Source: Candidatus Woesearchaeota archaeon (GTDB lineage: Archaea > Nanobdellota > Nanobdellia > Woesearchaeales > 21-14-0-10-32-9). From it: a stretch of 64,000 nt of DNA. Within the stretch, counting starts at the first letter, position 1. Each line of letters opens with the position of its first letter. The translations under genes and the position numbers were made by a program. The notes beneath the pieces were generated by a model. The model searched no databases. It saw only the letters and a list, made by a program, of their open reading frames with translations, and was not told where the DNA came from. The DNA lies in NCBI GenBank assembly GCA_021735165.1, contig JAIPHP010000003.1, forward strand, positions 1,419 through 65,418. The letters run 5' to 3'. This document shows, in pieces, positions 1 to 64,000 of the stretch.

Positions 1-556
1 ATAAAAGAGGGATTTTCTAAGGTTCCATTTAATTCTTGTCCATAATCTACAAGTCCATAAATAACAGTTCCGAACATAGCTGATGTTCCTATGGCTTTAC
101 CTATATTCCTTCCTTTTTCCTCATTGATAAATTTTGGGGGCCAAGATAATAATTTTTGTTCTAGGATTTCATTTGTTACGCTATTCATAATGTCTACGGC
201 ATTTCCATATATACATACAGGCAGCCCAGTCTCATTAGTACTTACTTCTTGACTATTATAATCCAGTTTTATGCTTGTGTGGTTTTTTTTGTTTGTATAC
301 ATCAAAAATAAACTCGGTGGAAGAATTAATTTTTTTTCTTCGAGTGTTTCTATTTCTTTTTCTGGTCTTGTGAATACGTTCCAAACTCCTTCCATATTTA
401 AAAAATCACCAAAATTGGGATTCCAATTTTTGTCATAGATAAAATTAAGTTTTTCTAGCAATATTCTTTCATTTTCTTCTCTTTTCTTTTTTGTAGGGAC
501 AAAATATTTGTATCTTCCTTGCCTTATTTTTTGTGGTATGTTTTTGAATTTCATTT
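1..556 (-). CDS. hypothetical protein, 5'-complete, truncated by the window edge
   Basis: Open reading frame on the minus strand starting at the ATG near 554-556 (reverse complement of 537-556) and running off the window; not in the ORF track because it is truncated. Confidence 0.35.
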
Positions 557-565
557 TTACTCCTT

Positions 566-1030
566 TTATTTCATCTTTTTGAACGTTGCTGTTCTTTTAA
601 TGTATTTGTAGAAGTTTTCTCTATTGTTTTTTCCAGCAGATTTGCTTGATTTGAACTGCTTGCATAATCTTTTCATCGACTCTCTGTTTTCTTTGCTGTT
701 TGTTTTTTCAAAGTGTTTTAGAACTTGAGCCATTTCATGATCTTGGTTGCATGCAACAAGATTTGCATCTCTTGACATACTTTTTTTATGAGTTTTTTTC
801 TTTGCAGCTTTCTTTTTTGTTGCTTTTTTTACAGTTTTTTTCGCAACTTTTTTCTTTGCTGTTTTTTTTACTTTCTTTTCTATCGATTCATTTTTTCTTT
901 TTATTTGAGTTAATGTCTTTTTTAGTTCAGAATTTGCTTTTTGCATTTTTGAAAGTTCTTCTTCCATTTTTTTAACATGAGCTCTTACGTTTTTGAATGA
1001 TTCTTTAACGTTTTTTTTGAATTGATCCAT
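566..1030 (-). CDS. lysine-rich coiled-coil protein, possibly nucleic-acid binding
   Basis: 154 aa; N-terminal coiled-coil heptads; central KKxVAKKTVKKATKKKAAKKK basic low-complexity tract. Confidence 0.5.
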   Translation of the reverse strand: MDQFKKNVKESFKNVRAHVKKMEEELSKMQKANSELKKTLTQIKRKNESIEKKVKKTAKKKVAKKTVKKATKKKAAKKKTHKKSMSRDANLVACNQDHEMAQVLKHFEKTNSKENRESMKRLCKQFKSSKSAGKNNRENFYKYIKRTATFKKMK

Positions 1031-1174
1031 ATTATCGCCTCTTTATGTGATAATATTCTATAATATATAAAGTTTTTGAATATTTACCATTAAAAAGTAG
1101 TCAAAATAATTATTTGCTATATGGAAAATATATTCGATAAATTTATTAACTAAAAAATAAAACACAAAATAATC

Positions 1175-1726
1175 ATGAAGCTACCTAAACAAGCAAAAAA
1201 AGTATTCTCGGGAATAATGTATACAGTTTATCAATGGGAACAAAAACTTTACGATGGAAAAACAGCAACCTACGAAGCAATAAAAAGAAAGTCATCCGTA
1301 CAAATAATACCTGTATATGAAAACAAAATAATTCTGTCTGATGAAGAGCAACCACATAGGGGGAAATTCACAGGAATGATAGGCGGACAAATTGATGCAA
1401 AGGAAACTCCCAAACAAGCAGCAAAAAGAGAACTGTTAGAAGAAACAGGAATGAAACCAACAAAATTAATATTTTGGAAAAAAACAAACTTTGGGAAACA
1501 ACTAAACTGGGAAACACACTACTATGTAGCAAAAAATTGCAATAAAATACAAGAACCAAAACCAGGAAATGGAGAAAAAATAAAATTAAAATTCCTAACA
1601 TTTAATGAATTATTCAAAGAAACAGAAAAACCAGGATTTAGAAACAAATCATTTAAAGAAATGTTATTTAGAATAAATCATACAAAAGGAGAAAAAGAAA
1701 AACTAAGAAAATTTCTTTTTGACTAA
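1175..1726 (+). CDS. Nudix hydrolase
   Basis: Nudix box GGQIDAKETPKQAAKRELLEETGM (Gx5Ex7REUxEExGU). Confidence 0.75.
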   Translation: MKLPKQAKKVFSGIMYTVYQWEQKLYDGKTATYEAIKRKSSVQIIPVYENKIILSDEEQPHRGKFTGMIGGQIDAKETPKQAAKRELLEETGMKPTKLIFWKKTNFGKQLNWETHYYVAKNCNKIQEPKPGNGEKIKLKFLTFNELFKETEKPGFRNKSFKEMLFRINHTKGEKEKLRKFLFD

Positions 1727-1783
1727 TCTCTTCCCAAAGTATTTTATCACAAATTTTAAAAACTAACGCACTAACAAGTAAAT

Positions 1784-3076
1784 ATGGAACTAGAATTTCA
1801 CGGAGCAGCACAAGAAGTAGGAAGATCATGCATCGAACTAAGACTAAAAGATGGTGATAGATTTCTATTTGACGTAGGCGTAAAATTTTCTGAAGGAGGA
1901 CTGCTATTTCCAGAAAAAGTTTTAGAAATAAAAGAATTAGACGGAGTTTTCCTAAGTCACGCACACTTAGACCACTCAGGGGGATTGCCTTTATTTGAAA
2001 ATAAAGATCTAAAAGGGCCAATATTTTCCACAAAACAAACGCTTGCAATATCTAGAATATTGCTAAAAGACTCGTATAAAATAGCAAGAATAAGAAATCT
2101 TCATCCAGCATACGACAGAGATGACATAAAAGAAGTATACAGAGATTCTTTATTCGTAAATTATGACACCTGGTATAAACACAGAAATATAAAATTCAAA
2201 TTCCTAAATGCAGGACACATACCAGGATCTGCAATGATTCTAGTTGAAGCAGAAGGAAAAAGAATATTATATACAGGAGACATAAATACGACGGACTCAT
2301 ATCTTATGTGGAAAGCACACATATCAAAAGAACTAATAGACGAAGAAGTAGACGTTCTAATAACAGAATCAACGTATGGCCATAGAGAACTCCCTAATAG
2401 AGAAGAACTAAGAACAAAATTCATACAAAGCATAAAACAAACAATAAACAATGGCGGCTCTGTACTAATACCAACATTCGCCTTAGGAAGAGCACAAGAA
2501 ATACTTTTAATGCTAGCAGACGAAGAATTCAAAGTACCAATATATACAGAAGGAATGTGCAACAAAATAACAAGAAAAATACTCCAAACACCAAGCAAAT
2601 ATGTAAGAAACAAAAAAAAATTATCAGAAATGTTCTATGAAAAAGTGCACTGGATAAGCAGCCCAAGAAAAAGAAAATCAGTTCTAAAAAAACAAGGAAT
2701 TTTCATAACAACAAGCGGGATGGTACAAGGAGGGCCTGTACTGAGTTACATAAAAGAATTATGGCACGACCCAAAAAATAAAATTTGCTTAATGGGATTT
2801 CAATGCAAAAACACAAATGGCCGCCACCTATATGAAGATCACTATATATACTTAGACGGATGGAAAACAAAAATAAAATGCCAAATAGAAAAATATGATT
2901 TTTCAGGACACGCAGACTCGCAAGGCATAATGCAACTAATAAAAGAACTAAATCCAAAAAAAATATTCTTTCAACACGGAGATAAAGAAGCAATAAGTAC
3001 ATTAGCAGAATGGGCCAAAAAAAACACGAAAGCAAAAATATATTCTCCACAAGTTGGTTCAACACAAAAAATATAA
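1784..3076 (+). CDS. beta-CASP metallo-beta-lactamase-fold ribonuclease (aCPSF2-like)
   Basis: HAHLDHSG motif (HxHxDH), 430 aa with no KH domains; typical archaeal short beta-CASP RNase. Confidence 0.7.
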   Translation: MELEFHGAAQEVGRSCIELRLKDGDRFLFDVGVKFSEGGLLFPEKVLEIKELDGVFLSHAHLDHSGGLPLFENKDLKGPIFSTKQTLAISRILLKDSYKIARIRNLHPAYDRDDIKEVYRDSLFVNYDTWYKHRNIKFKFLNAGHIPGSAMILVEAEGKRILYTGDINTTDSYLMWKAHISKELIDEEVDVLITESTYGHRELPNREELRTKFIQSIKQTINNGGSVLIPTFALGRAQEILLMLADEEFKVPIYTEGMCNKITRKILQTPSKYVRNKKKLSEMFYEKVHWISSPRKRKSVLKKQGIFITTSGMVQGGPVLSYIKELWHDPKNKICLMGFQCKNTNGRHLYEDHYIYLDGWKTKIKCQIEKYDFSGHADSQGIMQLIKELNPKKIFFQHGDKEAISTLAEWAKKNTKAKIYSPQVGSTQKI

Positions 3077-3156
3077 TTAATCATTACAAAATGAAAACAA
3101 AACTTTTAATACTTGCCTAAGAAATTATTTATAAATACAAAAAAGGGGTTTAAAAC

Positions 3157-3936
3157 ATGGGATTTTTTGGCTTTGGAAAGAAAAAAGAAGAAAACAAAAC
3201 AACTTCTGAAAATACGCAACAACCAAAACTATCACCACTAAATACGCCTCTAAACCCACAAAAAACAACGACTGTAAATGACGAAAACGCATCATTTCAA
3301 GTACCTGACTTCTCTGAAGATGACCTTGACTTTGACTTGGATGTAAATGAATTTTTACCAGAAATGGACAAAGAGACACAAATAGACTCAAACCAAATAA
3401 AAGAACAACAAGATCTAAATAAAATACTAAATCAACCAACAGAAGAAACAAAACCAGAATCATCAAAAATAATAGAAAAAAAAGAAATACAAAAAGAAAC
3501 ACCAACACAAAAAACAAACAAACAAGAACAAGATGAGTTCAACCAAACAAATCCAGAAGATCAACAACTAAATACTTCAGAATACAAAAACCAGAAACAA
3601 AATAAAAATAAATTTGACAATCTAAACACATCACCAAACCTAAACACATCAAATGCTCCAAATACAACACAAAACAAGGAACTACCAAAATTCAAAACAC
3701 CCAAACCAGACAAAAACAAAGAATACATAGAAAAAGAAAACTACAAAAACTTTCTAAAATCAGAAGAAGAAATAAAAGAAGAATCAAATGCGCATAAAGA
3801 AATACTTTCAAAAATAAACAAACACCAAGAACAACAAGACCAACTATACAAAGAAACAGAAAAAATAATAGAAACCATAAAATCAAAACTAATGGACTTA
3901 GACGAAAGAATATTTGAAATAAACCAACAGGTGTAA
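3157..3936 (+). CDS. low-complexity Q/N/K/E-rich hypothetical protein
   Basis: 259 aa ORF with extreme compositional bias; N-terminal MGFFGFGKKK. Confidence 0.45.
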   Translation: MGFFGFGKKKEENKTTSENTQQPKLSPLNTPLNPQKTTTVNDENASFQVPDFSEDDLDFDLDVNEFLPEMDKETQIDSNQIKEQQDLNKILNQPTEETKPESSKIIEKKEIQKETPTQKTNKQEQDEFNQTNPEDQQLNTSEYKNQKQNKNKFDNLNTSPNLNTSNAPNTTQNKELPKFKTPKPDKNKEYIEKENYKNFLKSEEEIKEESNAHKEILSKINKHQEQQDQLYKETEKIIETIKSKLMDLDERIFEINQQV

Positions 3937-3938
3937 AT

Positions 3939-4151
3939 ATGGACAACAAACCAATCTACATAAAAATAGAAGAATACGAAAAAGTAGAAATAATAGTTAA
4001 CGAAATAAAAAAACTCATATTCCAAGCAAAAGAAAAAATAGAAACCCTAAAACAAATAAGAAAAGAAGAAGAACAAAGCGTAACTGAATGGCAAGACAAA
4101 ATAGATATGATGGAACAACAAGTATCAGAAATGCAAAAATACCTGAACTAA
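3939..4151 (+). CDS. small coiled-coil protein
   Basis: 70 aa, heptad-rich; start 3 nt after the previous stop (operon-like). Confidence 0.4.
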   Translation: MDNKPIYIKIEEYEKVEIIVNEIKKLIFQAKEKIETLKQIRKEEEQSVTEWQDKIDMMEQQVSEMQKYLN

Positions 4152-4152
4152 A

Positions 4153-4497
4153 ATGTACTTCTCAAAAATAAAAAACCCAAAAGCAATAAGAAAACAAATA
4201 CTCTTAACAGCAAGAGAATCAATACTAGCTCTATCAAATCAAAAGAAAACCGAAAACATAAAATTAAAAAAACAAGAAACAATAACAGAAATAACAGAAA
4301 AAATGAATCAGATACAAAAACAAATAGACAAATTAAACAAAATCTTGCCTAATCAAGAACTAAAAAAAGAAACTGAAACACTAAAAAGAATAAAAAAAAT
4401 CCCGCAAACAACACAACAAACACCAAGAATGACCGACCTTGACAGATTAGACTACACACTAAAAAAAATAGAAGAAAAACTAGCCAAAATAGAATAA
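4153..4497 (+). CDS. small coiled-coil protein
   Basis: 114 aa, K/E/Q-rich; starts 2 nt after the upstream stop. Confidence 0.4.
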   Translation: MYFSKIKNPKAIRKQILLTARESILALSNQKKTENIKLKKQETITEITEKMNQIQKQIDKLNKILPNQELKKETETLKRIKKIPQTTQQTPRMTDLDRLDYTLKKIEEKLAKIE

Positions 4498-4548
4498 TAC
4501 TTTCTAAAAAAAGATAAATTAATAAACATCTAAGCAAATTTTATGTAA

Positions 4549-5097
4549 ATGGATAATAATATAAGAAAATCAATAGAAAATTTATCAACTAATCTGATCG
4601 ACATTCATTTTATAATAGTTGGAAATGGAAACAACATAAAAGCACAATATCCTTCTTTGAAATCATCAATACTAAAATTATCTGATTTAGCAGAAAGCAC
4701 ATCAAATATTAATGAAGAATTAGACGCTTTAATAGAAAAACACGAAAAAATATTCTTAATATTAATAGACAAAGAAAACTCTTTGAAAAAACTTTTGGAC
4801 ATTTTAGAAAATATATCTTCTGACAACTCAGCTAAAGACTTAATAGATGCTAAAACCCAGCTAAAACTTGTACGGGAAGAAATAAGCTTATTTTCTAAAG
4901 AATACAATAGAATAACAAAAATCTTAAAAGAAAGCTATGAAAGTATAAAAAATAAACAAGGAATAAATCCCTCAAATCACAAAAAAACAGTGGAAATACT
5001 AGAACAAGATTATAACAAATCAGCAAAAAAATTAACTCTATCTGCAGCCAACGCACACGAATATATTTCAAGATTTCTAAGAAATGCTAAAAATTAA
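4549..5097 (+). CDS. hypothetical protein
   Basis: 182 aa ORF, helical/coiled-coil character. Confidence 0.4.
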   Translation: MDNNIRKSIENLSTNLIDIHFIIVGNGNNIKAQYPSLKSSILKLSDLAESTSNINEELDALIEKHEKIFLILIDKENSLKKLLDILENISSDNSAKDLIDAKTQLKLVREEISLFSKEYNRITKILKESYESIKNKQGINPSNHKKTVEILEQDYNKSAKKLTLSAANAHEYISRFLRNAKN

Positions 5098-5132
5098 TTC
5101 TGAAATAAAAATATATAAAGGGGAACACAATA

Positions 5133-6014
5133 ATGGTAATTATGTTTGAAAATATAACTTTTTTCGGAGTGAGCATGGGACGAATAATCCTAATACTTCT
5201 AACGGCACTAATAACTTTCATTCTTGAAAAAATCATCAGAGCAGCAATAAACAAAAGCTTAAAACAAAACCACGAAATAAAAAAAGACGACAAAACAGGA
5301 CTTGCAGTATCAAAATACTTAATCTCCGTAATAATATATATGATAGGCCTAACAATAATAATAACCCTGATTCCGGGACTGCAAACATTAGCAGTAAGCA
5401 TGCTAGCAGGCGCAGGAATACTGGCAGTAGTTATTGGTTTTGCAAGCCAAGCCGCATTCTCAAATATAATAAGCGGAATTTTCATAGCAATATTCAAACC
5501 ATTCAGAGTAGGAGACATAGTGAAATTTCAAACATTCACAGGTACAGTAGAAGACATAACATTAAGACACACAATAGTTAGAAACTTTGAAAATAAAAGA
5601 TATGTTGTCCCAAACTCAGTAATAAGCAATGAAATAATAGAAAACTTCAACATAGAAGATGAAAAAGTCTGCTCTCACATAGAAATAGGAATAAGTTACA
5701 GTTCGAACATCGACAAAGCGATGCAAATAATGAGAAAAGAGATAAACAAACACCCAAAACTCATAGACAATAGATCAGAACAAGATAAAAAGGATCAAAA
5801 AGACAAAATACCAATAAGAGTGATGCAACTTGGAGATTCTTCAGTATTATTAAGAGCGTGGGCATGGTCAGCAAATCCTGGAGACGCATTCGAGCTAAAA
5901 ACAGATATGTACAAAAAAATAAAACAGGAGTTTGATAAAGCAGAAATAGAAATACCTTTCCCCCACAGAACAGTTTATTTAAGACAAGATAAGCAAAAAA
6001 GAAAAAGAAAATAA
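5133..6014 (+). CDS. mscS: small-conductance mechanosensitive channel (MscS family)
   Basis: N-terminal TM helices followed by a GTVEDITLRHTIVRNFENKRYVVPNSVISNEIIENF beta-domain pattern, as in MscS. Confidence 0.7.
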   Translation: MVIMFENITFFGVSMGRIILILLTALITFILEKIIRAAINKSLKQNHEIKKDDKTGLAVSKYLISVIIYMIGLTIIITLIPGLQTLAVSMLAGAGILAVVIGFASQAAFSNIISGIFIAIFKPFRVGDIVKFQTFTGTVEDITLRHTIVRNFENKRYVVPNSVISNEIIENFNIEDEKVCSHIEIGISYSSNIDKAMQIMRKEINKHPKLIDNRSEQDKKDQKDKIPIRVMQLGDSSVLLRAWAWSANPGDAFELKTDMYKKIKQEFDKAEIEIPFPHRTVYLRQDKQKRKRK

Positions 6015-6042
6015 AAAAATAGATTCCAAAAATATATAAAAA

Positions 6043-6681
6043 ATGAAAGATGTGAAAAATGCGTTTATATTCTTAATTCTTTTAATAACAATCACAATAA
6101 TATTAACTTCTTGCTCTCAAAATGTAACTTATGATTTTCCTTCTGCCCCAGAAAATTGCACTAAAACCGTACTGGAAAGAAAATCTGATTTATTATCAGA
6201 AGGAGAAACTATGGAATCAAATAAACAATTCGCATTAAGAATGTATGATTGTCTTCAAGAAGAAAATCAAAAAGGATTTATAAGAATAACTTATTTTGTG
6301 TCACAATCCTTTGCTGATCAATTAACTCAAAACATGTTTCCTCCAAAAGAATTTCTTGAAAAAAATGCTTTTAGTTCTGACGAGTTCAAATATGCAAAAA
6401 AAGAATTTTTAGATTATAAAGACGTAAACTGTGATGATGGAGGAACTTTAAAGTACTATAAAATTAAAATGATTTTTGAAAAAATAAACCCGTCTCTTGA
6501 CACAAATTACCCGAAATACAGCATAAATATTTCAAAAGTAAAAGCTGGAGATTACGTAATTTATGAACAACTCAAATACAAAAAAGACAAATTATACGTT
6601 GAAATAGACAAACAAACGAAAAATAAAGATTCAGGAACAATACTTAACACGCTAAACGAACTAGGATATTTCTGTCAATAA
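6043..6681 (+). CDS. secreted/lipoprotein-like hypothetical protein
   Basis: N-terminal hydrophobic signal ending in LTSC (lipobox-like); Cys-containing extracytoplasmic domain. Confidence 0.45.
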   Translation: MKDVKNAFIFLILLITITIILTSCSQNVTYDFPSAPENCTKTVLERKSDLLSEGETMESNKQFALRMYDCLQEENQKGFIRITYFVSQSFADQLTQNMFPPKEFLEKNAFSSDEFKYAKKEFLDYKDVNCDDGGTLKYYKIKMIFEKINPSLDTNYPKYSINISKVKAGDYVIYEQLKYKKDKLYVEIDKQTKNKDSGTILNTLNELGYFCQ

Positions 6682-6732
6682 GCAAATAAATTTAAAAAAC
6701 CAAACAAATTCTTATTCACATTGCTCATAAAT

Positions 6733-6963
6733 GAGGGGGTAGCGAAGTCTGGTCAAACGTGACAGACTCAAGCAATGATTGCGCTCATTGAACGCATTGT
6801 CAAGCGCGGTACAAGACCGCACGAACAGTTTGTTTGAGTGATGAGCCAAGAGGCGATGAATAAACAAAAGCTATTCCGCTAAGAAAACTTTGCTAAAAGC
6901 AAGGAAACATTTGAGGAATCTGTTCCCTTAGTGGGTTCGGGGGTTCGAATCCCTCCCCCCTCA
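6733..6963 (+). tRNA. tRNA-Leu (anticodon CAA, type II) interrupted by a ~145-nt intron at the canonical 37/38 position (intron 6773-6917)
   Basis: Hand-folded: acceptor GAGGGGG/CCCCCTC, U8-A9, D-arm GCG-AAGUCUGGUCAAA-CGU, anticodon stem ACAGA/UCUGU with loop CUCAAG, long variable arm CCC-UUAGU-GGG, T-arm GGGGG-UUCGAAU-CCCUC, discriminator A. Strongly parallels archaeal tRNA-Leu. Confidence 0.65.
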
Positions 6964-7264
6964 TGAGTAAATTGAATGAGGGTGAGGCACAGAACGAAAG
7001 TGATGATGTCTCCCTCTCCATCTTCTCAAAATTAGAAATTTTTGGATGCGTAAAAAGGGTTTTTTAGTACACGGAAATTATTGATTTCCTTTGTGCAGAA
7101 TGCTTATTTTCCTTGTATGGACCAAAAAAGCAGGCATAAAGTCTACTGAATTTTAAGTCTGGTAACGTGAAGAGAGGGGGAAGGCACAGAACAAAAGTGA
7201 TGATTTATTCTTTAATCACCACAAAATAGTAATATTTATATATTTCATTCGGCTCTCTGTTTAC

Positions 7265-7720
7265 ATGATTGATGAATTGAATGCTCTAAGAATAATTAGA
7301 GACTTGTATGATATGATCCCCTTCAAAGATTCTGTCTATGAAATTGATAGTGCAGGGGATATTGTTAGCGGCTCAGATTTTTCATTTGAATTGACGTATA
7401 AAATAAACAATATTGACAAAATAGCTCTTCAGGATGTAATAAAAAACAATAAAGAAGTTTATTTAACTAAGGTGGATCATTGTCCTGAAGACAATGTTTC
7501 CTACGAAGGAACTTTAGGTAACATTAAGTGGGGCATAAGTCTTGAACTTTTTAATGTAGACGACAGAAAAGATAAACAAGGATCTAAGCTCGAAGTTGCT
7601 GTAGGAACTGAGTTTCCAGAAGATCAAAAAAACATGGATGATTATAAAGTTGATTTTACACCTGTTTTTAATATAGTTTCTCAATACGTAGAAAGAGTAT
7701 TGAACACAAAGAAGGAGTAA
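7265..7720 (+). CDS. hypothetical protein
   Basis: 151 aa ORF, acidic, no recognizable motif. Confidence 0.4.
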   Translation: MIDELNALRIIRDLYDMIPFKDSVYEIDSAGDIVSGSDFSFELTYKINNIDKIALQDVIKNNKEVYLTKVDHCPEDNVSYEGTLGNIKWGISLELFNVDDRKDKQGSKLEVAVGTEFPEDQKNMDDYKVDFTPVFNIVSQYVERVLNTKKE

Positions 7721-7801
7721 TTCTATTTGCTCATTTCTGTTTTTTCTTATATTCGAGTTATTAAAAAACTTTAAAAAGCATCAATTTCACTTTTTAATAA
7801 T

Positions 7802-9508
7802 ATGGATCCATTCTTAGAACTAGGAACAATAATACTACTAACACTAATAATCTCATTTATAATAAGAGCACTAAAACAACCAAGTATAATAGGCTACATA
7901 ATCGCAGGAATAATTGCAGGACCATACTTCTTGAACTTAATAGAAAATACAGAAACAATACATTTACTCTCACAAATAGGAATTGCTCTTCTACTATTCA
8001 TAGTAGGTATAAGTCTAAACCCAAAACACATAAAAGATACAGGAAAAATATCTATAATAACAGGTTTAGGACAAGTTCTATTTACAAGTATCGCAGGACT
8101 TATTATTTGCCTAACAATAGGCTTTAATCTAACAGAAAGCATATACATAGCTATCGCAATAACTTTTAGTAGCACCATAATAATAATGAAACTACTATCT
8201 GACAAAGGGGCATTAGAAACACTTTACGGAAGAATATCTATGGGCTTTTTAATAGTTCAAGACATAATTGCTGCACTAATACTCATGATTGTTCCAGCAC
8301 TTGCCAGCCAATCAGGCAACATATTGATGAATGTAACAGAAACAATACTAAAAGGAGTCGGAATAATTGCGATAATACTATTGTTTGGATTCACATTTTT
8401 ACAAAAAATAGTAGAAAAAACCGCCAAAAACCAAGAACTTCTATTATTACTATCAATCTCTTGGGTATTAATAGTTGCAAGCATATTTCACTTAGTAGAA
8501 TTTTCAATAGAAATAGGAGCACTAGTAGCAGGAATGACTCTTAGTATATCCAAATACAGACACGAGATTTCTTCAAAACTAAGGAGTATGAGAGATTTTT
8601 TCCTAATACTATTTTTCATATTGTTAGGATCACAACTAATAATACAAGACGTAATAGGACACTTACCAACAATCCTAATACTTTCAGCATTCATCTTAAT
8701 AGGAAACCCAATAATTGTTATGATACTAATGGGGATATCAGGATACACTAAGAAAAACGGTTTTATGGCAGGACTTACAGTTGCACAAATAAGTGAATTC
8801 TCCTTAATTTTAGTCGCATTAGGACTAAATCTAGGCCAACTAACAGAAACAATAGTATCTATAGTGACAATGGTTGGCTTAATAACAATAGCAGGCTCAA
8901 CATATATGATAATGTACTCAGAAAAAATATATGGAAAAATCAAAAATTTACTAAATATCTTTGAAATAAAAGGAAAAAAGAAAGATCAATACGATACACA
9001 TATCGGAAAAGAATACGCGGTATTCATGATAGGTTGTAACAGAACAGGATTTGAAATACTGCACATGCTAAAAAAACAAAAACAAAAAACCTTAGTTATG
9101 GATTACAATCCAGAAACAATAAAAAAACTAACAACCGAAGGCACAGATGTTGTGTATGGGGATGCTTCAGACATAGAAACCATAAATGAAATAGACCTTA
9201 AAAACACGAAACTTCTAATATCAACGATAACAGACTTTGACTCAAATGCCATGCTAATAAATTTAGTAAAAGAAAAAAACAAAAACATAATGATATTTAT
9301 GATGGCAAATGAAGCCGAAGAAGCCTTAGAACTATATGAAAAAGGAGCAACTTACGTGATAGTGCCTCATATGGTTGGTGGATTTCATGCCTCTGCAATT
9401 CTAGAAAAACACGGGTTTGACATAAAAAAAATTTTGAAAGAAAAACTAAAACACAAAAACAGACTAGAAAAAATAAGAAAAGAAAATCAAAGTGATAAAA
9501 CCATTTAA
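7802..9508 (+). CDS. CPA2-family cation:proton antiporter with C-terminal RCK/TrkA-N domain
   Basis: About 12 TM N-terminal domain; C-terminal Rossmann-like FMIGCNRTGFEIL (GxGxxG) NAD-binding RCK domain. Confidence 0.7.
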   Translation: MDPFLELGTIILLTLIISFIIRALKQPSIIGYIIAGIIAGPYFLNLIENTETIHLLSQIGIALLLFIVGISLNPKHIKDTGKISIITGLGQVLFTSIAGLIICLTIGFNLTESIYIAIAITFSSTIIIMKLLSDKGALETLYGRISMGFLIVQDIIAALILMIVPALASQSGNILMNVTETILKGVGIIAIILLFGFTFLQKIVEKTAKNQELLLLLSISWVLIVASIFHLVEFSIEIGALVAGMTLSISKYRHEISSKLRSMRDFFLILFFILLGSQLIIQDVIGHLPTILILSAFILIGNPIIVMILMGISGYTKKNGFMAGLTVAQISEFSLILVALGLNLGQLTETIVSIVTMVGLITIAGSTYMIMYSEKIYGKIKNLLNIFEIKGKKKDQYDTHIGKEYAVFMIGCNRTGFEILHMLKKQKQKTLVMDYNPETIKKLTTEGTDVVYGDASDIETINEIDLKNTKLLISTITDFDSNAMLINLVKEKNKNIMIFMMANEAEEALELYEKGATYVIVPHMVGGFHASAILEKHGFDIKKILKEKLKHKNRLEKIRKENQSDKTI

Positions 9509-9574
9509 CTTCTTAAAAAATAAAAACACTACACAAAAGATTAACTATATAAAATAAAAGGAAGTACAAATAAC

Positions 9575-10885
9575 ATGATAGAAATAATTCCTGTAGGGGG
9601 ATACAGCGAAATAGGAAGAAACTGCACAATCGTTAAATGGAAAGACGAAGCAGTAATGCTCGATTTAGGGTTGATGATGGAAAATTATGTTCCAATACAA
9701 GAAGAAAATGAAAAAATGCCATTAGACCTCTTAATAAGGGAGCAAGCAGTTCCAGATCTTGACGCAGTACGCGAAGAATTAAAGTACATAAAAGGAATAA
9801 TAATAAGCCATGCACACCTAGATCATATAGGCGCAATACCGCACTTCATAAACAAAATAAAAGCACCCATATACGGAACAAAATTCACCATCGAAATAAT
9901 AAAAGCAATCCTTGATGATAAAAAAACAAAAACAGGCACTAAACTAATAACAAAAAAAACAAACAGCCAATTTAAAGTCTCTAAAAACCTCAAAATACAA
10001 TTTATACACGTAACACACTCAACACCACAATCAGTTATAATTGCAGTACACACACCAGAAGGCACAGTAGTATACGCTAACGATTTTAAATTTGATGAAG
10101 ACCCAGTCTTAGGAGAAAAAACCAACTTTCAAGCACTTAGTAAGCTAAAAAATGTGAAAGCACTAATAATAGATTCATTATATTCTCAAAGTCAAGGAAA
10201 AGCGACTTCAGAAGCAGAGGCAAAAAAACAACTAGAAATAGTTATGCAAGAAAACAATCACAAAAACAAAAACTTAGTAATAACAACATTTTCATCACAA
10301 ATAGCAAGACTTAAAACAATAACAGAAATAACAAAAAAAATAGGTCGGACTCCAGTATTTGTTGGAAGAAGTATGAACAAATATATAACTGCAGCAAAAA
10401 AAGCAAACTTAACAGACTTGACAAAAAAAGCAGAAATAATAAAATACGGATCAGCAATAGAAAAATACTTCAAACAAAACAAAATCACAACAGACAAAGT
10501 CTTCATAGTAACAGGTCATCAGGGAGAACCAAGGTCTGTATTAAGCAGAATGAGCAAAGGAAAATTTTTCCCCTTCAATGACCAAGATACAATAATATTT
10601 TCTTGCAAAATAATACCCACAGAAGAATGCTTTCAAAATAGAGAAAAATTAGAAATCGAACTTAAAGCAAGAAATTTAGAAATAATAAAAGACATACACG
10701 CATCAGGACACGCATACCAAGAAGATCACCAGCAATTAATAAAAACAATAAAACCAGAAAACATAATACCAACTCACGGAGACTTAGAAATGTTACAAGC
10801 ACAAAAACAAAACTGCAAAAAATTAGGATACAAAGACGAAAACATACACATACTTCAAAATTTCTCAAAAATATATCTTAAATAA
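9575..10885 (+). CDS. beta-CASP ribonuclease, RNase J-like
   Basis: N-terminus MIEIIPVGGYSEIGRNCTIV and HAHLDHIGAIP motif typical of RNase J; C-terminal HxH/H motifs (HASGHA, THGD). Confidence 0.7.
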   Translation: MIEIIPVGGYSEIGRNCTIVKWKDEAVMLDLGLMMENYVPIQEENEKMPLDLLIREQAVPDLDAVREELKYIKGIIISHAHLDHIGAIPHFINKIKAPIYGTKFTIEIIKAILDDKKTKTGTKLITKKTNSQFKVSKNLKIQFIHVTHSTPQSVIIAVHTPEGTVVYANDFKFDEDPVLGEKTNFQALSKLKNVKALIIDSLYSQSQGKATSEAEAKKQLEIVMQENNHKNKNLVITTFSSQIARLKTITEITKKIGRTPVFVGRSMNKYITAAKKANLTDLTKKAEIIKYGSAIEKYFKQNKITTDKVFIVTGHQGEPRSVLSRMSKGKFFPFNDQDTIIFSCKIIPTEECFQNREKLEIELKARNLEIIKDIHASGHAYQEDHQQLIKTIKPENIIPTHGDLEMLQAQKQNCKKLGYKDENIHILQNFSKIYLK

Positions 10886-13466
10886 GATGTTCCACATCAT
10901 TTAATGTAGCTTTATTGCTAAGCGCGGGCTTAATATCAATTCCCGCAACAGCTTTCCTGTTTAAATAATCGCATACAAACTTATGTTCATCATAACATTT
11001 AGTACAAGAATGACATACATCATGTTGATAAGTCTTATATTCAATAAATTCCTTAATATCAGTTCTTAACATTTCTTTTTCTTCCATAATTTGACCAACA
11101 AGATGCTGAATGCCCTTATGGAAAATGTGATCCTTATCAAACCTAATTATCGGGGAAGTTTGCATAGGTCTGTGTTCATTATGAGGAATAACAAAGCTCC
11201 CCTTTCCCTGAAAACCATAATAAAAAGCATTTTTATCAAGACTTGCATACAAATTCTCTATTTTTATTCCCATATTTTTTTCAACAACAGATTTGATAGT
11301 AAAATGATAAAAAAATAATTGAGCCATATATTTATGTTCAGGATAATGAGTAACTCTGTTTGTCTTAGTATCATTAATAAATAAATCAAAAGTATTCTCT
11401 CCTTTCTTAAGGAAAAGATAAACATCAGGATGCAATGAAACAGAAAACTCTTGCATGCTATGCTTTCCAGGAAACTTAAATTTAGTTGCAAATGTCGTCT
11501 CAGAATAATTATCAGAGCTAACAGGTTCAATTCCTGCTTTCTCTAAAGTTTGATAATGAACTAAATCAGGATAAGGCTCAGTTGTCAATGCATGAATAGC
11601 AGTTCCTCTCATAGCAAAAATACTGTTAAAACTATCTGAATCTCTATATTTTAAAAAATTATCTTTAGTAAAGTCTCCTATGTAATTCAATGCCTTTTTT
11701 ATCAAGGCATTTCGTGTCTCAATCGGAATAGTTCCTATAATTTTCTCTAAAGTGCAACCAACATATGCATTTCCTTCAAACAATTCATCAAAATATTGAT
11801 TAGAGAACTTAGGAGATGTCGGGAGTGAAAGTTCAGAGCCTCTGAAATCAGAAATAACGCTGATGTCTCTTCCTGGAACTTCGTCTAATTCAAAGATATC
11901 TATGCCACTTGTAATATTATCTTTTAACTTATCAGGCGTTAATATCTTTTTATCCTTAAATTCAGGAAACCACCTAACATTTTCTTTATTATCTTTTCTG
12001 AAACCATCATATATGCTCTTATTATTTCCAAAAATAATTGCAAGTCTTGGTTCTTTTCTGCTCCAACCAATTCTATGAGTATAAGAAAATCTGTCAATAA
12101 GCTCAAGATGAATCTTTCCCAAATCATAATCATTAGGTTTCTTAAACAAATAATCAATAAGAGCGTGTCCATTAGGCCATTTATTTTCGGTTCCCTTTTC
12201 AAGAAGCATCCAGGGATACTTAGGAAGCGAAACGAATTCAATTAAATTATCCGGCTTTTTAATTGATATCTGTAAACTTTTTCTCTTAAACTTTTTAGTG
12301 TATTGCATATGCATATTATCAATCATGCCAAAAAGACGTCCCATTGCTCTCGGTTCACATATGCCAAGTTTTGGCATGTCAAGACCATTAAGAGGGCCAT
12401 ATTCTCCTCCTGTATTTTTCAAACGAGGCTTGCCATTCACAGGATTAAGCAATTTTGAAGAAGCTTTATTAACAGCTCTTTGCATAATCTCAAAACTTGA
12501 ACTTGTCTTTTCCATATGAATTGGTATGCCATTAAAACCAAGTCTTGAAAAATTATCAAAACAATAATCATGCACATTATCAATAATATTTCCGAAAGTT
12601 AAAGACATAACTTCAAGACTCGCCTCAACTTCCAATTTCATACGTTCTAAAGCAAATTCAGGATTAAACTTCACAGGATCATAATTTTCTGCAAACATAT
12701 CCGGAGCTAGAGAATACTTCTTTTCTAATTCTTTCTTAGATAAAAGCTCAGGTTTAAACCAAGAATTTCCAACTTTAGGAGAAACATCATCGAATTTTTC
12801 CATCGACCCATACTTAACATTTCCAGAAGCATCATCATTTATTTTTTCTATTTGAGACTTAAGAACTTCTTGCAAACCAAAACCCTTGTCTGTAAAAATA
12901 GGTTTTTGAATCCACACTTCAGGCTGAACATAAACAAGACGAAGCTTTTCAACAAATTCCCTATCAAAACCCAATGAATTCATAGATTCAATAAATATTG
13001 TGCTAAAAAGATGCAAATTACTATATGGATCAAGACCTAATTTTTCATTACTATAAGGGGTAGCAATAGAAGTTCCAGCAATAAAAATGGGATAAGTATC
13101 ATAAAAAATATTTTCTTTGTCTTGATTTTTATTAGAAAAATAATAAAACTGCTCCATATGTCTTATTTGACGCCCCATTTTTTTTATTGAAGAATGTCCA
13201 AATTCATTATCTTTCAAATACAATTTATTTTCTATTTGGTCAATAACTATATTTTCAAGAGTTAGTTTAGGATATTTTTTACTTTTTAACTTCGCCTTAT
13301 TTTTGCTTATTTTGCTAAGAAATGTTTGAGGACTCAATTCTTTACTGGAAGGATCAATAAACAAATGCTGAATAGCTGCAAGCGTATAAAACCTTTTAAC
13401 CACAAAACTAGTATCTATTTCCCCCATTTTTAAAAGAAAAACAACACAATATATAAAAGTTATCAA
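10878..13466 (-). CDS. large hypothetical protein with C-terminal Cys/His cluster
   Basis: 862 aa ORF; C-terminal CHSCTKCYDEHKFVCDY zinc-binding-like cluster; annotated start is only 16 bp from the divergent neighbour's start, so one start is probably mis-called. Confidence 0.5.
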   Translation of the reverse strand: MITFIYCVVFLLKMGEIDTSFVVKRFYTLAAIQHLFIDPSSKELSPQTFLSKISKNKAKLKSKKYPKLTLENIVIDQIENKLYLKDNEFGHSSIKKMGRQIRHMEQFYYFSNKNQDKENIFYDTYPIFIAGTSIATPYSNEKLGLDPYSNLHLFSTIFIESMNSLGFDREFVEKLRLVYVQPEVWIQKPIFTDKGFGLQEVLKSQIEKINDDASGNVKYGSMEKFDDVSPKVGNSWFKPELLSKKELEKKYSLAPDMFAENYDPVKFNPEFALERMKLEVEASLEVMSLTFGNIIDNVHDYCFDNFSRLGFNGIPIHMEKTSSSFEIMQRAVNKASSKLLNPVNGKPRLKNTGGEYGPLNGLDMPKLGICEPRAMGRLFGMIDNMHMQYTKKFKRKSLQISIKKPDNLIEFVSLPKYPWMLLEKGTENKWPNGHALIDYLFKKPNDYDLGKIHLELIDRFSYTHRIGWSRKEPRLAIIFGNNKSIYDGFRKDNKENVRWFPEFKDKKILTPDKLKDNITSGIDIFELDEVPGRDISVISDFRGSELSLPTSPKFSNQYFDELFEGNAYVGCTLEKIIGTIPIETRNALIKKALNYIGDFTKDNFLKYRDSDSFNSIFAMRGTAIHALTTEPYPDLVHYQTLEKAGIEPVSSDNYSETTFATKFKFPGKHSMQEFSVSLHPDVYLFLKKGENTFDLFINDTKTNRVTHYPEHKYMAQLFFYHFTIKSVVEKNMGIKIENLYASLDKNAFYYGFQGKGSFVIPHNEHRPMQTSPIIRFDKDHIFHKGIQHLVGQIMEEKEMLRTDIKEFIEYKTYQHDVCHSCTKCYDEHKFVCDYLNRKAVAGIDIKPALSNKATLNDVEHLI

Positions 13467-13482
13467 GTGTTTCTATTAATAA

Positions 13483-16179
13483 ATGGTCACAAATTTCGTT
13501 ACGTATTTCGAATCAGACAAATCCCTTGAAGGAAGATTAAATTCCTTAGTAGATATAGCGGTATGGGATTATGATGAAAAAACTGAAAAATTTTCAGAAA
13601 ATGACTGGTATAAAATAAAAATACCAAACAAAATATCAACTCCTTTTCTAAAAAATCAAAACAGAAAAGAACTTCTAACAGCAGTAAATAGTTTTCGAGA
13701 AAAAATAGAAGACAAATATGTTCAAGAAATTTCTAATATCCAAAAATCACTCGAAAAAAAAATGCCAAAAAAACAAAAAGATGCAAAACAAGAAAAAATG
13801 TTCTTAATAGAAAGATTTCTAGAGAACATAAACGAAGAAATAAAATTACTAGGACCCTTTGGAAATGGAAACTATGAATCATACAACGTCATAATGCCTC
13901 CGATAGAGAAAATGATGGCGAAAACGTATCTATCAAAATACTTCCAATTTTTCAACTCAACAAATTACACTTTGCAAATAATGATGGAACTAAACTTTCC
14001 ATTCAACATAGTAGAATTTCATGATGGAAAAATAAAATTTACTAAAAAAAGAATGGAAATTGATACTTTGTTAAAAGCGCCAATATATTATTTAGATTAC
14101 GAAGCAACAGATTACAAAAAATATTCCATGACAGAAAAATTAACAGGAATGAACAGAGATGAACTAGAAAATACTTTCATAAAATTTGCTAAAGTCTACA
14201 ATTACAAGTTAGTACATAACGATTTTTCAAGTATGAATAGAAAAGACTTCATACAAGGAATAAATAGCATACTAGACTCGAAAAGAAACGAAAGGCTTAC
14301 AGGAGCAGTATTTGGAAGTCTTGATACAGGAGAACAAAAACTAATAACTTCAATAAAATCAGGAAAAGATAAAATAATTATTGATAATCCTTGGAATGAA
14401 GAAAAACATGAATTTGAAATAATAACTGTAAAAGACCAATTTGAACAAACAAAATATTTAAATAAAAACTTTAAAGGATTATTCATCGCCGGATTCTACC
14501 ATTTATTCTATGATTATTTAGCCGGAGAAAAATTTACAGGAATACAGAATTTTGGTATGCGAGGAAAAAAAGCAAAATTCAAAGGACAAATAATAGATTA
14601 CCGGCAAACAAGAATGCTACCAGGACGAATAGATGTAGACCCTTCGTCATGCAGTCAAAAAATAATGAAGAATCCAAGCAATAAAATGGATGCAGTTGGA
14701 GAAGATGTATCAGGAATAAAAACAAAAAAGAAACACAACCACGAAGAACTTGAAATAATAACTCACAGAGCACTAAATGGAGATTTAAAAGCAGCAATCG
14801 AATTTCTTAAATATACAGCAATCGACGGATTAAAAACAGGAAAAATAGTTCGAGATTTATTACCAGAACACTTGCACTTATTTAGAATCTTTAACTCGAT
14901 AGGATATAGGATAGACGCAACAGGAATAAACTCTTTAACAGAAGAATTCTGGTACATGAACCATTTTAAAAGAAACAAAGCATATCCTTTTGAATCTATA
15001 AAAAGTTTCAAAGCACCAATATTTGAAGAAGAAATAAAATACAAAGATTATAAAATACAAAATTTAACAGCAGATTATTTTAAATTTCAAAATCATAAAA
15101 TAGAAACAAAAAAGGGTTTAAAAAACGCATACTTAGTAGACTTTTTTCCTTTAACAAGTTCATTTAAAAGTCTGCTTCGTAAAGATAAGGATGTTGAAAA
15201 CTTCTATAAGTTTGCAAGCACATCAAAAGATGAAAAACTAAAAGCAAGGGCATACAGATGGATAGAACAATTAGCAAAATACCCTTACTTTTACAGTCAA
15301 AAACACAAGGAAGCATGGAAATTTAACAAGCACTTTGGAATACATAGAAACGAAAAGGAAATAGAAGAAATAAACACGGAATTAATGAGTTACTTTAACA
15401 AAGTACAAGCACTATTTGAAGACTGTCCTCCCATAAATTATAACGGAGAAAGCATTTTATTATCAGAAAATATTTCAGAAGAAGAATTAAAAGAGCGTAT
15501 GAAACCACTTGGAATAATAAAAGGAAAAGGACCATTTATTTCAGGAACAAAAGGTAGATTTGCAGGAAACATAAATGGACAATTAATTATGCAAGGAATA
15601 GCAGATTTTAACTCAAAAAAAGGAGAAAGAAATATATTTGAAAAAGATATATATAATAAATTCTTTGAAACAATATTGTTTGAAAATAATCTTGAAGAAG
15701 CTTTGAAATATGTTTTTAACAGAATAGAACAATTTCACAAAGGAAATTTAACTAAAGAAGAATTAATCTATGAAAAAATAGCAAAAAAAGACCATACAGA
15801 CTACGCAATTAGTGCAACCGCTCCATTTATAGACGCATTTATAGAACGCCAAGTAATGAAAGGAGATGAAGTTAGATATGAGTATAATTATGAAAGACTA
15901 TTAAAAAAATTTTTTGGAATGGAAGAAGTTGAATTTTCAAACAAAACTCAGTCTTCATTATCAATTGAAAATACTCCCCAAAAAATATGTGATTATAATT
16001 CTTCTTGTGAATGTAAACATTACAAGTTTCATCCTGAACAAGGAACTATAAGTAGAATAATAAACTGGGTCTTTCCAGTACACGAAAACACCCTGGAAAA
16101 AAATGTAGTTGCTAGTGCTTATCTTAATGGAGAATCAAATGAGTTGGTCAAAAAAATAATTTGTTCTCACAAAAATTGA
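13483..16179 (+). CDS. large hypothetical protein
   Basis: 898 aa ORF, divergent from the 862-aa gene; no recognizable catalytic motif; C-terminal Cys cluster CDYNSSCECKHYKFH. Confidence 0.5.
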   Translation: MVTNFVTYFESDKSLEGRLNSLVDIAVWDYDEKTEKFSENDWYKIKIPNKISTPFLKNQNRKELLTAVNSFREKIEDKYVQEISNIQKSLEKKMPKKQKDAKQEKMFLIERFLENINEEIKLLGPFGNGNYESYNVIMPPIEKMMAKTYLSKYFQFFNSTNYTLQIMMELNFPFNIVEFHDGKIKFTKKRMEIDTLLKAPIYYLDYEATDYKKYSMTEKLTGMNRDELENTFIKFAKVYNYKLVHNDFSSMNRKDFIQGINSILDSKRNERLTGAVFGSLDTGEQKLITSIKSGKDKIIIDNPWNEEKHEFEIITVKDQFEQTKYLNKNFKGLFIAGFYHLFYDYLAGEKFTGIQNFGMRGKKAKFKGQIIDYRQTRMLPGRIDVDPSSCSQKIMKNPSNKMDAVGEDVSGIKTKKKHNHEELEIITHRALNGDLKAAIEFLKYTAIDGLKTGKIVRDLLPEHLHLFRIFNSIGYRIDATGINSLTEEFWYMNHFKRNKAYPFESIKSFKAPIFEEEIKYKDYKIQNLTADYFKFQNHKIETKKGLKNAYLVDFFPLTSSFKSLLRKDKDVENFYKFASTSKDEKLKARAYRWIEQLAKYPYFYSQKHKEAWKFNKHFGIHRNEKEIEEINTELMSYFNKVQALFEDCPPINYNGESILLSENISEEELKERMKPLGIIKGKGPFISGTKGRFAGNINGQLIMQGIADFNSKKGERNIFEKDIYNKFFETILFENNLEEALKYVFNRIEQFHKGNLTKEELIYEKIAKKDHTDYAISATAPFIDAFIERQVMKGDEVRYEYNYERLLKKFFGMEEVEFSNKTQSSLSIENTPQKICDYNSSCECKHYKFHPEQGTISRIINWVFPVHENTLEKNVVASAYLNGESNELVKKIICSHKN

Positions 16180-16263
16180 TAAACATATATAATAACAAGA
16201 AAATACGACTTTTTTACTATACTGAAGATAAATATTTTATGTCAATCAACAAAAAGCAAAAAA

Positions 16264-16303
16264 GTATATAAAGAACAACAAATTATTAGCACTAATGAGG
16301 AGG
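16264..16303 (+). promoter_or_regulatory. putative archaeal TATA box (GTATATAAAG) plus Shine-Dalgarno GAGGAGG upstream of PCNA
   Basis: TATA-like element about 40 nt upstream of ATG 16312; purine-rich RBS at 16297-16303. Confidence 0.35.
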
Positions 16304-16311
16304 ATAAAATA

Positions 16312-17055
16312 ATGAAATTCACACTCGCAGAACCAAAACTACTAAAAGAAAGTATTGCAATCATATCAGAATTAGTAACTGAAACCAGACTGCATGCAAC
16401 TAAAGACATGCTACAAATAATAGCAATGGACCCTGCAAACGTAGCAATGGTAATCTTCAAAATGCCATCAAGCTCATTTGTAGAATACAAGCTAGAAGAA
16501 GACACAACAATCGCAATAAACATGGCAAGCTTAAAACAAATACTAAGAAGAGCAAAACCAAAAGACGTGCTAAGCATAGAAACAACAGAAAATAAACTAA
16601 AATTAACACTAAAAGAAAAAAACACAAGAACCTTTGAATTACCACTAATAGACATAGACGAAAAAGATCAAAAAATACCAAAACTAAGTGCAAAGGCAAC
16701 TATAACAATGAAAAGCACGATATTTAATGATGCAATAGAAGACGTAGACATAGTATCAGAATCAGTAACTCTAATAGCACAAAAAGACAAACTATCAATA
16801 TCCGCGTCAGGAGACCTAACAAAAGCAGAAGTAGAAATAAATCCTAATGATGATGTAAAAATACAAATAGACGAAGAAGAACCACAAAGAAGCAAATACT
16901 CTGTAGAATACTTAAAAAAAATGATGCAAGGATCAAAACTATCAGAAACAGTAACCATAAAATTCTCAAAAGATTATCCAATAACAATAGAATACAAAGA
17001 AATAGACAAACTAGAACTAAGCTTTATACTAGCACCTAGAGTTGACAATGATTAA
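16312..17055 (+). CDS. pcn: DNA polymerase sliding clamp PCNA
   Basis: 247 aa, archaeal PCNA-like sequence ending in the characteristic ...ILAPRVDND C-terminus. Confidence 0.85.
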   Translation: MKFTLAEPKLLKESIAIISELVTETRLHATKDMLQIIAMDPANVAMVIFKMPSSSFVEYKLEEDTTIAINMASLKQILRRAKPKDVLSIETTENKLKLTLKEKNTRTFELPLIDIDEKDQKIPKLSAKATITMKSTIFNDAIEDVDIVSESVTLIAQKDKLSISASGDLTKAEVEINPNDDVKIQIDEEEPQRSKYSVEYLKKMMQGSKLSETVTIKFSKDYPITIEYKEIDKLELSFILAPRVDND

Positions 17056-17056
17056 T
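17032..17056. repeat. 25-bp direct repeat copy 1 (gcacctagagttgacaatgattaat), putative attL; covers the last codons and stop of PCNA
   Basis: Exact 25/25 match to 40642-40666. Confidence 0.65.
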
Positions 17057-17479
17057 AGGTACAGTTCAGGACTATAGAGCCAGGGTATAAAACTGGCTAA
17101 TTCCTTTGTTTTTCGTCTATAGAGTACGCCTAATTGTTTATGAAGTTCTCCCATTGTTCTTTAAAGGGAGCGTTTTTCTATATAAAACTTGTCGCTCAGG
17201 ACTAGTTTCCATTACAAACTTATACTTTCGGATAACATCTGGATGAAGTATAATAATGTCTAGTGATGAATAAGTTTTAACTCTGTTTTCTTTAGTAACA
17301 TTTACGCTAATAAAATAATATAAAGAAAGAAAGTTCTATTCTAGTTATCAGAAAATAATAACTTCAAGATGTAAGTTTCTTTATTTATTTTTTGATGTGA
17401 TTAAGTTTTGCCTCACAGAAGGCTTTGGAGCACAGACTCTTTTCTAAGATAGAAAACATACTGCAAAGGAGGTAAAACT

Positions 17480-17914
17480 ATGAAACAGATAAAAAGAAAG
17501 GACTTTACACAAGAGTTCATAATTAAAATAGTAAATCCACGAAAGATTGGAAATCAATGGACAGGTTATATTTCAACAATTCATGCAGCTAATTTCTTTG
17601 GTAAAGATCTAGAAGTATTTCCAATGAGGTACAGAGATGAAGATGAGAACCTTGGTCTTGCATATTATACAGAGATGCCATCTGATTATTATTACAGACC
17701 ATACAAAGTCTACAAGCTAAAGAAAAATTACAAGTTAGCAAATGGCGAGACAAAAACAACCTGGAGTTATTGTATTCCCATTCCTGCAAAGATGATGGTA
17801 GATGTAGGAATATCTAAGCATGATCCAAGAAAACATCTTACTATAACTGGAGGTATCCTTGAGGATGGTTCAAGAGTAATACTTGTGCAAAAGTATAAGC
17901 TAGAGGCTAAGTGA
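17480..17914 (+). CDS. hypothetical protein
   Basis: 144 aa ORF with an RBS-like GGAGG 8 nt upstream. Confidence 0.45.
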   Translation: MKQIKRKDFTQEFIIKIVNPRKIGNQWTGYISTIHAANFFGKDLEVFPMRYRDEDENLGLAYYTEMPSDYYYRPYKVYKLKKNYKLANGETKTTWSYCIPIPAKMMVDVGISKHDPRKHLTITGGILEDGSRVILVQKYKLEAK

Positions 17915-18010
17915 TAATTTCGCTAATAAATCGCGGGAATCATGTATGTCTTACCCTGAAAAAGTCCAATGTTTCCCGCAGATGATTCGAATTTATGGAA
18001 GTTATAGAAG

Positions 18011-20074
18011 ATGAAGAATAATATTGAAGATATAAGGTCTAAATTATTGAATCTTATGATGAATTGTCCTATTGTTGGGACTTCTGATGAAATTCATATG
18101 GAGATGAATAAATTTATTTATAGATTAATTCCTAATGATGCTGATAATAATTTAAAAGTTCTATCAGATATTAAACAACACATTCTTTCAATTAGAGAAA
18201 AACATAAGGATGAAGATATTCTTCTTGAAACTTTTAATTTTATTGATAGTTATTTAGGTTGTAAAAATTCTTTTTCTGATTTTGATAAAACTTCTAATGT
18301 TCCTAATTCTTTTTTAGATGCTTTAACTATGGTTGAGGGAGATAGAATAATTAGATCAGATAAACAATTTAATCAGTCTCAACTTAAAACAATTGCATTA
18401 CATTGTTATAATGAAATTAAAAGTTTATGTTTTACAATTTCTAGAGGGACAATATTAAAAGGTAAAATGGTTGGTGTATTAAGGAATGGAACTAAAGTAA
18501 AAATTCCTGTTATGACTTTGTATCAAGTTTCTGGAGGAGATAATCCTCAATACGCTCCTTATCTTTTTACAGATGCTCCGTCGAGAAAAAGAGTGTCAAG
18601 AGAATTGGCAGGGTATTTTTATATCTATAAATTTGTGAGTGAATCAGATGAACTTTTTATTGTTCTAAGTCAAAAGAAATTAGATCTTAGAAGATATGAA
18701 ATTGAAGGTAATGTCTTTGAAGTTAAAGATTCTAGTTTGATTGCTGAGACAAGTAAGATTCCTGTTAAGTCTAAAGTATTCTTCTTACATACTGCAAAGT
18801 CTGTTGTTACAAAACTAAAGAACCATGATGAGTTATTTTCTTTCTGTAAAGATAAGGGTGTAACTGCAGACAGAATGCTAAATTATATTGTTTCAATTAA
18901 TGATGATGGAAAAATTAAGATGTTTCTTCATCCTTTATGGTTTTTGCAATTATTATTCATATTTCTTATTCATGCTAAAAAAGGAGAAACCGATAAGTTT
19001 CCTCTTCATCTGCTTTGGATAGCTGATAGGGGTACTGGTAAAACCACTTGTCTTGAGGCAATAGTTCAAAAGTTTGGAGAGAAGATTATTGATGGATCTA
19101 CATCAACTCTCAAATATCTAATTCCAAGTTTTAAGGAAAGAAATAATCCTGAAATTGGTGCTTTAGCTGTTGCTGTTTTTATTGTTGGACTTGATGAATT
19201 TCTTAGAATGTTTTTCAAAGGAAAAAATGATGAAAGAAATATTGATGCTGCAAGAATGAATATTCTTCTTGAACATAAAGAACGTGCAGCAGGTTCAGGT
19301 CATGGAGCAACTATTGTTAAAATGACGGCAAGATTAATTGCTACAACTAATCCAGTTGCAGGAACAAATAATATCTATAATCTCTTAGATAAAGTTGATG
19401 ATAGTTTTCTTAGTAGAATGCTTATTTATTATCAGTTGCCTGAACATCAAGAGTTTATCAATGAGTCAAAAAAGAAGAGATATACTAAATCTGATTTTTG
19501 GCTTGATGAAGATGATTTTATTTCAATTATTGAATATCTGTCATGTTTTGAGGCTAGTTATGATTGGGATGAGTTGATTAAGTTATATGAATTGTTTAGT
19601 CTGCCATTAAGTGAAGAAGTTAAAGGGATGTATGAAGCTAGATATCTTCATCATCTTGAATGTATGCTTGATGGTGTTGTGAAAATGAGATGTCTTTTTG
19701 AGGGGGATAATAGTTTTACTGCTAAACCTGAAGATTATAAACTTCTTGAGTTTATCTTTGGAAAGATTATTTCTTCTTGGTTTGGAGACACAAGAGATTT
19801 AGTTTTGAATTTGAGTATTCCTGCAGAGAATAGAGTTAATTATCTTCCTGAACAGGCAAAGGTAATTTTGGATGTGTTAGGTCGTATTGGTTTTAAGACT
19901 AAGATTGAAGAGCTGAAAAAGGCGTGCCGATCAGAGATGAAAGAAAGTGCATTTGCAAGTATGTTGAGTTTGTTAAAGACTGGACATTTCATTTTTGAGA
20001 CAGGTTCTGAAGTAGAGCATTATGCTTATCATACGGAGGAACAAAATGAAAGAAGATCATTACGAAAAACTTAA
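18011..20074 (+). CDS. MCM-like AAA+ ATPase/helicase (mobile-element replicative helicase candidate)
   Basis: Walker A ADRGTGKTT, Walker B VGLDEF, sensor-1 IATTNP, SRM arginine-finger region (cf. MCM GDPGTAKS/DEFDKM/AAANP/SRFD). No obvious N-terminal C4 zinc finger. Confidence 0.55.
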   Translation: MKNNIEDIRSKLLNLMMNCPIVGTSDEIHMEMNKFIYRLIPNDADNNLKVLSDIKQHILSIREKHKDEDILLETFNFIDSYLGCKNSFSDFDKTSNVPNSFLDALTMVEGDRIIRSDKQFNQSQLKTIALHCYNEIKSLCFTISRGTILKGKMVGVLRNGTKVKIPVMTLYQVSGGDNPQYAPYLFTDAPSRKRVSRELAGYFYIYKFVSESDELFIVLSQKKLDLRRYEIEGNVFEVKDSSLIAETSKIPVKSKVFFLHTAKSVVTKLKNHDELFSFCKDKGVTADRMLNYIVSINDDGKIKMFLHPLWFLQLLFIFLIHAKKGETDKFPLHLLWIADRGTGKTTCLEAIVQKFGEKIIDGSTSTLKYLIPSFKERNNPEIGALAVAVFIVGLDEFLRMFFKGKNDERNIDAARMNILLEHKERAAGSGHGATIVKMTARLIATTNPVAGTNNIYNLLDKVDDSFLSRMLIYYQLPEHQEFINESKKKRYTKSDFWLDEDDFISIIEYLSCFEASYDWDELIKLYELFSLPLSEEVKGMYEARYLHHLECMLDGVVKMRCLFEGDNSFTAKPEDYKLLEFIFGKIISSWFGDTRDLVLNLSIPAENRVNYLPEQAKVILDVLGRIGFKTKIEELKKACRSEMKESAFASMLSLLKTGHFIFETGSEVEHYAYHTEEQNERRSLRKT

Positions 20075-20363
20075 TCTTTATGAAAGAAATAAAGAGGCAA
20101 GGCAAGCAAATCCCTGTATCAATCCAAACTGTGAAAATTTTGTTGATATTGGAAATCAATACAATATTTGTATTAGATGTTTTGAAATGTTAGTTGATTA
20201 TTATGGGTCAGAACATTTTATTTTTGATTATGTGACTAAACCTGCATTAAGAAGAATGCCTGTTGAACAATTAAAGAAAGTATTAGAGAAAGCAGAAAAA
20301 GAAAAACGAACTCTCAAAAATAAGAGATGGGGCATTTCTAACAGTCAAAAGAGGTGGGAATAG
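20022..20363 (+). CDS. small zinc-ribbon protein
   Basis: CxNPNC...CIRC motif; overlaps the MCM-like 3' end (probable start at the internal Met near 20046). Confidence 0.4.
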   Translation: MLIIRRNKMKEDHYEKLNLYERNKEARQANPCINPNCENFVDIGNQYNICIRCFEMLVDYYGSEHFIFDYVTKPALRRMPVEQLKKVLEKAEKEKRTLKNKRWGISNSQKRWE

Positions 20364-20767
20364 TGTCAAATAAGATAGATAATTTTAAAGGGAAAAGGCA
20401 CACTTTTTCGCCAGAAGAGAGGGCGAAAGGTGGAAGAAAAAGAACAGATAAGAAAATTTACAATTGTCAGACTAACGCAATCAAAAAAGGTAAAACTGAG
20501 AATGTTTTGAAAGATTGTAATTCTTGCAATATTCCTCTTTGTCCTTTTTTCAAAGAAGATGAGCAATGTAGTATGTTTAATACAAAGTTTGTAAGATTAG
20601 TTTCGTTTAAGAAAAACCTTTCTTCAATAAAAGATTTTGATGCATTTATGTTTAATTTTTTTCAAAGGGGTGCAAGGGCTCAAACATCGGATTCTTTTGA
20701 AGAAATGAAAATATTTCTTGATGACCTTTTAGAATATAGAGAGTGGAAATATGAATCGCTTAGATAA
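20354..20767 (+). CDS. small Cys-rich protein, paralog A
   Basis: Shares the N-terminal motif DNFKGKxHxF...ERxKGGxK with the next ORF; CNSCNIPLCPFF Cys cluster. Confidence 0.45.
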   Translation: MGIVSNKIDNFKGKRHTFSPEERAKGGRKRTDKKIYNCQTNAIKKGKTENVLKDCNSCNIPLCPFFKEDEQCSMFNTKFVRLVSFKKNLSSIKDFDAFMFNFFQRGARAQTSDSFEEMKIFLDDLLEYREWKYESLR

Positions 20768-21131
20768 TTTCAAAGGAAAGATTCACAAACTTACTAAAGA
20801 TGATTGTATTAGAGGAGGCAAGGTTTCCAGTGAACGTAAAAGAAAAGCAAATGGTATTAAAAATCTTCTTCATGGAAGAAATTCAGATAAACTATTTTTT
20901 CTTTTGAGTTGTATTGATTGTCCCGCTATTGGCAGATGTGAAAAAAGTCATGATGGATATTGTACTTATCTTCTAGAAGAGATGAAACTCAATAGGGATT
21001 TTTCTAAGCAGGTTGCCAGATGTCTTCATGTTGATAAAGAAGGACTTGATCCAACTACTTTTCTGATGAAGAAATATGAATTAAATAAAGAGTATATTGC
21101 TATGTTGTTTCCTAGCGACTCCAATGGATAG
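20751..21131 (+). CDS. small Cys-rich protein, paralog B
   Basis: N-terminal LDNFKGKIHKLT...RGGK motif paralogous to 20354-20767; CIDCPAIGRCEKSHDGYC cluster. Confidence 0.45.
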   Translation: MNRLDNFKGKIHKLTKDDCIRGGKVSSERKRKANGIKNLLHGRNSDKLFFLLSCIDCPAIGRCEKSHDGYCTYLLEEMKLNRDFSKQVARCLHVDKEGLDPTTFLMKKYELNKEYIAMLFPSDSNG

Positions 21132-21170
21132 TTTGCTTCTCGACGGTGTTTATATATGTCTTAGAGCATC

Positions 21171-21464
21171 ATGGATGACAATAATAACACGAGGTATAAT
21201 AATATGGCAAACAAAAAAACAAAGAAAGATTCTTTTTACCAAATGGCTAAGAAAGTACTCAATACAGAAAAGAAACCTATGCACTATGCAGACATTACAA
21301 GGGAGATCTTAAAGACAAAAGAAAGTAAAGGTAAGAGTCCTGAAAGAACTGTAATGGCTGTAATCATTAGAGATTCTCATGATGTGTTTATGAAAATGGG
21401 TGATGGTGTTTTTGGACTTACTAAATTAAAAGAACTTTATTCCGCTGAAAGTTCAAAGGTTTAA
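21171..21464 (+). CDS. HARE-HTH-like winged-helix DNA-binding protein
   Basis: Pattern YQMAKKVL...MHYADITREIL...SPERTVMAVIIRDSHDVFMKMGDGVFGL resembles the HARE-HTH domain. Confidence 0.4.
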   Translation: MDDNNNTRYNNMANKKTKKDSFYQMAKKVLNTEKKPMHYADITREILKTKESKGKSPERTVMAVIIRDSHDVFMKMGDGVFGLTKLKELYSAESSKV

Positions 21465-21560
21465 ATAAGATTCTTGTTTTAGCGGAAAATATTCTCATTT
21501 TTATGAGATTTATTTGCCATTGTATAATTAAAACCCTTAAACTAATGATTTAAGTGCTAT

Positions 21561-21580
21561 TTTTGTGATTTTATCACAAA
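21561..21580. promoter_or_regulatory. perfect palindrome ttttgtgat-tt-atcacaaaa, candidate operator
   Basis: 9-bp inverted arms about 130 bp upstream of the Csa3-like regulator gene. Confidence 0.3.
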
Positions 21581-21707
21581 ATTCAACTGTAAATCTCTGA
21601 AAACAGGGTTTTTATGTTTAGATATTATTTGATATTAAGTCTAGTTTTAGTGAGATAATTCCGTTAATTGAGTAATATTTATAAACTAGCATAACTTTAC
21701 CACATCC

Positions 21708-22307
21708 ATGACAAAGATACTCATTGCTACGCTCTATGTATTTGAACCTGTAATAGCTTCTGCAACGAAAATGAGTGCTGACAGACTCATTCTACTTATT
21801 GATAAGAAACCCGATAAGAAGCAAGTAGAATCGCTAGAAATACTAAAGAAATCACTTGGTTCAGTCATGGAAATAACTACTGTTGAGACTGAAGTGTATG
21901 ACATTGTTGAAGTAGCAAAAGAGACTGTTAAGATAATTGATCTTCTTTCTGATAAAGATGAAATCTATGTTGATATAACTGCTGGTCGTAAGACTAAAGC
22001 TTTAGGATTATTATTTGGTGCATATGCTCGAACTGACAGAGTAAAAAAGATAATGTATGTAAAAGAAGAGGATAAGTCCATTGTAAGTCTCCCTAAATTA
22101 TCTTATGCTATTACTCCAGGACAATATAAAATAGTTCATTATTTGCACAAGAATTCTATTGTTTCAATGATTGACCTTGCAAAGGAGATAGATATAAGCC
22201 GAGCCATGCTCTACAAACATATCAAAGAACTTAAGGATATGGATGTTATTGAGAACACTAAAGAAGGTCTCCAATTGACTGATTATGGGAGGATAGTGGT
22301 GCTTTAA
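21708..22307 (+). CDS. Csa3-like transcriptional regulator (CARF-like Rossmann domain plus C-terminal wHTH)
   Basis: N-terminal LIATLYVFEP...DITAGRKTKALGLL resembles the Csa3/CARF core (TxGF...DxTxGxR); C-terminal helix-turn-helix IVHYLHKNSIVSMIDLAKEIDISRAMLYKHIKEL. Confidence 0.5.
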   Translation: MTKILIATLYVFEPVIASATKMSADRLILLIDKKPDKKQVESLEILKKSLGSVMEITTVETEVYDIVEVAKETVKIIDLLSDKDEIYVDITAGRKTKALGLLFGAYARTDRVKKIMYVKEEDKSIVSLPKLSYAITPGQYKIVHYLHKNSIVSMIDLAKEIDISRAMLYKHIKELKDMDVIENTKEGLQLTDYGRIVVL

Positions 22308-22308
22308 A

Positions 22309-23157
22309 ATGGATAAAGAAAACAAGATTGTAGTATTCCAGGATAAAAAGATTAGAAGAACTTGGTTTAATGATGAATGGTGGTTTTCTATACTTGATAT
22401 TATAGGTGTTCTAACTAATCAATCTGATTATCAAAAGGTTCGTAATTACTGGAAATGGCTTAAAAATAAGCTAAAGGAAGAAGGAAGCGAGTTGGTTAGT
22501 GATACTAACCAACTGAAATTAGAAGCAGCAGATGGGAAAAAGTACAAAACTGATGTTGCTAATACTGAGCAAATATTTAGGTTGATCCAGTCAATCCCTT
22601 CTCCAAAAGCTGAACCTTTCAAACAGTGGCTTGCAAAAGTAGGTTATGAAAGAATTCAAGAAATAGAGAATCCTGAACTTGCTCAAGATAGAGCTAAAGA
22701 GTATTATGAACTTAAAGGATATCCTAAAGATTGGATTGACAAAAGACTTCGAGGGATTGCAGTTCGTCAAGCATTGACTGAAGAATGGAGCAACAGAGGA
22801 ATTGAAGAAAAAAGAGAATATGCCATCCTTACTAATGAAATATCTAAAGCAACTTTTGGTGTTGGAATTAAAGATCATAAGAAAGTCAAAGGTCTTGATC
22901 CAAAATTCAAGAATCAGAACCTTCGTGATCATATGACTGATCTTGAGCTTATCTTTAACATGCTTGGAGAAGCATCAACTACTGAGATTGCAAAGAAGAA
23001 AGATGCTCAAGGTTTTGTAGAAAATAAACTTGCAGCTAAAGAAGGTGGAAAGATAGCTGGAGATGCAAGAAAGAATCTTGAACTAAAGACAGGAGATAAA
23101 GTAGTTAGTGAAAAGAACTATCTTGATCTAAAGAAGAAGAGGAAAGAGTTGAAATGA
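22309..23157 (+). CDS. Bro-N / DinD-like (DNA-damage-inducible protein D family) protein
   Basis: N-terminal FQDKKIRRTWFNDEWWFSILDI...KKYKTDVANTEQIFRLIQSI matches the Bro-N/DinD pattern; shares the GKKYKT module with the downstream RhuM. Confidence 0.55.
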   Translation: MDKENKIVVFQDKKIRRTWFNDEWWFSILDIIGVLTNQSDYQKVRNYWKWLKNKLKEEGSELVSDTNQLKLEAADGKKYKTDVANTEQIFRLIQSIPSPKAEPFKQWLAKVGYERIQEIENPELAQDRAKEYYELKGYPKDWIDKRLRGIAVRQALTEEWSNRGIEEKREYAILTNEISKATFGVGIKDHKKVKGLDPKFKNQNLRDHMTDLELIFNMLGEASTTEIAKKKDAQGFVENKLAAKEGGKIAGDARKNLELKTGDKVVSEKNYLDLKKKRKELK

Positions 23158-24323
23158 CTTGCTATTCCCACTCTCGGATTTCAACTTTTGAACAATGTAA
23201 ATACAAGTACAAACTCCAATATATTGATAAGGTCAAAGTAGATGTTCCGACAACTGTTGAATGCTTTATGGGAGATCTTGTTCATCGTAGTTTGGAGAAG
23301 TTGTATAATGATCTGAAGTTTGAGAAACAGAACAGTAAAGAAGATCTAATCTCTTTTTTTAATGATCTTTGGTCTAAAGAGTGGACTGATGAAATCCTAA
23401 TTGTTAAGGAGGAGTTGAGTTCAGAGAATTATCGTTTGATGGGAGAGAAGTATATCTCTATGTATTATGATCATTATCAACCTTTTAATCAAATGACTGT
23501 TCTTGGTTTAGAGACTCAAGACAGAATGACTTTATCTGATGGAAACCAGTATCATGTAAGAATAGATAAGTTGGCTTGTGTGAGAGATACCTATTATGTC
23601 TGTGACTATAAAACTAATTCACGAATGAAAGATCAAGAAGAAGCAGACGAAGATAGACAACTTGCAATGTATTCAATCTGGGTAAAAGATAAATACAAAG
23701 ATGCAAAGAAAGTGGTTTTGCTTTGGCATATGCTTGCTTTTGATAAAGAAGCTATTTCTTCAAGGACTGACGAACAGTTGGAGAAATTACATTCCGAAGT
23801 TGTTTCTCAAATTAAAGATATTGAATCCTGTACTGAGTATCCTACTAATGTGACTGCACTATGCAATTATTGCGTGTATAAATCAATGTGTCCTTCTTTT
23901 AAGCATGAAGCAGAACTTGAGTTTAAATCTGCTGAAGAATTTACTGATGACTTCGGTGTGCAATTGGTTAATGATTATGCTGAAGCGGACTTTACTGAGA
24001 AAGAAGCTAAAAAGAAAAAAGAAGAATTGAAGATTAAGCTTATTGAGTTTGCAAAACAGAAAGAAGTTGATGTAGTCTATGGTTCTAATAAGAAAGCATC
24101 TGTTAAATCATATGACAAAGTTGTTTATCCAGAAGACAAAGCAGAGTTTATAAAACTCATAAAAGATAAAGGATTATATGATGAAATCAGCATGATTTCG
24201 TATCCTAGATTAAACTCACTTATCCTAAAAAAACAAGTTGATCAGGAAGTAATTGACAAGACTTCAACTGAAACTGATTATAGGATTTCACTATCTAAGA
24301 AGAGAACTGAGGGGGAAGAATAA
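23154..24323 (+). CDS. PD-(D/E)xK nuclease of the Cas4/RecB family with C-terminal Cys cluster
   Basis: N-terminal SHSRISTFEQCKYKYKLQYI (Cas4/AddB-like), DYKTN motif III, C-terminal CNYCVYKSMC Fe-S-type cysteines; 4-nt ATGA overlap with the upstream gene. Confidence 0.55.
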   Translation: MTCYSHSRISTFEQCKYKYKLQYIDKVKVDVPTTVECFMGDLVHRSLEKLYNDLKFEKQNSKEDLISFFNDLWSKEWTDEILIVKEELSSENYRLMGEKYISMYYDHYQPFNQMTVLGLETQDRMTLSDGNQYHVRIDKLACVRDTYYVCDYKTNSRMKDQEEADEDRQLAMYSIWVKDKYKDAKKVVLLWHMLAFDKEAISSRTDEQLEKLHSEVVSQIKDIESCTEYPTNVTALCNYCVYKSMCPSFKHEAELEFKSAEEFTDDFGVQLVNDYAEADFTEKEAKKKKEELKIKLIEFAKQKEVDVVYGSNKKASVKSYDKVVYPEDKAEFIKLIKDKGLYDEISMISYPRLNSLILKKQVDQEVIDKTSTETDYRISLSKKRTEGEE

Positions 24324-24332
24324 TAATGGCAC
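24286..24332. repeat. 47-bp direct repeat copy 1 (tttcactatctaagaagagaacNgagggggaagaataataatggca), flanks rhuM
   Basis: 46/47 identical to 25351-25397; contains the SD GAGGGGGAAG and the ATG of rhuM. Confidence 0.7.
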
Positions 24333-25348
24333 GGAATACAGATAATAATAAAATTGTCATCTATGAAACTGAAAAAGGGTTACCTAATATTGCAGTAAAG
24401 ATCGAAGATGAAACTGTATGGCTCACACAAGCCCAATTAGCTGATCTTTTTAGAACAACTAGACCTAATATAACAATGCATATTAGAAATCTTTTTGATG
24501 AAGGTGAATTGGATGAAAATTCAGTATGTAAGGATTTCTTACATACTGCTAATGATGGAAAAAAGTATAAAACTAAGCATTACAATCTTGATCTTATTAT
24601 TTCTTTAGGTTACAGAATTAAATCTAAAATTGCAACTAAATTTCGTCAATGGGCAACAGCAAGATTGCATGAATTCATAGTAAAAGGTTTTACTATGGAT
24701 GATGAGCGTCTAAAAAAGCTTGGTGGAGGTAATTATTGGAAAGAATTACTTGACCGTATCAAAGATATTCGTTCAAGTGAGAAAGTATTATATCGCCAAG
24801 TTCTTGACTTATATGCAACAAGCACAGATTATGATCCAAAATCAGCAGAATCAATTGATTTCTTTAAAGTTGTGCAAAATAAACTTCACTATGCAAGTCA
24901 TGGAAATACTGCTCCTGAGACAATCTATAATCGTGCAGATGCAGAAAAAGAATTTATGGGTTTGACTTCTTTTAAAGGAGACTTTCCTATCAAATCTGAT
25001 GTGGTTATTGCAAAGAACTACCTTTCAAAAAAAGAATTGAAAGTGCTTAATAATATAGTATCTGCATTCTTTGATCTGGCAGAAGTCAAAGCAATGAATC
25101 AAGAACCAATGCATATGAAAGATTGGATTATACAATTAGATCGTCTAATTCAGACATTTGACAAAGACGTCTTAACTGATGCAGGGAAGATCACTCATAA
25201 GAAAGCAGTGGAAAAAGCAGAAAAAGAATACAAAAAATACCAAGTAAAAACATTATCCCCAGTTGAAAAAGCATATCTAGAAAGCATAAAAGACGTTCAG
25301 AAGAAAGTCAAGAAAAGTGTAAATAAAGGAGCAAATAAAAATGAATGA
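24326..25348 (+). CDS. rhuM: RhuM-family protein
   Basis: N-terminus IVIYETEKG...IAVKIEDETVWLTQAQLADLF... is characteristic of RhuM, which is frequently embedded in type I R-M loci. Confidence 0.65.
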   Translation: MARNTDNNKIVIYETEKGLPNIAVKIEDETVWLTQAQLADLFRTTRPNITMHIRNLFDEGELDENSVCKDFLHTANDGKKYKTKHYNLDLIISLGYRIKSKIATKFRQWATARLHEFIVKGFTMDDERLKKLGGGNYWKELLDRIKDIRSSEKVLYRQVLDLYATSTDYDPKSAESIDFFKVVQNKLHYASHGNTAPETIYNRADAEKEFMGLTSFKGDFPIKSDVVIAKNYLSKKELKVLNNIVSAFFDLAEVKAMNQEPMHMKDWIIQLDRLIQTFDKDVLTDAGKITHKKAVEKAEKEYKKYQVKTLSPVEKAYLESIKDVQKKVKKSVNKGANKNE

Positions 25349-25350
25349 AG

Positions 25351-25397
25351 TTTCACTATCTAAGAAGAGAACAGAGGGGGAAGAATAATAATGGCAA
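25351..25397. repeat. 47-bp direct repeat copy 2, carries the SD and ATG of hsdM
   Basis: Matches 24286-24332 with one mismatch. Confidence 0.7.
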
Positions 25398-27100
25398 ATA
25401 TTACAGAATTAGCAAACTTCATATGGAGTGTAGCAGATCTCTTAAGAGGAGATTATAAACAATCAGATTACGGAAAAGTAGTCTTACCTTTCACGGTTTT
25501 AAGAAGACTTGATTGTGTTATAGAACCAACAAAAAAGAAAGTGCTTGATTATCTTCCAAAAATAAAAGGAATGAATATTAAAAATGCAGATCCAATTCTC
25601 AACAAAATTGCAGGATTAAATTTTCATAACAAAAGTAAGTTTGATTTTGAAAAACTAGTAGCAGATCCTGATAATATTGCTTCAAATCTAAGAAATTATA
25701 TCAACGGATTTTCTGAAGATGCAAGAAGTATAATGGAGTATTTTGACTTTGACAAAGAAATAGGTAAGCTCGATGATGCGAATTTGCTTTATATGATTGT
25801 TAAAAGATTCTCAGAAGTTGATTTACATCCTAACAAAATAAGTAATATTGAAATGGGGTATGCTTTCGAAGAACTTATCAGAAAATTCTCAGAGATATCT
25901 AATGAAACTGCTGGAGAGCACTTTACACCCAGAGAAGTAATTAGACTAATGGTAAATATTCTTTTCTTGAACGACAGAGATATTCTGACTAAGAAAGGAG
26001 TTACCAAAACCCTTTACGATCCTGCTTGTGGTACTGGAGGAATGCTTTCAGTTTCAGAAGAACATTTAAGAGAATTAAACCCAGATGCTCGTTTGGAAGT
26101 CTTTGGTCAAGAAATTAATCCTGAGTCTTATGCTATCTGTAAATCTGATATGGTTATTAAAGGTCAAAATACTGCAAATATAAAATATGGAAATACATTT
26201 ACGCATGATGGATTAGAGTTTAGCAAATTTGATTATATGCTTTCAAATCCTCCATTCGGAGTTGATTGGAAGAAATATGCTAAGCATGTAAAAGATGAAC
26301 ATGGAAACAGAGGTCATGCAGGAAGATTTGGTGCTGGGTTGCCTCGTATTTCTGATGGTTCATTGTTATTTTTACAACACATGATTTCAAAGATGAAACC
26401 GACTGGTTCTCGAATTGCTATTGTGTTTAATGGGTCTCCCCTATTTACTGGAAGTGCAGGTTCAGGAGAAACAGAAATAAGACGTTGGATTATTGAAAAT
26501 GATTGGCTTGAAGCAGTTATAGCTTTACCTGATCAACTATTCTATAACACAGGAATTAATACATATATTTGGATTATTTCAAATAAAAAATCTATTTATA
26601 GAAAGGGGAAAGTTCAATTAATTAATGCTACATCAGACAAATTTTATTCTAAGATGAAAAAGAGTCTTGGAAGTAAAAGACATGAAGTTGACAAAGTTTC
26701 AGAAATTACTTCCCTTTATGGTGATTTTAAGAATGGGAAATTCTGTAAACTTTTTGATAATGATGATCTTGGTTATTGGCAAGTTACTGTAGAAAGACCA
26801 TTAATGAAAGATGGAAAACCAGTTACTGATAAGAATGGCAATCCAAAACCTGACAGCTCATTAAGAGATACTGAAATAATACCATTGACGCAAGACATTA
26901 ATGAATATATTGAGAAAGAAGTAAAGCCTCATGTTCCTGATGCTTGGGTTGACGAATCAAAAACCAAGAAAGGGTATGAGATTAATTTTACTAAATATTT
27001 CTATGAATACAAACCTCTTCGAAGTTTGGCAGAAATCAAGAAAGATATTCTTGCTTTAGAAGAAGAAACAAAAGACATGATCGAGGAGGTTGTTGAATGA
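25391..27100 (+). CDS. hsdM: type I restriction-modification system methyltransferase subunit HsdM
   Basis: N6-adenine MTase motifs: DPACGTGGML (motif I) and LSNPPFG (motif IV); N-terminal HsdM_N-like region. Confidence 0.9.
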   Translation: MANITELANFIWSVADLLRGDYKQSDYGKVVLPFTVLRRLDCVIEPTKKKVLDYLPKIKGMNIKNADPILNKIAGLNFHNKSKFDFEKLVADPDNIASNLRNYINGFSEDARSIMEYFDFDKEIGKLDDANLLYMIVKRFSEVDLHPNKISNIEMGYAFEELIRKFSEISNETAGEHFTPREVIRLMVNILFLNDRDILTKKGVTKTLYDPACGTGGMLSVSEEHLRELNPDARLEVFGQEINPESYAICKSDMVIKGQNTANIKYGNTFTHDGLEFSKFDYMLSNPPFGVDWKKYAKHVKDEHGNRGHAGRFGAGLPRISDGSLLFLQHMISKMKPTGSRIAIVFNGSPLFTGSAGSGETEIRRWIIENDWLEAVIALPDQLFYNTGINTYIWIISNKKSIYRKGKVQLINATSDKFYSKMKKSLGSKRHEVDKVSEITSLYGDFKNGKFCKLFDNDDLGYWQVTVERPLMKDGKPVTDKNGNPKPDSSLRDTEIIPLTQDINEYIEKEVKPHVPDAWVDESKTKKGYEINFTKYFYEYKPLRSLAEIKKDILALEEETKDMIEEVVE

Positions 27101-28362
27101 ACACCTACTCTGAATACAAAGACAGTGGTATTGACTGGATTGGAAAAATTCCAAAGAGTTGGCAAGTTAAGAAATTAAAGTATATTGCAGACATTAAAAC
27201 AGGCGATAAAGATACAGTTGATCGTGAAGATGATGGAAAATATCCTTTTTTTGTTAGGTCACAGACTGTGGAGAAAATTAGTTCATATTCATTTGACGGT
27301 GAGGCAGTATTAACTGCAGGAGATGGGGTAGGCGTAGGTAAAGTATTTCATTATATTAATGGCAAATTTGATTATCATCAAAGAGTATATGGAATAAAAA
27401 ATTTCAAAGATGTAAATGGAAGATATTTTTATTATTTCCTTAAAGAAAATCTGCGTAAAGAAATTGCAAGAAATAACGCTAAATCAACTGTTGATTCTTT
27501 AAGATTGCCAATGTTTAAGGATTTCCATGTTACTTTTGGAAACATAGATGAGCAGAAAAAAATTGTTGATTTCTTAGATTCGAAATCAGAAAGAATTAAA
27601 GAATTTGTACATAAGAAAAAAGAACTTATAGAACTTCTTAAAGCACAGCGAATATCTCTTATCAATCAAGTTATTACTAAAGGTTTGAATAGAACTGTTG
27701 AATTAAAAGAGTCTAATATAACTTGGATTGGAAAATTTCCGAAGCATTGGATTATTAAGAAACTTAAATATAATACCTATATTAAAGGCAGAATAGGTTG
27801 GCAAGCATTAAAAACTGATGAGTTTGTTGATGAAGGTCCTTATTGTGTTACAGGAACCGACTTTAAAGAGGGGGAAATCAATTGGAATAGTTGTTATCAT
27901 GTTGGTGAAGAAAGATGGGCGATGGATAAATTCATCCAATTGAAAGAAAAAGATCTTGTAATTACTAAAGATGGAACAATTGGTAAAATTGCAATTGTAA
28001 AAAATTTAAATGGTAAAGCTTGTTTGAATAGTGGCGTTTTTGTTACAAGACCAAAGAATGAAGATTATATTACTGAGTATATGTATTGGGTTTTAAATTC
28101 AACTATATTTACTGAATTTATTAATTTTGAAAAGAAAGGCACTACTATTTCCCATTTATATCAAAATGTATTCGAGAATATGCCTTATACTCAACCTCCT
28201 ATCTCTGAACAGAAAGAGATTGTTAAATTTTTAGATCAAGAAACATCACAAATAGATAAATCCATAGAAAAGATTCAGAAAGAGATTGGGCTTTTAGAGG
28301 AGTACAAGGAAGCTCTTATTTCTGAGGCTGTGACTGGAAAAATAAAGGTGACGCATGAATAA
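27097..28362 (+). CDS. hsdS: type I R-M specificity subunit HsdS
   Basis: Two target-recognition domains each followed by conserved coiled-coil repeats (QKKIVDFLDSKSERIKEF... / QKEIVKFLDQETSQIDKSIEKIQKEI...); 4-nt overlap with hsdM. Confidence 0.85.
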   Translation: MNTYSEYKDSGIDWIGKIPKSWQVKKLKYIADIKTGDKDTVDREDDGKYPFFVRSQTVEKISSYSFDGEAVLTAGDGVGVGKVFHYINGKFDYHQRVYGIKNFKDVNGRYFYYFLKENLRKEIARNNAKSTVDSLRLPMFKDFHVTFGNIDEQKKIVDFLDSKSERIKEFVHKKKELIELLKAQRISLINQVITKGLNRTVELKESNITWIGKFPKHWIIKKLKYNTYIKGRIGWQALKTDEFVDEGPYCVTGTDFKEGEINWNSCYHVGEERWAMDKFIQLKEKDLVITKDGTIGKIAIVKNLNGKACLNSGVFVTRPKNEDYITEYMYWVLNSTIFTEFINFEKKGTTISHLYQNVFENMPYTQPPISEQKEIVKFLDQETSQIDKSIEKIQKEIGLLEEYKEALISEAVTGKIKVTHE

Positions 28363-28525
28363 AGAAGATAAAAATATACTTCTGGCGATAGGAGGCATGG
28401 CATTACTTGGATGGCTTTTAAGTAAAGACAAATATAAATGTCCTAGATGCAATTATCCCGTTACTAAAGAAATGTATTCTTGTCCTAATTGCGGTCAACC
28501 TTTGGCTTGGGAGGGTAAAAAATGA
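28355..28525 (+). CDS. 56-aa membrane-anchored zinc-ribbon protein
   Basis: MNKEDKNILLAIGGMALLGWLL (TM) followed by CPRC...CPNC; overlaps the hsdS stop (ATGAATAA) and the next start (ATGA). Below the ORF-track size cut-off. Confidence 0.4.
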   Translation: MNKEDKNILLAIGGMALLGWLLSKDKYKCPRCNYPVTKEMYSCPNCGQPLAWEGKK

Positions 28526-28845
28526 CTGATAAAGTTAAACCTCTGCCACCAGTAAAAGTAAAAATCAATCTTTGGAATTATTTAAAGTTAGGATTTTTAA
28601 TTTTAATATCTTGCATACTTTGGATTACATTAATTATTACAGGCATTAATTTGTTAGGGTATTATATTAAATCAATTATAGTTAATGGATTTTTTGATCC
28701 TGAAACCTTAAAATATGCCGTCATGCTTGTTGTTGGAGCTTATTTCTTTTTAATACTCGATAAAAATAAGATCTATGAAGCACTTAATGTAAAGAGGGGT
28801 TTGCCATTCATTACAGTTGAACAAATAGAGGAGAAAAAGAAATGA
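28522..28845 (+). CDS. small membrane protein (2 TM)
   Basis: 107 aa with two hydrophobic helices; translationally coupled (ATGA) on both sides. Confidence 0.45.
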   Translation: MTDKVKPLPPVKVKINLWNYLKLGFLILISCILWITLIITGINLLGYYIKSIIVNGFFDPETLKYAVMLVVGAYFFLILDKNKIYEALNVKRGLPFITVEQIEEKKK

Positions 28846-31181
28846 ATTTGATAATTAAAGTAATTACGGATTTAGGATATTTAATTTCTCCTGAAAATAG
28901 TCTTCTACTTTATTTCACAATATTGGGTATTTTAGTTACTTTAATTTCTATTTCAAGCAGTTTAACTAAAGAAGTACGTCAAGATTTATTTTATAATTAT
29001 TATATTAAATCAAAATTTCTGATTAGTTATCTAATATTTTATTTGATTTCATTTATTATTACATTTAGTTTTTATGTGTTTGAATGGGAATATTTGGATG
29101 TGTTATTAGGAACTCTTTTCATCATATTATTTGCTTGGTCGGTCTTTGTAATCTTTTTGTTTGTTAAAAATCTCAGTAGAAACTGGTTTTATGGACAACT
29201 TATTAGAAAGTTTAAATCAGAATTAAAAAAGACCAAACGGTCAGAAACCAAATATCAAACTCACACTCGAACAGAATTCAAATCATTAGATGATTTTCTA
29301 AAGAACCTAACTTATATTGAAACTACAAGTAGTGATTTTATCGAAGAAATAGAATTTGTAAAAGAGGTTGGTAGAATTACTCTAAAATCCAGTAATAATT
29401 ATATCTTTGATGATTTTTTTAGGCAACTTAAAAAAATAGAGAATCCTAAATTCTTTAGAAAATTAAGAAATTCTCTTTATGATTTAATGTGGGACAATTT
29501 CAATGAGCTAAGGGTTGTTATAAATCTTCAAAATATATATTCATCTTTATCAATTCATAGTTTTGAGAAAGTAAAAGAATTTGATAAAAATATTAATTCT
29601 GATGGTCTTAGAATTAAATCATTTAATGATATAAGATATATTGATTTATATGAAAAATCAACAGACCTAGATTGGATTAAGAGTTATGAAAGTCTAATTG
29701 TTAATACTATCAACAACTTATTTTCTTTAAGCAAGCAAACTATTTATTTGGATCTTGCTATAAAATCAAAGAAAAGATATCTTCTAGAACAATTGGGATC
29801 GATGGTTAAAGTTTTAGAGCATTATAATCACATACATGGACAAGATTTCCTAGATAATTATTATAATTTAAAATATAAAAAAGACATATCTGGAGATGAA
29901 AAGAAAAATTTGGATTTAGCAGATAGAAAATTGAATGCAATATCAGAACTAAAATCATTTCTTTGGAATAAACTGTCTGAATTATTCTATTTAATTTTAT
30001 ATGAAATTAATAGAAATGAACTTTCAAAAGATTTTTTTGAAGTGGCATTAAAGATATTTAATATTAAAAGTTTTAAAGACCAATTTTACTCTTATGAGAG
30101 ATTTGATAAATTAGATTTTTTAAATTACGACTGGTTTGAAGGCGGGGCTCAAGCTATTGCATCATTTAATTTTAACAAGTATAAATCATTGCTTTCATTC
30201 TATCAATATAAACTCGATGAGACTCTAGATTTAAATCAATATGGTGATGAACATTTCTCCAAACATAATGTTAATGATCTTAAAAATGCATTAAATGATT
30301 TGTCTGCAGAATATATAAATAAATATTTTGAATATGATTCTAAGCAGTTAAATGATTTTAAAAAGAAAGCCATTAAGGAAATTGACAATAAAATTAAAAT
30401 TTTAAAGAAGAATAAGAAAAAATATATTGCTGAAACTCCTTTAGTGAAAAAGTATGTGAATAATTTTATTTCAGACTGTAAATCTAATTGGGATAAAAAT
30501 CAAGAGATTCTCAAAAAGATCTTTAATTATGTTGAATTAGACAATGGTTATAAAGTTAAAAATTTCTTTGGTCAATACAAATTATTTGATAAAGATTGGT
30601 TTTTAGAATCTTTTGACAAAACTGTCGCTTTAGATAGAAGTTCAGGTCAGCACTTTGGAAGAGATCAAGTTATCAGTAAACGAAAAAATATATTAACAAA
30701 AATAAATGAAACTTTTAATGCCAAAATTGATAAAGAAATTATTGTAAAAGATCTATATTCTGATTTGAAGAAAATAATAAAGAAAAATAAAGAATACGTG
30801 TTGTTTTATAATTCTGATATTGGTAGAGAAATATATAGGATTCCTGATATTCAATGGGATAGACAAGAATGGCTTACAGCTTCGTTTAAAATTAATGATT
30901 CTAAAATTTTCTTGTATGCAACAAATATCGAGGAAAGTTTATTGTTTGAAAAGGAAAGCTTCACATTAGAGCAATATAAAGAAGGCTATGAGAAAATAAA
31001 ACAACCTTTAGTAGTGCAAGTTGAAGAAATAAAGAATAAGGATGAAATTAAAAAAATCAAAGAATCAAATGATAGATTCAAAAATACTCAAGATGTTCAG
31101 CAAAACGTAAAAATAAGAATTGCGGAAAAGTTCGAGATTAAACGTAATAAAGGTTCAAAATTTATTAGACTAAAAAGATAA
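28842..31181 (+). CDS. membrane-anchored large protein of unknown function embedded in the R-M operon (candidate abortive-infection/defense effector)
   Basis: 779 aa; about 4 N-terminal TM helices then a roughly 640-aa soluble domain with no recognizable motif; located between hsdS and hsdR. Confidence 0.5.
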   Translation: MNLIIKVITDLGYLISPENSLLLYFTILGILVTLISISSSLTKEVRQDLFYNYYIKSKFLISYLIFYLISFIITFSFYVFEWEYLDVLLGTLFIILFAWSVFVIFLFVKNLSRNWFYGQLIRKFKSELKKTKRSETKYQTHTRTEFKSLDDFLKNLTYIETTSSDFIEEIEFVKEVGRITLKSSNNYIFDDFFRQLKKIENPKFFRKLRNSLYDLMWDNFNELRVVINLQNIYSSLSIHSFEKVKEFDKNINSDGLRIKSFNDIRYIDLYEKSTDLDWIKSYESLIVNTINNLFSLSKQTIYLDLAIKSKKRYLLEQLGSMVKVLEHYNHIHGQDFLDNYYNLKYKKDISGDEKKNLDLADRKLNAISELKSFLWNKLSELFYLILYEINRNELSKDFFEVALKIFNIKSFKDQFYSYERFDKLDFLNYDWFEGGAQAIASFNFNKYKSLLSFYQYKLDETLDLNQYGDEHFSKHNVNDLKNALNDLSAEYINKYFEYDSKQLNDFKKKAIKEIDNKIKILKKNKKKYIAETPLVKKYVNNFISDCKSNWDKNQEILKKIFNYVELDNGYKVKNFFGQYKLFDKDWFLESFDKTVALDRSSGQHFGRDQVISKRKNILTKINETFNAKIDKEIIVKDLYSDLKKIIKKNKEYVLFYNSDIGREIYRIPDIQWDRQEWLTASFKINDSKIFLYATNIEESLLFEKESFTLEQYKEGYEKIKQPLVVQVEEIKNKDEIKKIKESNDRFKNTQDVQQNVKIRIAEKFEIKRNKGSKFIRLKR

Positions 31182-31200
31182 TATTTAAGGAGGCATCATA

Positions 31201-34200
31201 ATGGCAAAAACTAAAGAAAGTGATTTTGAGGAGGCAATCGTTGACTCTCTTGTAAACTCAGGAGGGTATGAAGAAGGAGATCCTAAGGATTTTGATTCAG
31301 AGACAGCAATATTCAAGAATGATTTATTCAATTTTTTACAAAAAACTCAACCTAATGAGTGGAAGAAATCTCTTGAGGTTCATGGTAATGATGTTGAAGA
31401 GAAAGTTCTATTTAGATTAACGCAAGAATTACAGTCTAGAGATATTTTAGATGTACTCCGAAATGGGTTTACCGATTATGGAGTAAAATACAAATTAGCT
31501 TTTTTTAAGCCTGAGACTAAATTAAATCTTGATGATGCTAAAAGATATAAGAATAATCTCTTAAAAGTTACACGACAAGTTCATCACTCTCCTAATAATC
31601 CTGATCTTTCCTTAGATTTAGTTTTATCTATTAATGGTATTCCTGTTGCTACAGCTGAACTTAAAAATCAGTTCACAGGTCAGAATGTATCTAATGCTGA
31701 AAGGCAATATATTGAAGATAGAGATCCTAATGAATTAATTTTTCAATTTAAGAGAAGAACCTTAGTTCATTTTGCTATTGATACTGATGAAGTGTTTATG
31801 ACAACTAAACTTGAAGGTAAGAGAACTAGATATTTGCCTTTTAATCAAGGAGATAATAATGGTGCAGGTAATCCCTTAAATCCTGATGGATACAAAACTG
31901 CTTATCTTTGGGAGTATGTTTGGTCTAAAGATAGTTGGATGGATATATTACAGAAATTTGTTCATTTACAAACTGAAACCTACAAGATAGAAGGTAAAAC
32001 TATAAAAAAAGAAAAGATGATTTTTCCTAGATACCATCAATTAGATTCTGTAAGAAAACTAACTCAAGATGTAAAGTCAAAAGGTGCAGGTATTAATTAT
32101 TTAATTCAACATTCTGCAGGAAGTGGTAAATCTAATTCTATTGCCTGGTTAGCTTATAGGTTAGCAAGTCTTCATAATAAAGAAGATAAGGCTGTATTCA
32201 ATAGTGTTATTGTTGTTACTGATAGAACTGTTCTTGATAAACAATTACAAGATACAATTTATCAGTTTGAACATAAACAAGGAGTTGTTCAAAAGATTGA
32301 TAAGAATTCAACTCAATTAGCTGAATCGCTTACAAAAGGTATTCCAATTATCATTACAACATTGCAAAAGTTTCCATTTGTTCTTGATAAAATTGGTAAA
32401 TTACCTAAGAGAAAATATGCTGTTATTGTAGATGAAGCTCATTCTTCTCAAGGTGGAGAATCTTCTAAAAAGATGAAAGAAGTTCTTTCTATAAAAGACT
32501 CTGAAAAAGCATTGAATACTTTAACTGAAGAAGCTGAAGATCTTGCAGAAGATGAAATCAGGAAATCTATGGAAGCGAGAGGAAAGCAAGATAATCTAAG
32601 TTTCTTTGCATTTACTGCCACTCCTAAAAATAAAACATTAGAAGTATTTGGTCATAAGAAAAATAAGAAACCATATCCTTTCCATCTTTACTCTATGCGA
32701 CAAGCAATTGAAGAGGGATTTATTATTGATATATTAAAGAATTTTACAACATACAAAACTTATTTCAAATTATCTAAAGAAATTGAAGATGATCCTAAGA
32801 TAAATAAAAAGAAAGCTGCACGAGCAATAGCAAGGTTCTTAACTTTACACCCTCATAATTTATCACAAAAAACCGAAGTTATGGTGGAACATTTTAGACA
32901 AGTTGTAATGCATAAAATTGGAGGTAAAGCAAAAGCAATGGTTGTAACAGCCTCTAGACTTCATGCAGTAAGATACTATCAAGAGTTCAATAAATATATC
33001 AAAGAAAAAGGATATAGCAATATTAAAACACTTGTCGCATTTTCAGGGATTGTTAAAGATGAATTCGGTAACGAGTTTAAAGAAACTATTATGAATGGTT
33101 TTAAAGAAAAAGAATTGCCTGATAAGTTTAATACTAGTGAATATCAAATTCTTTTAGTTGCAGAAAAATATCAGACTGGATTTGATCAACCATTACTCCA
33201 TACTATGTATGTTGATAAAAAATTATCTGGTGTGAAAGCTGTTCAAACATTATCTAGATTAAATAGAGTTTGTTCAGGAAAAGAAGATACTTTCATCCTC
33301 GATTTTGCAAATACAGAAGAGGAAATTATTGAATCATTCCAACCTTACTATGAAATTACAACTATTGATGAACCAACAAATCCTAATAGGTTATATGATC
33401 TTAAGACAAAACTAGATCAAACAAGAGTTTATACAAATTCAGAAATAGATAGTTTTGCTAAGTTCTTCTTTAAACCAAAAGAGCGATATACTGTAAGAGA
33501 TAATGCTCAATTAAATAGATTTATTGATCCTGCAGTTGATAGATATAAAGGAATTAGCGGTGAAGATGATAAAGAAGATTTCAAACACACACTTACTGTG
33601 TTTATTAGAACTTATGCCTTCTTGGCTCAGATAATGCCTTTTAATGATGCTGAACTTGAAAAACTATTTGCATACGGTAAACTTCTTTTGAACAAACTTC
33701 CAAAAAGACAACTAGGAGAACAATTCAAACTAAATGATGAAGTTGCCTTGGAATATTATAGACTACAAAAAATCAAAGAAAGTCATATTAAACTTGAAAA
33801 AGGAAAAGTTGGAGAGTTAAACTCTGCAAAAGAAGCAGGAATAAGAAAAGACAAAGAAGAGAAAGCCAAACTATCCGAATTAATCGAAGTATTAAACGAT
33901 AGGTTTGGAACTGACTTTACTGAAGCAGATAAATTGTTCTTTGATCAAATTGAAGCTGAGCTAGTTGAAGATCAAAAGCTAAAAAGTAGTGCCGAAGTAA
34001 ATAATATTGAAAACTTCAAGTTTGGATTTGATGACCAATTCATGAATAAGTTAATTGATAGGATGGAACAAAATGAAGACATCTTTAGAAAAATAAATGA
34101 TGATAAAGTATTTGCTTCTGTAGTTAAAGACTATATGCTAAAGAAAGTTTACAATAGACTAAAAGAAGAAGAGAAAACTCTTTCAAAGTATCTAACTCAA

Positions 34201-34266
34201 GACGGTTCTGCTATGGCTGTTGCTGATAAAAAAGAAAAGTACGGTAAGAAGAAGGTGAAGAAATAA
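31201..34266 (+). CDS. hsdR: type I restriction enzyme R subunit HsdR
   Basis: 1021 aa; SF2 helicase motifs including GSGKS-like QHSAGSGKSNS and DEAH box VIVDEAHSSQ; RBS AAGGAGG upstream. Confidence 0.9.
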   Translation: MAKTKESDFEEAIVDSLVNSGGYEEGDPKDFDSETAIFKNDLFNFLQKTQPNEWKKSLEVHGNDVEEKVLFRLTQELQSRDILDVLRNGFTDYGVKYKLAFFKPETKLNLDDAKRYKNNLLKVTRQVHHSPNNPDLSLDLVLSINGIPVATAELKNQFTGQNVSNAERQYIEDRDPNELIFQFKRRTLVHFAIDTDEVFMTTKLEGKRTRYLPFNQGDNNGAGNPLNPDGYKTAYLWEYVWSKDSWMDILQKFVHLQTETYKIEGKTIKKEKMIFPRYHQLDSVRKLTQDVKSKGAGINYLIQHSAGSGKSNSIAWLAYRLASLHNKEDKAVFNSVIVVTDRTVLDKQLQDTIYQFEHKQGVVQKIDKNSTQLAESLTKGIPIIITTLQKFPFVLDKIGKLPKRKYAVIVDEAHSSQGGESSKKMKEVLSIKDSEKALNTLTEEAEDLAEDEIRKSMEARGKQDNLSFFAFTATPKNKTLEVFGHKKNKKPYPFHLYSMRQAIEEGFIIDILKNFTTYKTYFKLSKEIEDDPKINKKKAARAIARFLTLHPHNLSQKTEVMVEHFRQVVMHKIGGKAKAMVVTASRLHAVRYYQEFNKYIKEKGYSNIKTLVAFSGIVKDEFGNEFKETIMNGFKEKELPDKFNTSEYQILLVAEKYQTGFDQPLLHTMYVDKKLSGVKAVQTLSRLNRVCSGKEDTFILDFANTEEEIIESFQPYYEITTIDEPTNPNRLYDLKTKLDQTRVYTNSEIDSFAKFFFKPKERYTVRDNAQLNRFIDPAVDRYKGISGEDDKEDFKHTLTVFIRTYAFLAQIMPFNDAELEKLFAYGKLLLNKLPKRQLGEQFKLNDEVALEYYRLQKIKESHIKLEKGKVGELNSAKEAGIRKDKEEKAKLSELIEVLNDRFGTDFTEADKLFFDQIEAELVEDQKLKSSAEVNNIENFKFGFDDQFMNKLIDRMEQNEDIFRKINDDKVFASVVKDYMLKKVYNRLKEEEKTLSKYLTQDGSAMAVADKKEKYGKKKVKK

Positions 34267-34267
34267 G

Positions 34268-34648
34268 ATGGCTTTTGCATTATCATTAAAACAACCATGG
34301 GCTGAATTGATTTTACAAGGTAAGAAAACAATTGAGACTAGGAGATGGAATACTGAGTTTCGAGGAGAGTTCTATATTCATGCTTCCAAAACCATTGATA
34401 AAGAAGCTTGTGAAGAGTTAGGGATTGATCCTTCTTCTTTGGTTACTGGTGTTATTGTTGGGAAGGCAACAATAGTTGATGTTAAGGAGTATTATTCTGA
34501 AGACCAATTTATGAAAGATAATTCTAAACACCGAGCAGGATTTTATGGGTTTGGACATCCTCTTTTTGGATTCATATTGGAAGATGTAGAGCGAATCGAA
34601 CCAATTCCTCAGAAAGGTGCTCTGAAGTTTTTTGAGGTGAATGTATAA
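34268..34648 (+). CDS. ASCH-domain (PUA-like) protein
   Basis: LSLKQPWAELILQGKKTIETRRW is the hallmark ASCH N-terminal motif; starts 2 nt after the hsdR stop. Confidence 0.65.
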   Translation: MAFALSLKQPWAELILQGKKTIETRRWNTEFRGEFYIHASKTIDKEACEELGIDPSSLVTGVIVGKATIVDVKEYYSEDQFMKDNSKHRAGFYGFGHPLFGFILEDVERIEPIPQKGALKFFEVNV

Positions 34649-36912
34649 TGGGATCACGTACTGGCTCTACATTTAAGTCATTGGCTGGACGAAAGAGAGG
34701 CAGTAAATTAAAGAGTATTGGTGCTTCTATCTCTGCAGGCATGCAAGCAGGAGAAACAGCTATTGTTTCATCTGGAGGTGCTGTTAGTGCAGGATCTGGA
34801 GCAATTGTTAGTGGAGGGGGTAGTGGTGCAGGAGTTGCTTTTGTAGCACCAATTGCAGGAGCAGCTGCTTTAGTTGCAAGTAGTAAGCCTTCTATGGATG
34901 TAGTGTATCATACTACCAAGTTAGCTGATTCTGTTTTAAAAAATCTGAATGACCTAACTAACAAATATCAAACTGCAAGTCAGAATCAGCCTGTTTATTC
35001 TTATTTTGCTAAAAGTCCAGTTGAGTTTCCAGTTAATATGGTTCAGAGCATGGTTGTTGATGAAGTTTCTGATCTTGCATGGGCTAATGTAAAGAGTGAA
35101 CTTGGATTAAAGACAACTGCACACCAGGATAGAATTGCGAAATTTATCATTTCACAATTAATTGGTCTTACATTGAACATGATTAAACAGAAAATAAAAG
35201 GAGAGAAAATAGACAAGCACTTTTTCTATAAAGAAGTTATGGGTGCAGCTATTGAATATTGCCTTGATGGGTTTATGCAATCAAATGCAGAAAATGAAGT
35301 CTTATCATCAAACCCTTCTGTTGCTTATTGCCAAATGGAGACTGGCTCACAAAAAGTTTTTCAAACAGCTACAAAAGAGATTGCCAAAGAACTGGCAGAA
35401 TTAATCTATGATGATATCTCTTCTCAAAACGAGTTTCCAGAACAAAAGCAATTCAATAGGATACTAAAGAAAAGAGTCACTGAAAAACTAAAGGTAGAAG
35501 TGGAAGCCACAGAATATGAAGGGGATTCTGATTTCAAAAAGCAACGTCTTCTCGCCTCTGATCAAAAAAAAGTCCCAGATAAATTAGATAAGAAAGATGT
35601 TGTGATCTCTACTCAAACCACTGTCAATAAAAGAAAGATTGATGATTCTTTGAGAATACGATTTACCGCACCAGAGAATGATTATGTAAGGGGAAGGATA
35701 ACTCCTGCACATAGGGATTTGCTTTCTATAACATCTACTATTTCAAAAATAGAGTATCTAATGAGAAGTGGTGATGTCACGAATATTTTACCTACTGACA
35801 CAATCATTTACTCCAACACAGACATTTCTAAGAAAACCAGAAGCCTTGTTAATACACTTGCTTCTTTTTTGCTAACCTTTAACCCAAATATATCTATAAA
35901 GAAAAATAGTGCCTCTTCGGAAAAAAAAGAACAAAAGGAAAATACAGAAAAATCTGATGTTATTGTTCTATTCTCTGGAGGATTAGATAGTTTAGCAGGA
36001 TTAGAATATGCAAAGAAAAAATACAAAAACCCTAAGTTTGTATATGTGAATAATCAAGTCAATAGAACAAGTGCTGTTGTAAGATATCTTCAACATAAAC
36101 TCCATTTAGGAGATGACCTTATTATTTTCCAAAGTCAGAAAGGAGGACAATTTCTACAACAGACAAGAGGATTTTTATTTCTCTCTGCCGCGGCTGTCAC
36201 CGCAGATGTGTTTGGAGCTAAAGAAATAATTGTTGCAGAATGCGGGGTAACAAAATATCAACCCAGTACAACCATTTCTGATGAGATTACAAAAACAACC
36301 CACCGATTAATGATTGAATTGGCAGAACATATTTTCTCTGAGTTCAATATAAATGTAAAAATCAAGTTCCCATTTGATATGAAAACTAAAGCTGAGATCA
36401 TAGCAGGATATCCAGACAAAAAGCTTCTTATTGATTCTCATTCGTGTAGATCATCAAGATTTTCAGATAAAGATAAGGATGAATGTGGATATTGTTTTGC
36501 TTGTCTACTAAAAAATATAAGTTTATCTTATGTGTTGGGCAAAAAACAAGACCAGTTTTTAATTGATCCAATTACAAATTCACAATCCTTTACAACTCAG
36601 AATTTAGGAAGAACCAGATCGTTAAAGAATAAGTGCTATGAATCAATTTTCTCACTTATTAATTTCTCCAAATCAATGCTTGCAGGCAATCTTCCAGAGC
36701 CAATACAAAAGTACATGCAGGACTATGGAACAACTAAATTATTCAAGAATCATGCAGAAGATATGATTTATGGGCTTATGTTCATGAAGAATAAAGGATG
36801 GGTAAAAAATGAGAAAGTTCTCGAATTGCTTAACAAAATTGAGAAGGAATCTTGGTTTGATAAAAAACAAATACTTGAACGAAGAAAAGAATTACTAAAT
36901 GTTAAGACTTAG
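34648..36912 (+). CDS. fusion protein: Gly/Ala/Ser-rich N-terminus, unknown middle domain, C-terminal QueC-like PP-loop ATPase
   Basis: C-terminal VIVLFSGGLDSLAG (SGGxDS PP-loop) and CGYCFACLLKN Cys cluster as in QueC; N-terminal 80 aa GSxGAxVSGGGSGAGVAFVAPIAGAAALVASS (Gly-zipper/hydrophobic); 1-nt overlap with the ASCH gene. Confidence 0.6.
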   Translation: MGSRTGSTFKSLAGRKRGSKLKSIGASISAGMQAGETAIVSSGGAVSAGSGAIVSGGGSGAGVAFVAPIAGAAALVASSKPSMDVVYHTTKLADSVLKNLNDLTNKYQTASQNQPVYSYFAKSPVEFPVNMVQSMVVDEVSDLAWANVKSELGLKTTAHQDRIAKFIISQLIGLTLNMIKQKIKGEKIDKHFFYKEVMGAAIEYCLDGFMQSNAENEVLSSNPSVAYCQMETGSQKVFQTATKEIAKELAELIYDDISSQNEFPEQKQFNRILKKRVTEKLKVEVEATEYEGDSDFKKQRLLASDQKKVPDKLDKKDVVISTQTTVNKRKIDDSLRIRFTAPENDYVRGRITPAHRDLLSITSTISKIEYLMRSGDVTNILPTDTIIYSNTDISKKTRSLVNTLASFLLTFNPNISIKKNSASSEKKEQKENTEKSDVIVLFSGGLDSLAGLEYAKKKYKNPKFVYVNNQVNRTSAVVRYLQHKLHLGDDLIIFQSQKGGQFLQQTRGFLFLSAAAVTADVFGAKEIIVAECGVTKYQPSTTISDEITKTTHRLMIELAEHIFSEFNINVKIKFPFDMKTKAEIIAGYPDKKLLIDSHSCRSSRFSDKDKDECGYCFACLLKNISLSYVLGKKQDQFLIDPITNSQSFTTQNLGRTRSLKNKCYESIFSLINFSKSMLAGNLPEPIQKYMQDYGTTKLFKNHAEDMIYGLMFMKNKGWVKNEKVLELLNKIEKESWFDKKQILERRKELLNVKT

Positions 36913-37570
36913 TTTGCTCATTAAAACTATAATATCCTTCATTACCAATAATTACATGATCCAACACTTTAATAGATAATAATTCTCCTGACTTAAACAA
37001 TATGTCTGTAATTTTAATATCTTCTTCTGAAGGTTCTGCTTCTCCTGATGGGTGATTGTGAACAAGAATAACAGAATTTGCACTTTCTTTTATTGCAGAT
37101 TTGAAGACTTCACGAGGATGAATCAAAGAACTATTCAAAGTACCTACAGAAATAATTTCATCCTTGATAACTCTGTTTCTTGTATCTAGATGTAAGATCA
37201 TGAAGTGTTCTTTATCCGCTCCATTAAGTTTTGGGTGTGCATAATCAAATACATCTTTTGCTGATTTTATTGGTTTTCCATTTTGTTTAGATAAACTGTG
37301 TCTTTTATTGAATTCAAATAGTGCAATTATTTGAGAAGCTTTAGCTTTTCCTATGCCTTTAATCTCTTGTAATTCTTTTAATGAACAAGAAGACAATTTA
37401 TTAACTCCATATTTAGAAATAAGTCTATTGGACATATCAATTACGTTTTCTTCTTTTGTTCCTTTTTGTAGAATCACAGCTAATAGTTCTGAGTCTGAAA
37501 GTACAGAAACTCCTTGTTTTTCCATTCTTTCTCTAGGTCTATTCTCTAAAGAGATGTCTTTAATACGCAT
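36902..37570 (-). CDS. radC: RadC-family JAB/MPN (JAMM) domain protein
   Basis: JAMM motif HNHPSGEAEPSEED (HxHx7Sx2D), N-terminal HhH-like region; typical RadC/DUF2466. Confidence 0.8.
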   Translation of the reverse strand: MRIKDISLENRPRERMEKQGVSVLSDSELLAVILQKGTKEENVIDMSNRLISKYGVNKLSSCSLKELQEIKGIGKAKASQIIALFEFNKRHSLSKQNGKPIKSAKDVFDYAHPKLNGADKEHFMILHLDTRNRVIKDEIISVGTLNSSLIHPREVFKSAIKESANSVILVHNHPSGEAEPSEEDIKITDILFKSGELLSIKVLDHVIIGNEGYYSFNEQTKS

Positions 37571-37628
37571 TAATACATGATATCTTATGGTGTTTGATAA
37601 AGGTTTCTAAGAATTATCCGAAAGATTT

Positions 37629-37814
37629 TCACTTTTTCTGAACAATTATTTCATGTATTTCTCTAATTCTTTTTTCATTTATCATCTCATCACTTAGCAA
37701 TAAATCTCTAATAAATTGAGAAAGAGAAATGTATCCTTTGCATTCTTTTCTTAATTGTATTAATTCGTATTGTTTTGTAGTTACTCTAAAGTTGATGAAT
37801 CTAGTTCTTTTCAT
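37629..37814 (-). CDS. ribbon-helix-helix (MobC/CopG-like) small DNA-binding protein
   Basis: RTRFINFRVTTKQYELIQLRKECKG-YISLSQFIRDLLL pattern; 4-nt overlap with the upstream ligase gene. Confidence 0.45.
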   Translation of the reverse strand: MKRTRFINFRVTTKQYELIQLRKECKGYISLSQFIRDLLLSDEMINEKRIREIHEIIVQKK

Positions 37815-38620
37815 TTATCTTCTCTCACTCTTAAGATTTTTGGAAATCTCAACTTATAGCTGTCTTCTTTTTTATACATCATGTCATACCCAACCTCGAC
37901 TGTTTGTCCATTCTCTATATATAGTTTTGAGCTTGCTGTTCCTATCTGTTTTTCTCCTTCATTTAATGTGTATATCCATCCAAGATTATCTTTTCTTTCT
38001 CTTCTACTAATTACTTGCAAGTCTACTGTTCTAAGTGGTTTTTTCTTTAGCCAATTATATCGAGAGCCTGGATGATAAGGACTGCAGTTCTTTACTACTA
38101 TTCCTTCCATTCCTTTTTTTATCATCTTTGTATAAAACTCTTGTATGTCAACGATAGTATTGGTGCAAAAGAATGGAACGTGAGAAAGATGTTTATTTTC
38201 CTCAATCATCAAACCTAGATGTTGTTTTCGGGATAATAATGGATCTTTATAGAGGAAATGTTCTCCTATCTGTAAAACATCAAAAACAAAATATACAAAC
38301 TTTTGTCCAGGAGGAAGTTTCTTTAGCAGTACCGAATTTGAACTTAATATTTTTCCATTATCGACTACTGCTATTTCTCCATCCAGTATCATATTGATTC
38401 CATGAATTCCTTTTATTACTTCTTCTCCAAGATTTCCAAATCTTTTAGTCCAGTCTGCTCCACTTCTTGTAAAGAACTTGATATCATCTCCTTGTTTCAA
38501 ACATAGAATACGAACTCCATCTATCTTTGGCTCTACAAATACTCCCTCGTTATTGTAGAGAAAGATTCCTAAATCGCCTTCTCCTACTAATTGTGGCTTA
38601 AATTTCGTCAGATCTATCAT
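37811..38620 (-). CDS. small ATP-dependent DNA ligase
   Basis: Adenylation motif I EPKIDGVRIL (KxDGxR), motif V-like EGIVVK; 269 aa minimal ligase typical of mobile elements. Confidence 0.7.
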   Translation of the reverse strand: MIDLTKFKPQLVGEGDLGIFLYNNEGVFVEPKIDGVRILCLKQGDDIKFFTRSGADWTKRFGNLGEEVIKGIHGINMILDGEIAVVDNGKILSSNSVLLKKLPPGQKFVYFVFDVLQIGEHFLYKDPLLSRKQHLGLMIEENKHLSHVPFFCTNTIVDIQEFYTKMIKKGMEGIVVKNCSPYHPGSRYNWLKKKPLRTVDLQVISRRERKDNLGWIYTLNEGEKQIGTASSKLYIENGQTVEVGYDMMYKKEDSYKLRFPKILRVREDK

Positions 38621-38957
38621 TATTCGTTACCTCCTTAACCTCTTTATCAAGTAGCTTCAAAACCCACTTTCCACTACCTTGTGACGAGTGTGAACTCTTG
38701 AAATAAACTGCGAGTAAAGAACCAACATTAAACTCGCTGGCTTTCTCAATTATTCCATGCAGTCCTCTCATCTTGAACTTCTCTTCAGCTGTACTTTTTA
38801 CTTCCACAAGGAAAGTCTTTGTTTTACTAAACAAAACAACATCACAGACAGAATATTTTCTTCTGCCTGATGCAGCTACTCTTTCTGTATGGAAACCTTG
38901 TTCCTTCATGAGATTACAAAAATCTCTTTCATATTGCAGATGGCTTTTTAGTCTCAT
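38598..38957 (-). CDS. hjc: Holliday-junction resolvase Hjc-like PD-(D/E)xK nuclease
   Basis: ERVAASG...CDVVLFSK...LVEVKST resembles the archaeal Hjc catalytic core (E...D...EVK). Confidence 0.6.
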   Translation of the reverse strand: MRLKSHLQYERDFCNLMKEQGFHTERVAASGRRKYSVCDVVLFSKTKTFLVEVKSTAEEKFKMRGLHGIIEKASEFNVGSLLAVYFKSSHSSQGSGKWVLKLLDKEVKEVTNNDRSDEI

Positions 38958-40470
38958 CTTCTAATCGTACCTCCACTTGTTTTTTTACTAGATGATGGGC
39001 TTTGCATTTGCCCACTATCACATCTTCGTGATTCTCATATCTTTCAAGCAAAATAGTTTCTTCATGTAAGTCTTTGATTTGTTTGTCCTTATCGTACTTG
39101 ATTCCCATTTCATTACAATAAGCGATGATCCTCTCCACTTTCTTCGCATATAATAACAAACATCCTGTCTGTCTTGCCCAATCAAATAATTTGATTCCCA
39201 TAGGATTATTCATAATCAAAACGGGCTTTAGAGAATTGAATTGAGGAATCTTTCTCATATCATATGAGAAACCTTGAGACATACAACCAATCATGGAAGT
39301 GATGTATTTTTTTCCAGCCATACCAAGATATTTTCCTTTCTTATCTCGCTTAATAGAAACAGCATAACCCATAATCGGAACATCCATGATATCATCATAG
39401 ACATAAATTAGATAATCTATTGGATCATTATCAAACTTCCAAACATCAACTAAACGTTTTCCTTTCTCGTCAGTATATTTGTGAATACTATCTTTGTTAA
39501 ACCACGAAGGAATCTTCTTAGGAAAATCAGCATTAAGACGAACCTGTAATTTATACCTCTTAATCAGATACATTACAAAATAGAATATTGCCTGTTCTTC
39601 AAACGCAAAACCAAGAGAACTATTATCAAGAATGCTTTTGACTACCTCTTTTTGATGAATCTTAGGAACAAGTTCTGCAATTAAATCTTCTGGTCTTGAA
39701 GGATTGTAATAATAACGTCTTTGCTTATAGGAAAAGACTTTCAACCAACTCACGCTGACCAATCGATAAATTATCCAAGATTTGATGACTTCCTCATCAA
39801 GCTTATACCTATCCTTAAGAATGTCTACTGGAAAGATCTCATTAGAATGTATTATATCAAGATACGCAGTCCTAATTCCCTTAGGCATCAAATTCAATAT
39901 TTTAAGCTTGACAGCATCATCATCCCTGCCATAGACATATCCTGGTTTTCTACCATGAATCATCTCAGTAGCAGGAATAGTGAACTCACTTCTGCTAATC
40001 TTTCCAGCAGTAAACAACTCCCTAATACACTGATAAGTATAATCCCAATTACCATAATCCTCAAGAGATGGATAATCCTTAAGCTGATAGAAGACCTCTG
40101 CTAAAGTAAGCCCTGCCTTATTATTCTGAAAGATCTCAAAGACTTTAGCCTTGATACCAACCAAGAGCTCATCAGTATCAACTGTCTTGTTAAAAGACTC
40201 AATCTTCCTATTGACATCATCCTCACTAATACCATACACAAAAGAACGAGAACACATCCTTTTCTCAGACTGGACTCTAACCTTACTCTTAACAATCAAA
40301 TCCTTAAGCAATAATTGCTTTAAATAACTAGAAACATGATGCTTCTGAAGAGAAGTACCCTTAAACTCATCAGCAATCTCACTGGAAATCACAGCCCTCT
40401 TACGCACTATGAATTTATAGATCTTGTAAGTGTAAGATCCAGTATTGAACATAATATTCTTTTCCGCCAT
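38929..40470 (-). CDS. hypothetical protein with N-terminal wHTH-like region, adjacent to the putative attR
   Basis: 513 aa ORF; first gene inside the right border; no integrase catalytic motifs recognized. Confidence 0.45.
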   Translation of the reverse strand: MAEKNIMFNTGSYTYKIYKFIVRKRAVISSEIADEFKGTSLQKHHVSSYLKQLLLKDLIVKSKVRVQSEKRMCSRSFVYGISEDDVNRKIESFNKTVDTDELLVGIKAKVFEIFQNNKAGLTLAEVFYQLKDYPSLEDYGNWDYTYQCIRELFTAGKISRSEFTIPATEMIHGRKPGYVYGRDDDAVKLKILNLMPKGIRTAYLDIIHSNEIFPVDILKDRYKLDEEVIKSWIIYRLVSVSWLKVFSYKQRRYYYNPSRPEDLIAELVPKIHQKEVVKSILDNSSLGFAFEEQAIFYFVMYLIKRYKLQVRLNADFPKKIPSWFNKDSIHKYTDEKGKRLVDVWKFDNDPIDYLIYVYDDIMDVPIMGYAVSIKRDKKGKYLGMAGKKYITSMIGCMSQGFSYDMRKIPQFNSLKPVLIMNNPMGIKLFDWARQTGCLLLYAKKVERIIAYCNEMGIKYDKDKQIKDLHEETILLERYENHEDVIVGKCKAHHLVKKQVEVRLEDETKKPSAI

Positions 40471-40641
40471 TTATCATACCTTATTACAATAAATGACAGA
40501 ATTAGAGTGCATAAATAGTTAGTTCGCTTAATTAGTATTATTTATCTCCCAATTCGATATATTTTTATACATTAATCATATTAAACGGTTAAGACGTTGA
40601 ATATGACTAGTTGGCAATGAAAGGTCCCGAGCAAAGTGAGT

Positions 40642-40666
40642 GCACCTAGAGTTGACAATGATTAAT
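40642..40666. repeat. 25-bp direct repeat copy 2, putative attR
   Basis: Exact match to 17032-17056. Confidence 0.65.
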
Positions 40667-40787
40667 TGTTAAACTCCTTAATGTCATTCGTGACATTTGA
40701 GTAATTATAAGCTAAGCTTAATTGCTCAGTCTGAGTTTTTTGTTTTATACACAACTTTTTTAAAATAACTTTTTTTCTTATAATTAT

Positions 40788-41720
40788 ATGAATTCTGTAG
40801 AGATAAAAGGACTTGTAAAAGAATACAAAGAAAAGAAAAAAGAAACAATCATAGCGGTAGATAATATTTCATTCAACGTAAAAAAAGGAGAAATATTTGG
40901 ATTTTTAGGTCCGAACGGTGCTGGAAAAACAACTACAATAAACTGCGTAACACAACTATCAAACAAAACAAGTGGAAAAATTTTTGTAAATGGTTTTGAT
41001 ACAGAAAAACAATATTTAGAAGCAAGAAGACAAATAGGACTAAGTCCTCAGGACTTGTTATTTGATCCTTACTTCACAGTCATGGAACTTCTTACTTATC
41101 AAGGTGGATATTTTGGAATGCCAAAAAAACAAGCGCAAAAAAGAGCAGAAAAACTTCTTAAACAATTCAATTTATGGGATAAAAGAAAAGTAAATATGCG
41201 CCAATTGAGCGGCGGTATGAAAAGAAAATTTAGTATAATAAAAGCACTTATGCACGAGCCATCAATACTAATACTTGACGAGCCAACAGCAGCATTAGAC
41301 GTTGATTCAAGATACGAGCTCTGGGAATTTATAAAAAAACTGAACAATGAAGGGATAACAATAATCCTCACAACACATTACATAGAAGAAGCAGAAAAAC
41401 TTGCAGATAGAATATGCATAATAAACAAAGGAAAAATAATAAAATTGGAAGAAAAAGAAAAAATAATAGATGAACTAAGCCAAAACATAATAACAATCTA
41501 CCTAAAAAAAAATGAGGCGCTACCAAAAGAATTTCCTCAATTAAATTACACTTATTATGACAAAAAATTAATAATAACAACGCCCAAAAAAGACCAAAAC
41601 AAGAACTTGAGATTTGCCTTGAAAACATTAGAAGAAAATAAAATAGAAACAGAAAACTTCTCCGTAGATCAAGATAACTTAGAAAATATATTCAGGAGGC
41701 TAATAAAAAATGAAAAATAA
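40788..41720 (+). CDS. ABC transporter ATP-binding protein
   Basis: Walker A GPNGAGKTT, signature LSGGMKRK, Walker B ILILDEPT. Confidence 0.85.
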   Translation: MNSVEIKGLVKEYKEKKKETIIAVDNISFNVKKGEIFGFLGPNGAGKTTTINCVTQLSNKTSGKIFVNGFDTEKQYLEARRQIGLSPQDLLFDPYFTVMELLTYQGGYFGMPKKQAQKRAEKLLKQFNLWDKRKVNMRQLSGGMKRKFSIIKALMHEPSILILDEPTAALDVDSRYELWEFIKKLNNEGITIILTTHYIEEAEKLADRICIINKGKIIKLEEKEKIIDELSQNIITIYLKKNEALPKEFPQLNYTYYDKKLIITTPKKDQNKNLRFALKTLEENKIETENFSVDQDNLENIFRRLIKNEK

Positions 41721-42486
41721 GCTTAGCAACTGGATATCATTTTATACTTTATTCAAAAGAGAATTTTTACGTTTTTTTAAAGTGCCTAACAATACAATAT
41801 TTCCCCAATTAATAACTGTATTGTTCTACTTCATAATATTTGGAATAGCAATAGGAGCAAGGATAAAAGAAGTAGCAGGAGTATCGTACTTCCTGTTTAT
41901 ACTTCCAGGATTATTCGTACAAGTGCTCATAAATGGTTCCTATAGCAATCCTTCAGGTTCATTATTCATGTCAAGAATGTGGGGAAGTATAACAGATGTT
42001 CTCATAGCACCAATATCATATACACAATTCACGTTCGCATACATATTTGCAGCAATGCTTCGAGGATTGACTTTAGGAATAGGCGCAATACTCATAGCGA
42101 TGATATTCATACAAGTAAACATATACAGCATATGGATATTAGGGTTATACATTCTATTAATATCTTTTGTCTTCGCATTAATGGGAATAATAATAGGTCT
42201 TTGGTGCAAAACGCACGAGCAGCTTAACATATTCATAAATTTTATAGTAACCCCGTTAACATTTCTTGGGGGCGTATTCTATACATTAAATATGGTTCCA
42301 AAAACAATAGCAACAATAACACAACTAAATCCGATATTTTACATGATAAACGGAGTAAGATATGGAATGATAGGTGTGCAAGATGGAAATATATATCTTG
42401 GACTGTTATTTTTAACAATTTTAGCAATATCTCTATTCACAATAGTTTACTTATTAATAAAAAGAGGATATAATTTAAGGACGTAA
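41710..42486 (+). CDS. ABC-2 type transporter permease
   Basis: 258 aa, 6 TM; overlaps the ATPase gene by 11 nt. Confidence 0.7.
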   Translation: MKNKLSNWISFYTLFKREFLRFFKVPNNTIFPQLITVLFYFIIFGIAIGARIKEVAGVSYFLFILPGLFVQVLINGSYSNPSGSLFMSRMWGSITDVLIAPISYTQFTFAYIFAAMLRGLTLGIGAILIAMIFIQVNIYSIWILGLYILLISFVFALMGIIIGLWCKTHEQLNIFINFIVTPLTFLGGVFYTLNMVPKTIATITQLNPIFYMINGVRYGMIGVQDGNIYLGLLFLTILAISLFTIVYLLIKRGYNLRT

Positions 42487-42528
42487 GTTCCCAAAGTATA
42501 TAAACAAAGCTTCATTCTACATATTAAT

Positions 42529-43275
42529 ATGGAAAAAATGCCTAAGTTAAAATCTGACGAACCTCCTGCAGAAGCAGAAAGAGTACAAAAATTGCTTGCA
42601 AATGGAGGCTTGTGTTCAAGAAGAAGAGCAGAAGAGCTAATAGAACAAGGAAAAGTAACAGTAAATGGCAAAATAATAAAACTAGGAGATAAAGCAAGAC
42701 CTGGCACAGACGAAATAGTTGTAGAAGGCAAAATGCTTAAAAAAATAAAAAAAATATATTTATTACTTAATAAACCTCCAGGATACGAAACAACGCTATT
42801 TAGTCCTCAAAACAGAAAAAAAGTAACTGACCTAATAAAAATTAAGGAAAGAATAATACCTGTGGGAAGACTGGATTTGAACAGTCGCGGACTATTAATT
42901 CTTACAAATGATGGAAACTTCGCAAATAAAATAATGCACCCGAGATTTGAAAAAGAAAAAACATATGAAGCAACAGTAAAAGGAATAATACCTGAAAGCA
43001 AACTAAAAATGATAGAAAATGGGCTGGACATAGGAATAGCAAAAGCAAGTCCTTGTGAAGTAAAAATTCTAAAAGAAGGGAAAAAATTCATGCGAGTAGC
43101 AGTAACAATTAAAGAAGGAAAGAACAGGCAGATAAGAAGGATGTTTCACAGAATAGGCTACAACGTAGAAGACTTAGTAAGAACCAAAATAGGCAATATA
43201 GGTATAGGAAAATTAAAAGAAGGAAAGTATAGGCATCTAACGACAAAAGAAGTACAAACATTATTAGAAAAATAA
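42529..43275 (+). CDS. pseudouridine synthase, RsuA/RluB family, with S4 domain
   Basis: S4-like N-terminus (RVQKLLANGGLCSRRRAEELIEQGKVTVNG) and catalytic PVGRLDLNSRGLLILTNDG motif. Confidence 0.8.
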   Translation: MEKMPKLKSDEPPAEAERVQKLLANGGLCSRRRAEELIEQGKVTVNGKIIKLGDKARPGTDEIVVEGKMLKKIKKIYLLLNKPPGYETTLFSPQNRKKVTDLIKIKERIIPVGRLDLNSRGLLILTNDGNFANKIMHPRFEKEKTYEATVKGIIPESKLKMIENGLDIGIAKASPCEVKILKEGKKFMRVAVTIKEGKNRQIRRMFHRIGYNVEDLVRTKIGNIGIGKLKEGKYRHLTTKEVQTLLEK

Positions 43276-43423
43276 ATTAGTTGAATTATTCAGCATAAAA
43301 TTCTGCATCTGAACTATCAAAAAATAATATTTCTTCATTGAATCAACAGGATCAAGTTCGTATTTAAAATTACTAAACCCTATTTTTTTATCCTCATAAT
43401 GTTCGTTCATTTTAACCATTTTT

Positions 43424-44038
43424 TTATTGATCTAAATAATCACTGTAAAAGAGTTTTTGAAATGCTTTAGAAAATTCGTTTGACGTGAGAATTTCCTCGA
43501 GTTTGTCATATCTCTCCACATATTTTTCTTTAACCAGTTTTAATAAGTCTTTTGAAGGCTCTTCTAAGCTGCAAAAATAATAGCACATCTTCTCAATTTT
43601 ATTATTTGTTTCTTTAAGAATTGCTGACTCTTTTTCTGCCAGACTTACGTTGTACTGTATTTTTGTCAGCATTGCTTGTATTTTAAATTCCTCTTCGACT
43701 TTGTAATTTATGCTGTTGATTAAATTTCTATCTTCATTTGTCATGTCAAATTTTTCTACCTCTGCAGGGTTTATTGTGTTTACTATTTTATGTATCTTGG
43801 TGTCCACTAATCTTTTCATCGCCATAATCATAGCTGAATACCACCCATTCTCATAATTTTTAAGATAAACTTTCTGCCACGTTTCATCTTCAGGATAATA
43901 TTTATTGTAAATATCCAGGCTTAGCTCTTTACTAAGGATTGGACCATGGGTTTCAAATCTTTTTTCTTCTGCCTGTTTTCTTCCTATGTCTTCTCTGAGG
44001 ATATTTTCAATTCTGTTCTTGTATTCAGTGTGTATCAT
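43424..44038 (-). CDS. hypothetical protein
   Basis: 204 aa ORF. Confidence 0.45.
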   Translation of the reverse strand: MIHTEYKNRIENILREDIGRKQAEEKRFETHGPILSKELSLDIYNKYYPEDETWQKVYLKNYENGWYSAMIMAMKRLVDTKIHKIVNTINPAEVEKFDMTNEDRNLINSINYKVEEEFKIQAMLTKIQYNVSLAEKESAILKETNNKIEKMCYYFCSLEEPSKDLLKLVKEKYVERYDKLEEILTSNEFSKAFQKLFYSDYLDQ

Positions 44039-44093
44039 TTATTATCAATTAGTGGAAACTACATAAATATTTAAATATTAGTTGTCATAATTT

Positions 44094-44846
44094 ATGACTA
44101 CTATGAACTATGAAAAGTTGATTGAACTTGGCTTCAATAAAAATGAGGCAAAGGTATATCTTTCGCTTATGAAATTTACTAGCGCAGATGCGAACACAAT
44201 AATAAAGGACACTAAATTTCACAAAAATATTGTATATGACAATCTAAGCAAACTCTCAGACAAAGGACTTGTAACACATATAATAAAAGAAGGAAGAACA
44301 GTATTTCAGGCAGCAGATCCGAATATGCTTCTTGAACTGTTTGTTGAAGAGCAGAAAAAACTTGATTCAAAAAAGAAAAAAGCACAAAAGGTATATGATG
44401 AACTGAAAAAAATTGTCAGAAAAGAACAGGAAAAACAGACAGCGAAAATATACACAGGGAAAAAAGGAATAAGAACTTTTTACAAAGAGCTTATAGAAAT
44501 AGAGAAAGACTATGTTGTATTCGGAGCCCCGCTGCATTCTGTAGAGATTATGGGAGAAACATTCTGGAAGAACTTTCATTTAAAGTCAAGAGAAAAAGGT
44601 ATGAAGATGAAAATGATAATGAACAAATCCATAAAGCATTATGCGAATATACCCAGAGGAAAAGACAGACAAGTAAGATTCTTCGACCGAAACTTTGAGC
44701 CATTAACAGAGACAAACATACAGGGAGAAAGAACTGCAATAATGGTCTGGACTCAGGAGCCGATCTTATTCCTTATAGAATCAAAAAAAGTTGCAGACTC
44801 CTACAGACTATACTTTAAAAAGATGTGGAAAGAATTAAAGGAATAA
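44094..44846 (+). CDS. TrmB-family transcriptional regulator
   Basis: N-terminal wHTH LIELGFNKNEAKVYLSLMKF...DKGLVTHI typical of TrmB. Confidence 0.6.
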   Translation: MTTMNYEKLIELGFNKNEAKVYLSLMKFTSADANTIIKDTKFHKNIVYDNLSKLSDKGLVTHIIKEGRTVFQAADPNMLLELFVEEQKKLDSKKKKAQKVYDELKKIVRKEQEKQTAKIYTGKKGIRTFYKELIEIEKDYVVFGAPLHSVEIMGETFWKNFHLKSREKGMKMKMIMNKSIKHYANIPRGKDRQVRFFDRNFEPLTETNIQGERTAIMVWTQEPILFLIESKKVADSYRLYFKKMWKELKE

Positions 44847-44896
44847 AAAATTATTCAGATCATCAATTTTTTCAGCTAATTCTTTATCTGTAATCT

Positions 44897-45132
44897 TATT
44901 GCGCGCTAGCGAAAGGGGTTTAATACAAATAAATGCTTTGCATTTATTGTACACAAAAGCTTTGCTTTTGTCGTATCCCGACCTGCTCAAAAATCTTTGA
45001 TTTTTGGCATGCAAATAAAAACTTTGTTTTTATTGCACACAAAATTGTTCGTTCATTTTTGTTGTGCCAGAAACTTTGTTTCTGTGCATTTAGGGCGGAG
45101 ATAGCTTCGGAGCAGCGATTTTCATTATTTTC
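44897..45132. repeat. direct repeat copy 1 (~111-bp core plus shared tail) with internal TTGYACACAAAA-like sub-repeats; promoter/operator region of the RHH gene
   Basis: Core 44897-45007 about 93% identical to 46091-46201; tails cggagcagcgattttcattatt / cggaggagcgattttcattatt. Confidence 0.7.
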
Positions 45133-45184
45133 CGGTAAATATTCAGAAAACTATTTAAACAACCAAGTATTACGATGTATTACA

Positions 45185-45463
45185 ATGGACGTCTTAACTG
45201 TAAAGTTCCAGCCAAATATTATGAAAAAAATAGATAAGGCAATAAAGCAAAACAACTATAACTCAAAAACTGAATTCATAAGAGATGCGGTAAGAAATAA
45301 ACTTGAAGAAATAGAAAGAGAAATAGCTCTGAAAAAATTCATGGAACTTCAGGGCAGAGCAGGAAAAATAACTACAGATGAAGAAAATGAAAAAACAAGA
45401 GAACTTGTTGGAAAACAAATACTTGCTAAATACAAGAAAAAAATCAAAAATTCTCAGGTTTAA
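45185..45463 (+). CDS. ribbon-helix-helix (CopG/VapB-like) antitoxin candidate
   Basis: MDVLTVKFQPNIMKKIDKAIKQNNYNSKTEFIRDAVRNKLEE RHH pattern; the 176-aa ORF in the track (from 44933) carries an N-terminal extension through the repeat and is probably spurious. Confidence 0.5.
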   Translation: MDVLTVKFQPNIMKKIDKAIKQNNYNSKTEFIRDAVRNKLEEIEREIALKKFMELQGRAGKITTDEENEKTRELVGKQILAKYKKKIKNSQV

Positions 45464-45863
45464 GAGAATCACAAACATCTGTAAGATTGTTGAAAAAATG
45501 CCTGTCTCTGGTTATAGCAACAGATTTTTTGTTTCTAGTCTGCACTGCTATTAGACAATCTGCAAAAGGTATATTTCTTTCCTTTGACAAATTATCTGCT
45601 TCTTTAATTTCATAATGTTCTGGTTTTAAAATATCTAACGAAATAAACTTTCCAAGAAGATAAATTAGATCATTAATCTGGCATTCTGAGAAATCTGTTT
45701 TTAGCTCTTTTATGGAAATTTGAGAAATAAACAATTTGTTTTTATTTGAAAAGACATAAAGAAAAAATTTAGCGGCATAGTCTCCTATAGGCTCTTTTTT
45801 TCTCCCGAATCTATTTTCATAAAAATCTCTTAAAATACAAGTATCGATAAAATAGCGTTCCAT
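45444..45863 (-). CDS. vapC: PIN-domain protein (VapC-like toxin)
   Basis: N-terminal YFIDTCIL acidic motif, DCLIAV and ITRD motifs typical of PIN. Confidence 0.7.
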   Translation of the reverse strand: MERYFIDTCILRDFYENRFGRKKEPIGDYAAKFFLYVFSNKNKLFISQISIKELKTDFSECQINDLIYLLGKFISLDILKPEHYEIKEADNLSKERNIPFADCLIAVQTRNKKSVAITRDRHFFNNLTDVCDSLKPENF

Positions 45864-46090
45864 AAAAAAAGAAAAATCAAATCATATTAATTCTTAAGCA
45901 GAACTTTTTCGGAAGTTTTCCGATAAAACTATGATTTAATATTTTTTTAATATTGCATAATACATAACATCAAACAATTCGCCCATTTCTTCTATTTTTG
46001 AATTCGTATTGTTAACCATTTTTTCAATATATTTTTGTCTGCATGCTTTAACATCTCCCCAGGTATCTGAACTAATTGTGTGATTTTTTT

Positions 46091-46255
46091 TATTGCGCGC
46101 TAGCGGAAGGGGTTTAATACAAATAAATGCTTCGCATTTATTGTACACAAAAGCTTTGCTTTTGTCGTATCCCGACCTGTTCAGAAATCTTTGATTTCTG
46201 CGCTCAAGAAACTTTTAGTTTCTTAGCAGACTCGGAGGAGCGATTTTCATTATTC
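46091..46255. repeat. direct repeat copy 2 of the 44897 element
   Basis: See copy 1; lacks the roughly 90-bp internal segment of copy 1. Confidence 0.7.
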
Positions 46256-46316
46256 ATATGATAAAGAAAATGATATTATTACTTTCTTGGATATTTATCA
46301 TAAAGATGATCAATGA

Positions 46317-46895
46317 TTAGAACTTCTTCCTCAAAAATACCTTATTAGTTTTACCATCTTGACTTCTACTTACAATCTCTCGTTCTTCCAAATTCTTAAG
46401 AAGCAACGAAAGCGAGGTTTTACTCATCCCCGTTTTATACCTCAAAGTGCTTTGCTGAATTCCTTCCTGATCATGAACTGCTCTTAGAACACTTTGTTCA
46501 TCTTTTCCAAAACTCGAAATAAATGCTTCAAACTTGCCTTTTTCTTCATTTTCTCGCTTCACAGATTTTAAAGCCTGACTAACCTCGAAGTTTTGCTTTT
46601 CCAGCATTTGCTGAGTCTTATCAAAAAATATCAAGTATACTCCCAAAATCAATAATGTACCTGCAGCTATCCAACCAACAATAAAAGGAGCATAATCCCT
46701 ATCGCCGTGAAGACATGTTCCATCTGCTAAATAACAAGATCCGTTCTGAGTTTCTACAATTGCAGCTATATAATTATCTTCTCTAATCTTAGAAGTTTGC
46801 ACAAGAAATGCAAGAACTAATGCTATGAATATGACTATAAAACCAACATGTTTATTCTTCATTCTAAACCTAAAAACACACTTTATTTTTAACAT
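46317..46895 (-). CDS. membrane-anchored wHTH transcriptional regulator with extracytoplasmic Cys motif (possible metal sensor)
   Basis: N-terminal TM helix, CYLADGTCLHGD motif, second TM, C-terminal MarR/ArsR-like wHTH; adjacent to copA. Confidence 0.5.
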   Translation of the reverse strand: MLKIKCVFRFRMKNKHVGFIVIFIALVLAFLVQTSKIREDNYIAAIVETQNGSCYLADGTCLHGDRDYAPFIVGWIAAGTLLILGVYLIFFDKTQQMLEKQNFEVSQALKSVKRENEEKGKFEAFISSFGKDEQSVLRAVHDQEGIQQSTLRYKTGMSKTSLSLLLKNLEEREIVSRSQDGKTNKVFLRKKF

Positions 46896-46920
46896 TTATG
46901 ATTTAAAACAAGCAAAATCA

Positions 46921-47148
46921 TCATTTACCCCAAGACCACTTAGCTTTCTCCCCAGTTAACATACAAATTGTGACTAATGCAACAACTGTAAGAACAAGAT
47001 ATATTATTCCAGCTAAAGAATCGACTTCAATTAGTTTAGAAAAAACAATTATGAGCAAAACAGCAACAATGGTAACAACCCAGCCTTCCTTAGAAACAGG
47101 ATACCAACCATACCCATACAACTTTCTCTTAAACCAATGCTTTCTCAT
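46921..47148 (-). CDS. small membrane protein
   Basis: 75 aa, two hydrophobic helices. Confidence 0.4.
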   Translation of the reverse strand: MRKHWFKRKLYGYGWYPVSKEGWVVTIVAVLLIIVFSKLIEVDSLAGIIYLVLTVVALVTICMLTGEKAKWSWGK

Positions 47149-47271
47149 AAATTTAATTTTTAGTTCTAGACTATATAAACTCTTCTAATTTACATTTAAT
47201 TCTTAAAAAGCATGGCTAAAAATTCACTTTGCTAATAAAATAAAATAAATTAATTAATTTTCAAAATAAGT

Positions 47272-49449
47272 CTACAATTTCTTATACTTTAATAGTAAAC
47301 TATTTGTAAGCACAGAAACTGAAGACATCGCCATAGCAGCACCTGCAATAATAGGTGACAAAAGCCAACCTGTACTCGTATAAAGAACGCCAGCAGCTAT
47401 CGGAATCCCAAGCACATTATAAAATAATGCCCAAAACATATTTTGTTTAATCTTATTCATTGTAAGTTTGCTTAATCGCAAAGCACTAGGAACTGCCAAA
47501 GGATCATCTTTCATTAAAACTATATCTCCAGTCTCCATCGCAACATCTGTTCCAGAACCCATAGCAATACCTATGTCTGCTTGAGCAATAGCTGGAGCAT
47601 CATTAATGCCATCACCTATCATTGCAACTTTGTACTTTCCTTTTTTCTGAAGCTTTTTTACATAACTTGCTTTATCTTCAGGCAAAACCTCTGCAAAAAC
47701 ATTCTTTATTCCTGCCTGAGCAGCTATTGCTTTTGCAGTCCTTTTATTATCTCCTGTCATCATAAATGTCTTGATGCCCATTTTATGCAATCTAAGAATT
47801 GCTTTCTTACTCGTTTCCCTTATTGTATCTGCAACAGCAATAATTCCAAGAACCTTTTTATCAGCCAGCACCATAACTGTTTTTCCTTCACTTTCAAGCT
47901 TATTGATTTCAGATTTATATTTAGAAACATTAATTTTTTGTTTATTCATCAACTTCATATTTCCAGCAAAATATTTTTTCTTTCCAACAAAAGCTTCAAC
48001 TCCATGTCCGGGCACCGCTTTAAAACCTGAAATCCTTTTGAATTTAATTTTCTTATGTTTAGCAAATCTAACTATTGATTCTGCTAAAGGATGTTCAGAT
48101 TCATTTTCAATACTTCCTAAAATTGTTAAAAATTCTCCATCCTTCAATTCACTTTTAAAATCAGTAACTTCAGGAACTCCTTTAGTTATAGTTCCAGTTT
48201 TATCAAACACAACGTAATTAATTTTATGAGCAGTTTCAAGAGCATCTCCACCTTTAATTAAAATACCTCTTCTAGCGCCAAGTCCTGTACCTACCATGAT
48301 GCTTGTTGGGGTGGCAAGACCTAAAGCACAAGGACACGCTATAACTAAAACAGAAACTCCTGTTAGTATTGCAAAGCTCAAGCCTTGTCCTGATAACAAC
48401 CAAATAAAAAAAGTAACAATTGCAATAACAATTACTACTGGAACAAAATAAGAACTAATACTATCTGCAAATCTTTGTATTGGTGCTTTTCTTCCCTGTG
48501 CATCTTCAACCAATTTAATTATGTGCGAAAGAGTAGTATCTTTTCCTATTTTTGTCGCCTTAAACCTAAAAGAGCCATGTTTATTTATAGTGCCGCCAAA
48601 TACCTTATCTCCTTTAGCTTTGTCTATAGGTACACTTTCTCCAGTAATCATAGACTCATCAACACTGGTGTTTCCTGAAATAATCTTTCCATCAACAGGA
48701 ATTTTTTCTCCTGGTCTAACAAGAATGATGTCTTTGAGAACGACGTCATCAACACTCACAATAATTTCTCTATTTTTTCTTAAAACTCGTGCGGTCTTAG
48801 GACTGAGATTCATTAATTTGCTAATAGCATCACTAGTTTTGCCTTTAGCTCTAGCTTCCAAATATTTTCCAAGAATAACTAATGTTATAAGAATCGCTGA
48901 CGTTTCAAAATACTGCCCTCCATCCGTTACAAACAAAACTAAATATACTGAATAAAAATATGCTGCAGATGTTCCAAGTGCAATCAAAGAATCCATATTT
49001 GCGTTTTTATTTTTCAAAGCACTCCAAGCACCCTTATAGAATTCGGCCCCAATATAAAACTGAATAGGTGTTGCCAATAGCCACAAAACATACTCCTCGA
49101 AAGGAATCATGATCTTAAGCCACATAAACACCATGCCAATAATAAATGCAGGAATTGCGAAAATCAAACTAATTAAAAGTTTATTTTTCAAACGATTCAT
49201 TTCTTTAATATGTTGCTTTTTAGGATCTTCTAATCCCTTACTTAAGGAAGCATCATATCCTTTACTTTTCACAATATTAATAAGATCATTTTCATTTAAT
49301 AATGAATCATCAAATTCTACTGTTGCTTTGGCAGTACTATAATTAACATTTGCTAATTTAACACCATCTTTCTTAGAGAATCCTCTTTGAATCAAAGTAG
49401 CACAACTAGCACAATGCATTCCCTTAACGTCCAAATCTATTTTTTTCAT
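47272..49449 (-). CDS. copA: copper-translocating P1B-type ATPase
   Basis: N-terminal HMA GMHCASC, CPC motif (ACPCALG), DKTGT phosphorylation site, GDGINDAP hinge. Confidence 0.9.
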
Positions 49450-49626
49450 ATTATCTCTCCATACCTAAAAGTATTAAAATTTAATATAACTTTTTTAATA
49501 ATTATATCTAACACATATATCTAGCATGTTTATAGTTCATTATTAATATAGCGAAAACAAGCTCTTATATAATTTACAAAAGTAAAAAATATAGCTTTTG
49601 TATAAAATCACAGTAAGTCTATTAGT

Positions 49627-50148
49627 TTATCCGCCACAACCACATCCGCCAGAACCACCTGCGCCACAGCTACCTGCACCTCCTGAATTTTGAGTGCCAG
49701 AATTTGACTTTTCTACATAATCTGCTTTTTCTCCTGAACTATCAACCACATCAAAAGTCGTAGCGCCCATACCCATACTGCAAGCTATATTAAATGTGCC
49801 AGATTTATCAGGAGTGAATTCTATGATGTTGTTTCCTTCGCTTACATATTCACTTACACCAAACGCAGGAATTCTCACAGCTTTCATACAACCTACAACG
49901 CTCTTAAGATCAACTTCCATTCTTACAGGAACTCCAACTTTTAATTCCGAAGGTTCTAATACATAGACATAATTCTCATAAGTTAATTTAACAGTCTGAA
50001 TATCTCCATTTCCTGTGTTAGCAACAACTTTACCAGTAGCACTACTTGTTTTGGCTGCGCTAGCACCATATGTCAAACTAACAACACCAAATAAGCTAAC
50101 GACAAATATCGCAAGCACCAAATATAAAACATTTTTCTTAATTCTCAT
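49627..50148 (-). CDS. secreted cupredoxin-like copper-binding protein with C-terminal Gly/Cys-rich tail
   Basis: Signal peptide; Cys/Met ligand candidates (VGCMKAV...NIACSMGMG); tail SGGAGSCGAGGSGGCGCGG. Confidence 0.45.
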   Translation of the reverse strand: MRIKKNVLYLVLAIFVVSLFGVVSLTYGASAAKTSSATGKVVANTGNGDIQTVKLTYENYVYVLEPSELKVGVPVRMEVDLKSVVGCMKAVRIPAFGVSEYVSEGNNIIEFTPDKSGTFNIACSMGMGATTFDVVDSSGEKADYVEKSNSGTQNSGGAGSCGAGGSGGCGCGG

Positions 50149-50161
50149 TTTTTTTACCTCC

Positions 50162-51085
50162 TTAAAAACTAACTAAAGGACTTTTAGGTCCATAAATCAT
50201 TATTGCTAAAAGAATAAATGTTGCAATTATTGCTATTGAACTAAGTGTCATGAAATCAGCAGGTTTCTTTTCATGTTTTTTTCCTTCTGCTACTTCTTCA
50301 TACATCATGATGCTTAAACCGCCTAATATTATCACATTAATTATTATGTAAAAAGGCATGAATATTAACAGGTTATCTGAAAACATCATGATCGAAATCA
50401 TAGGCCCCATAGTTCCCCCCATAAGTCCTGCCATCATTCCTTCCATAGTTCCCATAACGCCGCAGCATTTTCCTGTAAGCCAACCGACCAAACATCCTAA
50501 AAGCATTCCAACCATTGCTCCTGCAAAGAAACCATTAGTTGCTCCTATAACTGCACCTATCATCATTCCTGTCTGCATTCCTATGGTCATTCCTATCATC
50601 ATTCCTGTCATGCAAGTAATTTTATTCTTCAAATAAGCAACAACATGCCAAATAGCCACTCCTATTGTTGCTATGCTTATGTTAAGATACAATATCCACC
50701 AACCATAATTTACAAAGAAATCAGGAATGTTCTTTAGAAATACAAAATAAGCAAGAACTTCCAATATGCTAATTATAAGAAAAATTCCTATTGTATATGG
50801 TATTATCTTTGATTCAACAATATAATTTGAAGGATTCTCCTTGAAATGTCTTATTCTCTCTTTGAACGTTTTTCTTTCAAATGACTGAGTTGAAGCACGA
50901 AAACCTTTTGATTTTATTATATTGATTATGTGGTCAGGACTTGTCTTTGAATCATCAAATTCAAATGTTGCCGATTCATCGTTTATTGAATACTTTATTA
51001 TTCCATCCTCTTTGTCAAAAGCTTTTTTTAGAACTCTTGAACAGGAATCACATTCTATGTCTGGTATGTAAATAGTTTCTTTCAT
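50162..51085 (-). CDS. HMA-domain membrane protein with Met/Gly-rich transmembrane region (putative copper-handling protein)
   Basis: N-terminal IPDIECDSCSRVL (CxxC HMA); TM region MTGMMIGMTIGMQTGMMIGAV...GMMAGLMGGTMGPM. Confidence 0.55.
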   Translation of the reverse strand: MKETIYIPDIECDSCSRVLKKAFDKEDGIIKYSINDESATFEFDDSKTSPDHIINIIKSKGFRASTQSFERKTFKERIRHFKENPSNYIVESKIIPYTIGIFLIISILEVLAYFVFLKNIPDFFVNYGWWILYLNISIATIGVAIWHVVAYLKNKITCMTGMMIGMTIGMQTGMMIGAVIGATNGFFAGAMVGMLLGCLVGWLTGKCCGVMGTMEGMMAGLMGGTMGPMISIMMFSDNLLIFMPFYIIINVIILGGLSIMMYEEVAEGKKHEKKPADFMTLSSIAIIATFILLAIMIYGPKSPLVSF

Positions 51086-51288
51086 TACTCCACCTCATAA
51101 CCTTCTTTTTTTATCACTGCCCTGATTTTATTTTCAGAAACCTTGTTTTCATCAAATCCTAATTTTAATTCTCCAGAATCATGAGAAATACTTTTTACAT
51201 TTACATAATCTAGTTCCTCCAATTCTTCTTTTATTAACATTTCGCACGATTTGCAATGCATTCCTTTCACTTTGAATTTCTTTTCCAT
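51085..51288 (-). CDS. copZ: copper chaperone CopZ (HMA domain)
   Basis: 67 aa with GMHCKSC metal-binding motif. Confidence 0.75.
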   Translation of the reverse strand: MEKKFKVKGMHCKSCEMLIKEELEELDYVNVKSISHDSGELKLGFDENKVSENKIRAVIKKEGYEVE

Positions 51289-51567
51289 GATTAATCACCC
51301 TGCAACTCTGTCTGAACAGGGTTTATTAATACCATTCGCCCATAGTTTTCATGCTCAGAAAGTTTGAAACGTCCAAATTGTTGTTCTAGAACGTTTATGG
51401 CTGAAAAAGAACAGGATTTTATATTTGTGTTGCTATTGGAGTCATTATACATAAATAAAAATATTATAATTTATGTTTATTTCTTTGAAAAAACCATGGA
51501 AGAATTTGCCTTTAAAAAATTGATTTTGATAAGTAAAACTGACTTATAAACGTTAATTCTTGAGAAT

Positions 51568-52896
51568 TTGGAGATTTCAGCCATTTTGGTTTATGTTAAA
51601 TCAATGGAAAGGTATATAAATAATTTTGATGTTTTATTTTACGAAGTGGTGCTTAAAAAAGTAAAAACGGGTTTTGATAAAGTTTTTGAAGATAAATTCA
51701 ACAGGATCTTCATACCGTTACTCATATTAATAGGAATACTGTTAATTGTAAGTGGAGGAGCAAGTTCTGATGTTAATGATAATACAGAAGTAGGAAAGTT
51801 AAATGTTCACTTTTTCTATCTTCCAAGCTGTCCTCATTGTCAAGAACAAAAACCATTCAATGAGCAGTTGATGCAGGAATATCCCGAGATTAATTGGATA
51901 TATCATGACACAAGTGACTCCAAAGAAAATCAAATATATGCTCAGATGGCTGTTGAGAGAGGTCTTAGTCTTAGAAATTTAGGAGTACCAGGAACATTTA
52001 TTGGAGATGAAGAAATAATTGGTTTTGGGAGTGCTGAGACAACAGGCGTTCAGATAAGACAAGCACTAGAAGATTATATTGCACAAAATACTAAAGAAAC
52101 AGAACAAGAGGTTAATGAAACTGTTTTACCAGAGAATGATTCTGAGGAATTCAACAGAATAGTAAACTTACCTATGTTTGGAGAAATAGATGTTCTGAAT
52201 GTAAGTCTTCCTGTTCTTTCTATTTTACTCGGATTCGTAGATGGAATGAATCCCTGCGCTATGTGGGTCTTGGTATATTTAATATCTTTAATTCTTGAAG
52301 TAAGAGATAGAAAGAAAATATGGTTCTTAGTTGGATCTTTCTTATTAGCATCAGGAGTATTATATTTCTTATTCATGACTGCATGGCTAAATGTATTTTT
52401 ATTGGTTGGTTACATACGGACTGTAACAATAATAGTGGGTCTTGTTGCTTTATATTTTGGAGTTACAAGTATAAAGACTTTTATAGAAACAAAAGGCGCC
52501 ATTCAATGTGAAGTGGGTGATGCTGAAAGTAAGAAAAAAACTATGAGCAAGATGAAACAATTAGTTGCTTCTCCCCTAACGTGGGCAACAATGGCTGGAA
52601 TGGTAGGATTGGCTTTTTTAGTAAATTCTCTAGAATTTGTATGCTCTGCAGCACTTCCGGCAATATTTACACAAGTTTTAGCAATAAGTGAAATATCAGG
52701 AGCATCATATTACTTGTATATTTTGTTATATGTGTTCTTCTTTATGCTAGACGACCTTATAATATTTGGATTAGCAGTATTTGCAGTAAATAAATTCGTA
52801 GGGGACAAATATGCTAAATGGTGCAAATTGATAGGTGGAATAATAATGTTAGTCTTAGGAATAATAATGGTCTTCTTTCCACACATATTAAGATGA
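51568..52896 (+). CDS. thiol:disulfide interchange protein (thioredoxin-fold domain fused to DsbD/CcdA-like membrane domain)
   Basis: CPHC thioredoxin motif in FFYLPSCPHCQ; C-terminal multi-TM with DGMNPCAMWVL CcdA-like motif. Confidence 0.6.
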   Translation: MEISAILVYVKSMERYINNFDVLFYEVVLKKVKTGFDKVFEDKFNRIFIPLLILIGILLIVSGGASSDVNDNTEVGKLNVHFFYLPSCPHCQEQKPFNEQLMQEYPEINWIYHDTSDSKENQIYAQMAVERGLSLRNLGVPGTFIGDEEIIGFGSAETTGVQIRQALEDYIAQNTKETEQEVNETVLPENDSEEFNRIVNLPMFGEIDVLNVSLPVLSILLGFVDGMNPCAMWVLVYLISLILEVRDRKKIWFLVGSFLLASGVLYFLFMTAWLNVFLLVGYIRTVTIIVGLVALYFGVTSIKTFIETKGAIQCEVGDAESKKKTMSKMKQLVASPLTWATMAGMVGLAFLVNSLEFVCSAALPAIFTQVLAISEISGASYYLYILLYVFFFMLDDLIIFGLAVFAVNKFVGDKYAKWCKLIGGIIMLVLGIIMVFFPHILR

Positions 52897-52937
52897 TTTT
52901 CTAAAAATTTATATTTGAATATGATTTATGTTATTTT

Positions 52938-53699
52938 ATGAGAGAAAATAAAGTCTTCCTATTTAATAAATATGGCGAGAAACTTGCAGGTCTTGAAGCA
53001 ATTCCTTCTGAGAAAAAAGAGAAATATCCTGCAGTCATATTAGTTCATGGATTCGGGGTTACAAAAGAAGAATACGGATTATTTGATGGATTAGCAAAAA
53101 CTCTTTCAGATGCAGGTTTTATTGTGTATAGATTTGACTTTTCAGGAAGAGGAGAAAGTGAAGGAGATTACTCTGAGATGACTATAACTCGTGAATGTGA
53201 TGATCTTGACGCAATAATGAGCTTTGTCGAAACTCAGGATTTTGTTGATTCCGGGATGATAGGGATGCTAGCACAATCATTTGGAACTGCCGTAGTCGCT
53301 TCCTATGTTCCTGATGTAAAAGCTCTTGTCTTCACAGGAAGCATATCTGATTTTGAAAATGTTACTGCAAATCCAAAAAAATGGGATGTTCTTGACAAAA
53401 AAGGCATATCTATAAAAACAAAAGGACCTGGCGAAGTAATAAAAATAAATTCTGCTTTTTGGGAAGACTTAGAAAAATATGATGTGCTTAAATCTATAAA
53501 AAAAATAAAGTGTCCGATACTTTTTATACACGGTTCAGAAGATGGAAGAGTTCCGCTTGAAAGCATGGAAGCATATTATGAGAATGCAAATGAGCCAAAA
53601 GAAAAAATAATAATTCAAGGAGCAGATCATGATATGGAACCAAAAAGAGAAGAACTGAACAAAATTGTTGTCAATTGGTTCAAGAAAAATTTAAATTAA
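52938..53699 (+). CDS. alpha/beta hydrolase
   Basis: HGFG oxyanion motif and GxSxG-like nucleophile elbow (AQSFG), conserved C-terminal HG...D...H. Confidence 0.65.
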   Translation: MRENKVFLFNKYGEKLAGLEAIPSEKKEKYPAVILVHGFGVTKEEYGLFDGLAKTLSDAGFIVYRFDFSGRGESEGDYSEMTITRECDDLDAIMSFVETQDFVDSGMIGMLAQSFGTAVVASYVPDVKALVFTGSISDFENVTANPKKWDVLDKKGISIKTKGPGEVIKINSAFWEDLEKYDVLKSIKKIKCPILFIHGSEDGRVPLESMEAYYENANEPKEKIIIQGADHDMEPKREELNKIVVNWFKKNLN

Positions 53700-53700
53700 T

Positions 53701-53990
53701 TATTTACTTAAATATTTTTATTATTCTTACCTATGGTTACGGTCATAGAACCCATTCAGAACGTTGGAGGAACGTTCGCTTTGCTCAGTTCCTCAGTTAG
53801 AGTTTTACTTGAATATTTTTATTATTTTTACTGGGCAGTCTTTTGCTGCTTTTTCGTTCTAAGGTTACGGTCTTAGGTCCCATTCAGAACGTTGGAGGAA
53901 CGTTCGCTTTGCTCAGTTCCTCAGTTAGAGTTTTACTTGAATATTTTTATTATTTTTACTGGGCAGTCTTTTGCTGCTTTTTCATTTTCT
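53701..53990. repeat. tandem direct repeat, 118-bp unit x ~2.4 copies, containing the palindrome GAACGTTggaggAACGTTC
   Basis: Units 53745-53862 and 53863-53980 about 95% identical; partial copy 53701-53744; the last unit overlaps the 3' end of the ferredoxin gene. Confidence 0.8.
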
Positions 53991-54157
53991 TCTAGAAGAG
54001 CAAGGTCAAGGTCTGTTACGTATGTGTCTCCTTTCTTTTCAGAATCTTTCAGGTCTGCTTTTCCGTCTTTTTCGTTGATTTTCCACATGCTCGGACAATT
54101 CTCAACGCATGAGTTACATCCGATGCAGTCTTTTCTGTAATGAACTATTTTCGCCAC
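53933..54157 (-). CDS. 4Fe-4S ferredoxin
   Basis: CIGCNSCVENCP (CxxCxxCxxxCP) and a distal C; 74 aa. Confidence 0.8.
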   Translation of the reverse strand: MAKIVHYRKDCIGCNSCVENCPSMWKINEKDGKADLKDSEKKGDTYVTDLDLALLEENEKAAKDCPVKIIKIFK

Positions 54158-54164
54158 TTTGGTT

Positions 54165-54434
54165 TCACTCTTTTTTATTGAATATTAAGAAGTCAATATC
54201 TGTTATTGCTTTTATTTTGTGATATGTTCTTTCTGGTATTTCAAATTTTGCGGGAGCTTCAAGTATTTCTGTTTTGTCTTTAATTGTGATTTCTGCTCTT
54301 CCTCTTATTAAATATATTAATTCATATTCGTTTATTTCATTATCTCCTGAAACTGTATCTTTATATCTGTAAAGTATTTTGAATCCTTTTGCTTGGTATG
54401 TTTTTCCTTTTTCGTTTTCTTTTATTAGTTTCAT
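54165..54434 (-). CDS. small cupin-like protein
   Basis: 89 aa beta-rich ORF; weak cupin pattern. Confidence 0.35.
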   Translation of the reverse strand: MKLIKENEKGKTYQAKGFKILYRYKDTVSGDNEINEYELIYLIRGRAEITIKDKTEILEAPAKFEIPERTYHKIKAITDIDFLIFNKKE

Positions 54435-55054
54435 TTTTCTTCTATTATTACTTCGCCGTCTCTGATGGCTTTGTATGGTTTGCTGTTTGTTTTGCAGTAT
54501 TCTATTTCTTTGTTTATATCTTCTGATTCGTTATGGTCTGAATCATAGTGCGGCATGAATGCGTAATCTATGAAGCCGAGTCCTTCCCATATTATTTCTT
54601 TTTGTTCTTTGTATGGAGTTTGCGGGTTGTCTACTGTTTGATATACTTTAAGAGAAGGTGAAAGTACGCATCCAGCTGCGCTGTATCCTGCGTAGAGAAA
54701 GTTTTCTTTGTTTTCTTTGATGTTGTTTAGTATTTTATCCATTCCGCTTAGTTTCATTGCTTGTCTTAATACGTATGTGTTTCCGCCGCTTATGAAAACT
54801 GCTTTTATTTGTTTAAGTTTTTGTTTTAGTTCTTGTTCTTTATTGAAGTATTGTTTAAGATCTAAAAGTTCGCACTGAAGTCCCAATTCTTTTAATGAGT
54901 TCATGTCTTTTTCTATGTGTTTTTGTTTTCTTTTTGGGTCTGCTCCTTCAAAATCTAGTGCATTTGGAATGTATGCTATTTTTTTAATTGGCGTCATCTC
55001 TATTAATTTGTCTGTTTCTTTTCCAAGTCTGTATGATGATAAGTATAGTTTCAT
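54431..55054 (-). CDS. peptidase S51 (dipeptidase E-like)
   Basis: FISGGNTYVL motif and overall S51 layout. Confidence 0.6.
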   Translation of the reverse strand: MKLYLSSYRLGKETDKLIEMTPIKKIAYIPNALDFEGADPKRKQKHIEKDMNSLKELGLQCELLDLKQYFNKEQELKQKLKQIKAVFISGGNTYVLRQAMKLSGMDKILNNIKENKENFLYAGYSAAGCVLSPSLKVYQTVDNPQTPYKEQKEIIWEGLGFIDYAFMPHYDSDHNESEDINKEIEYCKTNSKPYKAIRDGEVIIEEK

Positions 55055-56292
55055 TTTTCTTCTATTATAATAAAAAATTTATCGCCTTTTCTAACTTTGC
55101 CTGGAACTTTGAAACTTATTTCTTGTTTCTTTTTTCCTGTTTCTACTTCTCCGTCGTCTGCGTGTATTTCTTCTATTGTTCCTTTCATAACGCCTGTTGT
55201 CGGACCAGTTATCATAAAGTTGTTGCCTTTGTTTACTTCTCTTGCTTCAAGTAATGCTGATGCAACTCCTAGTTTTTCAAAATAGTTTGTTATTTTTCCT
55301 GCTAAGTGTTTTTCAACAGTGGTCTTTGAACCTTCTACTCCTGCCCATTCATTTATTTTCTTTCCAAGGTAATATCCGCCTTCCCAGAAACCTCTGTTGT
55401 AAACTGATTTTAATCTTTTCATCCAGTTTTCTATTTTTTCTTTTGTGAATTCGTTGTTTTTTATTGCTTTAACTGCTTCTTTGTAGCATTTCACGGTTTC
55501 ATCAGCATAATCAGGGCTTCTTCCTCTGCCTTCAATTTTTAATACGGAGACTCCGGAATCAAGAATTTTGTCTAAGAATGGCAGTGTGCATAAATCTGAT
55601 GGAGACATTACGAATTTATTATCTATTTTTAATTCATCTCCTGTTTCTTCATCTATTACTTTGTATGCTCTTCTGCAGTTCTGAAGACATGCACCTCTAT
55701 TTGCACTTGCATTGTATGTTGAAAGAGACATGTGGCATTTTCCACTTATCGCTATACACAATGCTCCGTGGACAAAGATTTCAATTTCTACAAGTTTTCC
55801 TTTTGGTCCTCTTATATCTTGTTTTTTTATTTCTTCACAAATTGTTGTTATTTGCTTTAATGTTAGTTCCCTTGCTAAGACTACTACGTCTGCGAATTGT
55901 GAATAGAATTTTACTGCTTCTATATTTGAAACGTTTATTTGTGTTGAAATATGAACTTCCAGTCCAATTGATCTTGCGTATTGTATTGCTGCAATGTCCA
56001 TGCATATAACTGCTGTAAGTTCTGCTTTTTTTGCAGCATCGCATATTCTTTTAACCATGTTCATATCGTGGTCGTACACGATTGTGTTTACTGTAAGGTA
56101 GGATTTTACGTTATTGTCTTTGCAGATTTCTACTATTTTTGGTAAATCGTCGAGCATGAAGTTGGCTGAACGTGAGCGCATGTTCATCTGTTCCACACCA
56201 AAATATATTGAGTCTGCACCCGCATTAATTGCTGCTCTTAATGATTCGTATGAGCCTGCTGGCGCCATTATTTCTATTTTTTTGCTTATCAT
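55051..56292 (-). CDS. peptidase U32 family protein
   Basis: U32 signature GALCIAISGKCHMSLS and CLQNCRRAY cysteine region. Confidence 0.8.
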   Translation of the reverse strand: MISKKIEIMAPAGSYESLRAAINAGADSIYFGVEQMNMRSRSANFMLDDLPKIVEICKDNNVKSYLTVNTIVYDHDMNMVKRICDAAKKAELTAVICMDIAAIQYARSIGLEVHISTQINVSNIEAVKFYSQFADVVVLARELTLKQITTICEEIKKQDIRGPKGKLVEIEIFVHGALCIAISGKCHMSLSTYNASANRGACLQNCRRAYKVIDEETGDELKIDNKFVMSPSDLCTLPFLDKILDSGVSVLKIEGRGRSPDYADETVKCYKEAVKAIKNNEFTKEKIENWMKRLKSVYNRGFWEGGYYLGKKINEWAGVEGSKTTVEKHLAGKITNYFEKLGVASALLEAREVNKGNNFMITGPTTGVMKGTIEEIHADDGEVETGKKKQEISFKVPGKVRKGDKFFIIIEEK

Positions 56293-56363
56293 GTTGCTTT
56301 GGAGTGGTTTTTTGCTTAAGAATTTTATGGTAATGTGAGAATTTTCGTGTTATCTAACTTAAA

Positions 56364-56888
56364 TTATTTGTTATGGGGATTCTTGAAAGGTTCGGGGGTT
56401 AGATAAAATTCATTATCTTTTTCAAACATTATTCCTATGTCGATATTTTTTGCTATTTGTGTATTGCTTTCCCCATATTTTTTTCTTAACTCTTCTTCTT
56501 GATATTTTGAAGATGTCCAGTTTCTATTTTCAAGGTCTGTTTTCATTTTTTGGAATTCGTTACTTTTTAATATTTGAGTTACCTTATCGACATTTATATC
56601 AACTTTATGATTGTCTATTGCGTATCCTGTGAAGAATTCTCCGTTTTTGTGTTGTATGTGATGACCTCCCTCTGTCAAGACTTTTCCATTTGAGTTAACT
56701 AAGTATTTGGTAGCGCCTAATGTCACTACGGTTCCTTTGTCTGTTTCATAGGCAGAGTGATATGAAGGCCAGTCGGTGTTGGGTCTAACAACAGTAATAT
56801 CTTCCAAGCTTTCTTGAATATTTTTCAAGTCTTTGATGTTTCTTACCAAATCCTGTATTGCCATTCTATCTATGTAAATAATCTCCAT
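56364..56888 (-). CDS. hypothetical protein
   Basis: 174 aa ORF. Confidence 0.45.
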   Translation of the reverse strand: MEIIYIDRMAIQDLVRNIKDLKNIQESLEDITVVRPNTDWPSYHSAYETDKGTVVTLGATKYLVNSNGKVLTEGGHHIQHKNGEFFTGYAIDNHKVDINVDKVTQILKSNEFQKMKTDLENRNWTSSKYQEEELRKKYGESNTQIAKNIDIGIMFEKDNEFYLTPEPFKNPHNK

Positions 56889-57126
56889 CTATATATTTTT
56901 CTTTTTTTATCCCTGTTTGATGGTAAAAAGTTCTTTATTTTTGCTTATCGTGCTTCTTAGAATTAAGTTTTATCTTAAGAATTTTATGGTGTTAGTACTG
57001 CAAAATATCTCTTTTTTCATAGGTACTTTCATTTATTTGTTTGTTTTTGGTGTACTCGAAATCATTTATAAACAACATCTTTCTACTAACAGTACTTCCA
57101 AAATTTAGAAGTATTAAAAGGTTAAA

Positions 57127-58443
57127 ATGTTCAAAAAAATATTAGAAAAAATAGCAAGATTCCAAGTAAAGAATCCGTATATTACTGTTCTAATAATCTT
57201 AACAATAACAATAATCTTATTTTCAGGAATGCAAAACGTAAGAACTGTTGCATCCATGGAAAAGATGATGCCTCCTCAAGTAGAAGAAATAAAAGCATTC
57301 AATACCTTGCGCGATAATTATTTAGGGCAAGACATGGTTGCTATTGTTATAAAAGTAGACAGGGAAAGTTCTGCAACAGAAGGCGTAATTGATGTTCGAG
57401 ACAAAAGAGTAACAGAATATGTTCAGTCTTTAAAAAAACTCATAGAAGAATCTCCCGATATAAGACAAGCATACGCTTCTTCTGACATAATAGAATATGC
57501 GATGCAACAGCAAGGAATTGATATGACTATAAGAGAACTTCCCGATAATTATTATGCACAAATACTTTCAAATCAACAGGTAAAAGACCAGCTTTCTAAT
57601 TTTATTAACGATGATTATTCAGTAACTATGATTCTAGCAACAACAGATATTGCTGCAGATGATTCTCGTATGAACCTTCTAGCAACTAAAGTATTGCACG
57701 ATATTGATAGTATGGGAAAACCTCCAGGAGTTGAAATAAAAGTTACAGGAACACCAATAATACAACAAAAACTAGGAGAGCTAATAGCTCAGGATAGAAG
57801 CAACACTCAATGGATATCCACAGGCCTAGTATTTCTAATTACCATGATATTGTTTGGAACATTCACATCAGCCTTAGTTCCAATAATAATAGTAACAATC
57901 AGCGTTAATTGGCTCTATGGGATAATGGGATATACGAACCTTCCAATAAGCACACTTGCTGGTGGCGTTGCAGCAATGGTTATTGGAATAGGGATAGATT
58001 ATTCCATTCATATGATGAACAAATTCAAAAATGAAAGAAAAAAAGGAAATTCAATAGAAGAATCCGCAGTCAAAGCAGTAACGGAAACAGGAACCGCTCT
58101 GACAGGAGCAGCAGTTGCAACTATCTTAGCATTTTTAGCATTTTTACTAGGAGCAATGCCTGAAATGAATCGATTTGGACTATTAATGGCGATAGGTGTT
58201 AGTAGCGCTTTTATTCTTAGTATCTTTGGATTGCCTTCATTGCTTATAATTGAAGAAAAAATAATCCACGCAATAAGAAAAAAACTACACTTTGGAATAG
58301 AAGGAGAATATCAACTTTGCGATGTTAACGAAATACATCCTGAAACACACGAAGAAATTTCTTCAGACAAAGTAAAAAATGAAGAACTAAGAACCATGCT
58401 TAAAGGAAAAAAAATAATAAAGAAAAAAAAGGAATTAAAATGA
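57127..58443 (+). CDS. RND-superfamily exporter, N-terminal half (COG1033/SecDF-like)
   Basis: One N-terminal TM, a roughly 200-aa periplasmic domain, then a 5-TM bundle. Confidence 0.55.
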   Translation: MFKKILEKIARFQVKNPYITVLIILTITIILFSGMQNVRTVASMEKMMPPQVEEIKAFNTLRDNYLGQDMVAIVIKVDRESSATEGVIDVRDKRVTEYVQSLKKLIEESPDIRQAYASSDIIEYAMQQQGIDMTIRELPDNYYAQILSNQQVKDQLSNFINDDYSVTMILATTDIAADDSRMNLLATKVLHDIDSMGKPPGVEIKVTGTPIIQQKLGELIAQDRSNTQWISTGLVFLITMILFGTFTSALVPIIIVTISVNWLYGIMGYTNLPISTLAGGVAAMVIGIGIDYSIHMMNKFKNERKKGNSIEESAVKAVTETGTALTGAAVATILAFLAFLLGAMPEMNRFGLLMAIGVSSAFILSIFGLPSLLIIEEKIIHAIRKKLHFGIEGEYQLCDVNEIHPETHEEISSDKVKNEELRTMLKGKKIIKKKKELK

Positions 58444-59555
58444 ACGAACTTGAGAAACTAGGACAAAAATTAGGAATTGCACAAAGCAAAAAACCAACAC
58501 TATTCCTATTTTTACTAATACTTATTATAATTATAACTTTGCCAGGAATACCTTTACTTTTAGGAAACGTAGAGCCAAGTTTAGAAAAAATACTTCCTCA
58601 GGATGTACAAGAAGTTCAGACTATGAACGATATGCGAGCACAATTTGGAGCAGACATGATGTATGTTCTTGTAAAAGCTCAAGGACCAACTTACGACGTT
58701 CGTGACCCAGACGTTTTAAAATATGTCGACATACTTTCTGAAAGAATAAGAGAAAACGAATATATATTGCAAGTGCGTAATTTACCTGATTTAGTAAAGC
58801 AAGTCAACAACGGAATTATACCAGAATCAAATCAAGATATACAAAAATTAATGAATTTAAATCCTAACACTCCCAGTTTCATAAATCAAGATTATTCCAT
58901 GACAATAATAGAAATAAGAAGCGATACAGGCGCAACATCCGAAACAATAGCACAAGTCGTAGAAGAATTAGAAAACGAATTTATGATTACGCAAGACCAA
59001 AACCCCGGAGTTAGTTTACAAATAACAGGATTTAATTCAATAGATAAAGCAACATTTCAAGTAATAATACAAGACTTTCAATACATAACAGGATTTTCAT
59101 TTCTCTTCATGCTAATATTCCTAGGATTTTATTTTAAATCTATCAAAAAAATAATTGCATCTGTAGTTGTGATAATGACTGCAGTGATAATAACCTTGGG
59201 AATAACAGGATATTTAGGCCTAACTATAACTGTAGTAACGATGGTAGCAGCCGCAATGATAATGGCTCTTGGAATAAGCTATGGGATAAACGTAACGGTA
59301 GAATACTATTTACTAAGAAAACAACACAATAAAGAAAAAATTCTACCAGAACTAAATAAAAACATGATAAGAGCGCTAATCGGCAGTTCTTTAACAACAA
59401 GCGCAGGATTTTTAGCATTATTATTTGGAATAATACCTGCAATGAAAACTTTAGGAATAGTTCTTGCAATAGGTATATCAATAACGCTACTCATTAGCAT
59501 ACTATTCCTTCCTGTGATATTAATACTACAAGATAAAAAATACGAGGTAAAATAA
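58440..59555 (+). CDS. RND-superfamily exporter, C-terminal half
   Basis: Same architecture as the upstream gene; 4-nt ATGA overlap. Confidence 0.55.
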   Translation: MNELEKLGQKLGIAQSKKPTLFLFLLILIIIITLPGIPLLLGNVEPSLEKILPQDVQEVQTMNDMRAQFGADMMYVLVKAQGPTYDVRDPDVLKYVDILSERIRENEYILQVRNLPDLVKQVNNGIIPESNQDIQKLMNLNPNTPSFINQDYSMTIIEIRSDTGATSETIAQVVEELENEFMITQDQNPGVSLQITGFNSIDKATFQVIIQDFQYITGFSFLFMLIFLGFYFKSIKKIIASVVVIMTAVIITLGITGYLGLTITVVTMVAAAMIMALGISYGINVTVEYYLLRKQHNKEKILPELNKNMIRALIGSSLTTSAGFLALLFGIIPAMKTLGIVLAIGISITLLISILFLPVILILQDKKYEVK

Positions 59556-59557
59556 AA

Positions 59558-60823
59558 ATGAAAAAAACAATACAAATACTAATAATTGGAATGTTGATGG
59601 TTATAATGACTCAAGTAGTGAGCGCCAATCTAATATTGGACTCTGTACAATTTGATCCTCCAATAATAACATCTGGAGACCAAGTAGATTTATACGTTCA
59701 ATACCACGATGAAATAGATGCAGATGACGATAGAACAAACAACCCAGACTACGAATTTAAAGTAGTTTTAGATTCTGCAGATACAATAACAAAAGAATAT
59801 GTTACTATATTTGATGCGGATGGAGACGATCAGGCAAACAAAATAATTGCAGGCGCTTATTATTACAAAAAATACAGACTAAAAATAAACCAAAACGCAC
59901 CAGCAGGAACATACCAATTTAAACTTTCAGGACAATGGTATTACAAAGGAAACCCAGAAAATACAGTAAGAGAAAGAACATTTCTTATGACTGTAAAAAA
60001 AGAAGGCATAATAATGAATGTAGCTCAATTGAGAACGGAACCCGCAGAAGTAAGACCAGGAGACAATTACGTTAAAATCGTATCTGTAATAGAAAACTCT
60101 GGAGAAAAATCCGCTAAAAGCATAGAAGTTAATTTAGAATTGCCTCCAGACATAACAGCATCATACACAGACAACAACAGACAGTATATTGGCATTTTAG
60201 CACCTGGAGAGAGCAAAGAAATAAACTTCTTTGTAGACATAGATAACTACGCAAAAACACAAATATACAAAGTAAACTACAACTTTCAATACATGGACTT
60301 AGACAATAACAAATATGAAAAAGAACAACAAACACCATTTTACGTAAAACCAAGACCTTACTTAGATATTACAAAAACAGAAGGAAGCGGCTTAGCAGGA
60401 ACAACCTCAAACCTAAAAATATACGTCAAAAATACAGGAACAGAATCAGCAGAAAGCGTAGATGTAAGAATAGTAAAACAAAATTCGCAACCATTCAACT
60501 TTGATGTAAGATCAGACTACATAGGAGAACTGGAACCTGGCGAAGAAGGAATTGCAATAATCCCGGTAAGCATAACAAGCGATGCAGAAATCAAAACGCA
60601 TGATTTTAAAGTAATGATAAGAAGCAAAGGAGACAGCGATGAAGGAGATGACAACATCTACACATACAACAGAAGAGCAAGTTTTGAAGTCACAGGAACA
60701 AAGCCAGACTACACAACTCCAATAGGCATAGCAATACTAGCAATAATCGTTTTGTTCCTAATAAGCAGAGCAATAGTAAAGAACAACAACAGCAAAGCAA
60801 ACAGAGCAAAGAACAAGAAGTGA
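59558..60823 (+). CDS. secreted S-layer-domain-like protein with C-terminal TM anchor
   Basis: Signal peptide, beta-rich repeats, C-terminal TM followed by a KR tail; commonly partnered with archaeal RND-type exporters. Confidence 0.5.
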   Translation: MKKTIQILIIGMLMVIMTQVVSANLILDSVQFDPPIITSGDQVDLYVQYHDEIDADDDRTNNPDYEFKVVLDSADTITKEYVTIFDADGDDQANKIIAGAYYYKKYRLKINQNAPAGTYQFKLSGQWYYKGNPENTVRERTFLMTVKKEGIIMNVAQLRTEPAEVRPGDNYVKIVSVIENSGEKSAKSIEVNLELPPDITASYTDNNRQYIGILAPGESKEINFFVDIDNYAKTQIYKVNYNFQYMDLDNNKYEKEQQTPFYVKPRPYLDITKTEGSGLAGTTSNLKIYVKNTGTESAESVDVRIVKQNSQPFNFDVRSDYIGELEPGEEGIAIIPVSITSDAEIKTHDFKVMIRSKGDSDEGDDNIYTYNRRASFEVTGTKPDYTTPIGIAILAIIVLFLISRAIVKNNNSKANRAKNKK

Positions 60824-60939
60824 AATAAAATAACAGTCGCCTTGGTGAAAATTTGAGGAAAGCATAACGCGAATGCGTTAAAGCTTTTGCTTTCCGGTTC
60901 AGTTTTGTAGTCCATAGGACACAACAATCACCGCGACGT

Positions 60940-61146
60940 ATGAGGTGTAATAAAATGATGAAGAAAAAAAACTTAATGCGTTTAATCATAGGTTTACTAG
61001 TAACGCTAAGCGCAGTACTAACATACCTATTCAGCCCATGGTGGCTCATCCTAACGCTATTTGTAGGATTAAACCTAATCCAATTCTCATTCACGAATTG
61101 GTGTTTAATGGAAGTAATTCTGGAGAAGATTGGTATAAAAGATTAA
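60940..61146 (+). CDS. small membrane protein (DUF2892/YgaP-like)
   Basis: Two TM helices with the SPWWLILTLFVGLNLIQFSFTNWC pattern. Confidence 0.4.
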   Translation: MRCNKMMKKKNLMRLIIGLLVTLSAVLTYLFSPWWLILTLFVGLNLIQFSFTNWCLMEVILEKIGIKD

Positions 61147-61458
61147 TTTTTCTTTTATTATATCGTGTGTGTCTAAAAGTAGTTTTGCAACGTGTTTTCT
61201 ACTATTTCTTAACTTATTAACTCTTAAAAAATAATAAATTAGACTTAAAAAATAGATTAGTAAAAATAATATTGTGGTGCACAAATAATATTTCTCAGAT
61301 ATTATGTTCATTATAGATATGTAAATAGATACTATGCCTATTGAAAGGGTCACTATTATTGTTATAAAAAGACTGATATCTGAATTTATGCTATCGAGAT
61401 TTATTTGATTTAGTTTGAAAGTATACTACGTAGATTTTATTTCATTTTCTTTTTTCAT

Positions 61459-61968
61459 TTAATGCCATACTCCTATTATATTTTTTCTTCTTCTGAATCT
61501 GAATGTTCCAAATGCACCTATTATTGCTAATGCTAAAAGGAATAACACTAATACCCATTCTGAAAAAGTTGTGCCTGGTGTTATTAACATCGCAAAACCG
61601 AATATGATTAGTATGTATATTGATATTATTGAAGCTATTGCAGATATTATTCTTAATATCCATATGTTTAAATCTGACATTAAGTTTAATCTGTTTATTT
61701 TTTTAAGAACTAACCAAGTAGTTTTTCCAAATAAGTATAAAGAAGCTATTACAAACAACCAAATCAATGGAATATTAAATGTACTAAGTTCTTTATTAAA
61801 ATAATAATCTATAACTAAACTGGCCACTAAAAATATTAATGAATATAAGATGTATTTATTGGTATATCTGATTTTTTTCTTTCTTTTAAACTTCTGTTTT
61901 GTTTTGTGAAAATTTTTTTCGGGTTTATTTTTATGAGGGTTTCTTCGATTATGGTTTTTTCTTCTCAT
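61459..61968 (-). CDS. membrane protein with basic N-terminus
   Basis: 169 aa, about 4 TM. Confidence 0.45.
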   Translation of the reverse strand: MRRKNHNRRNPHKNKPEKNFHKTKQKFKRKKKIRYTNKYILYSLIFLVASLVIDYYFNKELSTFNIPLIWLFVIASLYLFGKTTWLVLKKINRLNLMSDLNIWILRIISAIASIISIYILIIFGFAMLITPGTTFSEWVLVLFLLALAIIGAFGTFRFRRRKNIIGVWH

Positions 61969-62026
61969 AATTGTTAATTTGCTTATTCTCTTTATATATT
62001 TTCTTTGAAATTCTGATAATATTTAT

Positions 62027-62557
62027 ATGCTGATATTGTTAAATATGTTATTATTGGTGGTTACTTTGCAAAAAAAGATATCTGGACATTATTTCTTGAC
62101 AAGGATTTATAATCATATTTTTCAAGAGTTTATTTCTAAATATGATGATTCTAAGGTTGTCGGATATACGCATAGTACTACAAAGGAATTTGATACTAAA
62201 TCATATGGAAAATATTATTTTTTAACTCAAAAAATTATTGATTATAGAAATAATATTTTGAACATGGAGTCTATTTCTGAAGAAAACATTGTTTTGGTAT
62301 TAAAATATATTATTTCTTTATATTTTGAACATGACAGACCTTTTGATTTAGAAAAACCACTTAAAGAATTATTATCATATTCTAATCAAGAATTTAATGT
62401 AGATTTATATGATTTTTTTGAACAAGAAAATTTGATTTACGAACGAGAACTGCAAAGAAGACTGGAAGAGAAACGGCTAAGGGAAGAAAGAGAAAAACCA
62501 TTTTTTAAGAAATTAGGAAGTAAAATAAGTTCTTTATTTAAAAAAGAAAAGAGATAA
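62027..62557 (+). CDS. hypothetical protein
   Basis: 176 aa ORF. Confidence 0.4.
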   Translation: MLILLNMLLLVVTLQKKISGHYFLTRIYNHIFQEFISKYDDSKVVGYTHSTTKEFDTKSYGKYYFLTQKIIDYRNNILNMESISEENIVLVLKYIISLYFEHDRPFDLEKPLKELLSYSNQEFNVDLYDFFEQENLIYERELQRRLEEKRLREEREKPFFKKLGSKISSLFKKEKR

Positions 62558-62583
62558 TCTTTAAATAATTCATTTCATTTCCA

Positions 62584-63120
62584 TTGTTTATCATGGATGT
62601 GGATATTGATATCGAGATTATTATGGGCGATATAACTAAGCTTAACGTTGATGCTATTGTTAATGCTGCTAATAGTTCTCTTTATGGCGGTGGAGGAGTT
62701 GATGGGGCGATTCATAGAGCTGCTGGCGAGGGTCTTCTTCGGGAATGCGAACGAATAAGAAGTAAACCTGAATATGTTGACGGCCTTGATACAGGGCAGG
62801 CAGTTATTACAAAAGGTTATAATCTTCCTGCAAAACACGTTATTCATACTGTTGGTCCTATTTATGATGCTGTTCCTAATCCTGCTGAACTTCTTGCTAA
62901 TTCTTATTGGAATTCTTTAAAATTGGCTGAAGAAAATAAGCTGAAATCAATTGCGTTTCCTGCTATAAGCACGGGTGTTTTTGGTTATCCTAAGGAAGAA
63001 GCTTTAATGATAGTGGATAATGTTATTAGTGCTTTTGATTATAATTCAATTAAGAAAGTTATTTTGTGTTATTTCTCAGAGGAAGATAGGGTTTTAGCTG
63101 AAAAAGAATTCGATAAATAA
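62584..63120 (+). CDS. macro-domain protein (ADP-ribose/O-acetyl-ADP-ribose processing)
   Basis: ITKLNVDAIVNAANSSLYGGGGVDGAIHRAAG and ISTGVFGYP macro-domain motifs. Confidence 0.8.
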   Translation: MFIMDVDIDIEIIMGDITKLNVDAIVNAANSSLYGGGGVDGAIHRAAGEGLLRECERIRSKPEYVDGLDTGQAVITKGYNLPAKHVIHTVGPIYDAVPNPAELLANSYWNSLKLAEENKLKSIAFPAISTGVFGYPKEEALMIVDNVISAFDYNSIKKVILCYFSEEDRVLAEKEFDK

Positions 63121-63534
63121 TCATATTGTAAGAACGATTAGATTGGTATTCCCAAGATTTGTTTTTTTAATAACTTCTCTTTGTTCAAGGACTTTGAGGA
63201 TTCTGCTAATCTTGACTTTGTTGTATCCACTTAGAGCTACAAGTTTATTTTGCTCTATGCTTCCTTTGTTATCAAGTAAAATTCGAACAACTCTTCGCTC
63301 TTCACCTGGCAGTATTTTTAGAACTTTTCTTAACTGCAAATCGTTTAGTTTCCACTGAAATAAAACAACGAGTGCGCCTCCAAGAATTATAGAGACAAAG
63401 CTTATTCCGTAAACAATTAAAGGCAACGTGCTACTTTCTTCGGAGTAATATATTCCGTTAACTACTGAAAAAGCAACTCCTAATAAAAACACGAGTGCTA
63501 ATGCAATTATGAGTTTTTTTGGACTTATCTCCAT
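63121..63534 (-). CDS. membrane-anchored wHTH (MarR-like) regulator
   Basis: Two N-terminal TM helices plus C-terminal KLVALSGYNKVKISRILKVLEQREVIKK. Confidence 0.5.
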   Translation of the reverse strand: MEISPKKLIIALALVFLLGVAFSVVNGIYYSEESSTLPLIVYGISFVSIILGGALVVLFQWKLNDLQLRKVLKILPGEERRVVRILLDNKGSIEQNKLVALSGYNKVKISRILKVLEQREVIKKTNLGNTNLIVLTI

Positions 63535-63538
63535 AGTA

Positions 63539-63811
63539 TCATTTCTTTCTTGGTTTTGGTTCTGAGACTTCTTTCATAAGATCTTCATATTCTTTTTTAT
63601 TGATCTCGCCTAAAGCTAGTCTTCTTTTCAGAATCTGTTGAGGAGTTTCTGTTGTGGTGGGTTTTTGTTCGATTCTCTGATTTTTAAGAAGCCAGAATAC
63701 CACTAAAAAGAACAATATGAATATTACTACTTGTATGATCCATCCATAACCCATGAATCCAATTCCCGAATGCATTCCGCCATATGTTCCTGGCAAAGCC
63801 ATAATTATCAC
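63539..63811 (-). CDS. SHOCT-domain membrane protein
   Basis: TM helix plus C-terminal ILKRRLALGEINKKEYEDLMKEV SHOCT motif. Confidence 0.55.
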   Translation of the reverse strand: MIIMALPGTYGGMHSGIGFMGYGWIIQVVIFILFFLVVFWLLKNQRIEQKPTTTETPQQILKRRLALGEINKKEYEDLMKEVSEPKPRKK

Positions 63812-63902
63812 CTTTTATAGTTTTAGAATAGTTTATTCTTTTTTATTATTTGTTAATTTTTATCTTTTTTAAAATAAAATAAAAATGAAAAATTAAGTTG
63901 TT

Positions 63903-64000
63903 TATTGAAGCATTGGACATCCGCCAAAGCCAGCACCTTGACCTTTGAATCCTTGTCCTGAATGCATGCCTCTACCTTGTCCATTTCCTAAACCTTGACC
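63903..64000 (-). CDS. Gly-rich small protein, 3' end only (5' end outside the window)
   Basis: Reverse frame reads ...GQGLGNGQGRGMHSGQGFKGQGAGFGGCPMLQ* with the stop at 63903-63905. Confidence 0.3.

Follow-up and report, generated by a model that had tools for sequence, protein, structure and literature searches.

A Horizontally Mobile Cassette of a Predicted Nuclease, an Hjc Resolvase, and a Minimal DNA Ligase Borders a Defence Island at the PCNA Gene of a Woesearchaeota Archaeon

Introduction

How does DNA become inserted next to a conserved host gene when no integrase is seen close to the insertion site? This question is raised by a 64,000-nt stretch of Candidatus Woesearchaeota DNA (hereafter the window, meaning the whole stretch analysed), where the initial annotation described a minus-strand recombination and repair operon of five genes running away from a putative attR at the right end of an inserted element, and suggested that it could be an unconventional integration or replication module. 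We found that three of these genes, encoding a 513-aa protein, an Hjc resolvase, and an ATP-dependent DNA ligase, are the conserved and horizontally mobile part of the cluster.

A Defence Island Bracketed by Copies of the PCNA 3′ End

The host gene serving as target or anchor is that of PCNA (16312-17055, plus strand; PF00705/PF02747). Its last seven codons plus stop (17032-17056, plus strand; the attL-like copy) recur as a perfect 25-nt direct repeat at 40642-40666 (plus strand; the attR-like copy), 172 nt upstream of the start codon of the 513-aa protein gene, and this sequence, GCACCTAGAGTTGACAATGATTAAT, occurs exactly twice in the window, against 0 expected from 100 shuffles. The proposed attR is borne out by this repeat, whose two copies bracket a variable island of 23.6 kb (17057-40641), and the five-gene cluster does lie at the right end of this repeat-bounded inserted element. 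It is a defence island inserted directly after the host PCNA gene, and it contains a g144/687-aa/HARE-HTH module (the 687-aa protein being a weak AAA match), a Csa3-like gene, Bro-N, a Cas4-like nuclease, RhuM, a type I R-M system, ASCH, a QatC-like gene, RadC, RHH, and the cassette described below.

The closest relative (L086/L087) lacks the island downstream of PCNA, and in L086, PCNA and its left flank are syntenic with the window. L086 has, without any island, two PCNA-tail-like copies 105 nt apart, and the attR-like copy is homologous to the second of these sites and its flank, 105 nt after PCNA, so that the 25-nt repeat may predate the island. Elsewhere, L006 has a 10-nt repeat terminating at the PCNA stop codon, L002, L008, and L083/L085 have imperfect direct repeats or none, and among 61 PCNA loci from metagenomes, just 2 contain element genes. 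No terminal inverted repeats were found at the island ends.

Three of the Five Border Genes Form a Conserved Unit

An ORF check recovered all five minus-strand genes in the places and with the domains first assigned to them, namely the 513-aa protein gene (38929-40470), hjc (38598-38957; 119 aa, PF01870), the ATP-dependent DNA ligase gene (37811-38620; 269 aa, PF01068), a NikA-like RHH gene (37629-37814; 61 aa, PF21983), and a JAB-domain RadC gene (36902-37570; 222 aa, PF04002). Start and stop codons overlap by 29 nt between the 513-aa gene and hjc, by 23 nt between hjc and the ligase gene, and by 4 nt between the ligase and RHH genes; a 58-nt gap, with no overlap, separates RHH from RadC. The single operon originally described stands for its first three genes, which are a conserved unit, and falls for the last two, since RHH and RadC are missing from most related loci; the five genes are not one operon in the evolutionary sense. 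RHH (E = 3.5e-6, barely at the curated cutoff) is found among the related loci only in L004/L005, where a 280-aa gene stands between it and the ligase gene, and it is a co-transcribed neighbour outside the conserved cassette. RadC (E = 1e-46) follows the ligase gene only in the window and in L083, and both genes are variable neighbouring cargo outside the module.

Hjc (PF01870, E = 1e-11; E = 2e-3 against the Hjc of PDB 4tkd) has an intact catalytic tetrad (E10/D39/E52/K54), and the ligase (PF01068, E = 4e-31) has all of its motifs I (KIDG) to VI (RFPKILRVREDK), as is the case in archaeal Hjc and in ligases of the Chlorella virus class, respectively. The ligase consists of an adenylation domain and a short OB domain, matches Lig1/3/4-type ligases over the catalytic core only, and, unlike the cellular archaeal Lig1-type enzymes, has no N-terminal DNA-binding domain. 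Both proteins score far under the cutoffs of the NCBIfam equivalogs (32 vs. 70 bits for Hjc), and in PHROGs, the ligase matches phrog_114 and Hjc matches phrog_6591. In contrast with archaeal Hjc and minimal viral-type ligases, both genes here ride on a mobile cassette.

The 513-aa Protein Is a Predicted DNA-Binding Nuclease

HMM searches of the 513-aa protein gave no Pfam match at all, Phage_integrase (PF00589) and Mrr_cat included, and its N-terminus gave a weak Lrs14-type wHTH match (E = 6e-4). The AF2 models (pLDDT of 74 for the full length and 83.6 for the C-terminal domain) predict three winged helices at about residues 1-95, 106-194, and 197-257, and, in the C-terminal half, a PD-(D/E)XK nuclease-like domain at about residues 285-440, followed by a helical tail; this is not a recombinase fold. 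The best Foldseek matches of the C-terminal domain were MspJI, AF1548, AspBHI, Card1/Can2, an Avs nuclease domain, and NucS, besides viral proteins labelled as restriction endonuclease or Mrr-like, all of them at the level of the fold only (E about 1e-3 to 1e-4, TM about 0.3-0.4). The conserved motif of this domain is E..PxD..SxK; in the long and the short families of the protein alike, G287, P350, D352, and K374 do not vary, and E291, S372, and Y389 are about 90% conserved. In the (D/E)xK motif, the acidic position is occupied by Ser, Thr, or Asn, and the QxK of MspJI is a precedent for a non-acidic residue before the catalytic Lys.

The predicted fold and the conserved catalytic-type residues thus point to a new DNA-binding nuclease, composed of three winged helices and an Mrr/MspJI-like PD-(D/E)XK domain of the restriction endonuclease type, assigned at the fold level. 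Like the type IV enzymes Mrr, MspJI, and AspBHI, it would carry DNA recognition at the N-terminus and a PD-(D/E)XK domain at the C-terminus; it differs from them in having no sequence-level membership (no Mrr_cat match), in having three tandem winged helices where those enzymes have an Mrr_N or SRA-like domain, and in the operon linkage of its gene to hjc and the ligase gene, at island borders by a PCNA-tail mimic. The family is small, with 28 matches in 1.84 billion protein clusters, and is present in 9 of 185,579 species representatives; searches of IMG/VR (2.9 million contigs), phage records (50,697), and plasmid records (72,556) gave no relatives.

Extent and Horizontal Transfer of the Cassette

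Comparison of the window with L082 by blastn gave a single block of 89% identity at 37809-40609 (minus strand) with unrelated flanks, and this block is the mobile 2.8-kb cassette, which comprises, in order, an upstream site B with the promoter region, the 513-aa gene, hjc, and the ligase gene to its stop codon. In L082, it is flanked by NhaP-like and Trm5 genes, the NhaP-like neighbour having only 43.5% protein identity in this comparison. The ligase stop is also the right homology boundary against L004, L009, and L083, and the left boundary lies at TTAGTCATATTCAAC against L004, L007, L008, and L009. The upstream region contains a 15-7-15 inverted repeat, TAATCATATTAAACG-gttaaga-CGTTGAATATGACTA (40573-40609), whose arm B (40595-40609) is a family-conserved, 15-nt mimic of the PCNA tail marking the cassette end about 140 nt upstream of the 513-aa gene, precisely where the homology between cassettes begins. 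The pattern GTNGA(N4-7)GAYTAR is located at -139 to -145 from the start codon in five type-W loci and has near matches in four more (background, 0.01 per 300 nt), and in the type-D loci, the genuine PCNA tail is found at -144. The cassette ends yielded neither inverted terminal repeats nor target duplications, and no such duplication came to light at the junctions of L082, L011, and L015.

The order 513-Hjc-ligase is kept, at 45-96% identity and with varying flanks, in nearly every other contig reaching that far; wherever the contig of a related locus continues past the 513-aa gene, hjc nearly always comes next. The 513-aa gene is the sole gene common to every related locus. In the deletion derivatives L008/L084, the 513-aa gene is intact and both hjc and the ligase gene are lost, and therefore, neither of these two is a strict requirement in cis. 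In at least nine independent loci, and in two orientations, no more than 10-20 kb separate PCNA from the 513-aa gene, and the cassette is usually linked to the end of the PCNA gene. In L011 and L015, where the triad is immediately 3′ of PCNA and in the same orientation, the nucleotide identity between both loci is 58-75% over PCNA (about 67%), rises at the PCNA stop codon to 89-100% (about 95% for the most part), holds this level across 513-Hjc-ligase-g160, and drops to 37% beyond g160. The protein identities of the 513-aa protein and PCNA are incongruent as well (100 vs. 68, 84 vs. 56, and 51 vs. 72). The 2.8-kb cassette has moved between distantly related Woesearchaeota genomes as a unit with sharp ends.

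A Possible Cut, Resolve, and Seal Mechanism

The initial remark that no integrase is visible agrees with our scans, as Pfam detected none in all annotated island ORFs and most other large ORFs of the window, and PHROGs, PADLOC, and NCBIfam detected none in the ORF subsets searched; likewise, no mobilising recombinase was detected in the island or in the 3.2-kb transferred block, though one may be encoded elsewhere in the genome, outside the 64-kb window. Since the cassette carries no conventional integrase, it may move by an undescribed mechanism, and because the border protein, the resolvase, and the ligase form the conserved mobile part, an unconventional integration module is a live hypothesis, retained here for these three genes and abandoned for a five-gene module with RHH and RadC.

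We infer a role of the 513-aa, Hjc, and ligase proteins in moving DNA, and tentatively favour a self-mobilising “cut, resolve, seal” cassette that would nucleate defence islands at PCNA. The 513-aa protein would recognise PCNA-tail-like sequences at its own cassette end and at the PCNA end, and would cut or nick them hydrolytically. Because bond energy is not conserved in hydrolytic cleavage, the branched or nicked intermediates would need the Hjc and the ligase of the cassette to be resolved and sealed, respectively. DNA would thereby be inserted or rearranged at the 3′ end of PCNA with no tyrosine, serine, or DDE recombinase involved, and the cassette would mark and maintain a hotspot where defence cargo builds up between itself and PCNA.

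Alternative Explanations

The main alternative, quite conceivable although somewhat less probable, is that the triad is a horizontally traded accessory operon moved by something else. The agent could be a host Xer-type recombinase or an integrase supplied in trans by another element, or the transfer could occur through homologous or illegitimate recombination at a hotspot for defence islands beside PCNA. Mrr/MspJI-like nucleases are typically defence enzymes, and defence operons generally have sharp boundaries and are frequently transferred without moving themselves. A nuclease defence system of this kind would fit the best structural matches, which are type IV restriction or defence nucleases (MspJI, AspBHI, Card1/Can2, and Avs), and also the defence genes nearby (type I R-M, QatC-like, RhuM, TIR, and SLATT); however, PADLOC gave no match for the 513-aa protein, Hjc, or the ligase, and we know of no described defence system having an Hjc and ligase set. 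A nuclease, resolvase, and ligase working together as an auxiliary repair kit of PCNA clients would fit the structural match to NucS, a PCNA-dependent repair nuclease, and in archaea, Hjc and DNA ligase are PCNA partners. Movement by an outside agent is also consistent with cassette ends devoid of inverted terminal repeats or target duplications and with the duplicated PCNA tail of L086 in the absence of the island, but the cassette is always at an island border or at the PCNA stop codon and never mid-cargo, its own end bears the PCNA-tail mimic, and no mobilising recombinase was detected with it in the island or the transferred block.

We consider it improbable that the triad is the replication module of an integrated plasmid or virus, with the 513-aa protein as an origin-binding initiator on the upstream inverted repeat, Hjc resolving replication intermediates, the ligase sealing them, and integration taking place by other means. 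A resolvase and a small ligase are commonly virus-encoded, and the PHROGs matches of both enzymes, the conserved inverted repeat, and the 687-aa weak-AAA and Bro-N proteins of the island would suit it; nevertheless, no capsid, polymerase, or primase genes were identified, the viral, phage, and plasmid records searched hold no 513-aa relative, the L082 triad stands alone between two housekeeping genes, and, to our knowledge, no PD-(D/E)XK domain works as a replication initiator.

Even less credible is a vertically inherited Woesearchaeota housekeeping recombination and repair operon found near PCNA by chance, for although Hjc is a core archaeal gene and the L011 and L015 triads lie directly downstream of PCNA in its orientation, this is contradicted by the identity leap at the PCNA stop codon (from about 67% to 95%), by the 89% identity to L082 in an unrelated context, and by the incongruent 513-aa and PCNA identities, besides the rarity of the family and the lack of the triad in nearly all related PCNA loci. 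Least probable of all, a highly divergent tyrosine recombinase, hinted at by LLERYENH (residues 474-481) with Y478 and H481 invariant in the close family and by a distant short-family homologue (P0051) fused to a genuine Phage_integrase domain, can be dismissed and LLERYENH rejected as its motif, since there is no PF00589 match and no catalytic set (R..K..HxxR..Y, or R..K..HxxR..H/W..Y), Y478 is unconserved in distant members (replaced or misaligned), the region folds as PD-(D/E)XK plus helices, the P0051 recombinase is an added C-terminal domain outside the homologous part, and a tyrosine recombinase would need no ligase. The 513-aa protein is, in short, of a non-recombinase class at the fold level, and no canonical integrase for the att site was found among the ORFs scanned.

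Comparison with Known Mobile Systems

In archaeal pNOB8- and SSV-type elements, tyrosine integrases insert into the 3′ end of tRNA or protein genes (review PMC8371274). The island resembles them in the direct repeat duplicating the 3′ end of a conserved host gene, the variable cargo in between, the candidate recombination gene adjoining the att site, and the absence of the element from close relatives. It differs from them in that no integrase of a known class was detected, a predicted hydrolytic nuclease is the product of the border gene and is accompanied by a resolvase and a ligase, and both orientations relative to the target occur; no report of PCNA as an integration target was found in the literature.

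Returning to the self-mobilising cassette that we favour, nuclease or resolvase folds have precedents in transposition or site-specific recombination, namely TnsA of Tn7 (PD-(D/E)XK) and IS110/Piv (RuvC-like DEDD), and Tn7 inserts just downstream of the conserved gene glmS. The cassette, in contrast, has no DDE or DEDD domain and no TnsB/TnsC/TnsD partners, its domain order is opposite to that of TnsA, and no bridge-RNA-like structured RNA was found upstream.

Free-standing homing endonuclease genes, which include PD-(D/E)XK enzymes such as I-Ssp6803I, share with the cassette a selfish nuclease gene tied to one site in a highly conserved gene, a patchy distribution, and horizontal transfer. 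Here, however, the adjoining PCNA sequence is not co-converted, with identity falling abruptly at the junction, and the cassette brings its own resolvase and ligase; repair-templated homing is unlikely because the far-side flanks of the cassette are not homologous.

Mobile restriction-modification gene complexes have reportedly been described by Kobayashi and colleagues as inserting with long target duplications. Their likeness to the cassette lies in a compact nuclease operon with precise ends in differing genomic contexts, and also in the long direct target duplications and adjacent inversions that they sometimes show. Unlike them, the cassette has a resolvase and a ligase in place of a methyltransferase, and it is consistently tied to one target gene.

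The conserved unit is a three-gene cassette

All five open reading frames that the initial annotation had grouped into a minus-strand recombination and repair operon are present where it had placed them, and their starts and stops overlap as described in the first four genes, but not at the RadC gene, which is preceded by a 58-nt gap. Pfam and NCBIfam confirmed four of these five genes, namely those of the Holliday junction resolvase Hjc, the ligase, the RHH protein and RadC. Hjc matched PF01870 with E = 1e-11 and 44.9 bits against a Pfam gathering cutoff of 21.1, and fell under the NCBIfam equivalog cutoff (32 vs. 70 bits), with its E10, D39, E52 and K54 tetrad intact. The ATP-dependent ligase of 269 aa (Pfam PF01068, E = 4e-31, 108.6 bits) retains, by inspection, the nucleotidyltransferase motifs I–V and the OB-fold motif VI (KIDG ... 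RFPKILRVREDK) and lacks a DNA-binding domain, its alignment being confined to the catalytic core of longer Lig1/3/4-type enzymes. The RHH protein is NikA-like, with a match at the cutoff (E = 3.5e-6), and RadC was recognized with E = 1e-46. PADLOC-DB returned no match for the 513-aa protein encoded at the border (38929–40470, minus strand), Hjc, the ligase or the RHH protein, and only a marginal JAB match for RadC.

In nearly every related contig that reaches past the 513 gene, the order 513, hjc and small ligase gene is kept, with the gene ends overlapping or closely abutting, and the genes around this triad vary. Elsewhere, the RHH gene is found only in L004/L005, the loci of the closest lineage, where an extra 280-aa gene lies between ligase and RHH, and the RadC gene only in the related locus L083. 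Given that RHH and RadC recur only in these few loci, the conserved unit is made up of three genes and not of five, and the five-gene operon does not hold as a conserved unit.

The 513-aa protein is a predicted nuclease of a new, very rare family

The only match of the 513-aa protein in Pfam, NCBIfam, PHROGs and PADLOC was a weak Lrs14-type winged helix at its N-terminus, and a PDB profile search gave none. Only 26 relatives, all of about 500 aa, were retrieved from a collection of 5.8 billion sequences, and all of those bearing a taxon label are named Woesearchaeota; an exhaustive HMM search for the family gave 28 matches in 1.84 billion cluster representatives, and 9 of 185,579 species representatives contain it. 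No relative appeared among 2.9 million viral contigs (IMG/VR), 50,697 phage records (INPHARED) or 72,556 plasmid records (PLSDB), which argues against a viral or plasmid origin.

AlphaFold2 predicted three winged-helix domains, and the C-terminal domain, modelled alone with a deeper alignment, reached a pLDDT of 83.6 and showed an alpha-beta-beta-beta-alpha-beta core (order H-E-E-E-H-E). Foldseek with the full-length model was uninformative, as it returned nothing but proteins with several wHTH domains, RNA polymerase III subunits and cullins among them, and it was the C-terminal domain alone that gave the answer: its top PDB and BFVD matches were all PD-(D/E)XK nucleases with probabilities of 0.9–1.0, a likeness at the fold level only (E of about 1e-3 to 1e-4, TM 0.3–0.4). 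The best structural matches were MspJI, AF1548, AspBHI, Card1/Can2/Cdn1, the Avs nuclease domains and NucS/EndoMS, and the viral models matched were “restriction endonuclease/Mrr-like” proteins. Residues G287, P350, D352 and K374 are invariant in this long family and in a shorter sister family of 340–390 aa, and E291, S372 and Y389 are nearly so, giving the signature E..PxD..SxK; across 32 long- and short-family sequences, E291, P350-x-D352 and K374 are conserved, with Ser, Thr or Asn at the (D/E) position. The C-terminal half has no Pfam or NCBIfam match and thus belongs to no curated family such as Mrr_cat. On the basis of the modelled fold and these residues, the 513-aa protein is predicted to be a DNA-binding nuclease of the PD-(D/E)XK (Mrr/MspJI-like) fold, and the combination of three winged helices with this domain defines a new and very rare protein family, which stands even under a conservative reading of the data.

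The C-terminal LLERYENH had been noted as weakly reminiscent of a tyrosine recombinase region, and this did not survive: there is no PF00589 or other integrase match in Pfam, NCBIfam or PHROGs, the catalytic pentad is missing, and distant members of the family do not keep Y478; the invariant residues form no R-K-HxxR-H/W-Y set, and the C-terminal model fits PD-(D/E)XK nucleases rather than recombinases. That the protein is a divergent tyrosine recombinase is poorly supported or contradicted, and scarcely conceivable.

An exhaustive protein search also returned P0051, a 604-aa homologue of the short family (two winged helices plus a nuclease-like domain), which carries a genuine tyrosine recombinase domain at its C-terminus (PF00589, E = 2.5e-11). 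This fusion may be real, or it may be two adjacent genes merged by an assembly error; three other contexts of the short family show no consistent linkage to an integrase.

The cassette has precise ends and has crossed between distant genomes

The 513 proteins of the window and of the related locus L082 are 96% identical, and the DNA of both aligns in a single block of 2.8 kb (37809–40609) with 89% nucleotide identity, bounded by the motif TAGTCATATTCAACG on one side and by the stop codon of the ligase gene on the other. In L082, the cassette stands alone between an NhaP-like gene and a Trm5 gene, and the NhaP-like proteins of L082 and the window are only 43.5% identical. The right boundary of homology is the same in comparisons with L004, L009 and L083, and the left boundary with L004, L007, L008 and L009. 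In another pair of loci, L011 and L015, the PCNA genes share 58–75% of their nucleotides, and exactly at the PCNA stop codon the identity rises to 89–100%, mostly about 95%, continues through the 513, hjc and ligase genes and a 160-aa zinc-ribbon gene, and falls to 37% after about 3.2 kb. The percent identities of the 513 and PCNA proteins are likewise out of step, being 100 vs. 68 for L011 and L015, 84 vs. 56 for the window and L008, and 51 vs. 72 for L011 and L083.

The sharp ends, the jump in identity at the PCNA stop codon and this incongruence contradict a vertically inherited housekeeping operon, to which we give very little credence. The triad is a rare, precisely bounded cassette that distant genomes have recently exchanged, a clear case of transfer between species that holds even under a conservative reading. 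Co-conversion by a homing endonuclease was rejected, since the identity of L011 and L015 drops abruptly at the PCNA stop codon and their far flanks are unrelated. Several junctions show no target duplication, and no convincing second att copy was found downstream in L011 or L015.

Three of the cassette carriers, L008, L011 and L015, are labelled “uncultured Methanosarcinales archaeon”; their PCNAs are 55–66% identical to that of the window, and their 513 proteins match a family otherwise labelled Woesearchaeota. The Methanosarcinales label of these MAGs is probably a taxonomic mislabel. Besides the assembly of the window itself, GCA_021734105.1, GCA_053533315.1 and GCA_964428965.1 contain the cassette, and GCA_021735585.1 is an empty relative.

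The cassette is tied to the 3′ end of the PCNA gene

The attR that had been put forward at the right end of the element is real, given that the 25-mer GCACCTAGAGTTGACAATGATTAAT occurs exactly twice in the window, at 17032–17056 and 40642–40666, with none expected in shuffles. Its left copy makes up the last seven codons and the stop of the PCNA gene (16312–17055), its right copy lies 172 nt upstream of the 513 start codon, and between both are 23.6 kb (17057–40641) of typical island content. These repeats are imperfect or short in the related loci L006, L008, L002 and L083/L085, and an exact second copy of the PCNA tail of at least 10 nt was found, among the other loci, only in L006; a 17-nt match in L008 lies inside an unrelated membrane-protein gene and was rejected as chance. 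No terminal inverted repeats rise above the shuffled background at the island ends, and a tRNA gene as the target was discarded, as the window contains none.

At least nine independent loci have PCNA in the neighbourhood of the 513 gene, in three arrangements. In type W (the window, L002, L006, L012 and L083/L085), PCNA and then g144 read towards the cargo, and 513, hjc and the ligase gene read towards it from the other side; in deletion derivatives (L008/L084/L072), a truncated g144 abuts an intact 513 gene, with hjc and the ligase gene lost; and in type D (L011 and L015), PCNA, 513, hjc, the ligase gene and the cargo follow each other in the same direction. Among 61 metagenomic PCNA loci (37–68% identical to the PCNA of the window), no more than 2 have element genes. 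The cassette is tied at the DNA level to the PCNA 3′ end, and its place is always either the edge of the variable defence cargo or the PCNA stop codon itself. In the literature, we found no report of PCNA as an integration target, nor of the 513-Hjc-ligase triad.

Judged by PCNA, L086/L087 is the nearest relative (81% identical); its left flank is syntenic, it has no island, and its right flank is otherwise different. There, 105 nt follow the PCNA stop, and then comes a second PCNA-tail-like sequence which, together with its flank, is about 72% identical to the attR copy and right flank of the window. By this comparison, the island appears to be an insertion or deletion difference exactly between two PCNA-tail repeats, and such a duplication of the tail can exist without an island.

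Two inverted structures were seen at PCNA stop codons. In L086 (about 10735–10900), the stop codon lies inside an 8-8-8 inverted repeat (GATTAAAC-N8-GTTTAATC), which, with the second tail copy, could be what a lost island left behind or a target structure that was there beforehand. In L011 and L015 (9866–9890), the palindrome TAAATAC-TTCG-GTATTT(T/A) overlaps the PCNA stop, exactly at the junction of the 95%-identical cassette.

The cassette carries a mimic of this tail at its own end. In reverse complement, the start of the cassette homology reads GTTGAATATGACTAA and keeps all the constrained positions of PCNA 3′ ends (GTN GAN NNN GAY TAA). Five type-W loci carry this pattern, placed at −139 to −145 relative to the 513 start, and others have variants of it that differ by one base; the background rate is 0.01 per 300 nt. 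Type-D loci have the genuine PCNA tail at −144, oppositely oriented. The mimic and the real PCNA tail of type-W loci form direct repeats flanking the element. L006 has an exact 10-nt repeat whose end is the PCNA stop codon. In three loci (the window, L082 and L008), the mimic forms one of the two arms of a 15-7-15 inverted repeat. An IS110-like structured or guide RNA upstream of the 513 gene was discarded for want of an Rfam match and a conserved structure, and the 3′ end of the ligase gene and the reconstructed target in L082 resembled PCNA tails too weakly for this likeness to be used. Upstream of the 513 gene, L001 (about 9930–9960) and L006 (about 9925–9955), whose 513 proteins are only 53–61% identical to that of the window, also share the exact 28-nt sequence ATAATAACTGGTATAATAACTTTACTAAC, probably a conserved promoter or operator element of this sub-lineage.

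A possible recombination system of nuclease, resolvase and ligase

The enzymes known to carry out site-specific integration in prokaryotes are of the tyrosine, serine, DDE, HUH, DEDD or Cas1 kind. What the cassette encodes is a predicted DNA-binding nuclease, a junction resolvase and a ligase, and no known recombinase was detected. That no integrase is visible, as first noted from the sequence, was borne out by Pfam in every annotated island ORF and in most other large ORFs of the window, and by PHROGs, PADLOC and NCBIfam on subsets of its ORFs.

We tentatively suggest that the cassette is moved by its own three proteins, or that PCNA-tail sites are where these recombine DNA, a proposal that we hold with somewhat more doubt than confidence. 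A hydrolytic nuclease stores no bond energy, and an element relying on one would therefore need just these partners, a resolvase and an ATP-dependent ligase; a quasi-palindromic site could account for both orientations. It is also conceivable, if rather unlikely, that the 513-aa protein founds a new class of site-specific integrase or transposase based on the PD-(D/E)XK fold and a triple winged-helix reader, its hydrolytic cutting being matched by the element's own Holliday junction resolvase and ligase, which would complete strand exchange, in a cassette that, having no recombinase, “cuts, resolves, and seals”, homes to the PCNA 3′ end in either orientation and seeds the defence islands of DPANN archaea.

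The triad may instead be accessory cargo moved by something else within a PCNA-adjacent hotspot, either as an Mrr-like defence nuclease with its helpers or as a PCNA-client repair kit, and this we consider the main rival explanation, serious if doubtful. It is supported by the defence-type fold, by several junctions at which neither terminal inverted repeats nor target duplications were seen, by the imperfect repeats of several loci and by the tail duplication already present in L086. A replication module, poorly supported or contradicted by the data, is improbable.

If the cassette proteins do recombine DNA at PCNA tails, this would point to a different way of moving DNA, resembling a natural “restriction-ligation” with a junction intermediate, carried out only by a nuclease, a junction resolvase and a ligase and aimed at a replication gene that is conserved universally. 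The presence of a ligase gene on the element would then be explained. The PCNA 3′ end would be a previously unrecognised integration hotspot, and the cassette would provide a way in which defence islands are assembled in DPANN archaea, a group with poorly known mobile elements. Islands at the 3′ ends of conserved genes and mobile selfish nuclease operons are familiar kinds of object, whereas this machinery and protein family are not. Even conservatively read, the system is well delimited, with three small proteins and short DNA sites, and open to direct in vitro testing.

Island cargo

Left of the repeats lie RNase J and PCNA, and right of them an ABC transporter and a pseudouridine synthase. 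Within the island, a small module of g144, a 687-aa weak-AAA protein, small ORFs and a HARE-HTH protein is followed by a Csa3-like regulator, a Bro-N protein, a Cas4-like nuclease and RhuM. Next come a type I R-M system, which is complete and includes two orphan ORFs, an ASCH protein and a QatC-like protein, and then the five minus-strand genes. The orphans of 687 aa and 779 aa and g144 gave no informative matches.

A 57-nt direct repeat, 91% identical (24286–24342 and 25351–25407), brackets the rhuM gene (24326–25348), and the RBS and start region of hsdM is duplicated before it, so that rhuM has the look of a cassette of one gene that entered the type I R-M operon and produced a long target duplication. 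Between hsdS and hsdR (28522–31181) are the two orphan ORFs, of 107 aa and 779 aa, with no detectable homology. Directly after the ASCH-domain gene comes a 754-aa QatC/QueC-like protein (34268–36912) with a long Gly/Ala/Ser-rich N-terminus, its QatA/B/D partners in the Qat defence system being absent.

The left-end module beside PCNA is conserved in the window (17480–21464), L004 (20485–21539) and L016/L085 (11145–15259), and it is common to islands with differing cargo. It comprises g144, in which GNQxTxYxP may be an AbrB-like motif, a large orphan protein (687 aa with the weak AAA match in the window and a different protein of 496 aa in L085), small ORFs and the HARE-HTH protein. L083, the orthologous island of a related genome, carries at 8352–14834, after the cassette, RadC, a ThsB-like TIR protein, QueC, Ogg-HhH, a TGT/DpdA-like protein, SLATT and a different type I R-M system, its cargo having been fully turned over behind the conserved cassette and the conserved flank.

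Follow-up and report, generated by a model that had tools for sequence, protein, structure and literature searches.

REP/BIME hairpins are found between convergent bacterial genes, and multiple IRE hairpins occur in the transferrin-receptor mRNA. At the DNA level, the closest described process to the one considered here is the C-terminal displacement of Rhs genes, in which old 3' ends are shunted to a silent downstream position and form an array there, detached from the gene (Jackson et al. 2009, PMC2935791). The proposal for Rhs involves homologous recombination with a circular intermediate and close relatives only, and the dissociated ends stay conserved (PMC2935791). In Streptococcus thermophilus, ICESt1 and ICESt3 insert in the 3' end of fda and, according to PMC3234194 (with Pavlovic 2004, cited there), form tandem accretions and CIMEs. 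Integron attC sites and CALINs (arrays with no integrase) are now known in Archaea, including Nanoarchaeota/DPANN (Ghaly et al. 2022, PMC9668308).

The locus described here, from a Candidatus Woesearchaeota archaeon, shares features with each of these systems and coincides with none. The analysed DNA is a continuous stretch of 64 kb that is referred to below as the window.

Results

The tandem repeat and its gene context

The ferredoxin gene (fdx; 53933..54157, minus strand, from the ORF list) starts with GTG and encodes a protein of 74 amino acids, of the single [4Fe-4S] cluster type, with Pfam matches to Fer4_15 (4.8e-11) and Fer4_13 (2e-9). The protein is 100% identical to an NCBI ferredoxin of 'Candidatus Woesearchaeota archaeon' (P0001); exact-protein look-ups with the window fdx and hydrolase products returned nothing on record. 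The convergent neighbor is an alpha/beta-hydrolase gene (52938..53699, plus strand; Pfam Hydrolase_4, 4.8e-18).

The tandem repeat reported at 53701–53990 by the first-pass annotation is present and far beyond chance, as found with TRF and with a repeat search of the window. TRF gives 53731–53983 with a period of 128, 2.0 copies, 96% matches and a score of 478, while the full units from the repeat search are 53731–53858 and 53859–53986 (96% identity). The 19-mer GAACGTTGGAGGAACGTTC starts at 53759 and at 53887, again with a spacing of 128. The true period is therefore 128 bp and not the 118 bp given before, and the previous unit coordinates (53745–53862 and 53863–53980) are replaced by the above ones. 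The partial third copy claimed upstream does exist (53703–53730, 93%), but it is separated from the next copy by 101 nt and not by 128. The same annotation had correctly recognized that the 3' coding end of the ferredoxin gene and the sequence downstream of it are repeated in tandem; the overlap with the gene includes the stop codon, as stated, and comprises the last 16–17 codons instead of about 20. No other gene-end duplications were found in the 64-kb window.

Read in the fdx sense, the order of elements is the live gene end, X_A (74 nt), tail B, X_B, tail C and the hydrolase stop codon. Each 128-base module consists of a two-hairpin element, denoted X, and an untranslatable copy of the fdx end.

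The repeat is not an assembly artefact. The Logan contig L001 (SRR12088349), which may share data with the window assembly, is identical to the window over the overlap read and ends exactly at the last 31-mer still including a unique base before the repeat. This stop point fits a true repeat entry in a k=31 graph and not an artefact. The X-to-tail junction of the window is also present in the unrelated assemblies L015 and L017.

Copies of the gene end

The first copy of the repeated gene end, tail A, is the last 51 nt of fdx itself (53933–53983, minus strand). Tail B (53805..53858, minus strand) is a copy of fdx N57–K74 with the stop codon (about 17 codons), and is composed of AAC followed by 51 nt identical to the live gene end. 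It is untranslatable: a TAG in the 3' hairpin arm closes its frame upstream, and a start codon is absent. Translation of the tails by read-through is excluded by this in-frame TAG, the missing start codon and the period of 128, which is not a multiple of 3. Tail C (53704..53730, minus strand) is 27 nt long, corresponds to VRIIKIFK and a stop (the last 8 codons) and lies 4 nt from the hydrolase stop codon. It has the codons AGA (R) and TTT (F) at the positions where the live gene has AAA and TTC. These residues are shared by the nearest relatives (CGC/TTT in L002, AGA in L009), the TTT codon being common to L002. To judge by its sequence, tail C is a relic of the ancestral fdx 3' end.

All the tails encode one peptide, ...DCPV[K/R/N]IIKIFK(K), and in L017 all three end in KK, as its clade does. 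Between tails and live genes there are 17 synonymous and 4 non-synonymous differences, with an expected synonymous fraction of 0.19 (P = 1.3e-9). Within the window, tail B repeats tail A without a change; the remaining differences among tails are synonymous, at third positions and of every type. In respect to length, the repeated gene ends measure 51–54, 27, 33–34 and 39–40 nt, and their starts vary among codons 57–59, 63, 64 and 67. Such variable starts are not predicted by simple unequal crossing-over, so that extra deletions or different founding events are needed.

The X element

X_A (53859..53932, minus strand; 74 nt) contains two hairpins and begins directly after the fdx stop codon; in every lineage X starts 0 nt past an fdx stop codon. 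The 5' hairpin of X_A (GAGGAAC/GTTCCTC) is formed by 53922–53916 and 53901–53895, and the 3' hairpin (CTAAG/CTTAG) by 53876–53872 and 53863–53859, with the loop ACCGTAAC. The second copy, X_B (53731..53804, minus strand), is identical to X_A at 70 of 76 aligned positions. Its 3' hairpin (53748–53744 paired with 53735–53731) reads CTATG/CATAG, which is a compensatory double change with respect to X_A (chance of ~0.005 among 5 substitutions). Model R1 matches X_A at 53855–53932(-) with 82.4 bits (E 1e-18), and X_B at 53727–53804(-) with 76.6 bits.

Across lineages, 7 of the 12 X base pairs have changed on both sides, and 98.6% of the cells are paired, compared with 26–56% in slid controls; the observed pairing values were attained by none of 500 shuffles. 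RNAalifold independently predicts the same two hairpins. X thus shows compensatory changes in independent lineages, as a structured cis-acting RNA does, and the earlier suggestion of a structured RNA is a reasonable one. The single-sequence folding z-scores are modest (-0.2 to -2.8), and the strand signal from G-U pairs is thin (two on the sense strand vs one on the antisense strand). The covarying hairpins could equally be structures of single-stranded DNA. The G+C content of X is 46–47% vs 19–33% in the flanks, and its ends carry short terminal inverted repeats, TTCTAAC...CTTAGAA.

The palindrome GAACGTT-N5-AACGTTC (53887..53905, with a second copy at 53759–53777), on which the first reading of the locus had laid emphasis, is indeed found in both units together with the CTCAGTTCCTCAGTT motif, and nowhere else in the 64 kb. 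It is specific to the window, however, and missing from all relatives examined. A 9-nt insertion into the hairpin loop created it. The palindrome shares sequence with the conserved 5' hairpin, in its 3' arm, and competes with it: folding of the sense strand yields the conserved hairpin, and not the palindrome, for X_A, while for X_B the palindrome is in the minimum-free-energy structure and the conserved hairpin in the centroid only. An exact search of genome and metagenome contigs with the window 19-mer palindrome gave three chance matches, in G+C-rich DNA only. The conserved features of X are the two hairpins, which are distinct from this palindrome.

The loop and 3' arm of the X 3' hairpin (AAGAGCGAAACC in relatives) are homologous to a motif of the fdx leader, AAGAGTGAAACC (54161..54172, minus strand), which includes the stop codon of the upstream cupin gene. 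In local alignments of X with the leader of its own fdx, 19/19 positions agree in L015 (p 0.003), and in L011 the p value is 0.007. A derivation of X from degraded fdx coding sequence was rejected, as local alignments on either strand were no better than shuffles and only the leader matched.

Transcription signals

In the window and in L015 and L017, the sense strand shows no run of at least four T until past the last tail; in L011 one T4 occurs, where its X begins. Since the sense strand is free of oligo-T, transcription probably runs through the entire array, which would make it the 3' UTR of fdx. In the fdx sense, T5 is first met at 53685–53689 (T-run scan), within the last codons of the hydrolase gene, and the fdx transcript likely ends there. 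Neither X hairpin has behind it, on the sense strand, the T run of an intrinsic terminator, and the structured terminator proposed previously is not of the classical kind, the first T run of this strand coming after the last tail. Terminator-like matches occur only on the opposite strand, inside the tails. On this antisense strand, T5 runs are present in every window tail; they are fewer, though present, in the relatives.

Related loci

The relatives include loci both with and without X. In L002 a single fdx end lies 1 nt from the hydrolase stop codon, with no X; in L018 fdx abuts or overlaps the convergent gene, also with no X; and L003 and L010, likewise X-less, have an ordinary spacer of 30–50 nt. 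The comparison shows the ancestral state to be an X-less fdx abutting its convergent gene. Complete X/fdx-tail arrays are found in three other lineages, and the start of X in a fourth (L009). In the notation fdx-(X-tail)n, n is 1 in L015/L016, 2 in L017 and likewise 2 in L011/L012, one of those copies being degenerate, so that states with 0, 1 and 2 units are all represented among the relatives. The arrays come from independent assemblies.

The junction at the end of X, CCTTAGAA directly followed by [C/T]GA[A/G]AA[A/G]GCAGC, is common to the window, L015 and L017. The X of L015 and X1 of L017 are 86–90% identical, and the host fdx DNA 77%; the fdx proteins of the array-bearing lineages are only 72–80% identical. 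An X-like element is also located directly upstream of fdx in L015.

As the module recurs in related lineages, it is a maintained, undescribed element and not a one-off duplication scar. Recombination, as put forward in the first-pass annotation, is a reasonable reading of the repeat; a scar from a private event is not, with the same module standing behind fdx in other Woesearchaeota lineages.

Searches against known classes

With Rfam 15 at gathering thresholds no match was found in the window, and a scan of 53600–54100 at E<=10 returned six far-sub-threshold matches, none centred on X. ARAGORN detected no tRNA or tmRNA in the window, and a tRNA fragment or integrase att site was rejected on this ground. 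A hammerhead, a C/D box or a K-turn, considered from the CUGA motifs, do not fit: the registers are wrong, there is no UGAUGA box and Rfam is silent. No match was obtained by blastn of X against phages and plasmids, or in viral contigs with two X patterns and fdx, and a protein search with the antisense ORF spanning X yielded no homologue. None of the about 55 window ORFs has a Pfam-recognisable integrase, transposase, reverse transcriptase or HUH domain; about one third of the ORFs match no family, so that an unrecognised enzyme may be encoded among them. A diversity-generating retroelement was rejected, because the window has no reverse-transcriptase domain and the repeat differences are not adenine-specific. 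An integrase-mediated integrative element was rejected as well, given the 74 nt between the repeats, the varying repeat lengths and the lack of a Pfam-recognisable integrase in 64 kb.

Strong copies of X (model R1) occur nowhere else in the 64-kb window or in 60 kb of related loci. The unit is not a dispersed family unlinked to gene ends, the outcome that would have spoken against the initial reading; strong R1 matches lie only behind fdx. In respect to MITEs, IS200/IS605-derived elements or dispersed REP-like families, the search of the 64 kb with 3 mismatches allowed found two copies only. With the filters off, R1 gave only weak extra matches in the window (20.6, 19.9 and 15.7 bits). These matches (40659–40737, 6769–6830 and 13497–13556) have no flanking direct repeats and were discarded. 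The one at 6769–6830 lies in an unexplained G+C-rich non-coding stretch, and may be a distant relative or a chance match.

Discussion

Comparison with known systems

The likeness to Rhs displacement lies in a conserved gene that repeatedly gains a new 3' end while the old one is kept just downstream. The locus presents this layout: fdx is intact, and behind it stand detached copies of its 3' end, each headed by a stretch homologous to the conserved part of the gene. These displaced copies are the window's tails B and C, the second and third tails of L017 and of L011, and the second tail of L015. Displaced Rhs ends differ in function, with non-homologous toxin tips and immunity genes that diversify the protein, whereas here every tail encodes the same peptide and the fdx protein does not change. 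The sole cargo is a 70-nt structured element, in units of 100–130 bp and in an archaeal host.

As in the accretion of ICEs and CIMEs, direct repeats of a gene 3' end flank an insert, tandem copies build up, non-autonomous remnants persist, and the gene is kept whole, since each insert comes with a substitute end. Those elements, however, measure kilobases and have a tyrosine integrase and a fixed att extent, while the inserts here are of 74 nt, with no integrase found and varying repeat boundaries. Like attC, X is a structured site in the range of 60–140 nt, placed directly past a stop codon, arrayed, and kept by pairing over sequence. Unlike attC, it has two independent hairpins, no AAC...GTT R-box pairing, no IntI or ordinary cassettes, and a single gene; compared by description, X has neither the R/L-box hairpin nor the cassette array with intI.

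The stable hairpins repeated past a stop codon, between convergent genes, resemble REP/BIME or IRE hairpins, and might similarly protect the mRNA or bind a regulator. REP sequences exist in hundreds of dispersed copies, whereas X is specific to fdx; its loops miss both the REP and the IRE consensus, and the interleaved copies of a coding end have no counterpart in either. In the case of the IRE comparison, it may be noted that the gene here encodes an iron-sulfur protein. Units A and B, head to tail and 96% identical, are what ordinary slippage or unequal crossing-over gives. In contrast to an ordinary tandem duplication, the unit, the junction and the hairpins are conserved across lineages and the copies show selective constraint.

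Proposed origin and function of the module

Our leading explanation, based on five lineages examined and held with somewhat less than even confidence, is that X belongs to the 3' UTR of fdx as a structured element, its copy number shifting by homologous recombination between the tails. We infer both the route of recombination and the function of X in cis on the fdx mRNA. One sub-clade of Woesearchaeota carries, behind a small fdx, a composite module of X (~65–75 nt) and the last 9–18 codons, and this module would be gained, multiplied and lost through host homologous recombination of the gene end with the copies lying downstream. Gain could proceed by the single-crossover insertion of a unit circle, equivalently by unequal crossing-over, or by transfer from relatives, with the fdx gene as the left arm and a tail copy as the right arm. 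A double-stranded circle of 128 bp is physically strained. Every gain would strand the previous gene end downstream, tail C, next to the hydrolase gene, being the original end and tail B a displaced one, while recombination from tail to tail would be a precise loss, restoring the X-less state of the relatives. The 3' hairpin of X is a copy of the fdx leader, and the first X + tail unit is on this account probably a second fdx copy minus codons 2–57. The hairpins would act in cis on the fdx mRNA, for example in 3'-end protection, as processing signals or as a protein-binding site. The X-like element upstream of fdx in L015 is left unexplained by the reading as a 3' UTR.

Alternatively, X and the tail could form a selfish miniature integrative element, its hairpins recognised, possibly as single-stranded DNA, by a recombinase or nuclease encoded elsewhere. 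The fdx tail would then be the attachment or homology site, which targets the conserved fdx end and repairs the entered gene, similar to CIME/ICE accretion at fda (PMC3234194). We regard this as unlikely, though it has several observations in its favor. The distribution is patchy, as the two relatives whose fdx protein is 92% identical to that of the window are split, L002 having no X and L009 having one. Subtypes cross hosts and mix within a single host, X1 of L017 being ~88% identical to the X of L015 and only ~70% to X2 of L017. The X-to-tail junction is identical in three lineages, X always begins right past a stop codon, X carries short terminal inverted repeats, and the fdx surroundings are a hot spot of gene-content change. 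The varying tail starts are, however, unlike site-specific recombination; the 64 kb hold no gene for a Pfam-recognisable integrase, transposase or HUH enzyme, neither the rest of the window nor the 60 kb of related loci shows a further strong copy of X, and the viral, phage and plasmid collections gave no match.

That tandem duplications of the entire fdx gene left the array behind as a functionless, decaying remnant, with X as the old intergenic spacer, made of a 3' flank and the leader of the following copy, and with the tails as what internal deletions spared, seems to us quite improbable. It would account for the agreement between the X 3' hairpin with AATGA and the fdx leader with the start codon (22 nt identical in L015, and similar in L011, the window and L002), for junctions that fit deletions at AATGA or GAAAA microhomologies from the start to codons 57–59, and for the X-like element upstream of the live gene in L015. 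Neutral remnants, however, would not hold 12 base pairs through seven compensatory changes, and tails devoid of non-synonymous changes or indels are unexpected while silent sites have diverged by ~30%. A compact genome should also quickly lose direct repeats, and a tandem pair of full-length fdx genes was found in 0 of the 9 lineages examined.

The covarying structure and the composition of X bear also on its being a small RNA gene in its own right, on either strand, with the A/T-rich fdx tail serving as a TATA-like promoter, hence the joint travel of X and tail. Raised G+C content marks RNA genes in A/T-rich archaeal genomes, and X stands out from its flanks in this manner; its structure is conserved, and at least 27 nt of the A/T-rich tail ATAATAAAAATATT precede every X. 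We nevertheless give this reading little credence. The sense strand has no oligo-T terminator after X, an antisense transcript would hit T5 runs at once, TATA-like strings are ubiquitous at 30% G+C, Rfam has no relative, and in each array no X stands behind the last tail.

Less credible still is X as a DNA site, either an array of protein-binding palindromes, as was also proposed initially, or an attC-like site in an integrase-less CALIN with the tails as mini-cassettes. Archaeal CALINs do exist (PMC9668308), X follows a stop codon as attC does, its 65–76 nt are within the attC range, and its ends match RYYYAAC...GTTRRRY at 5–6 of 7 positions. However, covariation and RNAalifold give two separate hairpins in place of one long R/L-box hairpin, the 3' end of X is CTTAG-AA and not GTTRRRY, and the terminal pairing is lost in X_B and in X2 of L017. 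Nearby there is no intI, nor any further cassette or attC-like site, and the occurrence of CTAAG and CTATG stems in one genome argues against a single sequence-specific dimeric binder. Finally, an assembly artefact or a recent, meaningless replication slip private to this genome is scarcely believable, even with a window that, its proteins matching NCBI entries of 'Candidatus Woesearchaeota archaeon', probably stems from a metagenome-assembled genome and with units 96% identical, as strain variants might be, because the k-mer graph behavior of L001 fits a true repeat and the junction and architecture recur in L015/L016, L017 and L011/L012, from different studies and assemblers.

Implications

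DPANN archaeal genomes are tiny and streamlined, and to our knowledge almost nothing is known about their non-coding RNAs and genome rearrangement. X is a candidate structured RNA or DNA motif, backed by covariation and absent from Rfam, and the locus is a clear natural case of archaeal gene-end displacement with no change of the protein. For assembly from short reads the module is a breaking point (L001, L009, L015 and L016 all stop there), and it can pass for a misassembly. The untranslated tails evolve like coding sequence, which points to either frequent gene conversion with the live gene or selection for homology itself.

More speculatively, and with a rather low probability, X and the tail might be an enzyme-free minimal mobile module, in which a 70-nt structured element has the copy of the gene end as its sole integration machinery and host homologous recombination alone spreads, multiplies and excises the unit, leaving the gene undamaged. 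If so, the hairpins would help to maintain or process the module, RNAs or DNA circles of unit length (128 nt) might conceivably result, and the module would represent a new class of homology-guided parasite or symbiont in the genome-reduced DPANN archaea. A selfish X would show how little sequence suffices for mobility; an X that instead stabilises or regulates the fdx mRNA, which encodes an iron-sulfur electron carrier, would be a first cis-regulatory element for this group.

Organization of the repeat

The small ferredoxin gene fdx (53933-54157, minus strand; 74 aa, Fer4_15/Fer4_13) encodes a protein identical to an NCBI 'Candidatus Woesearchaeota archaeon' protein and ends in the single strong tandem repeat of the window (TRF: 53731-53983, period 128, 2.0 copies, 96% matches, score 478). 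A repeat search within the window places the two units at 53731-53858 and 53859-53986 (96% identity). The motif GAACGTTGGAGGAACGTTC is found at 53759 and 53887, and motif searches returned nothing resembling it elsewhere within the 64 kb. The first-pass annotation was right about the region and the motifs that it quoted; the TRF and repeat-search coordinates show that its 118-bp unit and the unit boundaries were wrong. The partial third copy that it described is present (28 nt, 53703-53730), but with an offset of 101 nt lies off the 128-nt period.

On the fdx sense strand the array consists of the live gene end (tail A, ...EKAAKDCPVKIIKIFK-stop, 53983-53933, by which the repeat overlaps the gene as first proposed), the two-hairpin element X_A (53932-53859), AAC and tail B (53858-53805; tail B is 51 nt identical to tail A), the second element X_B (53804-53731), tail C (53730-53704; GTAAGAATAATAAAAATATTTAAGTAA, VRIIKIFK-stop), 4 nt, and the stop of the convergent alpha/beta-hydrolase gene (52938-53699). 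No further gene-end duplication was found in the window.

Recurrence of X and the ancestral gene end

The comparison set comprised five X-bearing and four X-less lineages. In L009 (ENA; fdx protein 92% identical) the stop is followed by TTCTAGCTGAGGAACCTTGCGT and the contig ends inside X. The order is fdx, X, tail 2 (~53 nt) in L015/L016 (two ENA assemblies; fdx protein 78% identical), and fdx, X1, tail 2 (~54 nt), X2, tail 3 (~39 nt) in L017 (ENA; 72% identical). In L011/L012 (an NCBI MAG and a Logan assembly; hydrolase 71% identical) it is fdx, Y, tail 2 (~27 nt), X, tail 3 (~34 nt), where Y is a degenerate X. Element Y (62 nt, L011 6495-6556, minus strand, between the live fdx stop and tail 2) retains a GTAC-loop-GTAC hairpin whose loop resembles that of X (GGCATAAAACT), no longer has the 5' hairpin, and is probably a decayed X copy. 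X always starts immediately 3' of a stop codon, with the junction CCTTAGAA|[C/T]GA[A/G]AA[A/G]GCAGC common to the window, L015 and L017, and the final tail adjoins whichever convergent gene comes next. X falls into two subtypes that do not follow host lines: identity is 86-90% between L015 X and L017 X1, against 77% between the fdx DNA of these two hosts, and ~70% between L017 X1 and X2.

In L002, whose fdx protein is 92% identical to that of the window, X is absent and the fdx stop lies 1 nt from the orthologous hydrolase stop. L003 and L010 lack X too, as does L018, which is more distant. With AGA (R) and TTT (F), tail C encodes the residues of its nearest relatives (CGC/TTT in L002, AGA in L009); at these positions AAA and TTC are the codons of both the live gene and tail B. 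Because these residues fit the nearest relatives and the X-less L002 gene abuts the hydrolase gene, we infer that tail C is the original gene end, with two tail-plus-X units in front of it.

Structure of X

In the alignment of six X copies, 98.6% of cells are paired and both sides have changed in 7 of 12 pairs; the observed values were reached by none of 500 shuffles, and slid controls were 26-56% paired. The 5' hairpin occurs as GAGGAAC/GTTCCTC, GAGGAAT/ATTCCTC, GAAGGAC/GTCCTTC and GAAGGGT/GCCCTTC, and the 3' hairpin as CTAAG/CTTAG, CTATG/CATAG, CAATC/GATTG and TTAAG/CTTAG with the loop A[G/C]CG[A/T]AAC. Unguided RNAalifold gives the same two hairpins. The linker CAAYGT..YTGRWTG.G is conserved at the sequence level. 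Four of the five differences between the two window units gather at the 3' hairpin, two of them forming a compensatory pair (chance ~0.005). The X hairpins are under selection.

The GAACGTT-N5-AACGTTC palindrome singled out earlier is real in the window, but it arises from a window-only 9-nt loop insertion, overlaps the conserved stem, and is absent from every relative. RNA folding of a unit, suggested as a check, selects the conserved hairpin for the X_A sense strand; for X_B the minimum-free-energy fold is the palindrome and the conserved hairpin appears in the centroid only. With two G-U pairs in sense versus one in antisense, the acting strand is weakly indicated to be the sense one.

Rfam scans of the window, another check proposed at first pass, returned no relative of X. 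The search model R1, built for X, scores 77-85 bits on known copies, only 20.6, 19.9 and 15.7 bits in the rest of the window, and nothing in X-less loci. The 20.6-bit match (40659-40737, minus strand) has an X-like start (AACTCAGACTGAG) and lies ~190 nt upstream of a 513-aa gene (38929-40470). This match and that of 15.7 bits (13497-13556, minus strand) have no flanking direct repeats and may be due to chance.

Tails and possible origin of the unit

No tail copy is translatable: a TAG in the 3' hairpin arm shuts the frame, a start codon is absent, and the period is not divisible by three. Within-genome tail differences are 17 synonymous versus 4 non-synonymous (synonymous fraction by chance 0.19; P = 1.3e-9), all three L017 tails have the clade-specific KK ending, and L017 tail 2 retains the consensus NEKAAK where NIKAAE stands in the live L017 gene. 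This leaves two possibilities: the tails are live ends of former or foreign origin, or conversion or selection for homology holds them similar to the live end.

X shows no similarity to the fdx coding region; its 3' hairpin and the next bases match the fdx leader, which is AAGAGTGAAACC in the window and L002. In L015 one copy of TAAGAGCGAAACCTTAGAATGA stands before the live start codon and another before tail 2 (19/19 aligned, p 0.003), and L011 X matches its own fdx leader (p 0.007). The X-plus-tail unit thus looks, as judged from these alignments, like a 3' flank, a leader and fdx minus codons 2-57. An X-like element also lies directly upstream of live L015 fdx (L015/L016 1-95: GGAAAT-TTC-ATTTCC, GAACG, then TAAGAGCGAAACCTTAG, ending at the start codon).

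Gene content between the U32 peptidase gene and fdx varies among relatives (cupin and S51 peptidase in the window, NUDIX in L011, HIT in L010, none in L002, L003, L017 and L018). The upstream genes of the window, L002 and L011 are unrelated, yet all end ...AAGAGTGA within one and the same leader, AAGAGTGAAACC (window 54158-54180, L002 1255-1280, L011 6778-6800), and the two sides of fdx resemble a hot spot whose boundaries are fixed.

Transcription context

In the arrays of the window, L015 and L017, runs of at least four T are absent from the sense strand up to the end of the last tail, and the first one in the window is T5 at 53689-53685; L011 is the exception, its X having one T4 at the start. 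The antisense strand has T5 runs in every window tail, and relatives have such runs in smaller number. Archaeal RNA polymerase stops at oligo-T, so fdx transcripts probably pass through the array and those of the convergent gene are probably halted at the first tail. Each long tail also carries, in antisense, a GGGCAG...CTGCTT hairpin followed by TTTTC (53833-53851 and 53961-53979, plus strand) with a terminator-like score; these hairpins and the T5 runs would block antisense transcription from the hydrolase gene.

PCNA and beta-CASP RNases are among the window-encoded proteins and are consistent with an archaeal origin. The two beta-CASP/RMMBL ribonuclease genes (1784-3076 and 9575-10885, within 9 kb; aCPSF or RNase J type) are candidates for the enzymes of 3'-end processing in this host.

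Other features of the window

A G+C-rich stretch of ~560 nt (6700-7260) without a credible ORF contains a tRNA-like T-arm and acceptor 3' strand (GGGGGTTCGAATCCCTCCCCCCTCA, plus strand, ~6925-6960), a 28-nt direct repeat (6980-7007 and 7177-7204), and the 19.9-bit R1 match (6769-6830, minus strand: a hairpin, an AATGCG linker and a CAATG-AGCGCAAT-CATTG hairpin). It may represent a tRNA that is split or contains an intron, or a different non-coding RNA; ARAGORN found no tRNA anywhere in the 64 kb, and Rfam gave no match. A defence-like island (21700-37600) holds a type I restriction-modification system (hsdM 25391-27100, hsdS 27097-28362, hsdR 31201-34266), an HTH protein, a Bro-N protein, a PD-(D/E)XK nuclease, RhuM, an ASCH protein, RadC, and a 754-aa protein with a weak QueC-like match.

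Interpretation

The reading that we tentatively favour is that X may have a cis role in the fdx 3' UTR. Less probable is a selfish mini-element guided by homology; of the ~55 window ORFs, about one third of which match no Pfam family, none was recognised as an integrase, transposase, reverse transcriptase or HUH protein. That the units are functionless remnants of tandem fdx copies is unlikely, and independent sRNA genes are slightly less likely again. Integrons of Archaea are present in DPANN (PMC9668308), but X fails the attC architecture test, and attC-like or protein-binding DNA sites are improbable.

An assembly artefact or a private slip is hardly credible: the Logan contig L001 (SRR12088349) agrees base for base with the window across the overlap read and ends at exactly the last 31-mer holding the unique T before the repeat, the signature of repeat entry in a k=31 graph, and the X_A-to-tail-B junction is seen again in unrelated assemblies. 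Short-read assemblers break at X/tail modules: L001 terminates 31 nt into the repeat, L009 inside X, and L015 and L016 (different ENA accessions) both have their first base 95 nt upstream of fdx.

At the DNA level, the array behaves as expected if the gene end recombines with its copies. A unit would be gained when a unit circle enters by a single crossover, or when a relative donates the unit with fdx serving as left arm and the tail as right arm; expansion would follow the same route, and loss would occur, precisely, by tail-to-tail recombination. The tail start points, which vary among copies, and the upstream X-like element of L015 fall outside this explanation. The accretion of integrative elements at the fda 3' end (PMC3234194) is a parallel. 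The closest described process to the fdx array is Rhs C-terminal displacement, for which homologous recombination and circular intermediates have been invoked and in which old tips are shunted downstream (PMC2935791). Unlike in Rhs, the fdx protein never changes, and X is the sole payload.
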